A model generated the notes under the pieces. It saw only the letters and a list, made by a program, of their open reading frames with translations. It did not search any database and had not been told where the DNA came from. A DNA stretch of 58,534 nucleotides, from assembly GCA_052386995.1 (NCBI GenBank), contig JBQTJP010000213.1:1-58534 (forward strand), given 5' to 3'. The stretch's first letter is position 1, and each line of letters opens with the position of its first letter. Made by a program: the position numbers and the translations under genes. This document shows, piece after piece, positions 1 through 58,534 of the stretch. This DNA is from Armatimonadota bacterium (GTDB lineage Bacteria; Sysuimicrobiota; Sysuimicrobiia; Sysuimicrobiales; Humicultoraceae).

Positions 1-248
1 GTTGCCGAGTCCCACTGGAGCGATACGGTTGCTTCGCGGTCGATGCGCACGACCTTGACCGTCCCGCTTCCCAGCGTGTTCTCGGCGAGCGACTTGATGA
101 CTTCGAGGAGGGTGGCCCCCACGGCCCTGCTCTGCGCTAGTGCGCCTATGATGAGCACGAGTGCCAGGAGCGCCGCCACCCCCCTCGCCAGCCGCCGGAA
201 GAATCCGACGGCCGGAAACTGGCGATGCCAGATAGAAAAGTCCCGCAT
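1..248 (-). CDS. Hypothetical exported/membrane-anchored protein, partial (runs off the window)
   Basis: Read manually: ATG at 248 preceded by GGAGGG; translates MRDFSIWHRQFPAVGFFRRLARGVAALLALVLIIGALAQSRA... (basic + hydrophobic signal-like stretch), open to position 1. Confidence 0.6.
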   Translation of the reverse strand, partial: MRDFSIWHRQFPAVGFFRRLARGVAALLALVLIIGALAQSRAVGATLLEVIKSLAENTLGSGTVKVVRIDREATVSLQWDSA

Positions 249-330
249 GGTCGTCCCTCCGCGTTCGTGTGACTGATCCAACGTTACGTCCGGGGCTCAC
301 TGGCGGCGATTGCGCCGTTAACCCGCATCC

Positions 331-346
331 TGTGACATACGTCACA
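331..346. promoter_or_regulatory. CRP/FNR-family-type operator TGTGA-N6-TCACA
   Basis: tgtgacatacgtcaca is a perfect CRP consensus in a divergent intergenic region. Confidence 0.6.
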
Positions 347-387
347 CCCTGGCATCGGCACGCACCCAGGGGTGGACATTAAATGTA

Positions 388-2445
388 GTGGATTTGGAAG
401 AGGGCAGGCGCCGGCGGTTCGTCCGACGAAGCCCTCTCGAAACAGCGAAGGAGGCGCCTACGGTTCGGACAGCAATCCGTCACGTGGCAATCGCGCTCGC
501 GACCCTGCTGGGTGCGTCCGTCCTTGCGTTCGGCGTGCTGCACCTGGCGCCAATGGACCCGGCGCGGTACTTCGTGCAGTTCCGCTTTCAGCAGACGCGG
601 CCCGGTGTGCGGGAAGAGCAGATTCGCGCACTGGCGGACTGGTACGGCCTGCAGGATCCCATCCTCGTGCAGTACGGGCGATGGTTGGCGCGCGCGGTCA
701 CGGGAAACTTCGGACGCTCACTGACCACCGGCCGGGAGGTGGGCCCGGAGCTCGGCCGTCGGCTCCCCTGGACGATCGTGCTCACGATTCCGTCGATCGC
801 CGCCGCGTGGCTGGTCGCAATCCTGCTGGCCTCCGCCACCGCCGGACGGGGCGCGCTCGGCCGCATGGCGGGCACTGTCATCACCGCGGGCACGCTCACC
901 CCGGTGTTTCTCCTGGCCAGCGTGCTTGTCTACATTTTCGCCGTGCGCCTGACGTGGATTCCAATCCTCCCGCCGTTTGAACTGAATCTGCTGGATACGT
1001 ACCTGTGGCGGGCGATGCTGTTGCCGGCGGTGAGTCTCGCGCTGCCCATCGGCGCGGTCATGGCCCGGCGCCTGTCGGCCGATCTCCGCGCCAGCCTGAA
1101 GGCGCCGCATGTCACCGCCGCCCGGGCCAGAGGCACAGGGGAGCGGGGCGTGTTTTGGCGCCACGCGTTGCGCGCGGCGACTCGGCCACTGCTCGCGCGT
1201 CCCCTGGCCGTCCTCAGCGTGTTGTTCGGTGCGGTGCTGGTGGCCGAGGACATCTTCGGCTGGCCGGGGATCGGGCGGGTCTTCATGCGCGCGATCAGCG
1301 CGCGCGATATCACGGCCATCCAGGGCTCGCTGTTTCTCCTGGCGGCGCTGGTCCTCGCGGCGGAATGCCTCATCCGGATCCTCGGAAGTCGCCAGAGTCC
1401 GGAAGATTCCGTGGCCGCCGCTCCATCGGGGCGTGCCCCGGGTCAAGGGACGCAGATCCGTTCACCGGGACTCATGCTCCGTATCGCGATTGGGGTCGCG
1501 GGTGTGATCGTCGTAAGTGCGGTCGCGGCTCCGTTGCTGGCTCGGTTTCCGCCTGACCTCGTTCAGCTGGAGGAGATTCAGGTTGGGCCATCGCTCCGGC
1601 ACTGGATGGGCACGGACGCTTCCGGCCGAGACATGTTCAGCCGGCTGCTCTTCGCAAGCCGGGTATCGCTGGCGCTCGCCGTGCTGCCGGCTGCCGCCGC
1701 CGTCACGGCTGCCGGACTTCTGGTGGCGCTCGCGGTGTGGCGGGGGCGTGCGTGGACCGATGTCGCGACGGGTGTCACGCGGACGATTCTGGCGACGCCG
1801 GCCCTCGCGATCGCCCTCGCCGTAATCAGCATCGCGGGCCGAGCGCCGGCGCTCGTCGGGGGCGTGTTCGCCTTCTGCGGACTGGCACACGTGACCGGGC
1901 GCCTGCGCGTCTTGCTCACGTCGGCGATGCGCTGGCCGTTTGTCGACGCCGCGCGCCTCGCCGGGGCTTCGCCGATGAGAATCGGTGAGCGGCATCTCTT
2001 CCCGCACCTGGCGCGGCCGCTTCTGGCCGCGGCCGCCGGACTGGTCCCCACGTTCTTGATGCTGGAAGCCACGTTGGGGTTTTTCGGATTCAGCCTGACC
2101 CCGACGATTCCCACCTGGGGTACGTTGCTGTGGCGGGGAAGAGAGGCGCTCCACCGCGGTGACTGGTGGCTGCTCGCCTTCCCCATGCTGTTCGTCGCGG
2201 CGTCCGCGTGGGCGTCGCTGCGCATCGCCGCGGCGCTCGCCGATCCGCCGCCGCCCACATATGTGGCGGTGCGGAAGTTGGTGCTGGGCCGGGAATGGGG
2301 TGAAGCCGCGAGCGCAACCACCGTGTCGCGAACGGCAGAGGGGAGTGCTCTTCCGGGGAGGGCGCGGACCGGCGCGGCTCCTACGTCTGCGGCAGCCCCG
2401 AGCGGATCGGGGAACGGCGGCAGCGGGGACGGCTCTTCACTGTAA
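388..2445 (+). CDS. Fused DppB/OppB-DppC/OppC peptide/nickel ABC transporter permease
   Basis: N-half: YGLQDPILVQYGRWL, GNFGRS, TAARARG EAA-like loop, EDIFGWPGIG. C-half: HWMGTDASGRDMFSRL, FVDAARLAGAS, PTWG. True start may be 460 (see findings). Confidence 0.85.
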   Translation: MDLEEGRRRRFVRRSPLETAKEAPTVRTAIRHVAIALATLLGASVLAFGVLHLAPMDPARYFVQFRFQQTRPGVREEQIRALADWYGLQDPILVQYGRWLARAVTGNFGRSLTTGREVGPELGRRLPWTIVLTIPSIAAAWLVAILLASATAGRGALGRMAGTVITAGTLTPVFLLASVLVYIFAVRLTWIPILPPFELNLLDTYLWRAMLLPAVSLALPIGAVMARRLSADLRASLKAPHVTAARARGTGERGVFWRHALRAATRPLLARPLAVLSVLFGAVLVAEDIFGWPGIGRVFMRAISARDITAIQGSLFLLAALVLAAECLIRILGSRQSPEDSVAAAPSGRAPGQGTQIRSPGLMLRIAIGVAGVIVVSAVAAPLLARFPPDLVQLEEIQVGPSLRHWMGTDASGRDMFSRLLFASRVSLALAVLPAAAAVTAAGLLVALAVWRGRAWTDVATGVTRTILATPALAIALAVISIAGRAPALVGGVFAFCGLAHVTGRLRVLLTSAMRWPFVDAARLAGASPMRIGERHLFPHLARPLLAAAAGLVPTFLMLEATLGFFGFSLTPTIPTWGTLLWRGREALHRGDWWLLAFPMLFVAASAWASLRIAAALADPPPPTYVAVRKLVLGREWGEAASATTVSRTAEGSALPGRARTGAAPTSAAAPSGSGNGGSGDGSSL

Positions 2446-2496
2446 GTTCACGATGTGCCCGCGCGTCCTGAAACCGGCGCGGGTGCACCCGCTGAT

Positions 2497-4398
2497 CTAG
2501 GTGACGGCGCCTTGTCCGGTCCGGGCCGCGGTCCCAAGGATGGCTTCGGCGGCTTCAGCAATGCTCTTCGCGTCGATACCGGCTTCGGCCAGTTGCTGCT
2601 CCGGCGTTGCCGACCCCGGCATGTTCCGCACGGCCAGGCGTCGGACCGAGGGAACGATCCCAGCCCCCTCCATGCTGAGATCGGTCAGCACTTCAAGCAC
2701 CGCGTCACCGAGCCCGCCCTCGGGCCAGTGGTCTTCGGCGACGACGAGATGGCCGCCGGTGGCCCGGAACGCCTCGCGCAGCGTCTGGGCATCGATGGGC
2801 TTCACTGAGTAGGCGTCGATGACCCGAGCCGCGATCCCACGCGCGGCCAGGAGGTCGGCTGCCCGCAACGATTCAATGGTCGTGACGCCTGCGCCAACGA
2901 GGGTGACCTGATCGCGTGGCGACTGGCGAAGCACTCTGCTGCCACCGATAGGAAACCGTTCGCCCGGTTGATAGATCACCGGCGTCGCCATGCGCGTGGT
3001 GCGCAGCGAGACGATGCCGGGCCGGTCGACCATCTCCCAGACGAGCTGGGCCGTTTGGTTGGCGTCGCACGGATAGAGGACCGTCGAGCCGTGGACCGCC
3101 CGCATCATCGCCAGATCTTCCAGTCCCATCTGCGACGGTCCGTCCTCGCCGATGGAGACCCCGGCGTGCGATCCGCATATCTTGATGTTGGCGCGGGAGA
3201 TGGCGGCCATCCTGATAAAGTCGTAGGCGCGGGGGAGAAACGCCGCAAACGTCGACGCAAACGGTATGTAGTCACACACTTGAAGGCCGACGGCCGCCGC
3301 GAACATCTGCTGTTCCGCGATGTACATTTCGAAGAATCGGTCTGGATAGGCGGCAGCAAACTCTTCCGCATAGGTCGAGTTGCTCACTTCGCCGTCCAAC
3401 GCCACGACGTCGCGTCGGGCGGCGCCCAGCGCACGCAGCGCGTCGCCGTAGGCTTTGCGCGTTGCCACTTTCTCACCCACGCTGTAATGAGGCAGCTGTC
3501 CGTCACCGGCGGGAGCATCGCGCCGCTCCGGGCGGAGGTCTTCGGGCAGGGCGACGCTGACCGTGCGGTTCGGTCGCCCGCCCAGCTCGGCGATGGCCCG
3601 TTCGGATTCCTCGCGCTTCAGGGCTTTCCCGTGCCATCCGTCTTTGTTCTCGATGAAAGACACACCCTTCCCTTTGACGGTGCGGGCGATGATGGCCAGC
3701 GGCTGTCCCGAGCCGCTGCCGGACGCCGCCTCCGCGTAGGCACGGTGGACGGCCTCCACGTCATGGCCGTCGATCTCGACGGTGCGCCACCCGAAGGCCT
3801 GTGCGCGGCGCGCGTATGCTCCGGTGTTCCACCCGAGCATCGTCTCACCACGTTGACCGAACCGGTTCACGTCGAGGATGGCGATCAGGTTATCCAGGCG
3901 ATAGTGGGCGGCGTGCTCAAGCGCTTCCCAGACCGCCCCTTCTGCGGTCTCGCTGTCACCATGCAGCACGTAGATCCGGTAGGGGAGCCGGTCCAGATTC
4001 TTGCCGGCCAGCGCGATACCCACGCCGATGGCCAGGCCCTGTCCCAACGAGCCGGTGGCCGCGTCGACCCACGGAAGGACCGGCGTGGGGTGGCCCTCGA
4101 GACGGCTGCCCAACTTGCGGTAGGTCAACAGTTCCTCATCCGTGATCACTCCCGCGGCCCTGTACATCGCATAGAGCAGCGGCGATGCGTGCCCTTTGGA
4201 GAAGATGAGCCGGTCGTTGTTCGGATGGTCCGGACGCGAGAAGTCATACCGGAGGTGGCGGCTCATCAGCACCGCCATTAATTCCGCCGCGGAGAGGGAG
4301 GAGGTTGGGTGGCCCGATCCCGCCTCCGTGCTGCAGCGTATCGCGTCGACGCGGAGCTGCTGAGCGAGCTCGCGCGCCTGATCTTTCCAGTCGCTCAC
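2497..4398 (-). CDS. tkt: Transketolase (single-chain, animal/TKT-like type)
   Basis: [26 protein letters not shown], ThDP motif GDSETAEG...[13 protein letters not shown]. Confidence 0.92.
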
Positions 4399-4578
4399 GA
4401 TCTGTCTCCCAAAGATCTGCCCGTCATCGGCCGGGAATCGAGGATGCTGGACAGTTCTGGCCCGCAGGGGGCGCTCCTCCCCGCGTCGACTGGGCTCCTA
4501 CGAAGGATCTTTCCCCAGCGGAGGCTCCCCGATAAAGAAACAGGTACACGCGCCATTGTGGCGTATCCGTATGCGAGG

Positions 4579-5547
4579 ATGAAGGCTATCCGCGTTCATG
4601 CCCCAGGGGGCCCGGAGGTCCTGCAGTACGAGGACGCTCCCATGCCCGAGCCGCAGGCGGGTCAGGCGCTCGTCCGCGTTGAGGCGATCGGGGTGAACTT
4701 CATCGACATCTATCATCGCAGCGGGCAGTACAAACTCTCGCTGCCCTTCATCCCCGGCCGCGAAGGTGCCGGGACCGTGACGGCCGTCGCCCCCGGCGTC
4801 ACCGAAGTGGCCGTGGGCGACCGGGTTGCCTGGGCCGAGGTTGCGGGATCCTATAGCGAGGTGGTAGCGGCGCCCGCGGCGCGCCTGGTGAAAGTGCCCT
4901 CGGGGGGAAGCGCAGAGTCCGCGGCCGCTGCGATGCTCCAGGGGATGACCGCGCACTATCTGGTGCACAGCACGTATCCGCTTCGCTCCGGCCAGACCGC
5001 ACTAGTCCACGCGGCCGCCGGTGGCGTGGGCCTGCTCCTGACCCAGATGGCGAAGCGCATCGGCGCCCGGGTGATCGGGACGGTCTCGACCGAGGCCAAG
5101 GCCCGTCTCGCGCGCGATGCCGGTGCCGGTGAAGTGATCCTCTACACTCAGCAGGATTTCGAGGCGGAGACGAAGCGCCTGACCGACGGCCGCGGGGTGC
5201 AGGTCGTGTATGACTCCGTCGGCAAGACGACGTTCGAGAAGAGCCTCAACGTGCTCGCGCCGCGCGGCTACCTCGTGCTCTTCGGGCAGTCCAGCGGGGC
5301 CGCCGCGCCTGTGGATCCGCAGATCCTGAACGCGAAAGGCTCGTTGTTCCTCACCCGCCCGACGCTCGGCCACTACACCGCAACGCGCGATGAGTTGCAA
5401 CAGCGCGCGGGCGACGTCTTCAAATGGATGCAATCGGGCGAGCTGCGCGTGCGCATCGACCGCCGGTTCCCGCTGGCGCAGGCCGCCGAGGTGCACCGGG
5501 CGCTCGAAAGCCGGCAGACGACGGGCAAAGTGTTGCTGATTCCATAG
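4579..5547 (+). CDS. qor: NADPH:quinone oxidoreductase (zeta-crystallin/Qor family MDR)
   Basis: [51 protein letters not shown]. Confidence 0.9.
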
Positions 5548-5602
5548 GTGTGCACAGCCGTCGGGTCCATCACCGGCGCGGTTTGCGCTCACGAAACCCG
5601 AA

Positions 5603-5611
5603 TGCTACGAT
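5603..5611 (+). promoter_or_regulatory. Putative extended -10 promoter (TGnTACGAT)
   Basis: tgctacgat about 30 nt upstream of the Rieske gene. Confidence 0.4.
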
Positions 5612-5643
5612 GAGAGCACGCCGGATTCTGCAGGGAGAGCAAA

Positions 5644-5952
5644 ATGCCCTCGTTCAAAGCAGCAAAAGTGTCCGATGTACCGGAAGGCGGCGCCAAGGCT
5701 GTTGACGTCGGCGGGGTGGCCGTCGCGCTTTTCCACCGTCCGGATGGCTGGTACGCCATCGAGCACACGTGTCCCCACCGCGGCGGGCCGTTGGCCGAGG
5801 GCGAGGTTGAGGATCACATGGTCACCTGTCCCTGGCACGGCTCGCAGTTCGACGTCCGTACTGGCGCGTTGATCAGCCCGCCGGCGACGCGCCCGGTCCG
5901 AGCGTTTCCTGTCAAGATTGAAGGGGAGGACGTCACGATCGATGTGACGTAG
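5644..5952 (+). CDS. Soluble Rieske [2Fe-2S] ferredoxin
   Basis: CPH...CPWH ligand motifs, 102 aa, no signal or TM segment; RBS GGGAG. Confidence 0.9.
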   Translation: MPSFKAAKVSDVPEGGAKAVDVGGVAVALFHRPDGWYAIEHTCPHRGGPLAEGEVEDHMVTCPWHGSQFDVRTGALISPPATRPVRAFPVKIEGEDVTIDVT

Positions 5953-5979
5953 TCCCCGGGACTCTCCCAGGAGGCATTG

Positions 5980-6555
<576 letters not shown>

Positions 6556-6575
6556 CGGGTTTACTGGGAGCCTGC

Positions 6576-7679
6576 GTGCCGCTTCGAACCGAAGAGCTGA
6601 TGCTCAACATGGGCCCGCAGCACCCGAGTACGCATGGGGTGCTGCGCCTCGTCGTGACCCTCGATGGCGAGAACATCGTGGAAGTGCAGCCGGACATCGG
6701 CTACCTGCACTCATCCGTCGAGAAGATGATGGAGTACCGTACATATTTACAAAATGTCGCCTTGACCGACCGCGGCATGGACTACCTCACCGCGATGGCG
6801 AACGAGGAGGGCTACCTGCTCGCCGTTGAGCGCTTGGGGCACATCGAGGTGCCGCCGCGCGCGAAGTGGCTGCGCACCATCATGCTGGAGTTCCAGCGGA
6901 TGTCGAGCCATCTCGTGTGGCTGGGGACGTGGGGCATCGATCTGGGCGCGACGACAGTCTTCTTGTATTGCTTCCGCGAGCGCGAGCGCATCCTCGATCT
7001 GTTCGAGCAGGTCACGGGGGGCCGGCTGCATCACGTATACTTCAGGCCCGGCGGGGTCTACGAAGACCTGCCGGCAGGCTGGACCGACCGTGCGCTGGAG
7101 TTCTGCGCCGAGTTCCCCGGCCATCTGCAGGAATACCACGACCTGCTCACCGGGAACCCGATCTTTCTGGCCCGCGTCCAGGGCGTAGGGATCCTGCCCC
7201 GCGACGTGGCCATCAACATGGGCGCGTGCGGCCCGGTGGCCCGAGCCTCGGGTATTAACTTCGATGTCCGCAAGGCCTTTCCGTACGAGGCGTACGGCGA
7301 GATCGACTTCACCGTGCCGGTGTATGAAACCGGGGACTGCTTCGCCCGGTACATGGTGCGCATGGACGAGATGCGGCAGAGCGCGCGGATCATCGAACAC
7401 GCGATCAAGCGGCTGCCGCCCGGGGAGATTCGCAGTAAGGTCCAGGTCACCGTGAAACTGCCGCGCGGAGAGGCCTACTGTCGCACCGAGTCCCCCCGTG
7501 GCGACCTTGGCGTGTTCCTGGTCAGCGACGGCAAAGACATGCCCTACCGCGTGAAGATCCGGGCGCCGTCATTTTCGAACCTGTACGCGCTCACCGAGAT
7601 GATGCGGGGGTGGAAGGTGGCCGACGTGATCGCGATCCTGGGCAGCGTGGACATCGTCCTGTCGGACGTCGATCGGTAG
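6576..7679 (+). CDS. nuoD: NADH-quinone oxidoreductase subunit D (short form)
   Basis: NMGPQHPSTHGVLRL, GYLH, ESPRG, ends DIVLSDVDR; no NiFe CxxC motifs. Confidence 0.93.
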   Translation: MPLRTEELMLNMGPQHPSTHGVLRLVVTLDGENIVEVQPDIGYLHSSVEKMMEYRTYLQNVALTDRGMDYLTAMANEEGYLLAVERLGHIEVPPRAKWLRTIMLEFQRMSSHLVWLGTWGIDLGATTVFLYCFRERERILDLFEQVTGGRLHHVYFRPGGVYEDLPAGWTDRALEFCAEFPGHLQEYHDLLTGNPIFLARVQGVGILPRDVAINMGACGPVARASGINFDVRKAFPYEAYGEIDFTVPVYETGDCFARYMVRMDEMRQSARIIEHAIKRLPPGEIRSKVQVTVKLPRGEAYCRTESPRGDLGVFLVSDGKDMPYRVKIRAPSFSNLYALTEMMRGWKVADVIAILGSVDIVLSDVDR

Positions 7680-7688
7680 GAGGCACTG

Positions 7689-8168
7689 ATGGCGGATCTG
7701 GCAACACGCGCGTGGGATGCGGTTGTGGGACTGGCCACCGGACTCCGGGTCACGATCAAGGCGATGGTGGATCGAAAGAACACGGTCAAGTACCCCATCG
7801 AGAAGCTCAACGTGTCACCCCGGTGGCACGGGCTGCTGGCACTGCCGGTCGATCCGACGATCGGCAACGATCTGTGCATCATCTGTTTCCAGTGCGAGCG
7901 CGTCTGCCCCAGCCGCTGCATCCACATCGAGGCCACGGGTCGGGCCAAGGACCGCATTCTGACCCGTTTCGACATCGAAATGGACAAGTGCCAGTACTGC
8001 GGATTGTGCGTGGAAGTCTGCCCAACCGAGGCGATCGTCTTCATCCCGCATTACGAGGCCAGCACGTTCAACCGCGGAAATTTATTGTATGATCTCGACG
8101 ACTTGCATCGTGCTGCGCCGAAGGAGCCGATCGCCCACGGCGTCGTGGGGATCAAAGGCGCCAGGTGA
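7689..8168 (+). CDS. nuoI: NADH-quinone oxidoreductase subunit I (2x[4Fe-4S])
   Basis: CIICFQCERVCP and CQYCGLCVEVCPTEAI; TVKYP motif. Confidence 0.9.
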   Translation: MADLATRAWDAVVGLATGLRVTIKAMVDRKNTVKYPIEKLNVSPRWHGLLALPVDPTIGNDLCIICFQCERVCPSRCIHIEATGRAKDRILTRFDIEMDKCQYCGLCVEVCPTEAIVFIPHYEASTFNRGNLLYDLDDLHRAAPKEPIAHGVVGIKGAR

Positions 8169-8830
8169 GCTGGGACCTCGTCGAAGCCCTCCACAAGCGC
8201 TTCCCCGACGTGGAGCCGTTTCCGCGCTCGGAGGCGCACCCCGCGCCGGCGCAAGAGCCGCCGGTACCCGCGGCCGAGGCTGACGACGCCACCGCCGGAG
8301 AAGAGCAGGCGCCGCCACAGACTGCCGCGCCGGCCCGGCCGGCGGGACGTGCCCATGCCGACCCGAAGGCATACACGCACCACGTGTCGGGTGCCACGGT
8401 ACCCGCGGGCCGGTTGCTCGAGATCTGCCGCGTCCTGCGTGATGAGGCGCCGTTCAATCTCGACTACTGCTCGTTCGTCAGCGCGATCGACTATCCGGCC
8501 GACGGCGCCATCGATGTTCTCTACCATCTGTTCTCGATGACGGCACGGCACGAAATGCTGCTGAAAGTGAGGGTCCCTCGCGACGTGCCAAGCATTCCCA
8601 GCGTCACCGGCATCTGGAGGGGCGCGAACTGGCACGAGCGCGAGACCTATGACCTGCTCGGTGTCGTCTTTGACGGCCATCCGGACCTGCGGCGGATCAT
8701 GATGACCGAGGACTGGTCCGGTCATCCGCTGCGCAAGGATTACGTATTCGAGGAGCCGCCCTGGCTCGTCGATCTCGTCACGCAGCGCCAGCGCGAAATT
8801 GAGGGTCTGGGCCTCGGTGAGCGGGCGTGA
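8165..8830 (+). CDS. nuoC: NADH-quinone oxidoreductase subunit C
   Basis: ANWHERETYDLLGVVFDGHPDLRRI, GHPLRKDY; GTGA overlap with nuoI. Confidence 0.9.
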   Translation: MSWDLVEALHKRFPDVEPFPRSEAHPAPAQEPPVPAAEADDATAGEEQAPPQTAAPARPAGRAHADPKAYTHHVSGATVPAGRLLEICRVLRDEAPFNLDYCSFVSAIDYPADGAIDVLYHLFSMTARHEMLLKVRVPRDVPSIPSVTGIWRGANWHERETYDLLGVVFDGHPDLRRIMMTEDWSGHPLRKDYVFEEPPWLVDLVTQRQREIEGLGLGERA

Positions 8831-8894
8831 GCAGCGGCCCGGTCATGTTGACGCAATCTTTACGAAGCGCTGATACGTTACACTAGTAGGGAAC

Positions 8895-9458
8895 ATGATG
8901 CGGCGCTGGCTGTCGTGGCACGGCTTGGTGGCCGGTCTCTCTGCCGGCGCGGCGCTGGCATTCGTCCTGGCCGCCGGATGGTTGACCGACGGTATGCCCA
9001 TCGTCGCCGCCGCGCTCTCCGAGCAGGCGCGCGCGCTGCTGCCGCTGCGAGTGCTCGGCTGGTTCATCGTCACCTTCAAGTTTGACGCGAAGCCGCTGGG
9101 GTATTGGATCACCATGGGCACGATCGTCGTGGTGTGTGCGATCGCCGGGAGCCTGTTTGGGGCACGGCGGCCGCGCCTGTGGGGAGCGGTGCTCCCGGCG
9201 GCGGGCTTCATCGCCGGCGCGCTCGCGCTGATCGCGGCACGCCCCGCGATGGGGTATCTTGCGGCGCGCCTGGGAGCCGAAGGGGTGGCCAATGCCGAGG
9301 CACAGGCCCTCACGACGGTCGCGCTGGCAATCGCGGGATATGCGGTCGTGACGGGCGGCATCTACGCGGGTGTCCTTGGCCTGCTCACGCTTGGCCGCGC
9401 CACAGCGCGCGAGGGGACCGCAGCGGCCGGCCTCGGCTATCGCGGTCGAAGTCGTTAG
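8895..9458 (+). CDS. Membrane protein, probable partner of the downstream molybdoenzyme
   Basis: About four hydrophobic segments; FKFDAK resembles the N-terminal membrane region of fused sulfite-oxidase-like proteins. Confidence 0.6.
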   Translation: MMRRWLSWHGLVAGLSAGAALAFVLAAGWLTDGMPIVAAALSEQARALLPLRVLGWFIVTFKFDAKPLGYWITMGTIVVVCAIAGSLFGARRPRLWGAVLPAAGFIAGALALIAARPAMGYLAARLGAEGVANAEAQALTTVALAIAGYAVVTGGIYAGVLGLLTLGRATAREGTAAAGLGYRGRSR

Positions 9459-9473
9459 TGGAGGTGTGAGGTC

Positions 9474-10517
9474 ATGTCGAAAATCAACCGCCGTGAGTTT
9501 CTGTCGCGGTCGATGCTCGCCGCCGGCGCGATGGCCGGTGCCGGCGCCCTGGTCCAGTGGATCAGCGCGACCGCGGCCCGCGCCGCGGTCGCCGCGCAGT
9601 CGTTGTTCGCGCGGATCAAAGGCCTGCCCCTGGAGGTCACGCCCAACGAGAAGTTCTATATCGTCAGCAAGAATCCGGCGGGGCTGGATCCCAAGGTGGA
9701 TGCCGCGAAGTGGAGCCTGGAGATCACGGGGCTTGTCGGTAAACCCATCAAGCTGACGTACGATCAGATCCGCGCGATGCCGTCGGTCACGCGCTACCAT
9801 ACGCTCGAATGCATCAGCAACGAGGTCGGCGGCGATCTCATCAGCAACGCCCTGTGGAAAGGCGTGCGGTTCCGCGACGTGATAGCGGCGGCCGGCGGGG
9901 TCAACCCGAAGGCCATCCGCTTTGCGCTGCGGGCGGCGGACGGGTACACGGAAGGCATTCCGGTCGTCGACGCGATGAACGCCGACACGATGCTGGCCTA
10001 TGAGATGAACGGCGAGCGTCTGCCGCATGGCCACGGCTTTCCGGTGCGCATGCTGACCCCCGGCCTCTTTGGCATGAAGAATCCAAAGTGGCTGACCAAG
10101 ATCGAGGCGGTCACCACCCAGTTCACCGGCTACTGGCAGGCGTCGGGCTGGAGCGATGAGGCCGTGGTCAAAACCACGTCTATCTTTCGCGTTCCCGATC
10201 AACGCACGGTGGCAATGACCCCCGCCGGCGAGGTGGAGCTCGGCGGCGTCGCGTACAGCGGTGACCGCGGCATTCAGCACGTGGAGGTCAGCCCGGACGA
10301 CGGCAAGACCTGGATGCCGGCCGAGGTGAAGCCGGCACTGAATAAATTCACCTGGGTGCTGTGGGCGTCCGTCTGGAAGCCCGCGGCACAAGGACAATAC
10401 ACGCTGAAGGTCCGGGCGCGTGACGGCACCGGACTGCTGCAAACCTCGAAGGAGGAACCCACCCTGCCCGACGGCGCAAGCGGATATCACACGATCCGTA
10501 TCAGGGTCAGGAAATAG
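9474..10517 (+). CDS. Tat-exported sulfite oxidase/MsrP-family molybdopterin oxidoreductase
   Basis: NRREFL twin-arginine signal, TPNEKFY, TLECISN Mo-Cys, HGFPVR, MKNPKWL, C-terminal dimerisation domain. Confidence 0.88.
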   Translation: MSKINRREFLSRSMLAAGAMAGAGALVQWISATAARAAVAAQSLFARIKGLPLEVTPNEKFYIVSKNPAGLDPKVDAAKWSLEITGLVGKPIKLTYDQIRAMPSVTRYHTLECISNEVGGDLISNALWKGVRFRDVIAAAGGVNPKAIRFALRAADGYTEGIPVVDAMNADTMLAYEMNGERLPHGHGFPVRMLTPGLFGMKNPKWLTKIEAVTTQFTGYWQASGWSDEAVVKTTSIFRVPDQRTVAMTPAGEVELGGVAYSGDRGIQHVEVSPDDGKTWMPAEVKPALNKFTWVLWASVWKPAAQGQYTLKVRARDGTGLLQTSKEEPTLPDGASGYHTIRIRVRK

Positions 10518-10518
10518 C

Positions 10519-10953
10519 GTGGCCGGACCGAGCCGTCTCTTTACCGTCAGCGAAGCGAACGCAACGCTCCCAGAGCTGGTGCCGCGGATCGCGCGCCTGC
10601 GGATCGTCCGCGACGAGGCGCGGCGCGTGCGCGAATTGCTCGAAGTGCTCTGGCAGCGCCTCGATGACGCCGAGCCGGTCCTCTCGACGATCGGCGAGCG
10701 GCAAGCGGCGCTGGATGCGCTCCGCGCCGACTTTGCCAGGCTCCTCGACGAGATCGACGGCTTCGGCGTGATCCTGCGTGACCTCGACCTGGGCCTGCTA
10801 GATTTTCCCGCTCGCGTCCGCGGCATGCCGATCTACCTGTGCTGGCGGGAGGGTGAAGCGCAGGTCGCCTACTGGCACGGGGTGTCCGAAGGCTTTGCCG
10901 GCCGCAGATCCATCACGATGATCCGCGATCAGTCCCATCGCACGACGAGCTGA
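10519..10953 (+). CDS. DUF2203 family protein
   Basis: FTVSEANATLP...LRDLDLGLLDFP...YLCWREGE...YWHGVSEGFAGRR. Confidence 0.8.
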   Translation: MAGPSRLFTVSEANATLPELVPRIARLRIVRDEARRVRELLEVLWQRLDDAEPVLSTIGERQAALDALRADFARLLDEIDGFGVILRDLDLGLLDFPARVRGMPIYLCWREGEAQVAYWHGVSEGFAGRRSITMIRDQSHRTTS

Positions 10954-11089
10954 CGGGAGGAGGTCGCTCCCGCACCCGCGAAGCACATCACAGGAAAACC
11001 CGCAGCGGGCAACCAACAGGTGATCCGCAGGGAGTGTCACTGAACGCCCCTCCTCAAGTCTCACCCCGGTCACGCGCACGGAGGTCCTG

Positions 11090-12487
11090 ATGCCTGATCC
11101 CTATGATCTCGTTGTGATCGGCGGCGGCCCCGCCGGGTATGTCGGCGCGATCCGCGCCGCGCAAATCGGCCTGCGCACCGCGGTGGTCGAGCGCGACAAG
11201 CTCGGCGGCATCTGCACGCACTACGGCTGCATCCCGACCAAGGCGCTCCTGCACTCCGCCGAACTGTACGAGCGCATCAAGAACGCCGCCGAGATGGGTC
11301 TCGATGTGGGCGGTGTGACGGTCAACTATCCTCGGATGCAAGAGCGCAAGGCCGCTGTCGTCGAGAGCAACCACAAGGGTGTGCAGTTTCTGATGCGCAA
11401 GCACAAGATCGACGTCTTCAACGGGAGCGCGCGCTTCTTGTCGCGCACGCGCATCGGCGTGGCGCTCAACGACGGGTCGGAGACGGAGCTGTCGGGGAAG
11501 CAGACCCTGATCGGCACCGGATCCGCTCCACGCAGCATCCCGGGCGTCACAATCGACAACAAGAGAGTTCTGGACAGCACGGGGGCGCTGGCGCTGCCCG
11601 AGGTTCCCAGATCCATTGTGATCCTGGGCTCGGGGGCGGTCGGGGTGGAGTTTGCCAGCCTCTTCGGTGCGCTGGGCAGCCAGGTGACGCTCGTCGAACT
11701 GCTCCCATCCCTACTGCCTTTGGAAGATCAGGACGTCGGGAAAACGCTCGAGCGCGTGTTCACCCGAAAAGGCATTCAGGTGCGTACCGGGGCAACCGCA
11801 AAGTCGGCGGCCGCCGCGGGTGAGCGCCTCTCGATCGCCCTGGCGAAGGGCGAGCAGACGGAGAGCGTCGAGGCAGACTACCTGCTCGTCGCCGTAGGCC
11901 GCGCACCCTTGACCGAGGGCCTCGGCCTGGACGCGGCCGGTGTCGCCACGAAAAACGGCGCCGTTGTGGTCGACGAGTCTTTCCGGACGTCGGTCCCTGA
12001 GATCTACGCGGTAGGCGACGTGATCGGCAGGCCGTTTCGCCTGGCCCACGTGGCGTCCGATGAGGCCGTCCACGCGGTCGAAACGATCGGCGGGGTCGAA
12101 CATCCGCCGATGAACTACCAGGCGGTGCCACGGCCGACGTTTTCCATCCCGCAGGTGGCGACCATGGGTCTCTCGGAACAGGATGCCCGCGAGCAAGGGC
12201 ACGACGTCAAGGTGGGACGATTCCCGTTCACGGCCAGCGGCAAGGCCCGTATCGAAGGGGAGCGGGAAGGCTTCGTGAAGTTCGTGACGGATGCCGGAAG
12301 CGGCGAGATCCTGGGTATTCATATGGTAGGACCCGCGGTGACCGAGCTGCTGGCGGAAGGCGTGGCGGCGAAGTATCTTGAAGGTACGGTGGTCGAGATC
12401 GGGGCCGCCGTTCACTCCCATCCGACGCTGTCGGAGGCGGTGAAGGAAGCGGCGCTGGACGCGCTGGGTAGAGTCCTGCACGCGTAG
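11090..12487 (+). CDS. lpdA: Dihydrolipoyl dehydrogenase (E3)
   Basis: GGGPAGY, GGICTHYGCIPTK disulfide, HSHPTLSE. Confidence 0.95.
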   Translation: MPDPYDLVVIGGGPAGYVGAIRAAQIGLRTAVVERDKLGGICTHYGCIPTKALLHSAELYERIKNAAEMGLDVGGVTVNYPRMQERKAAVVESNHKGVQFLMRKHKIDVFNGSARFLSRTRIGVALNDGSETELSGKQTLIGTGSAPRSIPGVTIDNKRVLDSTGALALPEVPRSIVILGSGAVGVEFASLFGALGSQVTLVELLPSLLPLEDQDVGKTLERVFTRKGIQVRTGATAKSAAAAGERLSIALAKGEQTESVEADYLLVAVGRAPLTEGLGLDAAGVATKNGAVVVDESFRTSVPEIYAVGDVIGRPFRLAHVASDEAVHAVETIGGVEHPPMNYQAVPRPTFSIPQVATMGLSEQDAREQGHDVKVGRFPFTASGKARIEGEREGFVKFVTDAGSGEILGIHMVGPAVTELLAEGVAAKYLEGTVVEIGAAVHSHPTLSEAVKEAALDALGRVLHA

Positions 12488-12509
12488 AATGGTTGGGGGG
12501 CGGAGAGCG

Positions 12510-13529
12510 ATGGCCAGAGAGACCAAGGCAGCGCCAACGCCGGCCAGACACGAGGCCCTCGGGCTGAGTGCGGACGCCCTGCTCGAGATGTACTACAATA
12601 TCGGGCTGGCCCGCGCGATCGACGAGCGGATGTGGGTCTTGCAGCGTGCCGGCATGGTGCCCTTCGTCATCTCCGGCCAGGGCCACGAAGGAGCGCAGGT
12701 CGGGGTGATGTCGGCCCTGGACCGCGAGCGCGACTGGCTGGTCCCGTTCTATCGAGACCTGGCGGCGTGTCTGGTCAAGGGCATGAGCGCCCGCGATCTC
12801 ATGCTTGGACTCTTCGCCCGACAGGGCGATCCGAGCAGCGGCGGCCGGCAGATGCCCGCGCACTGGGCCCATCCCAAGCACAAGATCCTCTCAACCAGCA
12901 GCCCGGTGGGGACGCAGTATCTCCACGCGGTGGGCATCGCGTACGCGGCGAAGGTCCGCGGCACCAGCGAGGTGTGCGTGACCTCGATCGGCGAGGGCGG
13001 CACCAGCCAGGGCGACTGGCACGAGGCGTTGAACTTCGGCGGCATCCACAAACTCCCCGTGATCTTCATGGTCGAGAACAACCGCTACGCGATCTCTGTG
13101 CCGCTGCGCCTCCAGATGGCGGTGAAAGATGTCGCGGTGCGCGCCGAGGGCTATGGGTTCCCGGGCGTGGTCGTCGACGGCTCCGATGTCCTGGCGTGCT
13201 ACGCGGCGGCCGCGGAGGCCGTGGGCCGGGCGCGCGCCGGGCAGGGGCCGACCCTGATCGAATGCAAGGTCGAGCGCCTGACCGCCCACTCGTCCGAGGA
13301 CAAGCAGGAGAAGTACCGGCCGACCGACGACATCGAGGCGTCGCGAAGCAAAGATGCGCTGGTGGTCTACAAGCACTATCTCGAGCAGGTCGGCGTCATG
13401 GACGAAGCCCGCTACACCGAGATCCACGAGCGCATCAAGGCGGTCGTCAACGACGCCACGGACTTCGCCGAAGCCCAGCCATGGCCCGACCCCGCCAGCG
13501 TGACGCGAAACGTCTACTTCGAAGGCTAG
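12510..13529 (+). CDS. bkdA1: 2-oxoacid dehydrogenase E1 alpha (branched-chain, Bacillus BfmBAA-like)
   Basis: SGQGHEG, SGGRQMPAHW, GEGGTSQGDWHEALNF, ENNRYAIS, AHSSED. Confidence 0.88.
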   Translation: MARETKAAPTPARHEALGLSADALLEMYYNIGLARAIDERMWVLQRAGMVPFVISGQGHEGAQVGVMSALDRERDWLVPFYRDLAACLVKGMSARDLMLGLFARQGDPSSGGRQMPAHWAHPKHKILSTSSPVGTQYLHAVGIAYAAKVRGTSEVCVTSIGEGGTSQGDWHEALNFGGIHKLPVIFMVENNRYAISVPLRLQMAVKDVAVRAEGYGFPGVVVDGSDVLACYAAAAEAVGRARAGQGPTLIECKVERLTAHSSEDKQEKYRPTDDIEASRSKDALVVYKHYLEQVGVMDEARYTEIHERIKAVVNDATDFAEAQPWPDPASVTRNVYFEG

Positions 13530-13539
13530 GGGACGAACG

Positions 13540-14529
13540 ATGCCCGAGATGCGGCTGCTGGACGCCATCCGGCAGGCGATGTACGAAGAGATGAAGCGCG
13601 ATGAGCGCGTCATGGTGCTCGGCGAAGATGTGGGCCTCAAGGGCGGCGTCTTTGGCGCTACCGACGGCTTCTATGCAGAGTTCGGTGAAGCCCGCGTGCT
13701 CGATACGCCCCTGGCCGAGTCGCTGATCGTTGGAGCCGCAATCGGCATGGCCGCCAACGGGCTGATCCCGATCGCGGAGATTCAGTTCTCGGACTTCATC
13801 CATCCCGCGTTCAACCAGATCGTGAGCGAAGCGGCCCGGATGCGCTACCGTAGCAACGGCGGCTTTGGGTGCCCGATCACGATCCGCGCCCCCTACGGCG
13901 GCGGGGTGGAAGTGCACGGCGGGCTGTATCACTCGCAGAGCATCGAGGCGTACTACGCGCACGTCCCGGGCCTCAAAGTGGTCACGCCGTACACGCCCTA
14001 TGACGCGAAGGGGCTGCTGAAATCGGCAATCCGCGATCCGGATCCGGTGCTCTTTCTCGAGCACAAGCGCCTGTATCGCGCGATCCGCGGCGAGGTGCCC
14101 GACGACGACTACACGGTGCCGATCGGTCCGGCAGCGGTGCGCCGCCAGGGGACGACGCTGTCGGTCTTCGCCTACGGGCAGATGCTGCACGAGACGCTCC
14201 AGGCCGCCGGTCAGGTGGCCGGCGAGGGCATCGATGCCGAGGTCGTGGATCTGCGTACCTTGAAGCCGCTCGATGTCGACACGATCCTGGCGTCGGTCGG
14301 GAAGACAAACAAAGCGATGGTCGTCTATGAGGACAACCGGTTTCTGGGATACGGCGCGGAGGTCAGCGCGCTCATCGCGGAGCAGGCGTTTGAGTCGCTC
14401 GACGGCCCGATCCTCCGTGTCGCGGGACTCGACGTGCCCGCGGTGCCGTACTCCGACCCGCTGGCAGGAGCCTTCATCCCGACGGCCGCGAAGATCGCCG
14501 ACGCCATGCGCCGGCTCGCGGCGTACTAA
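13540..14529 (+). CDS. bkdA2: 2-oxoacid dehydrogenase E1 beta
   Basis: GEDVG, DTPLAES, EIQFSDF, HSQS, LEHK. Confidence 0.88.
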   Translation: MPEMRLLDAIRQAMYEEMKRDERVMVLGEDVGLKGGVFGATDGFYAEFGEARVLDTPLAESLIVGAAIGMAANGLIPIAEIQFSDFIHPAFNQIVSEAARMRYRSNGGFGCPITIRAPYGGGVEVHGGLYHSQSIEAYYAHVPGLKVVTPYTPYDAKGLLKSAIRDPDPVLFLEHKRLYRAIRGEVPDDDYTVPIGPAAVRRQGTTLSVFAYGQMLHETLQAAGQVAGEGIDAEVVDLRTLKPLDVDTILASVGKTNKAMVVYEDNRFLGYGAEVSALIAEQAFESLDGPILRVAGLDVPAVPYSDPLAGAFIPTAAKIADAMRRLAAY

Positions 14530-14549
14530 CGGGTTCGTCGGGCAGACCG

Positions 14550-15866
14550 ATGCCGGTAGAGATCAAACTCCCGCAGCTCGGTGAGAGCATTCACGAGGGG
14601 ACGATCGCGAAGTGGCTCAAGAAGCCCGGCGACCGGGTCGAGAAGTACGAGCCGCTCGTAGAGATTACGACCGATAAGGTCAACGTCGAGATGCCCTCAC
14701 CCGTCGCCGGGGTGCTGAAAGAGATCCTCGTCCCCGAAGGCGAGACCCGCGCAGTAGGTTCGGCCATCGCATTGATCGAGACCGCCGAAGTCGCACGCTC
14801 GGCCGCGCCCGCCCAGGGACCGGCCCCGGCCCCGGCACGCGTTCCCGGCGGCTCCGCGGCAACGGGCCCCGCGGGGTCGGACGAGTCGCCGGTCCGTGAA
14901 CCGGCGGCGGCCGCCGCCTCGGGAGCTGGACAAAAGGGAGCGGGCGCGCGCCTATCCCCGCTCGTTTTGCGTTTGGCGCGTGAGCACGACGTGCCGCTGG
15001 CCGTCCTGGAAACACTCCCCGGCACCGGCACCGGTGGGCGCGTCACGAAGGAAGACCTGCTCAAGCATGTCGCCGGCCAGGTGGGCGGGACCGCCGCGCC
15101 GCCGACAGCTGTTCCGGCAAGGCCTGACCAGACTGCGGGCGCCCCGGCCGCGACGACCGCAACGCCACCCGCCGCCGCGGGCGGCGATGAACTTGTCAAA
15201 CTCACCCCCATCCGGCGGTCCATCGCTCAGCGGATGGCGCAGAGCAAGCGCGAGATCCCGCATGCCTACGGCGTCATCGAAGTGGACATGAGCGCCGTCG
15301 TCGCCTGGCGCGACGCGCACAAGGATGCCTTTCGGCGCGACGGTCCGCCGCTCACCTACACGGCGTTCTTCGTACGCGCCGCCGCGGACGCGCTGCGGGC
15401 CTTTCCCCTGGTCAACTCGTCCTGGAGCGAGACCGGCATTGTGCTGCGCAAGGTGGTGAACGTCGGCATCGGCATCGCCATCGACGACGGTCTGGTGGTC
15501 CCCGTCATCAAGGACGCCGACCGGCTGAGCCTGGCCGGGATCGCCGCGGCGTTGGATGACCTGAGCCGGCGGGCGCGCGCGAACAAACTCGGCCTCGATG
15601 ACATCCAGGGCGGGACGTTCACGATCACCAACCCGGGCGTGTTCGGATCGATCTGGTCGATGCCGATCGTCGTGCCCGGGCAGGCCGCGATCCTGGCCAC
15701 GGACGCGATCGTCAAGCGGGCCGTGGTGCGCGACGACGCGATCGCGATCCGCCCGATTATGCATCTCGGGATGTCGTTCGACCACCGCATCTTCGACGGC
15801 GCCGTTTCGATGCAGTTTCTCAATCACATGAAAACCTGGTTCGAGGGGTATCGCGATGGCCGTTGA
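14550..15866 (+). CDS. bkdB: Dihydrolipoamide acyltransferase (E2)
   Basis: Lipoyl domain TTDKV, peripheral-subunit-binding GTGTGGRVTKED, catalytic DHRIFDG. Confidence 0.9.
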   Translation: MPVEIKLPQLGESIHEGTIAKWLKKPGDRVEKYEPLVEITTDKVNVEMPSPVAGVLKEILVPEGETRAVGSAIALIETAEVARSAAPAQGPAPAPARVPGGSAATGPAGSDESPVREPAAAAASGAGQKGAGARLSPLVLRLAREHDVPLAVLETLPGTGTGGRVTKEDLLKHVAGQVGGTAAPPTAVPARPDQTAGAPAATTATPPAAAGGDELVKLTPIRRSIAQRMAQSKREIPHAYGVIEVDMSAVVAWRDAHKDAFRRDGPPLTYTAFFVRAAADALRAFPLVNSSWSETGIVLRKVVNVGIGIAIDDGLVVPVIKDADRLSLAGIAAALDDLSRRARANKLGLDDIQGGTFTITNPGVFGSIWSMPIVVPGQAAILATDAIVKRAVVRDDAIAIRPIMHLGMSFDHRIFDGAVSMQFLNHMKTWFEGYRDGR

Positions 15867-16794
15867 CGTCACGCGGCCGCGCGGTCCGCACGATGCCGGG
15901 CAGCCCCGGCGCCCAGACTGGCTGAAAGTTCGCCTCCCCGCGGGTGAGAACTACGCCGACCTGGTCCACATCATGCGCTCGGCGCAGATGCACACGGTCT
16001 GCGAAGAGGCTCGCTGCCCGAACATCGGCGAGTGCTGGGGGCGCCGCACCGCCACGTTTCTCATCCTGGGCAACGTGTGCACGCGGAATTGCGGGTACTG
16101 CGCGGTCGCACACGGTCTCCCAACGGAGCTCGATACCGCCGAGCCCGCGCGCCTGGCGGATGCGGTCGTGGCCATGGGTCTGCGGCACGCGGTAATCACG
16201 TCCGTCAATCGGGACGACCTGAGAGACGGCGGCGCGGCCATCTACGCCGAGACGATCCGGCAGATCCACCGGCGGCTCCGGACGTGCACCGTCGAAGTCC
16301 TGATTCCCGATTTCAAAGGGGACCGCGAGGCGCTGCGCACCGTCCTGGACGCCAACCCGGAGATCCTGGCGCACAACATCGAGAGCCCGCGGCGGACGTT
16401 CAAGATTGTGCGTCACGGCGGAAACTTCGACCGCTCGATCGAGCTGCTCGGCCGCGCGAAAGCGTGGGGGTACACCTCGTTCACGAAGAGCAGCATCATC
16501 CTGGGAATGGGGGAGAGCGTCGCGGAGGTCCTGGAGACGATGGACGATCTGCGCGCGGTAGACTGCGACGTCCTCACGCTCGGACAGTACCTGCGGCCAG
16601 GACCCGAATACCACCCGATCGACCGCTACTACACTCCAGACGAGTTTGCGACGCTGCGGCACGAAGGCCTGCGCCGCGGCTTCAAGTACGTCGAATCAGG
16701 CCCGCTGGTGCGCTCGTCGTACCGCGCCGACGAGCAGGCCCAGGCCGTGCGCGCCCACCGCGCGCGGTTCGGCGCCGCGCCCGCGGCCGATTGA
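15856..16794 (+). CDS. lipA: Lipoyl synthase (radical SAM)
   Basis: CEEARCPNIGEC, CTRNCGYC, VRSSY. Confidence 0.95.
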   Translation: MAVDVTRPRGPHDAGQPRRPDWLKVRLPAGENYADLVHIMRSAQMHTVCEEARCPNIGECWGRRTATFLILGNVCTRNCGYCAVAHGLPTELDTAEPARLADAVVAMGLRHAVITSVNRDDLRDGGAAIYAETIRQIHRRLRTCTVEVLIPDFKGDREALRTVLDANPEILAHNIESPRRTFKIVRHGGNFDRSIELLGRAKAWGYTSFTKSSIILGMGESVAEVLETMDDLRAVDCDVLTLGQYLRPGPEYHPIDRYYTPDEFATLRHEGLRRGFKYVESGPLVRSSYRADEQAQAVRAHRARFGAAPAAD

Positions 16795-16853
16795 AGCCGA
16801 CGCAAGTATCTCCCCCGTAAACTCATCATGGTTTGCCTATGAAGGAGGATGAG

Positions 16854-17414
16854 ATGGCCGTTCCGCTCCTAAGACGGCGCTTTACCGTCGACGAGTACTA
16901 CCGGATGGCGGATGCCGGGATCTTCTCCGAAGACGATCGGGTTGAGTTGATCGAAGGGGAAATCGTGGAGATGGTCCCGACCGGGAGTCAGCACGCGGGC
17001 TACGTTGGCAAGCTGAACAGGATCCTATCCAGCCGCGTCGGGGAGTCTGCATTCGTCTGGGTTCAGAATCCGGTTCGCCTGAGCGAGCATTCAGAGCCTC
17101 TGCCTGACCTCGCGTTGCTGCGTCCGCGCGCGGACTTCTATACCTCTGCGCACCCCGGTCCGGACGACATCCTGCTGCTGGTCGAGGTCGCCGAGACCTC
17201 CGCCGAGTACGACCGCGGAGTAAAAGTCTCCCTCTACTCGCGCTATGGCGCGCGTGAGTTCTGGCTGATCGATCTTCGACAAGAGGCTGTAGAGGTGTAC
17301 CGCGCCCCCGCTCCGGAAGGCTACCGTGAGATTCAGACCGTCCGCCGCGGGGGCCAACTGACGATCGAGGCGCTTCCGACGATCGGCCTTTCCGTCGACG
17401 AGATCTTCGGATAG
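16854..17414 (+). CDS. Uma2 family (DUF820) PD-(D/E)XK putative endonuclease
   Basis: FTVDEYYRM, RVELIEGEI, EPLPDLALL, LLVEVAETS, K..LY....EFWLIDL; RBS AAGGAGG. Confidence 0.88.
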   Translation: MAVPLLRRRFTVDEYYRMADAGIFSEDDRVELIEGEIVEMVPTGSQHAGYVGKLNRILSSRVGESAFVWVQNPVRLSEHSEPLPDLALLRPRADFYTSAHPGPDDILLLVEVAETSAEYDRGVKVSLYSRYGAREFWLIDLRQEAVEVYRAPAPEGYREIQTVRRGGQLTIEALPTIGLSVDEIFG

Positions 17415-17440
17415 AGTCCCCATCGCGGCCGGTCCGCGTC

Positions 17441-18110
17441 ATGTCGAGATCAGCGTACGATCCAACACTTTACGAAGGAGCCGCCCGGGACTACGCACGC
17501 TATCGGCTCCCATACCCCAGGTCGCTCTTCGAGCATCTTGTGAGCTGTTTCCGGCTGGACGGCACCGGCCGCGCCCTGGACCTGGGGTGTGGCACCGGGC
17601 AACTGGCGATTCCCCTTGCTCCGTACTTCGAGCAGGTCGTGGCGATGGACCCTGACCGTGGGATGCTGGACGAAGCGCGCCGGGCGGCCGAGGCGGCCGG
17701 CGTGGCGAACGTGCGCTTCGTGCAGGGGTCGTCGTGGGAACTCGCGCCAGCGATGGGCCAGTTCCGGCTCGTCACCATGGCGATTCGTTCCATTGGATGG
17801 ATCGGGACAGCGCCCGACGCGCCGGGCCGGTCAGGGCTTCTATATGCACCCGGATGAGACGCACGAGGCGGTGCTCCGGCGTTCCCACTTCACGGTGATG
17901 CTTAACTGGATTTACGAATACAACCGGAATCAGACCATCGATGAGGTCATCGGCTTTCTTTACTCGACGTCGTTCGCGTCTCGCCGGCTCCTCGGCGAGC
18001 GGGCTGAGGAATTTGCGCGAGAACTGCGGCGGCGGCTGCTTGACCTGGAGCAATCGGGAACCTTTAGCGAACGAATCGTCGTGACAGCCCTGTTGACTGC
18101 GAGGGCCTGA
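17441..18110 (+). pseudogene. Class I SAM-dependent methyltransferase, frameshifted and internally deleted
   Basis: LDLGCGTG motif in the 17441 frame; GDSFHWMDR only in a shifted frame at about 17780; C-terminal RRAG..Y...HE.VL / YSTSF part in a third frame. Confidence 0.8.
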
Positions 18111-18120
18111 GGGCAGCGGT

Positions 18121-19329
18121 TCAGCCCGAAGCGGACCTCACGCCCGACCCGCTTTGCGGGTGCCGCGCTGTCAGCCGTGCGGCCTCAGTGCGCGCCCATC
18201 TGTCCGCTTCCAGAATCTCATCGAGGCCCGGCCGTTGGATAGCCGTGTGGGCGTCCATCACCTTCCGGACGAGCCACGGGATCTCCAAAAAGCCGATCGA
18301 GCCGGCCAGGAACCGTTCCACGGCGATCTCATCGGCGGCGTTGAGCACGGCGCACATCGTGCCGCCCGCCGCCGCGGCCTCCCTCGCCAGGCCCAGGCTG
18401 GGAAAACGGTCCTGATCAGGCGCCTCAAAGGTCAGCGGCGAGAGCCGATCCGACCACGCCGGACCGCGACCCGGCGCCCCTGTAAGGAAGTCCGCCGGCT
18501 GCCGATGAGGATAGTGAAGCGCGTAGTGGATGACCAGGCGCATATCGGGAGGTGCCACCAGCGTCTTCATCGTTCCGTCCACGAACTCCACAAAGGCATG
18601 GACCACGGCCTGCGGATGGACCAGCACATCCACTGCGCCTGGCGGCATGCGGAACAGATGCGCCGCCTCGATGATCTCCAGACCCTTGTTCATCATCGTG
18701 GCCGAGTCGATCGTCACCCGCGGCCCCATGCGCCAGACCGGATGCGCCAGCGCTTCCTGCGGAGTCACGCGCGCCAGCTCTTGAAACGAGCGGTGCAGGA
18801 AGGGACCGCCCGACGCCGTGAGGATCAGCCGCCGGACCGTGCCGGGATCCTCGCCGGCGAGGCACTGAAAGATAGCGTTGTGCTCGCTGTCCAGCGGGAT
18901 CAGGCTCGCTCCTCCTGCCGCGACCGCGGCCATCACCAGATCGCCGCCCGCGACGAGCACTTCTTTGGTCGCGAGCCCGATCCGCTTGCCCGCGCGCGCT
19001 GCCGCCAGCGTGGGCAGGAGGCCCGCGATCCCGACCACGGCCATGACGACGACGTCAACACCGGCCAGAGTCGCGACGTCTTCGAGACTCGACGCGCCGC
19101 CGGCGACCGTAACGCCCTTGGGAACCGCCGCTCTCACCGCCGAGACAGCGCCTTCGTCGCCGACGGCGACGAAGCGCGGAGAGAACCGCTTGACCTGCTC
19201 GACGAGCAGATCGATGTTGCGGCCCGCGGCGAGTCCTTCGACGCGCAGCCGGTCTGGCACGGCGGCGATGACCTCTAGCGTGGAGCGACCGATCGAGCCC
19301 GTCGATCCCAGGATGGCGACGTTACGCAT
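18121..19329 (-). CDS. dxr: 1-deoxy-D-xylulose-5-phosphate reductoisomerase
   Basis: ILGSTGSIG, LATKE, PLDSEH, LTASGGPF, HPVWRMG, TIDSATMMNKGLE. Confidence 0.95.
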   Translation of the reverse strand: MRNVAILGSTGSIGRSTLEVIAAVPDRLRVEGLAAGRNIDLLVEQVKRFSPRFVAVGDEGAVSAVRAAVPKGVTVAGGASSLEDVATLAGVDVVVMAVVGIAGLLPTLAAARAGKRIGLATKEVLVAGGDLVMAAVAAGGASLIPLDSEHNAIFQCLAGEDPGTVRRLILTASGGPFLHRSFQELARVTPQEALAHPVWRMGPRVTIDSATMMNKGLEIIEAAHLFRMPPGAVDVLVHPQAVVHAFVEFVDGTMKTLVAPPDMRLVIHYALHYPHRQPADFLTGAPGRGPAWSDRLSPLTFEAPDQDRFPSLGLAREAAAAGGTMCAVLNAADEIAVERFLAGSIGFLEIPWLVRKVMDAHTAIQRPGLDEILEADRWARTEAARLTARHPQSGSGVRSASG

Positions 19330-19861
19330 TCCGCCTGCCTCTGGTCTTTCTGACCACCGACCTGGTGGCCCGGGTCGCACGGCGGCTCGCGCTGGGTGTC
19401 AGCAGGACCACGGCGTACGCCGCGATGCCTTCCCCGCGGCCCAGCGCATCGAGCCCTTCATGCGTGGTGGCCTTGATACTGATTCGCCTGGAGTCCGCCC
19501 CGAGGATGCCGCCGATCGTCTCGCGCATCGCGGGCACGTGCGGTGCCAGCTTCGGCGCGGCCGCGACCATCGTGGCATCCAGGTTGCCGAGACGAAAGCC
19601 TCGCCTTCTCATTATCTTCGCCACCGCTTCGAGGAGGCGCGTGCTGGCGATGTTCTCGTAGCGTGGGTCGCTGGTGGGGAAGTGGTGGCCGATATCGCCC
19701 TCGCCCAGCGCTCCCAGCACCGCGTCGGCAATGGCGTGGAGGAGCACGTCCGCGTCGGAATGACCCTCGAGACCGTGTGTGAAGGGAATGTCGACTCCGC
19801 CCAGCACGAGCCGTCTTGCCGCCGTCAGCCTGTGAATGTCAAATCCGATGCCGACCCGCAT
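19322..19861 (-). CDS. ispF: 2-C-methyl-D-erythritol 2,4-cyclodiphosphate synthase
   Basis: GIGFDIH, GHSDADVLLHA, DIGHHFP, KATTHE. Confidence 0.95.
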   Translation of the reverse strand: MRVGIGFDIHRLTAARRLVLGGVDIPFTHGLEGHSDADVLLHAIADAVLGALGEGDIGHHFPTSDPRYENIASTRLLEAVAKIMRRRGFRLGNLDATMVAAAPKLAPHVPAMRETIGGILGADSRRISIKATTHEGLDALGRGEGIAAYAVVLLTPSASRRATRATRSVVRKTRGRRNA

Positions 19862-20549
19862 CGGCGGCCATTCTCCCGGCTAGGATGGCTTCGGCCAGCG
19901 CCAGGTCGCCCGCGGTCGAGATTTTCAGGTTGTCGATCTGGCCTTCCACCGCTCGCACCTGACCGCCGAGCCGCTCGACCAGCATGGCATCATCGGTGCC
20001 GACCACCCCGGCCGCCCTGGCCTGCTCATGCGCGCTGCGGAGGAGCGCGTACCGAAACGCCTGAGGAGTCTGAACCGTCCACAGCGGAGCCCGATCCACC
20101 GTGCGGACGACAACCCCTTCTCGTACGATCTTCACAGTCTCCTGGACCTTGGTCGCCAGCGTGGCCGCTCCGGTATCCCGCGCGGCGGTCACCGCCGCCG
20201 TAATGCTTTCGGGATGCACGAGCGGGCGCACCCCATCGTGGACCACCACGATCTCCACCCCGGCGAGAGTGAGGAGCCCATTGTAGACGGAATCCTGCCG
20301 GACCTCGCCTCCGGGGATGACCGCGGTGACCTTCCTCAACGAGTAGTCGGCGACGAGCCGCGCGACCCTGTCGATCTCCTGCTCGCGCACGACCAGGCAG
20401 ACCTCCTCGATGACCGGGCAGCGCTCGAACGCTCCCAGAGTCCACACGAGGACCGGCTTCCCTGCGATTGGCACGAACTGTTTGGGATGCTGCGTGCCCA
20501 TCCGGGCTCCGAGCCCCGCAGCAGCCACGATCGCACCGACATTAGGCAC
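19839..20549 (-). CDS. ispD: 2-C-methyl-D-erythritol 4-phosphate cytidylyltransferase
   Basis: AAAGLGARM...PKQF, RQDSV, HDGVRP, QTPQAF, TDDA. Confidence 0.95.
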   Translation of the reverse strand: MPNVGAIVAAAGLGARMGTQHPKQFVPIAGKPVLVWTLGAFERCPVIEEVCLVVREQEIDRVARLVADYSLRKVTAVIPGGEVRQDSVYNGLLTLAGVEIVVVHDGVRPLVHPESITAAVTAARDTGAATLATKVQETVKIVREGVVVRTVDRAPLWTVQTPQAFRYALLRSAHEQARAAGVVGTDDAMLVERLGGQVRAVEGQIDNLKISTAGDLALAEAILAGRMAADAGRHRI

Positions 20550-20643
20550 AGTGGATTCTCCTGCGCGTCAACGGCCGTCCGTTGTCATGGTGGATTTCTT
20601 ACCGCGGCGAATTCCGCCACCCGGTGCGCACGTCCGGCATATC

Positions 20644-21660
20644 TTACCGCGCCTGACGCGCGACCTCCTTCTCGGCCTTCTCCATGATCGTGGAGGAATG
20701 ACCGGGGAAGACCGACGCCTCGGGGTTGATGTACCGCGCCGCATTGTTGACGGCCGTGGCGGCTTCGCCGAAGCCGGTCGCAATGAGCTTGAGCTTGCCG
20801 GGGAAGGTGACGATATCGCCGGCCGCATACACGCCGGGCAGATTCGTCTCCATGCGCGTATTGACGACGATGGAATCCTCTTCGAGGACGAGCCCCCAGG
20901 TCGAGATCGGTCCCAGATTGCTCACGAGGCCCAGGAACGCGAGGACCGCGTCGACCTTCAAAACTTCCTCCTGGCCGGTCTTGTTCTGAAAGACGACCGC
21001 CTCGGTGATGTCGGGGTCGCCGCGCAGCACACGGAGCTCGTAGAACACTTTGACCGTGATCGGCGAGTCCAGCAGCTTCTTGACGCTGTCCGCGTGCGCG
21101 CGGAACCCATCGCGCCGGTGGACCAGCGTGATATGGCGCGCGTAGGGCAGCAGGTTGAGCGCCCAGTCGAGCGCGCTGTCCCCACCGCCGACGACGAGGA
21201 CGTCCTTCCCGCGGAAGTCCTCTTTACGCTGTACCGCGTAGTGAAGTCCGTGCCCGATGTAGCGATCGAATTCGGGCCGCTTGTACGTCTTGGGGGTGAA
21301 GGCGCCGATCCCACCGGTGATCAGGACGACCCGGGTCAGATGTTCGCCCTCGTTGCCGCCCAACGTAATGCGGTGGTCTTGCCCATGCTCCAGCGTGCGG
21401 ATGGCTTCGTTGAGATGGATGGCGGGTTTGTACTGCATGGTCTGCTCGACGAGGTTGGTGACCAGGTCCTTGCCGAGGATCTTGGGGAATCCGGCCACGT
21501 CGTAGATGAACTTGTCCGGATAGAGTGCGGTCACCTGTCCGCCCAGGTCGGGCTGGCTGTCGACGATTTTCGTGCGCAGGCCTCGGAAGCCGGCATAATA
21601 CGCGCCAAACAGACCCGCGGGTCCGGCGCCGATGATCGTGATGTCGTAGAGATCGTCCAC
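20644..21660 (-). CDS. Ferredoxin-NADP+ reductase (TrxB-like, YumC type)
   Basis: GAGPAGLF, LYPDKFIYDVAGF, GGGDSALD, HRR..FRAH, KLIATGFGE, C-terminal PGHSS; no CxxC; GTG start after GGGAGG. Confidence 0.85.
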   Translation of the reverse strand: MDDLYDITIIGAGPAGLFGAYYAGFRGLRTKIVDSQPDLGGQVTALYPDKFIYDVAGFPKILGKDLVTNLVEQTMQYKPAIHLNEAIRTLEHGQDHRITLGGNEGEHLTRVVLITGGIGAFTPKTYKRPEFDRYIGHGLHYAVQRKEDFRGKDVLVVGGGDSALDWALNLLPYARHITLVHRRDGFRAHADSVKKLLDSPITVKVFYELRVLRGDPDITEAVVFQNKTGQEEVLKVDAVLAFLGLVSNLGPISTWGLVLEEDSIVVNTRMETNLPGVYAAGDIVTFPGKLKLIATGFGEAATAVNNAARYINPEASVFPGHSSTIMEKAEKEVARQAR

Positions 21661-21706
21661 CCGTCCTCCCGGGAGCCGCACCGCTTCCAAGCCGCACGGC
21701 GCAGCC

Positions 21707-21715
21707 ATTGTAGCA
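21707..21715 (-). promoter_or_regulatory. Putative extended -10 promoter (TGCTACAAT) for the FNR-ispD-ispF-dxr operon
   Basis: Reverse complement of attgtagca, about 45 nt upstream of the GTG. Confidence 0.45.
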
Positions 21716-21832
21716 TGTACCCATTTCTTGACACTACTACCGGTCCCGTGTCACAGTGTGAAGAATACGATTGTCACGATTGTCAGGAATAGGATTTTGA
21801 CGCGGACCGTCTATGAAGACAGGGGGAGAGGC

Positions 21833-23017
<1,185 letters not shown>

Positions 23018-23018
23018 C

Positions 23019-23037
23019 CGCGGGGCGAAGCCCCGCG
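23019..23037 (+). terminator. GC-rich hairpin after moeB (no U-tract)
   Basis: cgcggggc-gaa-gccccgcg directly after the stop codon. Confidence 0.4.
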
Positions 23038-23055
23038 CGATAATCTCACCCCGCG

Positions 23056-24090
23056 ATGCGTCAGGCAATCCTGCGGGCTCCGCGCACCCTCGACCTGGTC
23101 GATCTCCCTACGCCCGAGCCCCGAGCCGGAGAGGTCGTCGTCCGAATTCTCGCCGCCCTGACCTGCGGCACGGATCTGAAAACGTACAGAAGGGGCCACG
23201 CACGCCTGCGCTTCGGACCGTTCGGGCACGAGGCGGCGGGCGAGATTGCGGCCCTGGGAGACGGCGTCGGCGGGTTCGCCGCGGGGCAGCCGGTCGTCTT
23301 CACGCCGACCGCCGCCTGCGGGGAGTGCGGGCCGTGCCGCCGGGGCAAAGACAATCTCTGCACCACGCTGTTCGACGAGATGGCCATCGGCGCGTACGGC
23401 GACATGATGCGCGTGCCGGCCCGGATTGTGCGCCGGCACCTGTTCCCCAAGCCGCCGGGCCTGTCGTACGTCGAAGCGGCGTTCCTCGAACCCCTCGCCT
23501 GCGTCGTCCACGCGTGGCGGCGGTTGGGCGGGGTCAACGGCGATCGCGTGGCGGTGATCGGGGTCGGCGCGATTGGGCTGCTGCACGTGCAGGAGGCGAC
23601 CCGGCGCGGTCTCGAGGTCATCGCGGTGGGCCGCCGCCCGGACGGTCTGGGACTCGCCGCGCGCCTCGGCGCCCGTCACGTCGTCAACATTCGTGAGACC
23701 GAGCCGGGAGAGGCGCTGCGGGCCCTCACCGGGGAGGGACCCGAGATCGTCGTCGAGTGTACGGGCTCGGAAGACGTCTGGCAGGCCGCGCCGGCGTGGG
23801 CGGCTCCCGGCGGCAGCGTGTTGCTCTTCGGCGGCCTGGCGGCCGGCAGCCAGCCACAGTTCGATGCCACCCGACTGCACTATGCAGAGGTGGATCTCGT
23901 GAGCGCCTTTCACTATCGTACCGCCGACGTCCGCGATGCGTTGACGCTGCTGGCTTCGGGCGCGATTCGGCCCGCCGCGCTGATCACCGGCCTGCGGCCG
24001 CTAGACGACATCAAAGCAGTGTTCGACGAGCTCGACCGGGGCGCCGGCATCAAGTACGCTATCCTCCCGGATGGTGGCACATGGCGGTAG
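23056..24090 (+). CDS. Zn-dependent MDR polyol dehydrogenase, predicted NADP(H)-type
   Basis: CGTD, GHE, CxxCxxCx7C, EPLAC, GVGAIG; GRR at the end of beta-B with no Asp. Confidence 0.85.
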   Translation: MRQAILRAPRTLDLVDLPTPEPRAGEVVVRILAALTCGTDLKTYRRGHARLRFGPFGHEAAGEIAALGDGVGGFAAGQPVVFTPTAACGECGPCRRGKDNLCTTLFDEMAIGAYGDMMRVPARIVRRHLFPKPPGLSYVEAAFLEPLACVVHAWRRLGGVNGDRVAVIGVGAIGLLHVQEATRRGLEVIAVGRRPDGLGLAARLGARHVVNIRETEPGEALRALTGEGPEIVVECTGSEDVWQAAPAWAAPGGSVLLFGGLAAGSQPQFDATRLHYAEVDLVSAFHYRTADVRDALTLLASGAIRPAALITGLRPLDDIKAVFDELDRGAGIKYAILPDGGTWR

Positions 24091-25133
24091 CGCGGCCCGC
24101 GACGACGCGCGCCGTGGTCTTTCGCGCGCCCGACGATCTTCGGCTGGAAGAGCTCCCGCTGCCGCCGCTGCGGGACGGCGAGATGCTCCTGCGCATCACC
24201 GCCTGCGGCCTGTGTCCCGGAGAGGTCATGGACTGGTATATGGCGCGAAAGGCGCCCGTGCCGCTGGGGCACGAGCCCGTGGGCGAAGTTGTCGAGGTTG
24301 GCCCCGGAGCCCCATACCGCACCGGCGAGCGCGTGTTCGTGCACCATCACGCCCCGTGTCTGGCCTGCCGGGCGTGCGCGAGGGGCGACTACGTGCACTG
24401 TGTGACGTGGGGGCCGCGGCGCCTGATTCCCGGGGGTCTCGCAACCTATGCCGTGGCCGCCGGACCGGCTCCCGCGACCGATACCCTGCGCCTGCCGCCG
24501 GGCCTTTCAGATGAGGTCGCCACGTTCATCGAGCCGGTGGCGTGTGTGATCAAGTCGGTGCGGCGGGCGCGCATCCGGCCGGGTGATCGTGTCTTGGTCA
24601 TAGGACTGGGAGTCATGGGGCTGCTGCATCTGCTCGTGCTCCGGCGTGTGGCAGCGTCCCTGCAGTTGATTGCGGCCGACCGGGTGGCCGAGCGCGTGAC
24701 GTTTGCGCAGACCGCCGCTGGCGGGTTCGCCGATACCGTCATCGATACTACAAAGACGCCGCTGGTCGAGGCGGTAGCTCAGGCCACCGGCGGCGAAGGC
24801 GCAGATGTCGTTGTGGTCGGTCCGGGAACCGTCGACGCCCTGGAGGCGGGACGCCTCGCCGTGGCGCCGGGCGGCACGCTCGTGGTGTTCACGCCGACGC
24901 CACCGGACGCGATCTGGCCGCTACCAGCGCACGACCTGTTCTTCAGGGAAACGACGATCGTCCCGAGTTACTCATCCGGCCCCGACGATACACGGGAGGC
25001 CTTGAGGCTTCTCGTGGAAGGATTGCCGGTGGGGACGCTCATCACACACCGGCTGTCCCTCGAGGACGCTGCGTCCGGTTACGCGCTCGTGCGCGCGGCC
25101 GGCCCGGCCCTCAAGGTCGTGGTGCGTCCGTAA
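24081..25133 (+). CDS. Zn-dependent MDR polyol dehydrogenase, predicted NAD(H)-type
   Basis: CPGEVMDWY, GHE, HHHAPCLACRAC...C, EPVAC, GLGVMG; AADR with Asp. Confidence 0.85.
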   Translation: MAVARPATTRAVVFRAPDDLRLEELPLPPLRDGEMLLRITACGLCPGEVMDWYMARKAPVPLGHEPVGEVVEVGPGAPYRTGERVFVHHHAPCLACRACARGDYVHCVTWGPRRLIPGGLATYAVAAGPAPATDTLRLPPGLSDEVATFIEPVACVIKSVRRARIRPGDRVLVIGLGVMGLLHLLVLRRVAASLQLIAADRVAERVTFAQTAAGGFADTVIDTTKTPLVEAVAQATGGEGADVVVVGPGTVDALEAGRLAVAPGGTLVVFTPTPPDAIWPLPAHDLFFRETTIVPSYSSGPDDTREALRLLVEGLPVGTLITHRLSLEDAASGYALVRAAGPALKVVVRP

Positions 25134-25527
25134 GCGCCTGCAGTTTCGCCAGCCACTCCTTCGACGGGATTACGCAGAGAAACCCGAAGGGCTCGTCACT
25201 CACACTTTCAAACTGATGCTGTTCGTTCTGGGGGATATAGATGGCGTCTCCCGGTCCGACCTCGTGCATCTCCCATCCGAGGAGAACCCTGGCCCGGCCT
25301 TTGAGGATCACCACGCCCTGGTCGTGGAGGTGGTCTTCAAATGACGATTGACCTCGCGGAGGAATCTCGAAGTAGCGGATGGCGAAGTGCTGTGCCCCCT
25401 CCTGCGGACCGATCAGCACCGCCCGGCAACTGCCTTCGCTCACGCCGCCTCCGCGATAGGGCTCGACCGGGATGCCTTCCCAGAGGAGGTTCCCGTCCTT
25501 GCCGATCTGTTTGTGAACGACGCCCAT
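25111..25527 (-). CDS. Cupin (TM1459 / R. rubrum methylsulfurylase-like family)
   Basis: WEG..V..Y, R.VLIG, RYFEIPP.G.S..EDHLH, PGD.IYIP...HQF, EPFGFLC. Confidence 0.8.
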   Translation of the reverse strand: MGVVHKQIGKDGNLLWEGIPVEPYRGGGVSEGSCRAVLIGPQEGAQHFAIRYFEIPPRGQSSFEDHLHDQGVVILKGRARVLLGWEMHEVGPGDAIYIPQNEQHQFESVSDEPFGFLCVIPSKEWLAKLQALTDAPRP

Positions 25528-25540
25528 GCCCTCGTGATCC

Positions 25541-26584
25541 TCACATGAAGTTGGGAACGGCCCCGCCATGCAGGTTGGAGATGCGCTCGGCGCCCTCCCG
25601 ATCGAACCCCACCTGAAGCAGACGCCTGACCCGGGTCGCGTGCATCTCACGATAGAGATCTTTGATACGTTCGCGGCCGTGCGCAAGTTGCTCTGGTGAC
25701 GAGCCGCCGCCGGCGAGCACGGCGAGCGCCTGTTGTACGAAGGGGCTCGCCCCCGCCGCCTGGCGAAGGAATGCAGCCCTGGCCTCGGCCGCCTGATGCA
25801 GTTTCGTCAGCAGATCGGGGTCGTGCTTCAAATGGTAGGCGATGTGCGAGACTCCATAGCCGACGTGCCGCCCTTCATCCTGCCGGGCCATCCTGAAGAT
25901 TGTGGCGGTGACGGGATCCGGTGAGACATCCTCGAGGAACTTGAGGAGCTCCATGAACGTGCCTTCCCCCAGGATGTGGAGCAGGAACGAGGCGCCCGTG
26001 AAATCCTCCTGCTCAAGCAGGCTCTTGAGGGACCACTCCGTGGCGGCCGACACATACTGGAGCCCGCCGCCGTTGGCCAGCGCCCGCTTCGTGAAGACCT
26101 CCACGTGGCGGGCTTCATCCTCCACCTGGCTGGCCAGAAAGAGCACCACCTCGGTGAAGCGGGGGTCGACCCGGCCCAGGAGTTTGGCCGGAAGGTAGAG
26201 GGCCAGATACTCGTTCTGAATCATGAACGTGCAAATCTGGCAGACGGCCTGCTCCAGGTCGCCGGGCAGCGGTTTCAGGTCCCGCCAGGGGATGTCGGTC
26301 GACGCGTTCCACTGTCCAAGCTTGGCCTGTTCGACCAGGTCGGCGATGTTGTCGGCCCAGACTTCGACCTTCTTGTTGACGGGAAAGTCAAATGGCGGAG
26401 TAGCGGGGTCGATGACCGACCCCCGCTGCGCCAGACCCCAGCGGGCCGGTACCTCCTCAGGGATCAATCCGGCCTGACCGATGAAGCAGTCTCTGAGGTC
26501 AACGCCGGAACCATCGCGCGGCGGAACCCGGATACCCCAGTCGGGCTTCCCCCAGGCCGAAGTATCCGGCAGTTTGATCTCCAT
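25541..26584 (-). CDS. Ferritin-like diiron-carboxylate protein of unknown function
   Basis: QNE, DEARH, GEGTF, DEGRH diiron ligand pattern; C-terminal NFM; RBS GGGAGG. Confidence 0.75.
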   Translation of the reverse strand: MEIKLPDTSAWGKPDWGIRVPPRDGSGVDLRDCFIGQAGLIPEEVPARWGLAQRGSVIDPATPPFDFPVNKKVEVWADNIADLVEQAKLGQWNASTDIPWRDLKPLPGDLEQAVCQICTFMIQNEYLALYLPAKLLGRVDPRFTEVVLFLASQVEDEARHVEVFTKRALANGGGLQYVSAATEWSLKSLLEQEDFTGASFLLHILGEGTFMELLKFLEDVSPDPVTATIFRMARQDEGRHVGYGVSHIAYHLKHDPDLLTKLHQAAEARAAFLRQAAGASPFVQQALAVLAGGGSSPEQLAHGRERIKDLYREMHATRVRRLLQVGFDREGAERISNLHGGAVPNFM

Positions 26585-26758
26585 CCTTCGCCAAACCTCC
26601 CGCTTGGGTATAAGTCAGTTGAGTAGGTAGTTGACCACGGTACGAGGCTTTACCTCTGCCATGCCGAGGTGGTCTTGTTCGGACCACACGCGCAGGATGT
26701 GTCAGCGGCCCGTGGAATCGTCTGAGAAATTGCGGAGTATCACTGGAGGGACTCAACC

Positions 26759-27763
26759 GTGAGGCTTGCGACGAGGATACTGCGGCTCTGCTTGGTGGGG
26801 TTCCTGGCGGCGCTCTTCGCGCTGCCGGGCTCCAGCGTTGCCCAGACCCGCGCCGGATGGCCGCGATCGGTCACCATCGGGTCGGCGTCGATCGGCGGTG
26901 TGTACTTCGTCGTCGCCGGTGGCTGGGCGAGGGTGATCGGAGAGAAGATGAGCCTGTCGGCCACGAACCGGGTCACGGGCGGCCCCGTTCAGAACGTCCA
27001 GTTGGTCCAGACCAAGGAGATCGAGCTCGGCATGACGACCACCGGTCCACTCCACGAGGGCCTGCTTGGCATCGGCGACTTCAAGGGCAAGAAGATGGAC
27101 GCCGTCCGCGTGGCGTTCCCGATGTACACGTCTTTCGGCCACTGGATGGTCAGCGCGGACTCACCCATTCGCTCGGTGGCCGATCTTGGGGGCCGGGTCG
27201 TCAGCCTTGGCCCGCGGGGCAGCTCCGGCGAGTTCGTCGGCGAGCGCGTCTTCGAGATCTTCAACGTCAAGCCACGTCGCGTTGTCTTTCTGGGCTTTGC
27301 CGATGGCGCATCCGCCATTCGCGACGGCGCCGTGGACGCGAACTTCGGCGTCATCGGCCTCCCGGTCCCCGCATGGGTGGAAGCTTCGGTCACCAGGCCC
27401 GCCCGGTTCTTCGGGTTCACGCGCGACCAGATCGAGACGCTGGCCGAGCGGTTCCCCTACCTGGCGCGCGCCGCCATCCGATCCGGGGTCTACCGAGGCC
27501 AGGACGCGGTGATTCCGACTATCCAGATGTGGAACACCGCGATCGTTCACAAAGACATGCCGGAAGACTTCGTCTACCAGCTCGTGAAGACGATGATGGA
27601 CAACCGCGACTTTCTGGCGACGGTGCACCCCACGGCGAACGAGCAGTTGCCGGTCAACACCTTCTACATCAAGATGCCAATGCATCCGGGGGCCGTGCGC
27701 TACTTCCGCGAGCAGGGGGTCAAGCTGGCCGACGAGCACATCCCGCCAGAAATGAAGCGGTAG
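26759..27763 (+). CDS. TAXI family TRAP transporter solute-binding protein
   Basis: Signal peptide, IGSASIGGVY, TGGPVQN, GPRGS, MHPGAVRYF. Confidence 0.9.
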   Translation: MRLATRILRLCLVGFLAALFALPGSSVAQTRAGWPRSVTIGSASIGGVYFVVAGGWARVIGEKMSLSATNRVTGGPVQNVQLVQTKEIELGMTTTGPLHEGLLGIGDFKGKKMDAVRVAFPMYTSFGHWMVSADSPIRSVADLGGRVVSLGPRGSSGEFVGERVFEIFNVKPRRVVFLGFADGASAIRDGAVDANFGVIGLPVPAWVEASVTRPARFFGFTRDQIETLAERFPYLARAAIRSGVYRGQDAVIPTIQMWNTAIVHKDMPEDFVYQLVKTMMDNRDFLATVHPTANEQLPVNTFYIKMPMHPGAVRYFREQGVKLADEHIPPEMKR

Positions 27764-27788
27764 TGCAGCGCAGGCACTTCGCGGTCCC

Positions 27789-29726
27789 GTGAGCGGCGAG
27801 ACGACCGGCCTCCCGGTCGACACCTCGCAGCTCGGCGACGCCTCTGAGATCAGCACACGAACACTATATGGCTCGCTGCGGGCGCTGGTGCAGGCCGTTG
27901 CGGCTGCAATGGCCATCTACCATATCCTGCAGCTGGGGCGATTCTTCGGCGTCGTCACCGATCCGCAAAAGGTCTACGCGATGCACGTCATGTTCGTGAC
28001 CGTGCTGGCCTTCTTGCTCATCCCCGGCCGCCGGGGCGAAGCGCGCCCGACACTTCTGGACTGGCTGCTGGTGCTCGCGTCGATCGTTGTCGTCGCCTAT
28101 GTCTTCATCACGTTCGAGGAATTGACCGGGCGAGCGGGGGTCTTCCCAACTCGCGAAGACGTCATCTTCGGCATCCTGCTCGTAATCGTGACGATCGAGT
28201 CGTCACGCCGGGCGACGGGTCTCTCACTACCGATCCTGTGCGCGCTCTTTGCGATCTATCCGTTTATCGGCCCGTACCTGCCCGGCCTGCTATCCCACAA
28301 GGGGTTTTCGTTTGGCACGGTCATCTCGTTTCTGTTCAGCGATAATGCGATCTATGGTGTGCCGATCCAGGTCTCGGCGCGCGACGTCTACCTGTTTATC
28401 CTGTTCGGCGCGTTCCTCGAAGCCTCCAATATCGGAAAGTTCATTGTCGACGCCGCGCTCGGCGTAGCGGGGACCCTGCGCGGCGGCCCGGCCAAGGTGT
28501 CAATCCTGACCAGCGCGCTGTTCGGCACGGTGAGCGGGTCCTCGGCGGCCAATGTCATGGTGGACGGGGTCATCAACATCCCCTTGATGAAGGCCACCGG
28601 TTTCCGTGCGACCGTTGCCGGTGGCATTGAGGCCATGAACAGCACTGGGGGACAGATCGTGCCGCCGGTCATGGGCGCGGCCGCGTTCCTGATGGCCGAC
28701 ATCCTCGGCGTGCCGTACTCCAAGATCGCGGTGGCCGCAATCGGACCCGCGCTGTTGTACTACGTCGCTGCGTACTGGATGATCGACCTGTATTCGGCCT
28801 CGAAGGGCCTGCACGGGCTGCCGCGCAAGGACCTGCCGCGTTTCGACGAGGTGATGCGGCAGCACGGCTACATGTTTCTCCCCCTCGTTGTCCTCCTGTA
28901 CATGGTCATGGCGCTGGGCGCTTCGCCGTTCCGGGCCGCCCTGTACGCGCTGGCCACCACCATCATCGTTTCGCTGTTCCGGGCCGATACCCGCCTCACA
29001 CTCCGTAAAATCGTCGGCGCGATGGAGGAAGGGGCAAAGCGCACGATCGAGATCGGCGTCTCCTGTGCGGCCGCCGGCATCATCGTCGGCATCCTGTCGC
29101 TGACGGGCCTGGGCGGGAAGTTCTCCGAGGTGCTGATCGATCTGGCGGGCGGGAGTCTGATCCTGGCACTGATCGGTACGATGATCGCCGCCATCGTCTT
29201 GGGCACCGGGCTCCCGACGACCGCCGCCTACGCCATCGGCGCCAGCGTGCTGGCCCCGGCGCTCATCAAGCTCGGCACCCCGCCGCTGGCCGCGCACATG
29301 TTCCTGTTCTACTTCTCGGTGATCTCTGCGGTGACGCCGCCGGTGGCTTTTGCCTCGTTCGCGGCGGCCAGTATCGCCAGGGCCCCGATGTGGGAGACCT
29401 CCATCGAGTCGATGCGCTTTGGCATCGCCGGCTATGTGGTGCCGTTCATGTTCGCGTACGGATCGGCCCTGCTGGTGGGCCAAAGCCCATGGCCGGAAAC
29501 CGCGCTCGCGCTGGCGACAGGGACGGTCGGCACGCTGTGCCTGGCCGCTGCGGTCGTCGGGTACCTGGCCCGGCCGGCGACGTTGGCGGAGCGGGTCTTG
29601 CTGGCGGCGGCATCGATCCTGCTCATCACGCCGGGACTCCTCACGGATCTGATCGGCCTCGCGCTGCTGGCGCTTGTATTCGGCCTTCAGCGTCTGTGGC
29701 GTCCGGCGGCGCCCGCGCCCGCGTAA
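27789..29726 (+). CDS. TRAP transporter fused 4TM/12TM permease
   Basis: GGPAK, GTVSGSSAANV, STGGQIVPPVMGAAAF, GLPTTAAY, VTPPVA. Confidence 0.92.
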   Translation: MSGETTGLPVDTSQLGDASEISTRTLYGSLRALVQAVAAAMAIYHILQLGRFFGVVTDPQKVYAMHVMFVTVLAFLLIPGRRGEARPTLLDWLLVLASIVVVAYVFITFEELTGRAGVFPTREDVIFGILLVIVTIESSRRATGLSLPILCALFAIYPFIGPYLPGLLSHKGFSFGTVISFLFSDNAIYGVPIQVSARDVYLFILFGAFLEASNIGKFIVDAALGVAGTLRGGPAKVSILTSALFGTVSGSSAANVMVDGVINIPLMKATGFRATVAGGIEAMNSTGGQIVPPVMGAAAFLMADILGVPYSKIAVAAIGPALLYYVAAYWMIDLYSASKGLHGLPRKDLPRFDEVMRQHGYMFLPLVVLLYMVMALGASPFRAALYALATTIIVSLFRADTRLTLRKIVGAMEEGAKRTIEIGVSCAAAGIIVGILSLTGLGGKFSEVLIDLAGGSLILALIGTMIAAIVLGTGLPTTAAYAIGASVLAPALIKLGTPPLAAHMFLFYFSVISAVTPPVAFASFAAASIARAPMWETSIESMRFGIAGYVVPFMFAYGSALLVGQSPWPETALALATGTVGTLCLAAAVVGYLARPATLAERVLLAAASILLITPGLLTDLIGLALLALVFGLQRLWRPAAPAPA

Positions 29727-29772
29727 AGGCACGCCGTCCCGGTCTGACGACGGCGTCGACGCGCCGCGATTG

Positions 29773-29781
29773 TGGTACAAT
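29773..29781 (+). promoter_or_regulatory. Putative extended -10 promoter (TGGTACAAT)
   Basis: About 34 nt upstream of the iscA ATG, which has RBS GGAGG. Confidence 0.5.
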
Positions 29782-29814
29782 GATCCCCGGACATCATCGA
29801 TCACGGAGGACAGG

Positions 29815-30198
29815 ATGATCACGATCACGTCGCAGGCGGCGGTCAAGCTCGCGGAGATCATCAAGCAGCAGGAGGACCCGCAGACCCGGCTGCGTCTCTT
29901 TGTCACCAAGGGCGGCTGCCACGGGTTCAGCTACGGGATGGCCTTCGACCGTGAACGGCGCGAGGGCGATGAGGTCGTCGCGCACGACGGGGTCGAGGTG
30001 CTCGTCGATCCAACGACGTCCAGAGTCTTGGCCGGGGCGCAGATCGACTTCGTGCGGTCGGTGACCGGCGAGGGGTTCACGGTGCGCAATCCCAATGCGG
30101 TCGAGACCTGCGGTTGCGGGCACTCGTTCCGCACGAAGGACGAGGCCGGTGAGCCCGATCCCTGCGAGGAGTCGACCTCGCAGGCGACCTCACATTAG
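29815..30198 (+). CDS. iscA: A-type Fe-S carrier (HesB/IscA/ErpA family)
   Basis: GGCHGFSY and NPNA..TCGCGHSF. Confidence 0.9.
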   Translation: MITITSQAAVKLAEIIKQQEDPQTRLRLFVTKGGCHGFSYGMAFDRERREGDEVVAHDGVEVLVDPTTSRVLAGAQIDFVRSVTGEGFTVRNPNAVETCGCGHSFRTKDEAGEPDPCEESTSQATSH

Positions 30199-30211
30199 CG
30201 GAGGCTTCTTG

Positions 30212-30472
30212 ATGACCCAGGCACAGGTGACAGACCAGAACCAGGATATGCGGGCGCGCGTCGAGCGGGTGCTCGAGACGATCCGGCCATCCGTGCAGGG
30301 TGACGGCGGCGACATCGAGCTGGTCGACGTCACCAACGGTATCGTGCAGATCCGGCTGGCCGGCGCCTGTGTGGGATGCATGCACTCGATGATGACGCTG
30401 CAGGCCGGGATCGAGCGGATGTTGAAACAGGAGATCCCGGAAGTTCGCGTGGTGGAGGCAGTGCCCTTCTAG
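30212..30472 (+). CDS. nifU: NifU C-terminal (Nfu) domain Fe-S carrier
   Basis: IRPSVQGDGGDIEL, GACVGC, TLQAGIE. Confidence 0.88.
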   Translation: MTQAQVTDQNQDMRARVERVLETIRPSVQGDGGDIELVDVTNGIVQIRLAGACVGCMHSMMTLQAGIERMLKQEIPEVRVVEAVPF

Positions 30473-30497
30473 ACGGCCACCACCGTTCGACCGACCG

Positions 30498-30528
30498 GGG
30501 CCCCGATGGTGCACGCGGGGCCCTTTTT
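30498..30528 (+). terminator. Rho-independent terminator
   Basis: gggccccg-N10-cggggccc followed by TTTTT, downstream of nifU. Confidence 0.75.
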
Positions 30529-30574
30529 GGTGGAGGCCGCGGGCGCGGAACGCGGCGCCGCGGGGACCGAGAGC

Positions 30575-33553
30575 ATGGCGGAATCCTGGACGCGAATCCT
30601 CAAGAAGATCGACGACTGGCGATGGGAGATTCCCGTCTCCTACAAGCCGGGCATGCGCGTGCCCGGGCGCATCTACGCCGACGAGCGCATGCTGCGCATG
30701 ATGGGCGAAGGCGAGGACCAGGCGTTCGAGCAGGTGGCGAATGTCGCGACGCTACCGGGGATCGTCGGACATTCGCTGGCGATGCCGGATATTCATTGGG
30801 GCTATGGCTTTCCGGTGGGCGGCGTCGCGGGGTTCGACGCGGAGGAAGGCATGATTTCGCCGGGTGGCATCGGCTTCGACATAAATTGCTTGTACGGAGA
30901 TGCGACGGTTATCCATGAATTTGGATATCATCGGAGGATCGCTGACTTTCACTCATGCTGGCGTGCGGAGCGTATACGGTGCGTTAACCCTCACACCGAG
31001 CTCAAGGATACGGAGATCCTGGCTTTCATCAAAGTGCCCAATCCGGCGGCGCAAGTATTCAAACTCGTCACGGAAACGGGCAGGGAAATCGTGGCTACCG
31101 GTGATCATCCGTTCCTCACACCCTCTGGCATGGTTCAGATCAATGATCTTTCTCCCGGTCAACATGTATCTGTGTACCCCTTTGAGGGTGTGCCCTACGA
31201 AACGCCTTCTGACGAAGTGCTCATCACGGAAGACGATGTGCGCGCGGTCTATCCCGGTCATCCTAACGGTCTAACCCAGCTCCTCAAGGTGCTGCGAGCG
31301 AAGGGCCTACTCCCGATGCGGATGAACCATCCTAAGCTTCCTAACCTCACCAAACTAGCAGGATTCGTGCAAGGCGATGGGAGCCTACAGTTCCTGAAGA
31401 ACGGCGGCGCACTGCTGGCGTTCTACGGTACCCCCGAGGACTTAGAGGCAATTCGCTGCGACATTAAGGTGGTTGGTTTCATACCGTCGCGGATCTACCG
31501 GCGGAACCGATCTCATACCATCCAGACCAAGTATGGCCGTGTGGAGTTTGACAGCACCGAGTCGTTCGTTCACACGGGATCTTCGAGTTTGGCGGTGCTT
31601 CTCCATTGCCTGGGTACGACCGCTGGAAACAAGACAAGGACTGACTTTAAGGCACCGGCTTGGCTGGACCGTGCACCGCGTTGGATAAAACGTCTGTATC
31701 TGGCGGCCCTGTTTGGTGCCGAGCTGGCTAGCCCAAAGACCGTATCGGGCCACCCGTTCAACTTCTACGCCCCTATTCTCTCATTGAACAAACGAAAGGA
31801 AAACGTGGCCAGTGGGCTACGCTACCTGGAGAAGATTCGAGATTGGCTCTTGGAGTTCGGAGTGGAGAGCACCCAGCTTCCACAGGAAGAGAGCTACGTC
31901 AACAGAGACGGGCAGATCTCCATGCGTCTCAGAGTCCAAATCTCGAGCCGACCTGAAAACTTGATTCGGTTGTGGAGCCATGTCGGCTTCGAATACAACC
32001 GCCGCAAACACTATCTCGCGAACGTTGCTGCACAGTACCTTCGCCTGAAGTGTCTCGTTCTCGAAGAGCGAAAGGCAAGCGTCGAATCAGCGAAGATGCT
32101 TCACAAGAGTGGTCGTGGTGTTGACGACATTGTTGCCGCCATCGGATCGCCACACGTCGACGAGAGCTTTGTATCTCGCAGTCTCTGGAAGGTGCCGAGA
32201 CAGGAAGTCCGCATCGGAACATCATTCCCAGATTTCGGGACTTTCCTAGAATTAGGGGCGCGCGGCCTTGGCGAGACGGGACAGGTCTGGGACAGGGTCG
32301 TGCGCAAAGAATCCGTTCCCTTCGACGGACCGGTGTACGATTTCACCGTCAAGGACCCTAACCACAACTTCATCGCCAACTCGTTCGTCGTGTCTAACTG
32401 CGGCGTCAGGTTGATCCGTACCGATCTCACCGAAGGCGACGTCAGGCCGAAGCTGACCGAGCTCGTTGACGTGCTCTTCCACACGGTGCCGTCCGGCGTA
32501 GGCGTGGGCGGGCGGGTCAAGGTGGGCATGGGCGACATCGACGACGTTCTGGCCAGGGGCGCCCGGTGGGCCGTGGGCAAAGGCTACGGCGTTGCGCGCG
32601 ACTTGGATGTGATCGAGGCTGGGGGTGCATTGTCGCAGGCGGACCCGGGCGCGGTAAGTGACCAAGCAAAGAAGCGTGGGCGAGGCCAGGTCGGCACACT
32701 GGGATCGGGCAATCACTTTCTCGAGGTCCAGGTGGTGGAGCAGATTTTCGACGCGGTCGCCGCCGGCGCGATGCGAATCGCCGAACCTGGACAAGTCGTT
32801 GTGTTCATCCACTCGGGGTCGCGCGGGCTGGGACATCAAGTCTGTACAGACTACCTGCGGGTGTGCGAACGAGTCCAGACGAAATACGGCATTCGGCTGG
32901 TCGATCGCCAGCTGGCCTGTGTCCCGTTGAAGTCCGACGAAGGGCAGCAATACTTTGGAGCGATGAGCGCGGCGGCCAACTTCGCGTTTGCGAACCGTCA
33001 GTTGATCACTCACTGGGCGCGAGAGAGCTTCGAGCGCGTGTTCGGGCGCGGATGGGAGCAGCTGGGCATCGACCTGGTCTACGATGTGGCCCACAACATC
33101 GGGAAGCTCGAGGAGTATGAGATCGATGGGAAGCGCAGGCGCGTGTGCGTTCACCGCAAGGGTGCCACGCGAGCGTTCCCGGCCGGACATCCGGAGGTGC
33201 CGGCGCGCTACCGCAACGTCGGGCAGCCGGTGTTCGTACCGGGTGACATGGGCCGTTACTCCTTCGTTGCCGTCGGAGCCGAGGGCGCGATGCGCGAGTC
33301 GTTCGGGTCGACGTGCCACGGCGCCGGGCGCGTGATGGGACGAAAGGCCGCGGTCCGCAAGCTCGCGGGACGTGACATCGCTGAAGAGCTGCGGCGGGCA
33401 GGCATCATCGTCCGCGCGCAGGACCGTGGCCTGCTTGCCGAAGAAGCGTCGGACGCATACAAGGACGTCGCCGACGTCGTGGGCATCTGCCACGCCGCGG
33501 GGCTCTCCCGCCGCGTTGCGCGGATGCGGCCGATCGGCGTGATCAAAGGCTGA
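30575..33553 (+). CDS. rtcB: RNA 3'-phosphate/5'-OH ligase RtcB (archaeal/eukaryotic-like), intein-containing
   Basis: MPDIHWGYGFP, DIN|CGVR, GTLGSGNHFLE, HSGSRGLGH, YDVAHN, HRKGAT, STCHGAGR, AYK. Confidence 0.93.
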   Translation: MAESWTRILKKIDDWRWEIPVSYKPGMRVPGRIYADERMLRMMGEGEDQAFEQVANVATLPGIVGHSLAMPDIHWGYGFPVGGVAGFDAEEGMISPGGIGFDINCLYGDATVIHEFGYHRRIADFHSCWRAERIRCVNPHTELKDTEILAFIKVPNPAAQVFKLVTETGREIVATGDHPFLTPSGMVQINDLSPGQHVSVYPFEGVPYETPSDEVLITEDDVRAVYPGHPNGLTQLLKVLRAKGLLPMRMNHPKLPNLTKLAGFVQGDGSLQFLKNGGALLAFYGTPEDLEAIRCDIKVVGFIPSRIYRRNRSHTIQTKYGRVEFDSTESFVHTGSSSLAVLLHCLGTTAGNKTRTDFKAPAWLDRAPRWIKRLYLAALFGAELASPKTVSGHPFNFYAPILSLNKRKENVASGLRYLEKIRDWLLEFGVESTQLPQEESYVNRDGQISMRLRVQISSRPENLIRLWSHVGFEYNRRKHYLANVAAQYLRLKCLVLEERKASVESAKMLHKSGRGVDDIVAAIGSPHVDESFVSRSLWKVPRQEVRIGTSFPDFGTFLELGARGLGETGQVWDRVVRKESVPFDGPVYDFTVKDPNHNFIANSFVVSNCGVRLIRTDLTEGDVRPKLTELVDVLFHTVPSGVGVGGRVKVGMGDIDDVLARGARWAVGKGYGVARDLDVIEAGGALSQADPGAVSDQAKKRGRGQVGTLGSGNHFLEVQVVEQIFDAVAAGAMRIAEPGQVVVFIHSGSRGLGHQVCTDYLRVCERVQTKYGIRLVDRQLACVPLKSDEGQQYFGAMSAAANFAFANRQLITHWARESFERVFGRGWEQLGIDLVYDVAHNIGKLEEYEIDGKRRRVCVHRKGATRAFPAGHPEVPARYRNVGQPVFVPGDMGRYSFVAVGAEGAMRESFGSTCHGAGRVMGRKAAVRKLAGRDIAEELRRAGIIVRAQDRGLLAEEASDAYKDVADVVGICHAAGLSRRVARMRPIGVIKG
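30887..32398 (+). mobile_element. Intein (504 aa) with LAGLIDADG homing endonuclease
   Basis: Starts CLYGD, block B ATGDHPF, LAGFVQGDG and LAALFGAEL, block F/G VYDFTV...HNFIAN...SN, +1 Cys; lower GC than the flanks. Confidence 0.93.
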
Positions 33554-33567
33554 CGGAGGAATACCAC

Positions 33568-34725
33568 GTGCTGGCTCTCGCAACGGAAGAACAGCGGCTG
33601 ATCCACCAGACCGTGCGCGAATTCGCCCGCGACGAGCTGCGGCCCCACGCGGTGGCGTGGGACCGTGAAGGCCGCTTTCCGACTGAGATCGTTCCACGCC
33701 TGGCGGCCCTGGGCCTGATGGGCATGACCGTGGCGCTCGAGTACGGTGGGTCCGGACTCGAGATGAAAGCCATCGCCACCGCGATCGAAGCGCTGGCCTG
33801 GGGCGACGGGGGTATCGCGCTCAGCGTCGCTTCGCACAATTCCTTGTGTGCCGGACACATCGCTGCTTTCGCGAATGACGCCCAGCGCCGGCGGTTTCTG
33901 CCCCGACTGGCCAGCGGCGAGGTCCTGGGTGCGTGGTGTCTCACCGAGCCGGCTGCCGGCAGTGATGCCGCGGGGATTCAGACCCGGGCCGAACGGCGCG
34001 GCGAGCGCTGGGTCTTGAATGGGACCAAGGCCATCATCTCCCAGGGCAGCATCGGCGGGATCTACGTGGTGATGGCGGTGACCGGTCCGGGAAAGGGGCG
34101 CGCCGGCATCAGCGCCTTCGTGGTGGAGCGCGGCACGCCGGGCCTGGAACCCGGGCGGAAAGAGGACAAGCTCGGAGTGCGGAGCAGCGATACCGCCGAG
34201 GTTCGTTTCGTCGATTGCGCGGTGCCCGACGAGAATCGTCTCGGCGACCTCGGCGACGGCTACCGGCAGGCGATGCGCACCCTGGACCGCGGCCGCGTGG
34301 GGATCGCGGCGATGTCCGTTGGGTTGGGCCGGGCCGCTCTGGATGCAAGCCTGGCGTATGCGAAGACGCGCATGGCCTACGGCCGGCCCATCGCGGACCT
34401 CCAGGGGATCCAGTTCATGCTGGCCGACATGGCGACCGAGCTCGACGCGGCCTGGCTGCTGACCGAGCGGGCCGCCGATCTGGCGGACCGCGGCGAGCCA
34501 TTTCGGCGCGAGGCGTCCATGGCCAAGCTCTTCGCGTCGGAGGCCGGTGCCCGCGCCACGGCGAAGGGTGTTCAGATTCACGGCGGCTATGGATTCATCA
34601 AGGACTATCACGTCGAACGCTTTTACCGCGACATCAAGATCTGCGAGATCGGCGAGGGCACCAGCGAGGTTCAGAGAGCGATCATCTCCCGCGCGGTGCT
34701 CGAGGGCGGGGGAACCCCACGATGA
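33568..34725 (+). CDS. Acyl-CoA dehydrogenase
   Basis: [41 protein letters not shown]. Confidence 0.92.
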
Positions 34726-36575
34726 CCGCTGCGACTGACCATCCGTTTCATGCCCGGCTGGCCGAGGGGCCCATGCTCGCCGACGGAGCGATGGGCACGA
34801 TGCTGTACGCGCGAGGCGTCCCGTTCGACCAGTGTTTCGACGCGACGAACCTCACCGATCCTGATCTCGTGCGCGGGATCCACGAAGCCTATGTGGCCGC
34901 CGGCGCTGAGCTGCTCGAGACCAACACATTCGGGGCCAACCGCCTGAAGCTCGCCATGCACGGGCTTGCCGAGCGGGCCGATGCGATCAACAGTGCGGGG
35001 GCGCGCATCGCGCGCGAGGCGGCCCACGCGGCTGGTCGGCGCGTCTGGGTTGCGGGATCGGTCGGGCCGCTGGGCCGGCCCATCGCGCCGCTGGGATCCA
35101 CGACCGGCGAGGAAGCGGAGGAGGTCTTCGCCGAGCAGGCGCGCGCGCTGGCGGGGGCCGGCGCGGATCTCTTGATTCTGGAGACGTTCATCGACCTCAA
35201 CGAGCTCGAGGCCGCGGTCCGCGCGGCGCAGCGCGCGACGGATCTCCCGATCATCGCGCAGATGACATTCAACCCGGACGGCCGTACGGTGCTCGGCTAT
35301 GCGCCGGAGGAGATCGTGGAACGCCTCGAGCACCTCCGGGTCGCGGTCATCGGCGCCAACTGTAGTGTCGGTCCCTATGCCATCGTTGAGGTGCTCGAGC
35401 GGATGGCGGCAGCCAGCCGCACGCCATTGTCCGCGATGCCCAATGCCGGGCTCCCCACGTACGCCGGAGGCCGGTTCGCATACGTGGCCTCCCCGGTCTA
35501 CATGGCCGAGCACGCCCGCGCGCTGGCAGAGCTGGGGTTGGCCGTCATCGGCGGATGCTGCGGGACGACTCCCGAGCACATCGCCGCTATGCGCGAAGCG
35601 ATTGCGGGTCGTACGCGCGCTACCCTCCCGCCGCGAGTCGCGGTGCCGCGTCCGGTGCCCGCCGCGGCGCCATCTGTCGAGCCACCCGGCTCGCTGGCCC
35701 AGAAACTGGGCAAGCGATTCGTCATGACCGTGGAGGTGACTCCGCCCCGGGGCGTCCAGGATTCCGATGAGCTCGAGCACTGCCGGCGGCTGCGCGCCGC
35801 GGGTGTCGACGCCGTCAACGTCGCCGACAATCCGATGGCTCGCCTCAGGATGAGCCCGTGGGCGATCGCCGCACGCATTCAGCGGGAAGTTGGCGTGGAG
35901 ACGATCCTGCACTTCACCACGCGAGATCGCAATTTGATCCGGCTGCAGTCCGATCTGCTGGCCGTACACGCCCTTGGCATCCACACGATCCTTGTGCTCC
36001 GGGGCGACCTCCCGCAGACCGGCGATTATCCTCAGGCCACGGCCGTGTCCGACATCCAGCCCTCCGGTCTGGTCCGGATGGTCAAGGGATTCAATCAGGG
36101 CCGTGAAGTGGGGGGACATCCCATCGGCGCGCCGACTCGGTTCATGGTCGGGGTGGCGCTGAACATGGCGGCCCCCAACCTCGATCGCGAACTACGCGGG
36201 CTGGAGCGCAAGCTGGCGGCGGGCGCCGACTTTATCTGCACGATGCCGATCTTCGAGCCGCAGATCCTCGAGAGGTTTCACGCACGCGTCGGCGATCTGC
36301 CGGTGCCGATGCTGATCGGCGTGCTCCCGCTCCACGGCTCGCGCCATGCGGAGTTCCTGCACAACGAGCTTCCGGGCATGGTGATCCCGGAGGCGATCCG
36401 CACCCACTTACGGAGCGCCCGTGACGGCAGAGAGGCGGGACTCCGCCTGGCGGCGGATCTGCTTCGGGCCGTGCGCGATCGTGTCGACGGCGCGTATCTG
36501 ATTCCGTCGTTTGGCCGATACGACCGGATCGCCGATCTCGTCGGAGAGATGCGCGCCACAATGCCGGCGCGGTAA
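34722..36575 (+). CDS. yitJ: Bifunctional homocysteine S-methyltransferase / methylenetetrahydrofolate reductase
   Basis: DGAMGT, ETNTFGAN, GANCSVGP, GGCCGTTP Zn ligands; C-terminal MTHFR domain ADNP, TRDRN..LQS, GD, GADF. Confidence 0.88.
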   Translation: MTAATDHPFHARLAEGPMLADGAMGTMLYARGVPFDQCFDATNLTDPDLVRGIHEAYVAAGAELLETNTFGANRLKLAMHGLAERADAINSAGARIAREAAHAAGRRVWVAGSVGPLGRPIAPLGSTTGEEAEEVFAEQARALAGAGADLLILETFIDLNELEAAVRAAQRATDLPIIAQMTFNPDGRTVLGYAPEEIVERLEHLRVAVIGANCSVGPYAIVEVLERMAAASRTPLSAMPNAGLPTYAGGRFAYVASPVYMAEHARALAELGLAVIGGCCGTTPEHIAAMREAIAGRTRATLPPRVAVPRPVPAAAPSVEPPGSLAQKLGKRFVMTVEVTPPRGVQDSDELEHCRRLRAAGVDAVNVADNPMARLRMSPWAIAARIQREVGVETILHFTTRDRNLIRLQSDLLAVHALGIHTILVLRGDLPQTGDYPQATAVSDIQPSGLVRMVKGFNQGREVGGHPIGAPTRFMVGVALNMAAPNLDRELRGLERKLAAGADFICTMPIFEPQILERFHARVGDLPVPMLIGVLPLHGSRHAEFLHNELPGMVIPEAIRTHLRSARDGREAGLRLAADLLRAVRDRVDGAYLIPSFGRYDRIADLVGEMRATMPAR

Positions 36576-37375
36576 TGGCCGTGATCCGCGCGGTCGCCGT
36601 CGAAGGCCATCGGCTGGTCCGGGCTCCCCTGCAGCGCGTCTGGCACCTGCTCAGCAGGCTGGAGTCACACCCGCGATACGTCACGCTCTGGATGGCCGCC
36701 GACGTGCACGACCGATCGCCCACGGCGGCCCTGGTCGAATTCCGCGGCTTCTTCGGCGGCCTGCCCATCGCCTCGGTGCAACGGATCACGCTGAGGCCGC
36801 CGTCGCGGATCGAGTTCCGTCAGGTCCGCGGCGAGCTGCGGGAGCTGACGGGCACCTATATCCTCAAAGAGATCGACGGCGAGACCGATGTCACCATACA
36901 GGTGTCGGTTGACGCGGACATTCTGCTCTTTCCCGATGCGTCGGTGCAGCAGATCATCGTTGGCCACATCGACGGGACGCTCAGCAGGATCAAGGCCTCG
37001 GCCGAGCGCGACCTGGTCCGCCTGACACCACGCCGCGTGCGCGCGGCCGAGGCGACCGGCCACGAGGCCGCCGCGCCGGCCGAGGGCGAGCCGTCCGCCG
37101 CCGCTCTCTCGGTCCTCGGACCCGATGCCCCGGCGTCGGGACTGCCGCCTGCACCGAGCCACCCGCGCGCGGGTCCGGCGGGACCGGACAGCGCCGGCGG
37201 GACGGGAACCGGGCCACGTGGGTCGCCTCAGGGGCCGTCGGCCGGAACGCCGGGGTCGGACCGTGGACCACACAGATCGGACCGGCGCGGGCGCCGGCGC
37301 CGACGCCGCAGAGGGCGGGGGGGTGGACGTGTCCATTCCGGCTCCGGAGAGGGCGGCGATCGCCCGCGTCCGTAG
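36575..37375 (+). CDS. SRPBCC/START (cyclase/RatA-like) protein with disordered Arg-rich tail
   Basis: VRAPLQRVW...RIEF.QV.G....G.Y pattern; TAATG coupling to yitJ. Confidence 0.65.
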   Translation: MAVIRAVAVEGHRLVRAPLQRVWHLLSRLESHPRYVTLWMAADVHDRSPTAALVEFRGFFGGLPIASVQRITLRPPSRIEFRQVRGELRELTGTYILKEIDGETDVTIQVSVDADILLFPDASVQQIIVGHIDGTLSRIKASAERDLVRLTPRRVRAAEATGHEAAAPAEGEPSAAALSVLGPDAPASGLPPAPSHPRAGPAGPDSAGGTGTGPRGSPQGPSAGTPGSDRGPHRSDRRGRRRRRRRGRGGGRVHSGSGEGGDRPRP

Positions 37376-37476
37376 CGACCCCATCGGGCCGGTGTTACAC
37401 TTTTAGCGAAGGTCCGGTCGTCCGCGGACGATCGCGCCGCGGGCGCGGCAAGGCGTTTGCGCGAAGGAGGTTCGTG

Positions 37477-38589
37477 ATGTTTCGCCGGTCATCTGGCCCA
37501 ACGCGCGAGCAGGTGCTCGACGCGCTGCGGGACGTGCAAGATCCCGAGCTGCACAAGAGCATCGTCGATCTCGACATGGTGCGTGAAATCGGCGTGAACG
37601 ATGGGGGCGTCACCGTCGAGGCGCTGCTCACCATCAGCGGCTGCCCACTGCGCGAAACGATCGAGACGTCGATTCGGGACCGCGTGCTGGCCCTGCCCGG
37701 GGTGAGCCGGGTCGACGTCAAGCTCGGCGTCATGAGCCCCGATGAGCGGCAGGCCCTGGTCGGGAAGCTGCGCGGGGGCGAGATGCATCCCGCAAAGAAA
37801 TCCTCGTTCCTGACTGCCGACTCGACGACCCGGGTCATCGCGGTAGCCAGCGGCAAGGGCGGCGTCGGCAAGTCGACCGTGACAGCGAACCTCGCGATGG
37901 CAATGGCGCTCGATGGACGGCGCGTCGGCGTGATCGATGCCGATGTGTACGGATTCTCGATCCCGCGAATGCTGGGCGTGTCCGGCCGGCCGACGGCCAT
38001 CGATCAGATGCTGATTCCGCTCGAGCGAGATGGCATCCGCGTCATGTCGATCGGGTTCCTCCTGCCCAACGAGAACGACGCCGTCATCTGGCGGGGCCCG
38101 ATGCTGCACAAGGCCTTGATGACGTTCATCTCCGAGGTCCACTGGGGCGATGATCTCGAGTACCTGTTCATCGACCTGCCTCCCGGAACCGGCGACGTGT
38201 CGTTGAGCATCGCCCAGACGCTGCCGGCGGCCAGCATGATCGTTGTGACCACGCCCCAGCCCGCGGCCGCCTCGGTGGCCGAACGTGCGGCGAAGATGGC
38301 CGAGAAAGTGAACATGGATGTCGTCGGCGTCATCGAGAACATGTCGGGATTTACTCCCGCGCCGGGCGCTCCCGCCGTGGACCTCTTTGGCCGCGGCGGC
38401 GGTAAGCAGCTGGCCGCGCGGCTCGGCGTGCCGCTGCTCGCCGAGATCCCGCTGGACATTGCTATGCGCGAAGGCGCCGACATCGGCGAGCCCGTCGTCA
38501 AGAGCCATCCGGACACCCCGGCGGCCAGGGCCTTGCACGCGGCCGCGCGCATGCTCGCCGAACGTCTACCGGTGCCCGTGCGCGCGTAG
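37477..38589 (+). CDS. mrp: Mrp/ApbC (NBP35 family) P-loop ATPase with N-terminal DUF59 domain
   Basis: DPEL..SIVDL, LTISGCPL, SGKGGVGKST, WRGPM, DLPPGTGD, IENMS; RBS AAGGAGG. Confidence 0.9.
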   Translation: MFRRSSGPTREQVLDALRDVQDPELHKSIVDLDMVREIGVNDGGVTVEALLTISGCPLRETIETSIRDRVLALPGVSRVDVKLGVMSPDERQALVGKLRGGEMHPAKKSSFLTADSTTRVIAVASGKGGVGKSTVTANLAMAMALDGRRVGVIDADVYGFSIPRMLGVSGRPTAIDQMLIPLERDGIRVMSIGFLLPNENDAVIWRGPMLHKALMTFISEVHWGDDLEYLFIDLPPGTGDVSLSIAQTLPAASMIVVTTPQPAAASVAERAAKMAEKVNMDVVGVIENMSGFTPAPGAPAVDLFGRGGGKQLAARLGVPLLAEIPLDIAMREGADIGEPVVKSHPDTPAARALHAAARMLAERLPVPVRA

Positions 38590-38596
38590 ATCCCGC

Positions 38597-40090
38597 ATGG
38601 ACGAGACCACCATCACGCAGGGCCGCAACTTCATCGGTGGCCGGTGGGTGGACGCCGTCGGCGGAGCCACGCTGCCTTCGCTGAACCCCGCGACCGGGGG
38701 CACGCTCGGCATCGTCGCGGACTCGGGCCCGGCCGATATCGATCTCGCCGTCCGCGCCGCGGCCGACGCATGGCCGCGGTGGCGCGCTCACCCGGCTCCG
38801 CGGCGCGCGGAGATCATGTTTCGCGCGGCCGAGCTCCTCGTGCGCCGCAAGGAAGACCTGGCGCGGCTGATGACCCGGGAAATGGGCAAGATCCTGGCCG
38901 AGACCCGCGGCGATGTGCAGGAAGCGATCGACATGACCTATTTTGTCGCGGGGGAAGGGCGGCGCCTGCACGGCTACACCACGCCGAGCGAGATGCCGCG
39001 AAAGGCCGCCTACTGCGTGCGGGCACCGCTCGGGGTCGTCGGGATCATCACGCCGTGGAACTTTCCCGTGGCGATCCCATCCTGGAAGATCATCCCGGCC
39101 CTGGTCTGCGGCAACACCGTCGTCTTCAAGCCCGCGCCGGAGACCCCGCTGGTCGCCGCCGCGTTCGTCTCCATTCTCGAAGAAGCGGGCGTCCCGCCCG
39201 GCGTGCTCAATCTGGTGAGCGGTGGAGATGCCGCGGGGGCCGCGCTGGTCGACCATCCCGGCGTCGCGCTCATCTCGTTCACGGGCTCGACAGACGTCGG
39301 TCTTCACGTTGCGGCGCGCTGCGCCGCCCGCGGCGTCAGGGTGTCGCTCGAGATGGGCGGAAAGAACGCCGCGATCGTCCTCGACGATGCCGATCTCGAT
39401 CTGGTGGCCGATGCGTTGACCTGGAGCGCGTTCGGCACGACCGGGCAGCGCTGCACGGCGTGCAGCCGGATTCTCGCGCACCCGGCGGTGCGCGCGGAGG
39501 TCTTGGATCGTCTGGCGTCCCGTGCGTCGCGGCTGCGCGTGGGTGACGGGCTCGATCTTGCCACCGAGATGGGCCCCCTGGTCAGCGCCGCGCAGCGCGA
39601 GCGTGTCGAGCGCTTCGTGGAGGTTGGCCGCGGTGAAGGCGCGCGTGTGGTGCTGGGCGGGGCGCGGCTGGCACCGCGCGGCTTTGAGGGCGGGTTCTTC
39701 TACCCGCCGACCGTCCTCGAGGGCGTGCGGCCCCAGATGCGCGTGGCGCAGGAAGAGATCTTCGGCCCGGTAGTGGCTGTGTTGGAGACCGCGTCGCTGG
39801 ACGAGGCGATCGAGATCACCAACGGCGTGCGCTACGGGCTCTCCGCATCGATCTTCACCCGTGATGTGGGATCGGCGATGCGGGCGATCGAGGAGATCCG
39901 TACGGGCATTGTCTACATCAATCACGGGACCATCGGCGCGGAGGTCCACCTGCCATTCGGCGGCACGCGCCAGACCGGCAATGGGCATCGTGAGGGCGGT
40001 CTGCAGGCCCTCGACGTGTTCACCGAATGGAAGAGCGTGTACATTGATTACAGCGGCCGCCTGCAGAGGGCGCAGATTGATCGGGATTAG
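38597..40090 (+). CDS. Aldehyde dehydrogenase
   Basis: [33 protein letters not shown]. Confidence 0.93.
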
Positions 40091-40904
40091 CCCGGCGCGC
40101 TTCGCCGCCGTGCTGACGGCGCTGCTCCTGATGGCGCCTGGCCGCCCCGCTGCCTTCGCCGGCCCGCCCCCCGCAAAGACGTCGGCGATTACCATTACCG
40201 CGGATGCGATGGATATTGACGCTCAGAAGAGCGTCGTCACGGCAACCGGCCGCGTGCGCCTCAGCGACGGCAGGATCACGGCCGCCGCAGGGCGGGGGAC
40301 ACTCTATCAGAACGAACAACGAGCCGTGCTGACTGACGGCCCCAGGATGACAGGTCCGCAAGGCACGCTGCAGGCCGCCGAGATTGTCATCACGTACACG
40401 GCGCGAAACATCACGCGGGTTACCGCCCGCGGCCAGGCCACGCTGGAGTCGCGCATCGGCCGTCTGTCGGCGCCGACCATCGCGATTGCCCTGGCGGATG
40501 AGACCGCTATCGCCGAAGGAGGGGTGAGTGTCACGGCCCCGCCCGACGCTCGAGCCACGGGCCGGCGGTTGACGTACGCGTGGAGGCGCGGCATCGCGGT
40601 CCTCGAAGGCGACGCACGCGTGCAGAACAGGGACGGATTCGTCAGCGGCGACCGTATTCACGCGGAGGACCGGAGCAGGCGTGCCACCGTCACCGGTGCT
40701 GTGCTGGCTCGCTTCCGCGATATCGAGGTCCGCAGCCTCGCCGCCGAGGTCTTCGGTGCTGAGAAGAAGGCCGTGTTCACCGGCGACGTCCAGGTGAACC
40801 AACCCGGCCGCCAGATGACCACCGAGAAGGCGACGGTCTGGTACGAGGCACGCCGCGTCGTGGCCGAAGGCCAGACCCGGGTGCGGCTGGAAGGGCAGCC
40901 GTAA
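40077..40904 (+). CDS. LptA/OstA-like beta-jellyroll periplasmic protein (repeated domains)
   Basis: Signal peptide after TTG 40077; ITITAD, ATGRV, FTGDVQV..PGR.M..EKA repeats; start uncertain. Confidence 0.7.
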   Translation: MIGISPARFAAVLTALLLMAPGRPAAFAGPPPAKTSAITITADAMDIDAQKSVVTATGRVRLSDGRITAAAGRGTLYQNEQRAVLTDGPRMTGPQGTLQAAEIVITYTARNITRVTARGQATLESRIGRLSAPTIAIALADETAIAEGGVSVTAPPDARATGRRLTYAWRRGIAVLEGDARVQNRDGFVSGDRIHAEDRSRRATVTGAVLARFRDIEVRSLAAEVFGAEKKAVFTGDVQVNQPGRQMTTEKATVWYEARRVVAEGQTRVRLEGQP

Positions 40905-40918
40905 GTCAGGAGGCAGGC

Positions 40919-41830
40919 ATGGTTGTCGAGCGAGTCCGGCGTCCCGCTCTCGAGACGGTTTCCCTTGCGCACGGCAAACGGGCACGGCTCTATCGGATGC
41001 TGCACGAACACGGCCCGGGTCACGGGACGATGCTCGCGCTCCCGGTCGATCAGGGCCTCGAGCACGGTCCCGTGGATTTTCTCTCCAACCCTCCCAGCGA
41101 AGACCCCGGGTTCCAGATCCGGCTGGCGATAGACGGCGGGTACTCGGCGGTCGCGTTCCATTACGGCGTCGCATCACGCTATCTGCCGCCGTTTGCCGGG
41201 AAGATCCCGCTGATCCTCAAGATCAACGGCAAGACCGACATCCCGGCTGCGGATCGTCCATTCTCAGGCCTGACGGCGCGGGTCGAGGACGCGGTGCGCC
41301 TGGGCGCCGACGCGGTCGGCTACACGCTCTACGTGGGCTCGCCTCGGCAGGATGAAGACTTCGCGCAGCTGACGGCGGTGCGGGCCGACTGCGACCGGTA
41401 CGGGATGCCGCTCGTCGTCTGGGCGTATCCGCGCGGCGAGGCGGTCGAGAAGAAGGGCGGCAGGGACAGCCTGTACGCCGTGGACTACGCGGCGCGCGTT
41501 GCGGTCGAGCTCGGCGCCGACGTGATCAAGGTGAACGTCCCAAAGTTCGATCAGAAAGCGAAGGAGACCTCACCGCCACCGTACAACGAGATGGTTCTCG
41601 AGTATCGGACGGGGCTGGAGAAGGTTGTGCGCACCGCCGGCCACGTGTTTGTGCTCTTCAGCGGCGGGAGCCGGACCTCCGACGCCGACCTCCTGGAGAA
41701 AGCCCGCCTGGTCATGGACGCCGGCGCGACCGGATTGATCTTCGGCCGCAACATGTGGCAGCGGCCGATGCCGGACGCCCTGCGCCTGACCGGGGAGATC
41801 AAACGCGTGATGGTCGCGGCCGCGACGTAG
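40919..41830 (+). CDS. Class I fructose-bisphosphate aldolase (archaeal/DhnA type)
   Basis: DQGLEHGP, ILKING, LGADAVG, WAYPRG, ELGADVIK Schiff-base Lys, GRNMWQ. Confidence 0.88.
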   Translation: MVVERVRRPALETVSLAHGKRARLYRMLHEHGPGHGTMLALPVDQGLEHGPVDFLSNPPSEDPGFQIRLAIDGGYSAVAFHYGVASRYLPPFAGKIPLILKINGKTDIPAADRPFSGLTARVEDAVRLGADAVGYTLYVGSPRQDEDFAQLTAVRADCDRYGMPLVVWAYPRGEAVEKKGGRDSLYAVDYAARVAVELGADVIKVNVPKFDQKAKETSPPPYNEMVLEYRTGLEKVVRTAGHVFVLFSGGSRTSDADLLEKARLVMDAGATGLIFGRNMWQRPMPDALRLTGEIKRVMVAAAT

Positions 41831-41852
41831 CGGCGGTCTGAGAGAACCCCCC

Positions 41853-42980
41853 GTGAGTGCGCAAACACAGGCGTCCGCGTGGATGCCGCCGCTGCAGGCG
41901 CTCGTCGAGAACTCCCTGCCGCCAACGTCCTGCGGCCGGGTCATCGGTCTGATCGGCGACCATCCGTCGACCTATGCACGCAGCCCGCACATGTGGCAGC
42001 CCGCGCTGGCGGCTCTGGGAATCGACGCCAGCTACCTACCGCTCGATGTCCGGGCAGAACGCCTCCCGAAGGTCGTGCGGTTCCTACGGCAGAGCGAGGC
42101 GTGCTTGGGCGCCAACGTCACGGTGCCGTACAAAGAGATGGTGGTGCCTTTGCTCGATGAGATCGACGGCACGGCGCGTGCCGTCGGAGCTGTCAATACC
42201 ATTGTCCGCTCACCCGATGGCCGGTTGATCGGCGCTAACACCGACGGCACTGGTTTGCGTGACGCGCTGCTGCGTCCAGTCGGCGGTGCTCCGGTGGTGA
42301 ATACGCTGGCGGGCGCAACCGTTCTTGTGATCGGTGCGGGCGGCGCCGGCCGGGCGGCAGCCATCGCCCTGGCGCCTCTGCTGTCGCCCGGAGACTTGCT
42401 GGTGACCAACCGGAGCGTCGAACGTGCACGCGCGGTGACTGCGATCGTGTCGAGTCAAGGCCATCGTGCGTCCGCGATCCCAGACGCTCTCCTCGACCGG
42501 CATCTTCCTGGCGTGACGCTGGTGATCAATGCCACGACCCGCGGCCAGGCCGGCATCTTCAAAGAGAGTACGGCAGGCGGTCGGGAGACGTGGACGTGCC
42601 TGGAGCCGTATTCCGCGCTGGCCCCGGCCTCCCCGGCCAGGCTACCCGCGATGGCCGAGGACGCCTTTCTCGCCCGCTGGTTGTCGAAATCGGCCGCGGA
42701 CATCGCCGCGAATCACGCGCGCTCGCGCGAGCGCATTCGGCTGCTTCCGCGAACCGCGGCGGTTTTCGACATGATTTACGCACCGTCGGAGACGGTCCTG
42801 CTGCGGCACGCGCGGGAAGAGGGTCTTGCGACCGCCAACGGACGCGGCATGAACATCGCTCAGGCCGTGGCGGCGTGCGTCGATCACATCTGCCGCCCGA
42901 TGCTCGTCCACCAGGGCATCGACCCGGACGCGGCCCGCGGCCTGGTGCTGCACGAGATGGCGCGGGCCTGGGACGGCTGA
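41853..42980 (+). CDS. aroE: Shikimate dehydrogenase family protein with internal insertion
   Basis: SP, NVTVPYK, GAVNT, NTDG, GAGGA, NRS, DMIY.P.ET. Confidence 0.8.
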   Translation: MSAQTQASAWMPPLQALVENSLPPTSCGRVIGLIGDHPSTYARSPHMWQPALAALGIDASYLPLDVRAERLPKVVRFLRQSEACLGANVTVPYKEMVVPLLDEIDGTARAVGAVNTIVRSPDGRLIGANTDGTGLRDALLRPVGGAPVVNTLAGATVLVIGAGGAGRAAAIALAPLLSPGDLLVTNRSVERARAVTAIVSSQGHRASAIPDALLDRHLPGVTLVINATTRGQAGIFKESTAGGRETWTCLEPYSALAPASPARLPAMAEDAFLARWLSKSAADIAANHARSRERIRLLPRTAAVFDMIYAPSETVLLRHAREEGLATANGRGMNIAQAVAACVDHICRPMLVHQGIDPDAARGLVLHEMARAWDG

Positions 42981-44014
42981 TGCGCGCCGTCCTGATGCAC
43001 CGGCACGGTGGGCCCGAGGTCCTGGGCTACGAAGACGCCCCGCAGCCCGTGCCAGGACCGACCGAAGTCCTGGTGCGTGTGCGCGCGGCCGCGGTCAACC
43101 ACATCGACCTCTGGGTGCGCGGCGGGTTGCCCCGCCTGCGCCTGACGTTCCCGCACATTCTCGGCGCCGATATCGCCGGGATTGTCGCGGCCGTCGGCGA
43201 GAAGGTTCCCGGCGTTGCGGTGGGTGACGAGGTGGTGCTCGCGCCGGGCGTGTCGTGCGGACAGTGTCGCGCGTGCGCCGAGGGGGACGACGTGCTCTGC
43301 CCGTCTTACAGCGTCCTGGGAGAGCACATTCCCGGCGGCTATGCCGATTACGTCGTCGCGCCGGGCGTCAACGTGGTGCGCAAGCCGGCCCACCTGAGTT
43401 TCGAGGAGGCGGCAGCGGTGCCGCTCGTGTTTCTCACTGCATGGAACATGCTGGTGACCCACGCCCGTATCAGGTACGGCGAGACGGTGCTGATCTGGGG
43501 CGCCGGGAGCGGCGTCGGGAGCGCCGGAATCCAGATTGCGCGTCTCTTCGCCCCGCGGATCATCGCGACGGCGGGAGCGGTCTGGAAGCTGGATCGGGCC
43601 AAAGCCTTAGGCGCCGACGAGGTGATCAACCACGCCGAGCAAAACGTCTATGAGGAAGTGCGCCGCCTCACCGGCCGCCGCGGGGTGGACGTCGTCTTCG
43701 ACCACGTCGGAGCGGCCACATGGGAGACGAGCCTGAAGGTGCTGGCGCGCGGCGGGCGGATGGTGACGTGTGGAGCGACAACCGGGCCCGAAGCGACAAC
43801 GGACATCCGCTACATCTTTGGCCGGCGGCTGAGCATTCACGGCACGTGGCTGGGGACCAAGCGCGAATTCTACGACGTCATGCGCCTGGTCGACGCGGAC
43901 CGGCTGCACCCGGTCGTGCACGCCGTGCTGCCACTAGCGCAGGCCGCCGACGCGCATCGCATGATGGAGCGACGCGAGCACTTTGGAAAGATCGTGCTCG
44001 TGCCCGGCGATTAG
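42980..44014 (+). CDS. Zn-binding MDR oxidoreductase (NADPH:quinone/enoyl reductase-like)
   Basis: GGPEVL, VNHIDLW, CGQCRAC...C, GAGSGVG, FGKIVL. Confidence 0.88.
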   Translation: MRAVLMHRHGGPEVLGYEDAPQPVPGPTEVLVRVRAAAVNHIDLWVRGGLPRLRLTFPHILGADIAGIVAAVGEKVPGVAVGDEVVLAPGVSCGQCRACAEGDDVLCPSYSVLGEHIPGGYADYVVAPGVNVVRKPAHLSFEEAAAVPLVFLTAWNMLVTHARIRYGETVLIWGAGSGVGSAGIQIARLFAPRIIATAGAVWKLDRAKALGADEVINHAEQNVYEEVRRLTGRRGVDVVFDHVGAATWETSLKVLARGGRMVTCGATTGPEATTDIRYIFGRRLSIHGTWLGTKREFYDVMRLVDADRLHPVVHAVLPLAQAADAHRMMERREHFGKIVLVPGD

Positions 44015-44706
44015 CGCGCGGGAGGGACTCGCTTGCGGGCCGGCGCCGGTCGGTCTTCCTCTTCGCCGATCCACTCGGCACCCTCGGCCCAGACCTCCTT
44101 CTTCCAGATCGGCACGGTCTGCTTGAGGGTGTCGATGGCGAACCGGCCGGCCTCAAACGCGTCCCGCCGGTGAGGCGCGGCAACGGCGATGGCCACGCTG
44201 ATCTCGCCGATCGCCAGAGTGCCCAACCGGTGGACGATCGCGATGCGTACGCCCCACTGTTCCGCGGCGCGTTCCGCGATGCGGGTCACTTCGGAGCGGG
44301 CGAGGGTGTCGTACGCTTCATACTCGAGGTGATGCACGTCGCGGCCGCGAGAGTGCTCCCGCACGGTGCCGAGAAACAGCACCACGGCGCCCGCCCAGGG
44401 ATCCCGGACGGCGTCGAGGAGGGCATCGACCCGAATCGGGTCGCGCACCAAGTCGAGCAGCACGCCCCCGCTGACCGGGGCCAGCAGGGCGACATGATCG
44501 CCTTCGGCGAGCGGATGTTCCGGGGGATGGACAGAGTCGTTTACCGCGACCGTCGTGGGCCGGGGCAGCCCGTTCAAGGATGGATGCCGGCGGGTAAGAA
44601 TATCCCAGACCTGGCCCGCGGAGGTGCCGTCTGGTACGGTGACGTCGACGGACGGCGCGCCGAGGGCCTCACGGTGGGCGGCAAAGAGACGGACGGTGAT
44701 CTTCAT
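44011..44706 (-). CDS. Fused molybdopterin synthase MoaD-MoaE (MoaX-like)
   Basis: MoaD VRLFA..RE, VAVN, PVSGG, then MoaE GAVVLFLGTVR, LEYEAY, HRLG, HR..AF, PIWKKE. Confidence 0.9.
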   Translation of the reverse strand: MKITVRLFAAHREALGAPSVDVTVPDGTSAGQVWDILTRRHPSLNGLPRPTTVAVNDSVHPPEHPLAEGDHVALLAPVSGGVLLDLVRDPIRVDALLDAVRDPWAGAVVLFLGTVREHSRGRDVHHLEYEAYDTLARSEVTRIAERAAEQWGVRIAIVHRLGTLAIGEISVAIAVAAPHRRDAFEAGRFAIDTLKQTVPIWKKEVWAEGAEWIGEEEDRPAPARKRVPPAR

Positions 44707-45487
44707 GGGATGGAGAATCGCGCACGCGCATCGTAGCACGGCGTGGGCGCTGGCTGCAATCATGCTGGTCGCCACGCTCGCGCTCCCGGAGCCCGCGACC
44801 GCGGCGCTCCTGGGCGAGGCCGATGAGATTCGCATTGGCCGGCAGGCGGCCGAAGAACTCGAGGCTGAGATCGGGGTCGCCACCGACCCCGCGATGACGG
44901 CCCGCCTGGCCGGGATTGGGCGGCGGGTCGCGGCGGTCTCCGAGCGCCCGGGACTACCCTGGACGTTCAGAGTCCTGCGCAGCCGGGAGGTCAACGCCAT
45001 CTCACTGCCTGGCGGGTTCATCTATGCGACCGAGGGCATGATGCGCTTCGTGCAGTCAGATCATGAGCTGGCGTTCGTCATGGCCCACGAGGTGGGTCAC
45101 GTCTCCGCGCGGCATCATGTGGCGATGATCGAGCGGCACTACTTCTATGTGATCGTCGCCCGGGTGCTCTTCGGCAGCGACCCCACGTCGTCGCAGATCG
45201 CGGACATCGTCCGCTTCTTCCTGTCGCGCGGCTTCTCGCGCGACAACGAATTCGAGGCCGACCGTCTCGCGGTGTCGTTCGCCCATCGGGCGCGGTTCGA
45301 TGCGGCCGCGGGCCTCTCATTCATGCAGCGGCTGCGCGCCGCGGAAGGACGTGACCCCAGCCAGTTCGAGACGCTCTTTCGGACGCACCCTGGGCTGAGC
45401 GACCGCATCGCGCGCGTGCGCGAGCATCTTCGGGGGTTGGGCTACCGGGTGTTGAGGGGGCTGCTGGCTCTGGTCTCGGGCCGGTAG
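44705..45487 (+). CDS. M48 family metallopeptidase (exported)
   Basis: VNAISLPGG, HEVGH, SRDNEFEAD, THP; signal-like N-terminus; start may be 44762. Confidence 0.85.
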   Translation: MGWRIAHAHRSTAWALAAIMLVATLALPEPATAALLGEADEIRIGRQAAEELEAEIGVATDPAMTARLAGIGRRVAAVSERPGLPWTFRVLRSREVNAISLPGGFIYATEGMMRFVQSDHELAFVMAHEVGHVSARHHVAMIERHYFYVIVARVLFGSDPTSSQIADIVRFFLSRGFSRDNEFEADRLAVSFAHRARFDAAAGLSFMQRLRAAEGRDPSQFETLFRTHPGLSDRIARVREHLRGLGYRVLRGLLALVSGR

Positions 45488-45493
45488 CCCGGC

Positions 45494-46381
45494 GTGCGCA
45501 TCCTCGATCCCTACGCCGTTCCGGGCGCATACCGGAAAGCCCAACTGCATTGCCACACGCGGCGCTCCGACGGCGCATTCGAGCCGGCCGACCTGGCGCG
45601 CCGTTATCGGGACGCCGGCTATTCGTTCGTCTGCTTCACCGATCACGATCGCATCACGCGCTGCGACGAAGTCTCGACCGAGACCTTCCTGGTGGTCCCC
45701 GGCATCGAGGAGACGATCGTCTGGTGGATCCCGCCGCTGGGGCCGCATCTGGGCCGCCTCGTCGTCGACGAGCCGCTTTTTCACGGCTCGGCTGAAGCCC
45801 GGATCGTCCGGACGCTGGCGGCCGGGGGCGTGCCCGTTCTGCATCATCCCTCATGGAACGGCAACCTGTGGACCGGTGCCTGGCCTGAGCGCGTCATGAC
45901 CGCGCTGCCCGGACCGTATCTGGTCGAGATCTGGAATCCGCACTCCAGATCAGAGGAAGACGTCCGGCGATGGGCGCAGGCCGTCCGTACCCACGGGCCG
46001 GGCACCCGGATCGGTGCAACCGCGAGCGACGATTTCCACGACGGCGCACAGTTCAACCGTGCGTGGGTGACGGTCAAGACAGAGGTGATTTCCGCCGGCG
46101 CGCTCCGGGACGCGCTGCTGGGCGGGGCATTCTACGCCAGCACCGGGGTGGACGCCGAGTTCGGCGCGGAGGGCGACATGCTCGTCGTGCGGACCACGGC
46201 GGATGAGGCGCTGATCATCGACGCCTCGGGACGTGTCCGGGCGACGATCAGCGGGGGAACCGGACGGTACACTCCGTCCGGGGATGAAGGCTTCGTGCGC
46301 GTCGAATGCCGCGCGGGCCCGCGGCGGGCCTGGAGTCAGGCTTTCTGGATCATCTCGACCAGCGCGTCGGCGATGCGCTGA
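45494..46381 (+). CDS. PHP-domain metallohydrolase
   Basis: LHCHT..SDG, TDHD, HHP, SDDFH. Confidence 0.8.
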   Translation: MRILDPYAVPGAYRKAQLHCHTRRSDGAFEPADLARRYRDAGYSFVCFTDHDRITRCDEVSTETFLVVPGIEETIVWWIPPLGPHLGRLVVDEPLFHGSAEARIVRTLAAGGVPVLHHPSWNGNLWTGAWPERVMTALPGPYLVEIWNPHSRSEEDVRRWAQAVRTHGPGTRIGATASDDFHDGAQFNRAWVTVKTEVISAGALRDALLGGAFYASTGVDAEFGAEGDMLVVRTTADEALIIDASGRVRATISGGTGRYTPSGDEGFVRVECRAGPRRAWSQAFWIISTSASAMR

Positions 46382-47466
46382 GCCCCACCCGGCGCGCCCA
46401 TGCGCGCGCGCCCGACGGCGCCTCGGCGCTCACGCTCTTCGGGGCTGCGCAGCAGCCGCACGACCGCCAGCGCCGCCTCCTGCCAGCTTGGGGTTGGAAC
46501 GAGGGCTTCGCCCAGCAGACGGTGCTGCGCGTGGAGGAACGCCGGTCCGAACTGCGGACCCGGAGCCGGGAAGGCCACGACCGGACGTCCGACTCCGACG
46601 GCCTGCTCGTTGGCCGTGCCCGCAAGCCCGATGACGACACTCGCCCGTTCGAGGGCATCGGCGAACGCCGAGGTGAGATGAATCCGCGCGGGGCCGATCG
46701 CGACCACGTCACCCGCGTGCGCGACGGCGCCGTCCGTCGCGCGCAGCGCATGCGCGATGGCGTCGCCGGAGACCGTGGGCGCGCGCGCGAGCAGGAACCG
46801 CACGTCGGGGTACTCCCCCGCGATCGCCCGAGCGGCCCTGGCGAGCAGCGAGGCGTTCACGGGCGCGTCGCCATGGCTTCCCGGCAGCAATGTGACGACC
46901 GGCGCACCGGGGGGCAGGGCGAAACGTTCGCCCGACGGGCGCATCAGATCCATCATGACGTTGCCGACCGCAACCGCGGGCAGCCCCTGCGCAACCAGCG
47001 CCCGGGCGGTCTCGGGATCGCGTGCGAAGATCCGGCGGGCATACCGCCGCAGTCCGACGCGGGCCAGGGCGCCAAACGGGGCGATCCGCACCGAATCGGC
47101 GGTGGACACGAACGCGACACGTGGTGAGGCCAAGCCGGCCATCCAGAGGCAGTAGGTATCGCCCACAGCCACCACAACATCGAATCGCCCGCGCTGGCCG
47201 AGTAACGTGCGGCGCTGCGCGATCCAGAGGCCCACCAGACCTCCGGCCAGATCGGCTCCCAGACCGCGCAGCCCGGCCCGCAGCGAAAAGCCGCCGCCCG
47301 GAAGCGCGCGCCTGGGATCCAGCAGGGGGATATGTGAGGGATACGCGCCCAGACCGACCAGCGGATACGCCGTGAGCGCGATCTCCTCGCGCGGCAACGA
47401 TTCGACGATGCGCGTGGCGATGAGATCCTCGCCGACACCGTTGCTGACTACGAGCATCCGGGGCAA
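46336..47466 (-). CDS. Lipid-A-disaccharide synthase-related GT-B protein
   Basis: SNGVGED, PLVG.G, AVGD, GNVMMD, LLPGS, AGTANEQ..G.G.PV, GPQF. Confidence 0.8.
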   Translation of the reverse strand: MPRMLVVSNGVGEDLIATRIVESLPREEIALTAYPLVGLGAYPSHIPLLDPRRALPGGGFSLRAGLRGLGADLAGGLVGLWIAQRRTLLGQRGRFDVVVAVGDTYCLWMAGLASPRVAFVSTADSVRIAPFGALARVGLRRYARRIFARDPETARALVAQGLPAVAVGNVMMDLMRPSGERFALPPGAPVVTLLPGSHGDAPVNASLLARAARAIAGEYPDVRFLLARAPTVSGDAIAHALRATDGAVAHAGDVVAIGPARIHLTSAFADALERASVVIGLAGTANEQAVGVGRPVVAFPAPGPQFGPAFLHAQHRLLGEALVPTPSWQEAALAVVRLLRSPEERERRGAVGRARMGAPGGAQRIADALVEMIQKA

Positions 47467-48417
47467 CTAGCGGCGGTCCTCCATGGCGGGGGCCTGACGC
47501 TGGCGGGCCGCGAAGACGCCCTCGTAGTACGAGCTCCACACCAGGAAATTGTCGATCTCGCGCAGGAGGAAGGTGACGCCGGAGCGCTCCGCCAGACGGC
47601 GCAGCGGCAGCAGCGCCGCGGTCACGACGCCGCTGCGGTAGACAAACCATTTGAGCGGGAGCAGCACGGGGAGGATTTCGAGAAACAGGCCCAGCGACCA
47701 GCTGCGGCCGTGCTTTTCCCAGAAGTACACGGCGCCTTCACCGGCCTGCCGCAGTTTCTCCCGGGCCTCGCTGAGCTCCTGGATGTGAAAGTGGAACGCC
47801 TCGGCCTTGGGCTCGTAGCGCAACGAGACGCCGTCGCGCTCCAGGCGCAATCCGAGCTCCATATCCTCCCACCCGTAGCCCGTAAACTTCTCGTCGAAAC
47901 CGCCCGCCCGCCAGAAGGCCGCGGTGTCGATGGAGAAGTTGCGTGTGATCACGTGGAAGGGCGACAGCCCTTTCCGGCGCCGGAGCAGGATGTCTGGAAT
48001 CATATGGCGCGCCCGCATGTACATGTTCACCAGGCTGTCTGGGTGCGGGAACCACGGTCCCTGCACGCCGATGTTGCGACCCTCGGCGTGGTGCGCCAGG
48101 TGCGCTGAAATCAACCCGGGCTTCGCCCAGATGTCGGCGTCGAGGAACAGGACGGATCGCCCGCGCGCTTCGCCCACCCCGCGGTTGCGTGCCGCCGCGC
48201 GCCCCTTGTTATCCTGCGTGATGAGGCGCATATCCACGGGACCGTTCCGCCGGTCGACGCCGTCGGTTGAGCCGTCGGTCGAGCCGTCGTCCACGACGAT
48301 GACCTCGAACCGATCCGGCGGCGCCTCCTGAGCCCGCAGGGCTTCCAGCGCGCGGTGCAGCACATCACCGCCGTTGTGGGTGGGGATGACGACGCTGAGT
48401 TCGGGAGAATGCTTCAT
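47467..48417 (-). CDS. GT2 glycosyltransferase
   Basis: SVVIPTHN, VVDDGSTD, ARNRG, FLDAD, YGWEDMELG. Confidence 0.9.
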   Translation of the reverse strand: MKHSPELSVVIPTHNGGDVLHRALEALRAQEAPPDRFEVIVVDDGSTDGSTDGVDRRNGPVDMRLITQDNKGRAAARNRGVGEARGRSVLFLDADIWAKPGLISAHLAHHAEGRNIGVQGPWFPHPDSLVNMYMRARHMIPDILLRRRKGLSPFHVITRNFSIDTAAFWRAGGFDEKFTGYGWEDMELGLRLERDGVSLRYEPKAEAFHFHIQELSEAREKLRQAGEGAVYFWEKHGRSWSLGLFLEILPVLLPLKWFVYRSGVVTAALLPLRRLAERSGVTFLLREIDNFLVWSSYYEGVFAARQRQAPAMEDRR

Positions 48418-48437
48418 GAGACGCCCACGGGCGGAGC

Positions 48438-49367
48438 TCAGCCGTTCCCTTTCTCCATGCGCAGCCGGTCGAGGGACTGGAGGTAGTGACGGTTCAAGAT
48501 CCCGCGCGTGATGAAGAACGCGAGCGAATGGAGGTTGCGCGCATGTAGCCACCGGGCGACGCTCAACGCGCGGCGGGGCGAGAGCAGCCCGGCGCCGCCC
48601 CAGACGAAATGCCCCGCCCGCTGCAGCACCGTGTCCTGAATGAGCATGCGGGCCTCGCGGCTGGGATGCTTGCGCACCAGATACAGGGCCGTGCGCGCCC
48701 GGTCTTCCTCCTTGGCCAGGAAGTGGCCGAACGAGTCTGTCGTCGGGTGAGGCTGCACATGGAAGGCGACGGCGGCCGAGGAGTAGGCCCGGGGAAGCCC
48801 GCGGGCCTTCAGCCGCAGACCCAACTCGAAATCCTCCCACCCGTAGGCCGGAAAGCCCTCGTCGAACAGCCCGGCGTCGATGAGAGCCTGCCGCATCACC
48901 GAGGCGTTTGCGGTGTCGATATAGGCCGGCGACATGCCGATGATCGGCGGCCGCGCGGGAATCTCGGGCTCGGTGATCAGCACCACCGGGCCACGGCCAA
49001 CGACCGGCCGGGCGGCGGATCGGTGGATCTCCATGTGCTGCTGCAGGAAGTCAGGTCGCACTAGAACATCGCTGTCGACAAAGACGATCAGCGGCGCCTC
49101 CGCGGCCCGAATGCCGGCGTTCCTGGCGGCGCTCCGCCCCCGGTTGCGGTCGAACCGGACGCTCCGGACGCGCGCCTGCCCCGCTCCGGCCGCCGCGACG
49201 ACCTGCGGCGTCTCGTCGGTCGAGCCATCGTCCACGACGATCACTTCGAACGCACTGGGTGGCAGGGCCTGGCGGGCGAGATGCGTGAGCGCGTGCCGCA
49301 AGATCGCCGCATCATTGTACGTCGGCAGCACGACGCTGACGTCCGGGCGAGGCGGAAGCGACATCAT
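48438..49367 (-). CDS. GT2 glycosyltransferase
   Basis: SVVLPTYN, VVDDGSTD, ARNAG, FVDSD, YGWEDFELG. Confidence 0.9.
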   Translation of the reverse strand: MMSLPPRPDVSVVLPTYNDAAILRHALTHLARQALPPSAFEVIVVDDGSTDETPQVVAAAGAGQARVRSVRFDRNRGRSAARNAGIRAAEAPLIVFVDSDVLVRPDFLQQHMEIHRSAARPVVGRGPVVLITEPEIPARPPIIGMSPAYIDTANASVMRQALIDAGLFDEGFPAYGWEDFELGLRLKARGLPRAYSSAAVAFHVQPHPTTDSFGHFLAKEEDRARTALYLVRKHPSREARMLIQDTVLQRAGHFVWGGAGLLSPRRALSVARWLHARNLHSLAFFITRGILNRHYLQSLDRLRMEKGNG

Positions 49368-51136
49368 CTGACCTTTGAGGCCGACAGGGATGACGCCGGG
49401 CGTTCGGCGGGAACAGGATCGAGCACCTGAAGGCGCAACAGCCGCGCATACGTACCGTCGCGCGCCAGGAGCTCGTCGTGCCGGCCCTCTTCCACGACGG
49501 TTCCCTGATCGAGGACGATAATACGGTCCGCACCCCGCACGGTCGAAAGCCGATGGGCGATGATGAACGTCGTGCGGCCGCGGGCGACGCGATCGATCGC
49601 GTCCTGGATCAACGCTTCGGACTCGCTGTCCAGGGCCGAGGTTGCTTCATCCAGGATCAGCAGCCGGGGGTTGTTCAGCAGGGCCCGCGCGATGGCGAGC
49701 CGCTGCCGCTGGCCTCCCGATAGCTGCATCCCATCATCGCCCAGGATCGTCTCGTAACTCTGGCTCATTCCGACGATGAAGTCGTGGGCGTTCGCGGCTT
49801 TGGCCGCGGCGACGACCTCGTCCAGCGAGGCATCGGGCCGTGCGTAGGCGATGTTGTCACGCACGGTGCCGCGAAACAGGATCGTCTCCTGGGGCACCAG
49901 GCCGATCTGACGCCGCAGGGTTCTGACCGTCAACCGCCGCAGGTCCCAACCGTCGATCTCGACGCGGCCTGTCGCGGGCTCGTAGAACCTGGCGATCAGA
50001 TTCACCAGCGTCGTCTTGCCCGCGCCGGAGAGGCCGACCAGCGCAACACGTTCGCCCGGCGCGACGTCGAGATTCAGATCGCGCAGCACCCACTGATTCG
50101 GTTCGTAGGCGAACGAGACGTCCTCGAAGCGGACGTGCCCCGCGATCGGGGGCATTGGCACCGCGCCCGGCAGGTCATGGATCTGCGCGGGTTCATCGAG
50201 GAGCGCCCTGATTCTGCCGAAGGCGGCGAGGGCCTGCCGCAGCCCGGCGTAATGTCGCACCAGATTTTGCGCGGGCTGGATCGCCAGCGCGATATAGGCC
50301 AGGAAGGTCACGAGCGATCCGGTGGTCAGGCTGCCGGCGGCCACCCGCTGACCGCCGAACCACAGGACCAGCAGGATCCCGCCGGCGGTGAGAAAGTCGG
50401 CGGCGGCCACCTGAATGGCCACCATGCGGCCAATCTTGAGGTTGGCCCCGAAGGTCTGCTCGTTCTCCTGGCGGAACCGCCCGATCTCCCGGTCCTCTCG
50501 CGTGAACGCGCGGATGATCCTGGCCCCGGCGAACGCCTCGCGGATGAGCCCCGCGAGCCCCGCCACATGCGCCTGCGCCCGCGCGGTCGTACCCTGGATC
50601 TCCCGGCCGTAGGCGCGCGCCACGCCAAAGACGATCGGGATGACCAGACCGATGATCAGCGCCAGCTGCCAGTCGAGCCACAGCAGCATGCCGACAATCC
50701 CGATTACCGTCAGCGCCGCGGCGATCATGTCCACCAGTCCGGTCATGAACTCGGTCTGGATCACCTGTGTGTCCTGCAGGCTGCGGGCGATCGCGTCACC
50801 GCTCTGCCAGGCCGCGACCCGATCGAGGGACCAACGCTGTATGCGCGCGAAGAGGTCCTGCCGGATGTCGGCAATCGTGCGATGGCTCAGGAAATACGTC
50901 AGGTAGACCTGGGCGAACATCCCGACGCTGTGCATCGCGAACAACAGGAGCATCACCCCGGCCGCCCGGTTGATGAGGCCGAAGTCACGCGTGGTGATGA
51001 GGCGATCGATCAGACCGCCCGCGTAACTCGGCACGACCAGGTTGACCACGGTCACGACCAGCATCGAGACCATCGCGCCCGCCAGGGTGAGGCGATACGG
51101 AAGGACGTATTCGGCGAGCCGGCGGGTATCGTTCAT
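49364..51136 (-). CDS. msbA: MsbA-like ABC exporter (TMD-NBD)
   Basis: Six-TM N-half, GLSGAGKT, LSGGQRQR, ILDEATSALD; location among lpxB-like genes. Confidence 0.75.
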   Translation of the reverse strand: MNDTRRLAEYVLPYRLTLAGAMVSMLVVTVVNLVVPSYAGGLIDRLITTRDFGLINRAAGVMLLLFAMHSVGMFAQVYLTYFLSHRTIADIRQDLFARIQRWSLDRVAAWQSGDAIARSLQDTQVIQTEFMTGLVDMIAAALTVIGIVGMLLWLDWQLALIIGLVIPIVFGVARAYGREIQGTTARAQAHVAGLAGLIREAFAGARIIRAFTREDREIGRFRQENEQTFGANLKIGRMVAIQVAAADFLTAGGILLVLWFGGQRVAAGSLTTGSLVTFLAYIALAIQPAQNLVRHYAGLRQALAAFGRIRALLDEPAQIHDLPGAVPMPPIAGHVRFEDVSFAYEPNQWVLRDLNLDVAPGERVALVGLSGAGKTTLVNLIARFYEPATGRVEIDGWDLRRLTVRTLRRQIGLVPQETILFRGTVRDNIAYARPDASLDEVVAAAKAANAHDFIVGMSQSYETILGDDGMQLSGGQRQRLAIARALLNNPRLLILDEATSALDSESEALIQDAIDRVARGRTTFIIAHRLSTVRGADRIIVLDQGTVVEEGRHDELLARDGTYARLLRLQVLDPVPAERPASSLSASKVR

Positions 51137-52356
51137 CGCCCCTCCCAGGCGGAGCCCATCGCGGCGATGATGCGGCGCGAGGCGCCGGTATCGTTGGGAA
51201 TCGTCGACAGGTCCTCGGTGAGTCTGCGGCGGGCCTCCCGGTCGTTGAGCAGCTGGGCGCTCTCGGTGGCCACCTGCTCGGGGGTCACATCCCCGACAAG
51301 TTCAGGCATGATCCGGCGCCGGGCGCGCATGTTGGGCAGCGCGACGTACGGGATCCGCCGGATAGCCTCGCGGATATACAGTCGTTTCAGAGCGGGCCCG
51401 AGCACCGGTGCCCTGGTGATCCATTCGACGACGCCCTCGGTCGGAATGGGCAGCGTCCGGTTGGTGGGCAGCACGACAATGCTCGGGATGCGCATGAGGG
51501 CGAGCTCCAGCGTGTTCGACCCAGGAATCGTCAGCACGAGGTCCGACCCCAGGATCCCGGAAATGCCTCCGTCTTCGACATCAATCTGCTCCGCACGTAG
51601 GGTGCTCTGGTGACGCGCGATCATCGCCGTTCGCACGCCCGGCGAGACATACGGCGAGACCGCCACCGAGAGGTGGGCTTCCGGCAGTCGTGCGCGGAGC
51701 GCCGCGGCGGTCTGGACCCAGAACGGGAAGCACGCGGAAAAGACCGTATCGCGGCTCCCCGCCAGGAACGTGACCGTCGGACCCGAGCGATCACCATTGC
51801 GCGACGCACGGATCCCGTTGGTGCGTTCGGCCTTGGCGAGGTGTTCAAGCAGCGCGTCGTGGCGCGGATCGCCTGTGACGAGCACCTTGCCGGTAGGGAC
51901 ACCCCTGCGTACCAGCTCGTCGGCGACGTCGGCCGTGGGCACGAAGATGCGCTCATAGGCGTGGTGCGTACGGGCGATGTGCGGCCGCTCGACGAACGCG
52001 AAGGCTCGCGCGCCCCAGCGCCGCGCCAGTCGCCGCGAGTACCAGAAGTCCCCACCCACGTGAAGCACGACCGCCGCGGGCGGCGTCCACCCGGGCAGGC
52101 CCAGCCCGAGGCGCAGCGTGGCCCCCGGCCCGACGATGTGGTGGAACAAGCCGGCGGCCGCCGCGGCCGACTCCTCGCGTCCGCTCGCAAACTGACACGG
52201 AGGCAGGCAGAGGTCGATCTCGATCGACCGCTTCGCCTCAGACGCCCAGCGGTAGGCCTCGGCGGCGATGGGCAGGGCCCAACCGGCCACCTCACCCGGC
52301 CCGTTTCCAACGATGATGAGCGCGGACCGCGTCGCAGCGGACGTCATCGTGTTCAA
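51133..52356 (-). CDS. LpxB-like (lipid-A-disaccharide synthase family) glycosyltransferase
   Basis: NGPGE, GD, FLAGSR, PGSNTLELA, YVALPN, MPELVG; start TTG 52356 or ATG 52347. Confidence 0.75.
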   Translation of the reverse strand: MNTMTSAATRSALIIVGNGPGEVAGWALPIAAEAYRWASEAKRSIEIDLCLPPCQFASGREESAAAAAGLFHHIVGPGATLRLGLGLPGWTPPAAVVLHVGGDFWYSRRLARRWGARAFAFVERPHIARTHHAYERIFVPTADVADELVRRGVPTGKVLVTGDPRHDALLEHLAKAERTNGIRASRNGDRSGPTVTFLAGSRDTVFSACFPFWVQTAAALRARLPEAHLSVAVSPYVSPGVRTAMIARHQSTLRAEQIDVEDGGISGILGSDLVLTIPGSNTLELALMRIPSIVVLPTNRTLPIPTEGVVEWITRAPVLGPALKRLYIREAIRRIPYVALPNMRARRRIMPELVGDVTPEQVATESAQLLNDREARRRLTEDLSTIPNDTGASRRIIAAMGSAWEGR

Positions 52357-52364
52357 GACACCCC

Positions 52365-52393
52365 ATTATAATCTCCTTGACTGCGGGGTGCAA
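52365..52393 (-). promoter_or_regulatory. sigma70-type promoter TTGCAC-17-TATAAT
   Basis: Reverse complement of attata (52365-70) and gtgcaa (52388-93), 17-bp spacer, upstream of the lpxB-like operon. Confidence 0.65.
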
Positions 52394-52545
52394 TTTTCAT
52401 GGCGGGCGGGGACTAGACTCGTCGGAGGCCCGTTCCCTTCGCGCCGGGCCGTGCCGCTGCGCGATCCGCGTTGCGCGCGGATCAATACAGGGAAGGCGTA
52501 ACATCGGCAGAAGTAGGAACCCTAGTCTTCGCATCGGGGTGTTGC

Positions 52546-54108
52546 GTGCGTTGGAGCGTCATCATTGCCTTCGCGTCTGTCATTGTCTTCGCTCATACCG
52601 CCAGCGCACAGCAAGCCCCGGTCACCATAGAAGCCGATGTCATTACCTACGATGCCGTCCAGCAGGTCTCCACAGCGGAAGGTAACGTCCGGGCGGCCTT
52701 CGGCGGGTTCCGGCTTTTCGCGGACGCGGCGCGTGCCGACCTGCGCACCGGCGTCTTGACGGCAACCGGCCGCGTCCGGCTCCTTGATGCCGACGGAAGA
52801 GAACTTCGCGGGCAGACGCTCACCTACAACACGCGCACGGAGGAGGGCTTTCTCGAGCCGGTCGAAGGCCGCTTCGAGCGACGCGTGTACATCCGCGGCA
52901 GCCGTGTGGATGTAGCCCGGCGTATTTACGTCATGCACGACGCGACGGCCACGACCTGCGACCCGCAGCGTCCCATCTACCGCATCGCGGCACGGCGCAT
53001 CGAGGTCATCCCCGGTGAGGAGCTCGTCGCGTACGACGCCTCCGTCTTCCTGGGAGGCGTCCGGCTGTTTACGATCCCGCGCCTGCGGCTCTCCCTGCGC
53101 CCTGGTACCCCGGGTCCCCGCCTCCCCAGTGCCGGCTACAACGACACCGACGGTTTCTGGATGGACTACAGGTTTGACGTCCGCGCAGTAGGCGGTACCG
53201 GAGACCTCTACGTGAAGTACGGAACGCTGTCTGGCCCGTTTGCGCTCCTGACCCTCAGCCATGGATTTCCATCGTTCAGTACAAGGCTGCGGCTGGGGCG
53301 CACGCAGCTCACGGAGGAACCGCGTCTGTTCGGAACGCGCATCGATCTGTTTCGCTACGACGTCGCAGAGATCGGCGCCGCAACAAAGCCGATCCGCCTG
53401 GGCGCGCTGCCACTATCCTTGACGGCCTCGGCCACCGCTGGCTCGTATGCTGAACATTCCACAGGCGTGGCGACTTCGCGACTGGACGCCGAAGTCACGA
53501 TCGCGTCGGACGCGATCGTTTTGACTCCGAACTTGACATTCTCCGCCCAGGGCGCGTTTCGCGTCTCTTCCTACGGAACCGGTGCGTACAGGACGATCAC
53601 GTCCTTCACCGCGGCGTTCAACTATGGCCTGGATCGCTACACCGGGGTCGGGATCGGGTACACGCATATCGGCGTCAACGGACTCACCCCGTTGACCATT
53701 GATAGCGTCAATCAGGCCAGCGCATTCGTCCTGAATCTTAGCCGGGCGGTCCCGGGCCGCTACCAGATCGCGACGACGCTGTTCTACAATGCCGCGGTCC
53801 CCGAGACCGGCGTGCTTGCTTTCGTTGGCGTCACTCTATCGCCGAGCCTGGAGATCGGTGTGTTCGCCGACTACAATTTCCGCCTCGTTGCTTTCAACGA
53901 CCTGGACTACACTGTTCGATGGACCTGTGACTGCATCGACATCGTGGTCCGCTACCGGCAGATCCGGCGCGCCATTTCAATCACGTTCGGCCTGACCGGC
54001 TTTAGCGAGCGCGGGATTTCTTTCGACTTCCTCCGCAGCGGTTTCACCCAGCCCGGGGTCGTTCCTGTTGCGGAGCAGCCATCCATACCGCTCCTTTCGC
54101 AACCATGA
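52546..54108 (+). CDS. lptD: LptD-like LPS-assembly outer-membrane protein
   Basis: Signal peptide, OstA domain (IEAD, AEGNV, YNTRT, TTCDP...Y), beta-strand-rich C-half with CDC. Confidence 0.7.
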   Translation: MRWSVIIAFASVIVFAHTASAQQAPVTIEADVITYDAVQQVSTAEGNVRAAFGGFRLFADAARADLRTGVLTATGRVRLLDADGRELRGQTLTYNTRTEEGFLEPVEGRFERRVYIRGSRVDVARRIYVMHDATATTCDPQRPIYRIAARRIEVIPGEELVAYDASVFLGGVRLFTIPRLRLSLRPGTPGPRLPSAGYNDTDGFWMDYRFDVRAVGGTGDLYVKYGTLSGPFALLTLSHGFPSFSTRLRLGRTQLTEEPRLFGTRIDLFRYDVAEIGAATKPIRLGALPLSLTASATAGSYAEHSTGVATSRLDAEVTIASDAIVLTPNLTFSAQGAFRVSSYGTGAYRTITSFTAAFNYGLDRYTGVGIGYTHIGVNGLTPLTIDSVNQASAFVLNLSRAVPGRYQIATTLFYNAAVPETGVLAFVGVTLSPSLEIGVFADYNFRLVAFNDLDYTVRWTCDCIDIVVRYRQIRRAISITFGLTGFSERGISFDFLRSGFTQPGVVPVAEQPSIPLLSQP

Positions 54109-55475
54109 CCATCCCGCCCGAGATCTTCCGCGAGTACGATATCCGCGGCGTGGTCGGCTCGGAGCTGACCGCGGAGAGCGCGCGCCAGATCGGCCGGGCC
54201 TATGCCGCGGAGATGAGCACGCCCGGCGGTCCGGTGTGCCTTGGGCGCGATAATCGGGAGCACTCCCCCGCGATGGCGTCTGCGGTCGCCGACGGCCTGG
54301 TTGCATCGGGGTGTGCGGTGACCGACATCGGCACGGTTATCACTCCCACGTTCTATTTTGCGCGCGTGCACCTGGGCATCGACGGTGGCGTGATGGTCAC
54401 CGCCAGCCACAATCCGTCGGAGTTCAACGGGTTCAAGCTCGCGGGCGGCTTCGGGACGCTGTACGGCGATCAGATTCAGACCGTCCGAGCCCGCGCCGAG
54501 ACCGGACCGTTTCTCGACGGCCGCGGCTCCATCGCATCGCGGGAAGTCACCACCGACTATCTCCGCATGCTTGAGGATCGTGTTAGGCTCGGCCCGCGCC
54601 GGCTGCGCGTGGCGCTAGATTGCGGCAACGGCACCGCCAGTCTCGTCGCCCCGCAGGCGCTCGCGGCCTGGGGAGTGGAGGTCGTCCCGCTGTATTGCGA
54701 CTCCGACCCGCGATTCCCCCATCACCACCCCGACCCGGTCGACCCGCACAACCTCGCAGACCTGATCAACCTGGTCAAGAGCCGCACATGCGACCTCGGC
54801 ATCGGCCTCGACGGCGATGGCGACCGCATCGGGGTCGTCGATGATCGCGGTGAGATCATCTGGGGCGATCTCTTGATGATCCTCTACTGGCGCGAGATCA
54901 TGTCCCGCTATCCGGGGTCGCAGGTCATCGTCGAGGTGAAGTGCTCGCAGGCGCTGGTCGAGGAGGTGACGCGCCTGGGCGGCCACCCCTTCTTCTACCG
55001 CACCGGCCACTCGCTGATCAAGGCGAAGATGCGCGAGATCGGCGCCGTCTTCACCGGGGAGATGTCCGGGCACATGTTCTTCGCCGACGAGTACTACGGG
55101 TTCGACGACGCGGTGTACGCGGCGGGCCGCCTGCTCCGCATTCTTTCCAACGCCGACGCGCCGTTGTCGGGGTTGCTCGCCGACGTCCCCCGTTATCCGA
55201 TCACCCCGGAGACCCGTGTGAGTTGTCCCGATGCCCGAAAGTTCGCGATCGTCGAACGGCTGACCGCACACTTCAAACGAAACTACCAGGTCATCGACGT
55301 CGACGGCGCGCGCGTGCTGTTTCCCGCGGGGTGGGGGCTCATCCGGGCGAGCAACACGCAGCCCGCCCTCGTGCTTCGTGCCGAGGCCACGACCGCGCCG
55401 GCCCTCGAACGCATCAAGGCTGAGATCGAAGCGGCACTCCGTCAGTTCCCCGAGGTTTCCGCGCCGCAGTGGTAG
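54105..55475 (+). CDS. Phosphomannomutase/phosphoglucomutase (AlgC-like)
   Basis: FREYDIRG, TASHNP, DGDGDR, GEMSGH, RASNT. Confidence 0.93.
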   Translation: MTIPPEIFREYDIRGVVGSELTAESARQIGRAYAAEMSTPGGPVCLGRDNREHSPAMASAVADGLVASGCAVTDIGTVITPTFYFARVHLGIDGGVMVTASHNPSEFNGFKLAGGFGTLYGDQIQTVRARAETGPFLDGRGSIASREVTTDYLRMLEDRVRLGPRRLRVALDCGNGTASLVAPQALAAWGVEVVPLYCDSDPRFPHHHPDPVDPHNLADLINLVKSRTCDLGIGLDGDGDRIGVVDDRGEIIWGDLLMILYWREIMSRYPGSQVIVEVKCSQALVEEVTRLGGHPFFYRTGHSLIKAKMREIGAVFTGEMSGHMFFADEYYGFDDAVYAAGRLLRILSNADAPLSGLLADVPRYPITPETRVSCPDARKFAIVERLTAHFKRNYQVIDVDGARVLFPAGWGLIRASNTQPALVLRAEATTAPALERIKAEIEAALRQFPEVSAPQW

Positions 55476-56718
55476 CGGGAGGGCTGCCCGCGGCGGCCGG
55501 CGCCAGGTAGCGCTCACCCGCCGCCCCGATCGCAAAGAGCACGAGAAAGCCGAAGCCGCCATGCACGGTCAGCACGGTGCCGTCAAAGAGCTGGTTGGTC
55601 AGAAACGTCACGAGCGCAGCCAGCACGGCCATTGCCGCCGCCCGTCCCGCCGAGGCCGGCGGACTGCGGGCAAGCCAGCGCCACATAGAGAGGAGCCCGA
55701 CCGCGCACAGGCCGACAAACGCGGCCACGCCCACCACACCCGTTTCGGCCGCAAAGTTCAGGAAGATGTTGTGAGCGGTCGGCGGGTCACGGTCGGAGGC
55801 ATCCGCCGGACGATACCGGTGAAACGCCTGGGTGAAGGTGCCAAAACCCGTGCCCAAGAGGGGGTGATCGGCGACCATGCGCGGCACGGTTTTCCACAGT
55901 TGAAGCCGGTTTCGGTTCGCCTCGAGGCTACCCATCGATCGGATTTTTGTGGAGATCGGCCGCTCTACGGGCAATGCGCCACCCTCGGCTCCGGTGGCAC
56001 CGGCGCAGGCGCGGGACAGGAGCGCGACGGTGAGCAGTCCTCCCGCAACGGCGCAGCCCAGGGCGAACGCGAGTCGAGCGCGTCCCTGAGTGCCCACAAT
56101 GGCGAGCACTACGACGCCCGCGGCGGTTCCCAGCCAGGCCGCGCGCGACATCGCGGCGACCAGCCCGGCGAATATGACGGTGACGGCGGCGATTACCCAC
56201 CAGCGGACTTTCAGCGTGCCGCCGGTCAGCAGCCCCAGCGCAACGATGAGCGAGGAGGCCAGCGTCGTGCCGAGCGGATTCGAGGTCGGCCCCATGGCGG
56301 CGGTCGGGAGGACCGTAAAGCAGCTTGACCAGGATTGGGCGAGGCCCCACACGGCGGCGGCAACCCCGCCGCCGACCCAGAGGAGCAGGAGCGCGGTGAC
56401 CCTGTCAACTCTCCCTTTGACGTAGGCCGCGGCGGTCGGAATCACGATCGCCACGGCCAGGAGGAAGTACACGGCGGCCGGAAGCGAGTGCTCGCGCCAG
56501 GGCGACGCGAGCGTGGATCCAACGACCGCAAGCGCCAGCGCGCCAAACGGCAGATCGAGCGCCGTCGGCACCCATCGCCACCGCCGGGAAACCACCTCCC
56601 AGGCGACAACGATCAGAAGGGCAATCATCCCCGGGATGGCAAGCCCGACGGGATAGAGCGCCACCGTTAACAGGAGCGCCGCGTTCCTGACGCGACTATC
56701 CTGCATGACCGCACTCAC
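55414..56718 (-). CDS. O-antigen ligase (WaaL/Wzy_C) family protein
   Basis: Multi-TM; SRAAWLG, R.QLW, HPLLGTGFG, AHNIFLNFAAETG. Confidence 0.85.
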   Translation of the reverse strand: MSAVMQDSRVRNAALLLTVALYPVGLAIPGMIALLIVVAWEVVSRRWRWVPTALDLPFGALALAVVGSTLASPWREHSLPAAVYFLLAVAIVIPTAAAYVKGRVDRVTALLLLWVGGGVAAAVWGLAQSWSSCFTVLPTAAMGPTSNPLGTTLASSLIVALGLLTGGTLKVRWWVIAAVTVIFAGLVAAMSRAAWLGTAAGVVVLAIVGTQGRARLAFALGCAVAGGLLTVALLSRACAGATGAEGGALPVERPISTKIRSMGSLEANRNRLQLWKTVPRMVADHPLLGTGFGTFTQAFHRYRPADASDRDPPTAHNIFLNFAAETGVVGVAAFVGLCAVGLLSMWRWLARSPPASAGRAAAMAVLAALVTFLTNQLFDGTVLTVHGGFGFLVLFAIGAAGERYLAPAAAGSPPATTAARKPRGTDGVPLRSQP

Positions 56719-57914
56719 GCGCTCGACCCGGACCGCCCCCCGCCCGCCGCCCCCAGCGCAAGGAGCGCGAGGAGGCCGAAGCCGGCGTGCACGGTGAGCG
56801 CAGTGCCCTCGAAGAGTTGGTTGACCAGGAACGTGACCAGCGCGGCGAGCACTGCCGTCGCCGCGGCGCGCCCGGGCGAGCCCGGAGGGCTACGGGTGAA
56901 CCATCGCCAGGTCGAATACACGCCGGCCGCGCACAGACTGACGATCGCGAGGAAACCAACGACGCCGGTTTCGACCGCGAAGTTCAGGAAGATGTTGTGC
57001 GCGAATGGGGGGTTCACATCGATCGAGTCCGCCGGGCGATAGTGAGGCCAGACATGAGCAAACGAACCATAGCCGGTGCCGAGGATGGGATGGTCGGCGA
57101 TGATCTTCGGCGCTGTCCGCCACAACGCGAGACGACTGCGATTGGCGTTCAAGTCGGTCATCGACCGGATTTCCTGGCGCAGGACCGGCCACCGCGGCAA
57201 CGCGGCCCCCACGAGCCCGATCAGACCGGCGCAGGCCACAGCCAGCACGAGCCGCGCGCGCGGCGGCGCCCCCACCAGCATCAACGCAATGACACCCGCG
57301 GCCGCCCCGACCCATGCCGCCCGTGCCAGCGTCGCCACCAGGCCTGCGGCGATCACGACCAGGCCTATGCCCCATGCCCACCGACGCCGGAACGCGCCGT
57401 TCATGAGCAGGGCAAGGCCGAGGACAGCGGCCACCGCAAGCGTCGTGCCGAGGGTATTGGCATCGATGACAGGCGTACCGACGCCGGGAACCCACGCGCC
57501 GACGCCTCGTGGAGACACCCGCGCAAACGCCGCCGGCCGGGAATACGCGAGCGCCAGTACGGCCGCGGCGACTCCGCCGGCGCTCCACACGACGAGGAGC
57601 CGGACGACGCGATCGCCACCGCCGATCGCATAGGCCACCACGGGCCGGATCGAGACCAGCACCGCGAACAGAAGGTAGGCGACAAGGGTCACGGTTTGCG
57701 CGCGCCACGGCGAGACGACCGTGGATGCCAGGACGGCAATGATCACGGCCAGCAGGGGCAGGTCGATGGCTGTTGGAATCCAGCGCCAGGAACGGAGGAG
57801 CACCTCGACGACGAGGACCCCGAGCAACAGGACGAGAGCCCCGGTGGTGAATCCTGAGGTGTAGACCGCGACGGTCAGGAGGAGGATCGCGTCTCGAATC
57901 CGATCAATCCACAC
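56715..57914 (-). CDS. O-antigen ligase (WaaL/Wzy_C) family protein
   Basis: ARAAWVG, RLALW, HPILGTGYG, AHNIFLNFAVETG. Confidence 0.85.
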   Translation of the reverse strand: MWIDRIRDAILLLTVAVYTSGFTTGALVLLLGVLVVEVLLRSWRWIPTAIDLPLLAVIIAVLASTVVSPWRAQTVTLVAYLLFAVLVSIRPVVAYAIGGGDRVVRLLVVWSAGGVAAAVLALAYSRPAAFARVSPRGVGAWVPGVGTPVIDANTLGTTLAVAAVLGLALLMNGAFRRRWAWGIGLVVIAAGLVATLARAAWVGAAAGVIALMLVGAPPRARLVLAVACAGLIGLVGAALPRWPVLRQEIRSMTDLNANRSRLALWRTAPKIIADHPILGTGYGSFAHVWPHYRPADSIDVNPPFAHNIFLNFAVETGVVGFLAIVSLCAAGVYSTWRWFTRSPPGSPGRAAATAVLAALVTFLVNQLFEGTALTVHAGFGLLALLALGAAGGGRSGSSA

Positions 57915-57963
57915 GGTTCTCCATTATAATAGGGCGGATAGTATTACGGGAATTTACGAGAAG

Positions 57964-58534
57964 ATGCCACCGCCGACCCGAATCGCGCCTCGTGCGTACC
58001 CAGCCACCCTCACTCAGGGCGTGTTTCCCCGCCGATCGGTGTTGTCGCTTCGTTTGTCCGAGCGGAAGGTGCTCCTCTATGCCGCCGATATCCTGGCGAT
58101 CATCGTCGCCCTGTCGCTGGTTCTCGCCTGGCGGTTCAGACTCCCCCTCGGATGGCGCACGGTCGTCGCGAACCCCATGTGGTTTGGGCTCCTGGTCGGT
58201 CTGTGGAGCGTCTTCGCACCTCTGCTGAACGCCTACGATCTGCGGAGGGCAGCGAGGGTCCAGAGCGGCGCAGCCCTCGGGATCGCCGTGGCCCTGGCCG
58301 TGGCCGGCATCTATCTGCTCATCCCATACCTGACCCCGCCCCTGCACACCTCCCGGCTGACCGCGGCAACGTTTGCCCTTCTCATGGTTGGACTGGTGGC
58401 GCTCGTGCGCATCGGTTACGCCGGCTTGTTGATGCAGCCGACCTTCCGCCACCGCGTGGTGATCGCGGGCGCGGGATGGGCGGGTCGGACATTGGTCGAG
58501 GCCGTGCAGACGCACGCCAGCACCGAGTACGATC
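57964..58534 (+). CDS. Polyprenyl glycosylphosphotransferase (WbaP/WcaJ-like), partial
   Basis: Read manually from ATG 57964: ERKVLLYAAD, four TM segments, YDL, RVVIAGAGWAG CoA-binding-like motif; runs off the window. Confidence 0.7.
   Translation, partial: MPPPTRIAPRAYPATLTQGVFPRRSVLSLRLSERKVLLYAADILAIIVALSLVLAWRFRLPLGWRTVVANPMWFGLLVGLWSVFAPLLNAYDLRRAARVQSGAALGIAVALAVAGIYLLIPYLTPPLHTSRLTAATFALLMVGLVALVRIGYAGLLMQPTFRHRVVIAGAGWAGRTLVEAVQTHASTEYD

Follow-up and report, generated by a model that had tools for sequence, protein, structure and literature searches.

A Conserved MDR1-MDR2-Cupin Operon as a Possible RuBisCO-Like Protein-Independent Shunt to DXP

Gene Organization of the Locus

The window, i.e., the whole stretch of 58,534 nucleotides that was analyzed, carries three MEP genes on the reverse strand: dxr (18121–19380; three DXR Pfam domains; TIGR00243 408.5 bits, over the cut-off, with the model match at 18175–19329), ispF (19322–19861; Pfam YgbB, 213 bits) and ispD (19839–20549; Pfam IspD, 219 bits). 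They lie beyond a reverse-strand gene for a thioredoxin-reductase-like flavoprotein (20644–21708; Pfam Pyr_redox_2; TIGR01292 161 bits, below the cut-off). This gene is divergent, with a 20-nt spacer, from a forward-strand gene assigned by Pfam and NCBIfam to a ThiF+rhodanese adenylyltransferase/sulfurtransferase (MoeZ/MoeB-like; 21728–23017). Two dehydrogenase genes, MDR1 and MDR2, a convergent cupin gene and a diiron protein gene follow. A TRAP transporter also adjoins the locus, as it does in locus L132.

In Sysuimicrobiota, MoeZ is the first gene of a MoeZ-MDR1-MDR2 operon. It was found immediately 5′ of MDR1 in 17 of 20 relatives' loci, a position not found in other phyla, and 12 of the 20 loci kept the flavoprotein as its divergent partner. 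The preliminary description of this DNA had proposed an RLP-free route to DXP from the MDR pair, the cupin and the nearby ispD-ispF-dxr genes. In the window the pair does face a convergent cupin gene, and ispD-ispF-dxr lies 2.5 kb from the pair. The proximity was not supported as a general link: no dxr, ispD or ispF was present near the pair in any of the 20 relatives' loci. The MEP-gene adjacency is peculiar to this genome and not conserved; the conserved unit is the MDR1-MDR2-cupin operon.

The MDR Pair and Its Cofactor Types

MDR1 (23056–24090, forward) and its paralogue MDR2 (24081–25133, forward; 350 aa) are Zn-dependent medium-chain dehydrogenases/reductases, each with Pfam ADH_N and ADH_zinc_N domains, and MDR2 is 32% identical to MDR1. 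The ATG of MDR2 at 24081 lies in a 10-nt overlap with the MDR1 stop codon, and MDR2 was therefore assigned to 24081–25133. The domains and this overlap bear out two translationally coupled Zn-MDR genes at 23056–25133. Both proteins have the Cys/His-Glu ligands of the catalytic site and a structural-zinc loop with four Cys. The cofactor fingerprint of MDR1, 'VIAVGRRPDG', has no Asp and is of the NADP(H) type, while that of MDR2, 'LIAADRV', has the Asp and is of the NAD type. Alignments that included the window and several phyla showed G/A plus R/K/H at the cofactor position in 26 of 26 MDR1 rows, and an acidic D/E at the end of beta-2 in 21 of 21 MDR2 rows. The G/A-R/K motif and 'CGTDLKTYRRGHP' were kept across phyla in MDR1. 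The split first noticed in the window is thus conserved, and it is as expected for a pair in which a reductase and a dehydrogenase would drive net isomerization one way.

MDR1 scored below every NCBIfam equivalog cut-off. Its closest PDB entries were sorbitol DH, ketose reductase and TDH (∼1e-32), and the solved structures nearest the MDRs act on unphosphorylated polyols or threonine. The substrate specificity of the MDRs cannot be read from sequence; MDR1 is proposed as a C2 ketoreductase and MDR2 as a C4 dehydrogenase.

Conservation of the MDR1-MDR2-Cupin Operon

The operon was found in Sysuimicrobiota (CSP1-3, the phylum of the window), Limnochordales, Eremiobacterota and others, with 4-nt gene overlaps within the triad in several phyla. 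MDR1 and MDR2 adjoined in all 20 relatives' loci, and 15 of these were co-directional triads. Among 80 genome-contig loci, 38 co-directional triads and 4 with a convergent cupin were counted. When 80 metagenome cupin loci were inspected, MDR2 was directly upstream in 47 and convergent in 9, and only an MDR1-like gene was nearby in 3. Homologous MDR pairs are therefore tightly tied to an Rru_A2000-family cupin, as had been anticipated: this holds at 42 of 80 genome loci, and the cupin has an MDR partner at 59 of the 70 metagenome loci with usable flanks. The operon cupin (that of L090) matched Rru_A2000 (PDB 3jzv) with 99.8 bits (E 1.4e-27), and the match extends over the C-terminal GFLC..RD.P motif; Rru_A2000 is described as the MTXu-5-P methylsulfurylase that forms DXP (PMC4334135). 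In all 5 Fimbriimonadales genomes, MDR1, MDR2 (∼51% identity) and the operon-type cupin (∼51%) were kept but dispersed, and the small genomes of this group hold the three genes as single copies. The expected linkage to mtnA and mtnP was not found: neither gene, nor the class II aldolases of the genome, occurred in 100 neighborhood loci. A MetE-like gene follows 3′ of the cupin in 5 Eremiobacterota-type loci.

The operon could instead be an ordinary polyol/sugar catabolic set, made up of two sorbitol/xylitol-type dehydrogenases and a sugar isomerase of the cupin type; in that case the overlap of the set with dxs-less lineages would be a phylogenetic coincidence. The closest solved relatives (sorbitol dehydrogenase, ketose reductase, xylitol dehydrogenase and TDH) and the TRAP transporter adjoining the window locus and L132 agree with this, and cupins include sugar-phosphate isomerases, which were seen as weak matches. 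However, no sugar isomerase reached the E 1e-5 threshold, compared with 99.8 bits to Rru_A2000. No kinase, regulator or transporter was consistently linked, and outside the phylum any one neighbor family recurred in at most 9 of 127 loci. Moreover, single dispersed copies are retained in small Fimbriimonadales genomes, and dxs absence is strongly enriched among carriers. We consider a polyol catabolic role quite unlikely.

The MDR1 family could also act in hopanoid/isoprenoid tailoring, e.g., from ribosylhopane to bacteriohopanetetrol, and not in precursor supply; we know of no reductase identified for that step. In four Binataceae/'delta' MAGs, MDR1 homologues (45–47% identity) lie inside hopanoid clusters (L134, L136, L139, and L143) between farnesyl-diphosphate synthase and squalene-hopene cyclase and adjoining dxr, in the order hpnH - FPP synthase - MDR1 - shc - dxr - hpnD/E/A. 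Such a context was limited to 4 of 80 loci, however, and the linkage of the core clade is with MDR2 and the cupin rather than with hopanoid genes. We consider tailoring highly improbable as the function of the family. The location beside isoprenoid genes in these MAGs was counted in favor of DXP supply. The cupin was found in 0 of the 4 genomes, which counts against a DXP shunt.

The Window Cupin and the Diiron Gene

The cupin of the window, P0003 (25111–25527, reverse; Pfam Cupin_2; 138 aa), is a divergent member of the Rru_A2000 family and is convergent with MDR2, their 3′ ends overlapping by 23 nt. A start at 25686 was set aside, the ATG at 25527 being likelier. The gene sits 13 nt 3′ of that for a ferritin-like diiron protein (25541–26584, reverse; 347 aa; two ExxH motifs), indicating that it is co-operonic with the diiron gene and not with the MDRs. 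It matched PDB 3jzv (Rru_A2000) with 64 bits (E 1.3e-16) and has RYFE, ExHxH, HQF and PFGFLC in common with the operon cupins; its C-terminus reads VIPSKEWL in place of their VDAxRDRPRP. Of the methylsulfurylase-like cupin reported earlier, the family assignment stands, but the protein is a divergent paralogue without the C-terminal motif, in a diiron-cupin operon. In the window genome the operon-type cupin is missing and is replaced by this paralogue coupled to the diiron protein.

The diiron protein gave weak matches to R2-like ligand-binding oxidase and AurF. In the ESM Atlas its first match scored 0.97, and it clustered with AurF on 50% of members. The diiron-cupin pair was found again beside MDR pairs in L064, L077, L253, and L257, and 7 kb from them in L052 and L054. 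This recurrence would fit the tail of a DHAP-type shunt, in which the MDRs would act between (methylthio)acetaldehyde or acetaldehyde and the corresponding alcohols, and the diiron protein and cupin would release methanethiol by cleaving 2-(methylthio)ethanol. mtnP, mtnA and class II aldolase-family genes are present in the genome, and, according to PMC5893883, neither the alcohol dehydrogenase of the R. palustris shunt nor its step for the aerobic release of methanethiol has been assigned to an enzyme. On the other hand, the best aldolase candidate scored below every NCBIfam cut-off and lies within an ABC-transporter operon, and most triads have no diiron gene. One aldehyde reduction needs no two dehydrogenases of opposite cofactor type, and dxs absence would be left unexplained. 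We consider a DHAP-type tail very unlikely.

Absence of dxs and Distribution of Pathway Genes

dxs was absent from the window and from its whole genome (G000, 93% complete), where tblastn with real Dxs returned only a transketolase at 24.5% identity. No RuBisCO-like protein was found in this genome; mtnA (431.6 bits), mtnP (294.7 bits), ispG and ispH were present. The whole-genome search suggested earlier thus gave no dxs and a clear mtnA, and those outcomes named beforehand as refuting the idea that were checked did not refute it.

The distribution was surveyed in 76 genomes (G000–G075), comprising 41 of the window's order, 34 of them with MDR1 orthologues, and 35 other MDR1-bearing genomes. 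dxs was lacking in 72 of the 76, being over the cut-off in 0 of 41 of the order and 4 of 35 others. Ten genomes from four families of the order (f3–f6) showed no dxs-model match better than E 1e-25, and the dxs-less G041 is listed as a complete genome. dxr was found in 71 and mtnA in 70 of the 76 genomes. The RuBisCO/RLP family was found in 7 (69 without) and HMG-CoA reductase in 9 (67 without). Close MDR1 homologues thus occur mostly in genomes without dxs or an RLP, in line with the predicted anti-correlation; many of the genomes are related to one another, however, so that there are fewer independent events than these counts suggest. The phylum of G041 provided a sample of 121 genomes that had not been picked by MDR1; in it, an MDR1-like match was present in 7 of 7 dxs-less versus 25 of 114 (22%) dxs-positive genomes. 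A quick tree showed a core MDR1 clade (32 rows, four phyla) from dxs-less genomes only.

A Proposed RLP-Independent Shunt

Where DXP comes from in dxs-less bacteria is a published open question. Given that most close-copy genomes have no dxs, the module may be the missing first isoprenoid step. We put at about even the chance that MDR1-MDR2-cupin forms an RLP-free shunt from MTA or 5′-deoxyadenosine to DXP; the substrates, step order, stereochemistry and product are those we infer. MtnP and MtnA, encoded elsewhere, would convert MTA or 5′-deoxyadenosine to 5-methylthio- or 5-deoxy-D-ribulose-1-phosphate. The NADPH-type MDR1 would reduce the ketone at C2, setting the D-arabitol configuration, and the NAD+-type MDR2 would oxidize C4, giving 1-methylthio-D-xylulose-5-phosphate or, with the 5-deoxy substrate, DXP without a further step. 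The Rru_A2000-family cupin would remove the methylthio group with a thiol to release DXP, which DXR would take into the MEP pathway. In the window genome no cupin would be needed for the 5-deoxy branch; for the methylthio branch the case is uncertain. By our own reasoning, a DXP supply wholly from SAM by-products would be stoichiometrically demanding. We found no paper describing such an RLP-free route.

An MDR1 orthologue was missing in seven genomes of the order that are dxs-less and positive for dxr and mtnA (G026, G028, G030, G032, G035, G038, and G039). Of these, G028 is 100% complete, and none of MDR1, MDR2 and the operon cupin was found within the 73% of it that was read. Another DXP source must therefore exist in these genomes, and on grounds of parsimony the order as a whole could rely on it. 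G245, likewise, has dxr, no dxs and no MDR1 match. Moreover, full triads co-occurred with dxs in at least 10 genomes, so that the module cannot be regarded as a mere substitute for Dxs. dxs accompanies close MDR1 homologues in G062, G063, G065, and G068, and MDR1 is 56–57% identical in dxs-positive G202, G253, and G294. G202 and G294 have the full triad; G253 has a partial weak match (36%) at the MDR2 place, so that its triad may be broken. Five divergent triads were also found in dxs-positive genomes.

These genomes speak for a reading in which a different enzyme supplies DXP in all the dxs-less lineages and the module has only an accessory role, in salvaging or detoxifying MTA/5′-deoxyadenosine sugars, its link to dxs loss being indirect or its product not DXP. 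The near-universal mtnA among carriers would suit any MtnA-dependent salvage route. However, the operon cupin is close to the sole known DXP-releasing enzyme, and an MDR1-like gene marks all dxs-less genomes of the unbiased sample against 22% of the dxs-positive ones. Nor did a rival candidate turn up: G000 has a single transketolase-like gene, which scores as a normal transketolase, and the ten f3–f6 genomes gave no better dxs-model match than stated above. A separate DXP enzyme, with the module as an accessory, is possible but unlikely. The RLP-free DXP route, as first described, thus keeps the cupin linkage, the cofactor split and the dxs/RLP absence, and loses MEP adjacency and mtnA/mtnP linkage; MDR1-less dxs-less genomes, dxs-positive triads and the divergence of the window cupin, with its low score and missing C-terminal motif, also weigh against it.

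Comparison with Known Systems

Pairs of an NADPH reductase and an NAD dehydrogenase isomerize sugars via a polyol, as in fungal xylose reductase/xylitol dehydrogenase, and D-arabitol-phosphate dehydrogenase is an MDR enzyme. The proposed route resembles these in that NADPH carbonyl reduction and NAD+ hydroxyl oxidation by zinc-binding, MDR-family proteins would give a net keto-isomerization; it differs in its proposed substrates, 5-deoxy- or 5-methylthio-pentulose phosphates.

The MTA-isoprenoid shunt of Rhodospirillum rubrum and Rhodopseudomonas palustris comprises MtnP, MtnA, a DeepYkr RuBisCO-like protein and the cupin methylsulfurylase Rru_A2000/RPA2170. In the window genome MtnP and MtnA are likewise encoded, the proposed product is again DXP, and the cupin family is the same (operon type 99.8 bits and window type 64 bits to Rru_A2000). 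In contrast, no RuBisCO-like protein is found in this genome or in 69 of 76 carriers, the two MDRs standing in its place, and R. rubrum, unlike this genome, has dxs (Rru_A2619; PMC4334135).

The DHAP shunt (MtnP or MtnK, MtnA, and Ald2 aldolase), as described in PMC5893883, shares the entry steps and the substrates 5′-deoxyadenosine and MTA, but ends in DHAP and an aldehyde, not DXP; a clear Ald2 was not found in the window genome. Laboratory E. coli bypasses of Dxs (aceE and ribB suppressors, and YajO) are reported to give DXP without Dxs (PMC3424233, PMC10663253). They depend on mutated or over-expressed enzymes that use other precursors, whereas MDR1-MDR2-cupin is a natural, conserved gene set.

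Gene Organization of the Locus

The gene content given for 18121–26584 in the preliminary description was borne out by domain-model matches and by the sequence. The window belongs to a metagenome-assembled genome (G000) of 3.47 Mb that is 93% complete. On the minus strand lie dxr (18121–19380), ispF (19322–19861), ispD (19839–20549) and a gene for a thioredoxin-reductase (TrxR)-like flavoprotein (20644–21708). The plus strand continues 20 nt from the flavoprotein gene with a ThiF plus rhodanese gene of the MoeZ/MoeB type (21728–23017), followed by the two dehydrogenase genes, MDR1 (23056–24090) and MDR2 (24081–25133), the ATG of MDR2 overlapping the MDR1 stop by 10 nt. Convergent with MDR2, and sharing a 23-nt 3′ overlap with it, is the minus-strand gene of the 138-aa cupin P0003 (25111–25527). 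A 347-aa ferritin-like diiron protein with two ExxH motifs is encoded 13 nt from the cupin gene (25541–26584, minus strand), and the two form a two-gene operon. Just past the diiron gene, the plus strand carries genes for a TRAP solute receptor of the TAXI type and for a fused TRAP permease (26759–29726); such a TRAP pair also lies close to the MDR1-MDR2-cupin triad of another locus, L132. A putative 647-aa ORF in high-G+C DNA (8883–10826, minus strand) was matched by no NCBIfam model at E 1e-10. A Dxr fusion, suspected from dxr open frames of about 650 aa, was rejected: the extra length is a chance open frame over an upstream gene that is read in another frame.

A bypass of dxs had been proposed from the position of the MDR pair and cupin beside dxr-ispD-ispF. 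This adjacency did not hold up as evidence, since none of the three MEP genes was present in the corresponding loci of 20 relatives of the same order (0/20). In the relatives, the TrxR-like gene directly follows lipA, and dxr stands in its usual cdsA-dxr-rseP context. In the window, lipA and the TrxR-like gene are separated (16833–20549) by dxr-ispF-ispD and, between lipA and dxr, where the relatives have nothing, by a nuclease gene of the Uma2 family and a methyltransferase fragment of 138 aa (16833–17857, plus strand). Taken together, these genes have the look of a local rearrangement or an insertion. Because the relatives carry no MEP genes at this locus and their lipA-TrxR and cdsA-dxr-rseP contexts differ, the adjacency is local to the window's genome, and it was rejected as support and given no weight.

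Conservation of the MDR1-MDR2-Cupin Unit

The conserved unit is the triad MDR1-MDR2-cupin. MDR1 and MDR2 were adjacent in all 20 neighborhoods from relatives of the same order, with a co-directional cupin after MDR2 in 15, a convergent cupin in 2 and no cupin nearby in 3. MoeZ directly preceded MDR1 in 17 of these 20 loci, and the TrxR-like gene was divergent from MoeZ in 12. The sample was widened to the best 80 genome-contig loci for MDR1 (44–89% identity). Co-directional triads made up 38 of them and came from Sysuimicrobiota, Limnochordales and other Bacillota MAGs, Eremiobacterota/Vulcanimicrobiota, Binatus, Desulfuromonadales and a Cytophagia-labelled MAG. The remaining loci were pairs with a convergent cupin (4), pairs without a cupin (5), MDR1 without adjacent MDR2 (22) and loci cut by contig ends (11). 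Overlaps of 4 nt were frequent among the three genes. When 80 metagenome loci were sampled starting from the cupin, MDR2 was directly upstream in 47 and convergent with the cupin in 9; 3 had only an MDR1-like gene, 11 had no MDR, and in 10 the flanks were too short. All five of the Fimbriimonadales genomes tested keep MDR2 as well as the operon cupin (the type co-directional with the MDR pair) at about 51% identity, far from MDR1. Outside the phylum, no further neighbor family recurred in more than 9 of 127 loci. Neither mtnA, mtnP nor an aldolase gene was found beside the module in 100 neighborhood loci.

Several variant arrangements were also observed. In the Eremiobacterota-type loci L115, L120, L123 and L263, the cupin is followed by a 372-aa protein (12507–13625 in L120) that has the catalytic domain of cobalamin-independent methionine synthase (PF01717) and no other, a hint that the module may be connected with methionine regeneration. 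In the metagenome contigs L225–L230, L244 and L218, an MDR2-like gene stands between two cupins (cupin → ← MDR2 ← cupin), MDR1 is absent and 2-oxoacid dehydrogenase E1/E2 genes adjoin. In Binataceae and "delta-proteobacterial" MAGs, an MDR1 homologue is located inside hopanoid clusters in the order hpnH, FPP synthase, MDR1, squalene-hopene cyclase (shc), dxr, hpnD, hpnE, hpnA (about 10001–11050 in L134, L139 and L143; 2888–3913 in L136). The operon cupin was found in none of these four genomes, and dxs is absent from them too. A 6.6-kb contig of family f4 of the window's order (G027:C224, L047) carries MDR1 and MDR2 at 70–72% identity with a P0003-type cupin at 81%. The three remaining f4 genomes lack an MDR1 orthologue, and the contig may be mis-binned.

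Features of MDR1 and MDR2

Both proteins contain the GroES-like catalytic and Rossmann domains (PF08240 and PF00107), with Cys and His-Glu catalytic ligands and a four-Cys structural zinc loop. The zinc ligands of MDR1 (CGTD, GHE and the structural loop CGECGPCRRGKDNLC) and of MDR2 (CGLC, GHE and CLACRACARGDYVHC) are kept in their orthologues. No curated NCBIfam enzyme model reached its cut-off for either protein. The best was scyllo-inosose 3-dehydrogenase IolM (117.6 for MDR1 and 113 for MDR2 against a cut-off of 450); L-threonine 3-dehydrogenase gave about 110 (cut-off 458), galactitol-1-phosphate 5-dehydrogenase GatD 85 and 66 (cut-off 550), and L-idonate 5-dehydrogenase likewise stayed below its cut-off for both. 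The closest solved structures (about 1e-32) were those of sorbitol dehydrogenase, ketose reductase and threonine dehydrogenase.

The cofactor-binding regions were compared in alignments of 26 MDR1 and 21 MDR2 proteins that span several phyla and include those of the window. The second Rossmann strand ends with VIAVGRRPDG in MDR1 and LIAADRV in MDR2. At the end of beta-2, an acidic residue occurs in none of the 26 MDR1 sequences, which have G/A and then R, K or H, whereas D or E occurs in all 21 MDR2 sequences. MDR1 also keeps a basic stretch, CGTDLKTYRRGHP, beside the catalytic cysteine, and MDR2 keeps WY-x-x-(R/K)K; both are possible, putative phosphate-binding sites.

The Cupin and Its Diiron Partner

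The operon cupin of locus L090 matched PDB 3jzv, "uncharacterized protein Rru_A2000" (99.8 bits, E 1.4e-27), over a region spanning the C-terminal GFLC-x-V-x-A-x-RD-x-P motif. [quoted passage not shown] P0003 has a PF07883 cupin domain. In an alignment that included it (A1), H90, H92 and H128 and the RYFE, ExHxH, HQF and PFGFLC motifs were invariant, and by its sequence P0003 is assigned to the Rru_A2000 family. It shares about 40% identity with the operon cupins and scores 64 bits against Rru_A2000, and its C-terminus reads VIPSKEWL in place of the GFLC-x-V-x-A-x-RD-x-P motif. A genome-wide search of G000 found no operon-type cupin elsewhere. No NCBIfam model matched the three operon cupins tested, and P0003 gave a weak match below cut-off. 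Methylsulfurylase activity, that is, thiol-dependent release of DXP from MTXu-5-P, is putative for P0003 and the operon cupins alike. A diiron-cupin operon convergent on MDR2-MDR1, laid out as in the window, was also found in L064, L077, L253 and L257. L052 and L054 have a diiron-cupin pair at a distance of 7 kb from a full triad; the cupin of this pair shares 62% identity with the operon cupin.

Distribution of dxs and Pathway Genes

The presence of dxs was scored with the TIGR00204 model at its cut-off, by which 10 of 14 control genomes were dxs-positive. No dxs was found above this cut-off in G000 or in any of the 41 genomes of its order, while dxr was retained. Among 35 further genomes with MDR1 homologues, dxs was present in four, whose MDR1 homologues are among the most distant (44–47% identity). 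These counts, like those over the 76 genomes below, include three genomes flagged as unpublished (G001, G010 and G057); without them the dxs counts become 0/39 and 4/34, and none of the conclusions depends on these three. A tblastn search of G000 with a real Dxs (from G065) retrieved only transketolase (24.5% identity), and in ten genomes of families f3–f6 no dxs-model match was better than E 1e-25. The transketolase in the window (633 aa, 2497–4398, minus strand; NCBIfam NF004559, 967 bits) scored 238 bits against the classical bacterial Tkt model and 169 against dxs, and is the sole full-length match of this kind in G000. On these scores it is unlikely to be a hidden Dxs. Split transketolase forms with an internal stop were seen in some f1 genomes.

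The MEP set of G000 is incomplete: dxr, ispD, ispF, ispG and ispH are present and dxs was not found. Both mtnP and mtnA, the entry enzymes of the canonical MTA-isoprenoid shunt, are present, no PF00016 match to a RuBisCO-like protein (RLP) was obtained, and a class II aldolase-family gene lies at G000:C252, for which the model search gave no assignment to MtnB or Ald2. Across the 76 genomes of the set (G000–G075), dxr was found in 71 (69 over cut-off), mtnA in 70 (68 over cut-off) and a RuBisCO-family protein in 7, being absent in 69. HMG-CoA reductase occurred in 9 and is absent in the other 67, G000 included, so the mevalonate pathway was rejected as the isoprenoid source.

Two samples were chosen regardless of MDR1. 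The first comprised 121 genomes from the phylum of G041, a dxs-less genome recorded as complete. All seven dxs-less genomes gave an MDR1-like match (204–362 bits), compared with 25 of the 114 dxs-positive genomes. Five of the best 20 loci after that of G041 itself came from dxs-positive genomes and were full, more divergent triads. The second comprised 101 genomes from the phylum of G048. Of its nine dxs-less genomes, three (G048, G049 and G274) had a strong MDR1 match; five had neither MDR1 nor dxr, and thus probably have no MEP pathway or are incomplete genomes; and G245 (1.6 Mb) has dxr without dxs or MDR1. Three dxs-positive genomes of about 2.8 Mb and 73–74% G+C (G202, G253 and G294) carry MDR1 at 56–57% identity, with the full triad in G202 and G294 and a partial, weak match (36%) at the MDR2 position in G253. 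In a quick IQ-TREE maximum-likelihood tree, MDR1 and MDR2 were separated with full support. A core MDR1 clade of 32 rows, from Sysuimicrobiota, Limnochordales/Bacillota, Fimbriimonadales and Eremiobacterota, was composed exclusively of dxs-less genomes, and the remaining clades were mixed.

Several results speak against the DXP-forming role proposed below. Two have been given above: the operon cupin is missing from the four hopanoid-cluster genomes, and no mtnA or mtnP lies in the 100 neighborhood loci. Others come from the window's own order. Seven genomes that lack dxs and have dxr and mtnA (G026, G028, G030, G032, G035, G038 and G039) have no MDR1 orthologue, their best match being at most 141 bits or none at E 1e-30. 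One of them, G028, is 100% complete. In the 73% of this genome covered, dxr, ispD and ispF were found; MDR1, MDR2 and the operon cupin were not, and the only cupin was a distant one of 122 aa with unrelated neighbors. At least one further source of DXP must therefore exist in the phylum, and parsimony allows this source to be one and the same throughout the whole order.

Proposed Role of the Module

The chemistry put forward in the preliminary description, reduction at C2 followed by oxidation at C4, is sound on paper, on our own reasoning from sugar stereochemistry. Acting on a 5-substituted D-ribulose-1-phosphate, one MDR would reduce the ketone at C2, giving the arabitol configuration, and the other would oxidize C4; the product, renumbered from the other end, would be a 1-substituted D-xylulose-5-phosphate. 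With H as substituent this would be DXP itself, and with SCH3 it would be the methylsulfurylase substrate. Pairing a reductase of the NADPH type with a dehydrogenase of the NAD+ type would pull the isomerization one way. The cupin step is doubtful in the window's genome, where only the 5′-deoxyadenosine branch would be complete without a cupin.

That the module is an RLP-free shunt from MTA/5′-deoxyadenosine to DXP seems to us an evenly balanced proposition. It fits because the operon joins two dehydrogenases to a close relative of the DXP-releasing cupin, and because the genomes keep MtnP, MtnA and DXR without RLP and usually without Dxs. Tentatively, dxs-less carriers, the window's genome among them, might obtain DXP mainly through the module; we lean against this stronger reading. 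We are similarly doubtful that it is a natural Dxs-independent entry to the MEP pathway and the main or only DXP source in whole lineages, by which we mean Limnochordales, Eremiobacterota, a clade of Fimbriimonadales and a large part of Sysuimicrobiota. [quoted passage not shown]

That many bacteria lack Dxs has been raised as an unsolved problem in PMC10663253 and PMC11730185. Among about 4,400 complete bacterial genomes, a 2023 survey (PMC10663253) counted 181 in which dxs was the one MEP gene missing, and it called for further investigation of the mechanism in 172 of them. No description of a dehydrogenase-based route was found in the literature searched, and the words isoprenoid, MEP and dxs do not occur in the main texts of two Sysuimicrobiota papers. 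With three defined genes and a clear chemical proposal, the candidate opens the dxs-less question to bench tests. If the proposal is true, there would be a second natural source of the methylsulfurylase substrate, and the supply of isoprenoids would be linked to the turnover of SAM in several phyla about which little is known. A Dxs-free route to DXP would also become available to pathway engineering, and the "incomplete" MEP pathways reported by annotation pipelines in these phyla would reflect a missed step.

[quoted passage not shown] The thiol is provided by glutathione in R. rubrum; in Sysuimicrobiota, the MoeZ that leads the operon and the TrxR-like protein encoded opposite it might, speculatively, supply or recycle it. 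MtnP and MtnA are shared between the canonical MTA-isoprenoid shunt and the window's genome. Because RLP is absent, the module falls outside the canonical shunt, and it is filed here as a variant of the MTA-isoprenoid shunt without RLP.
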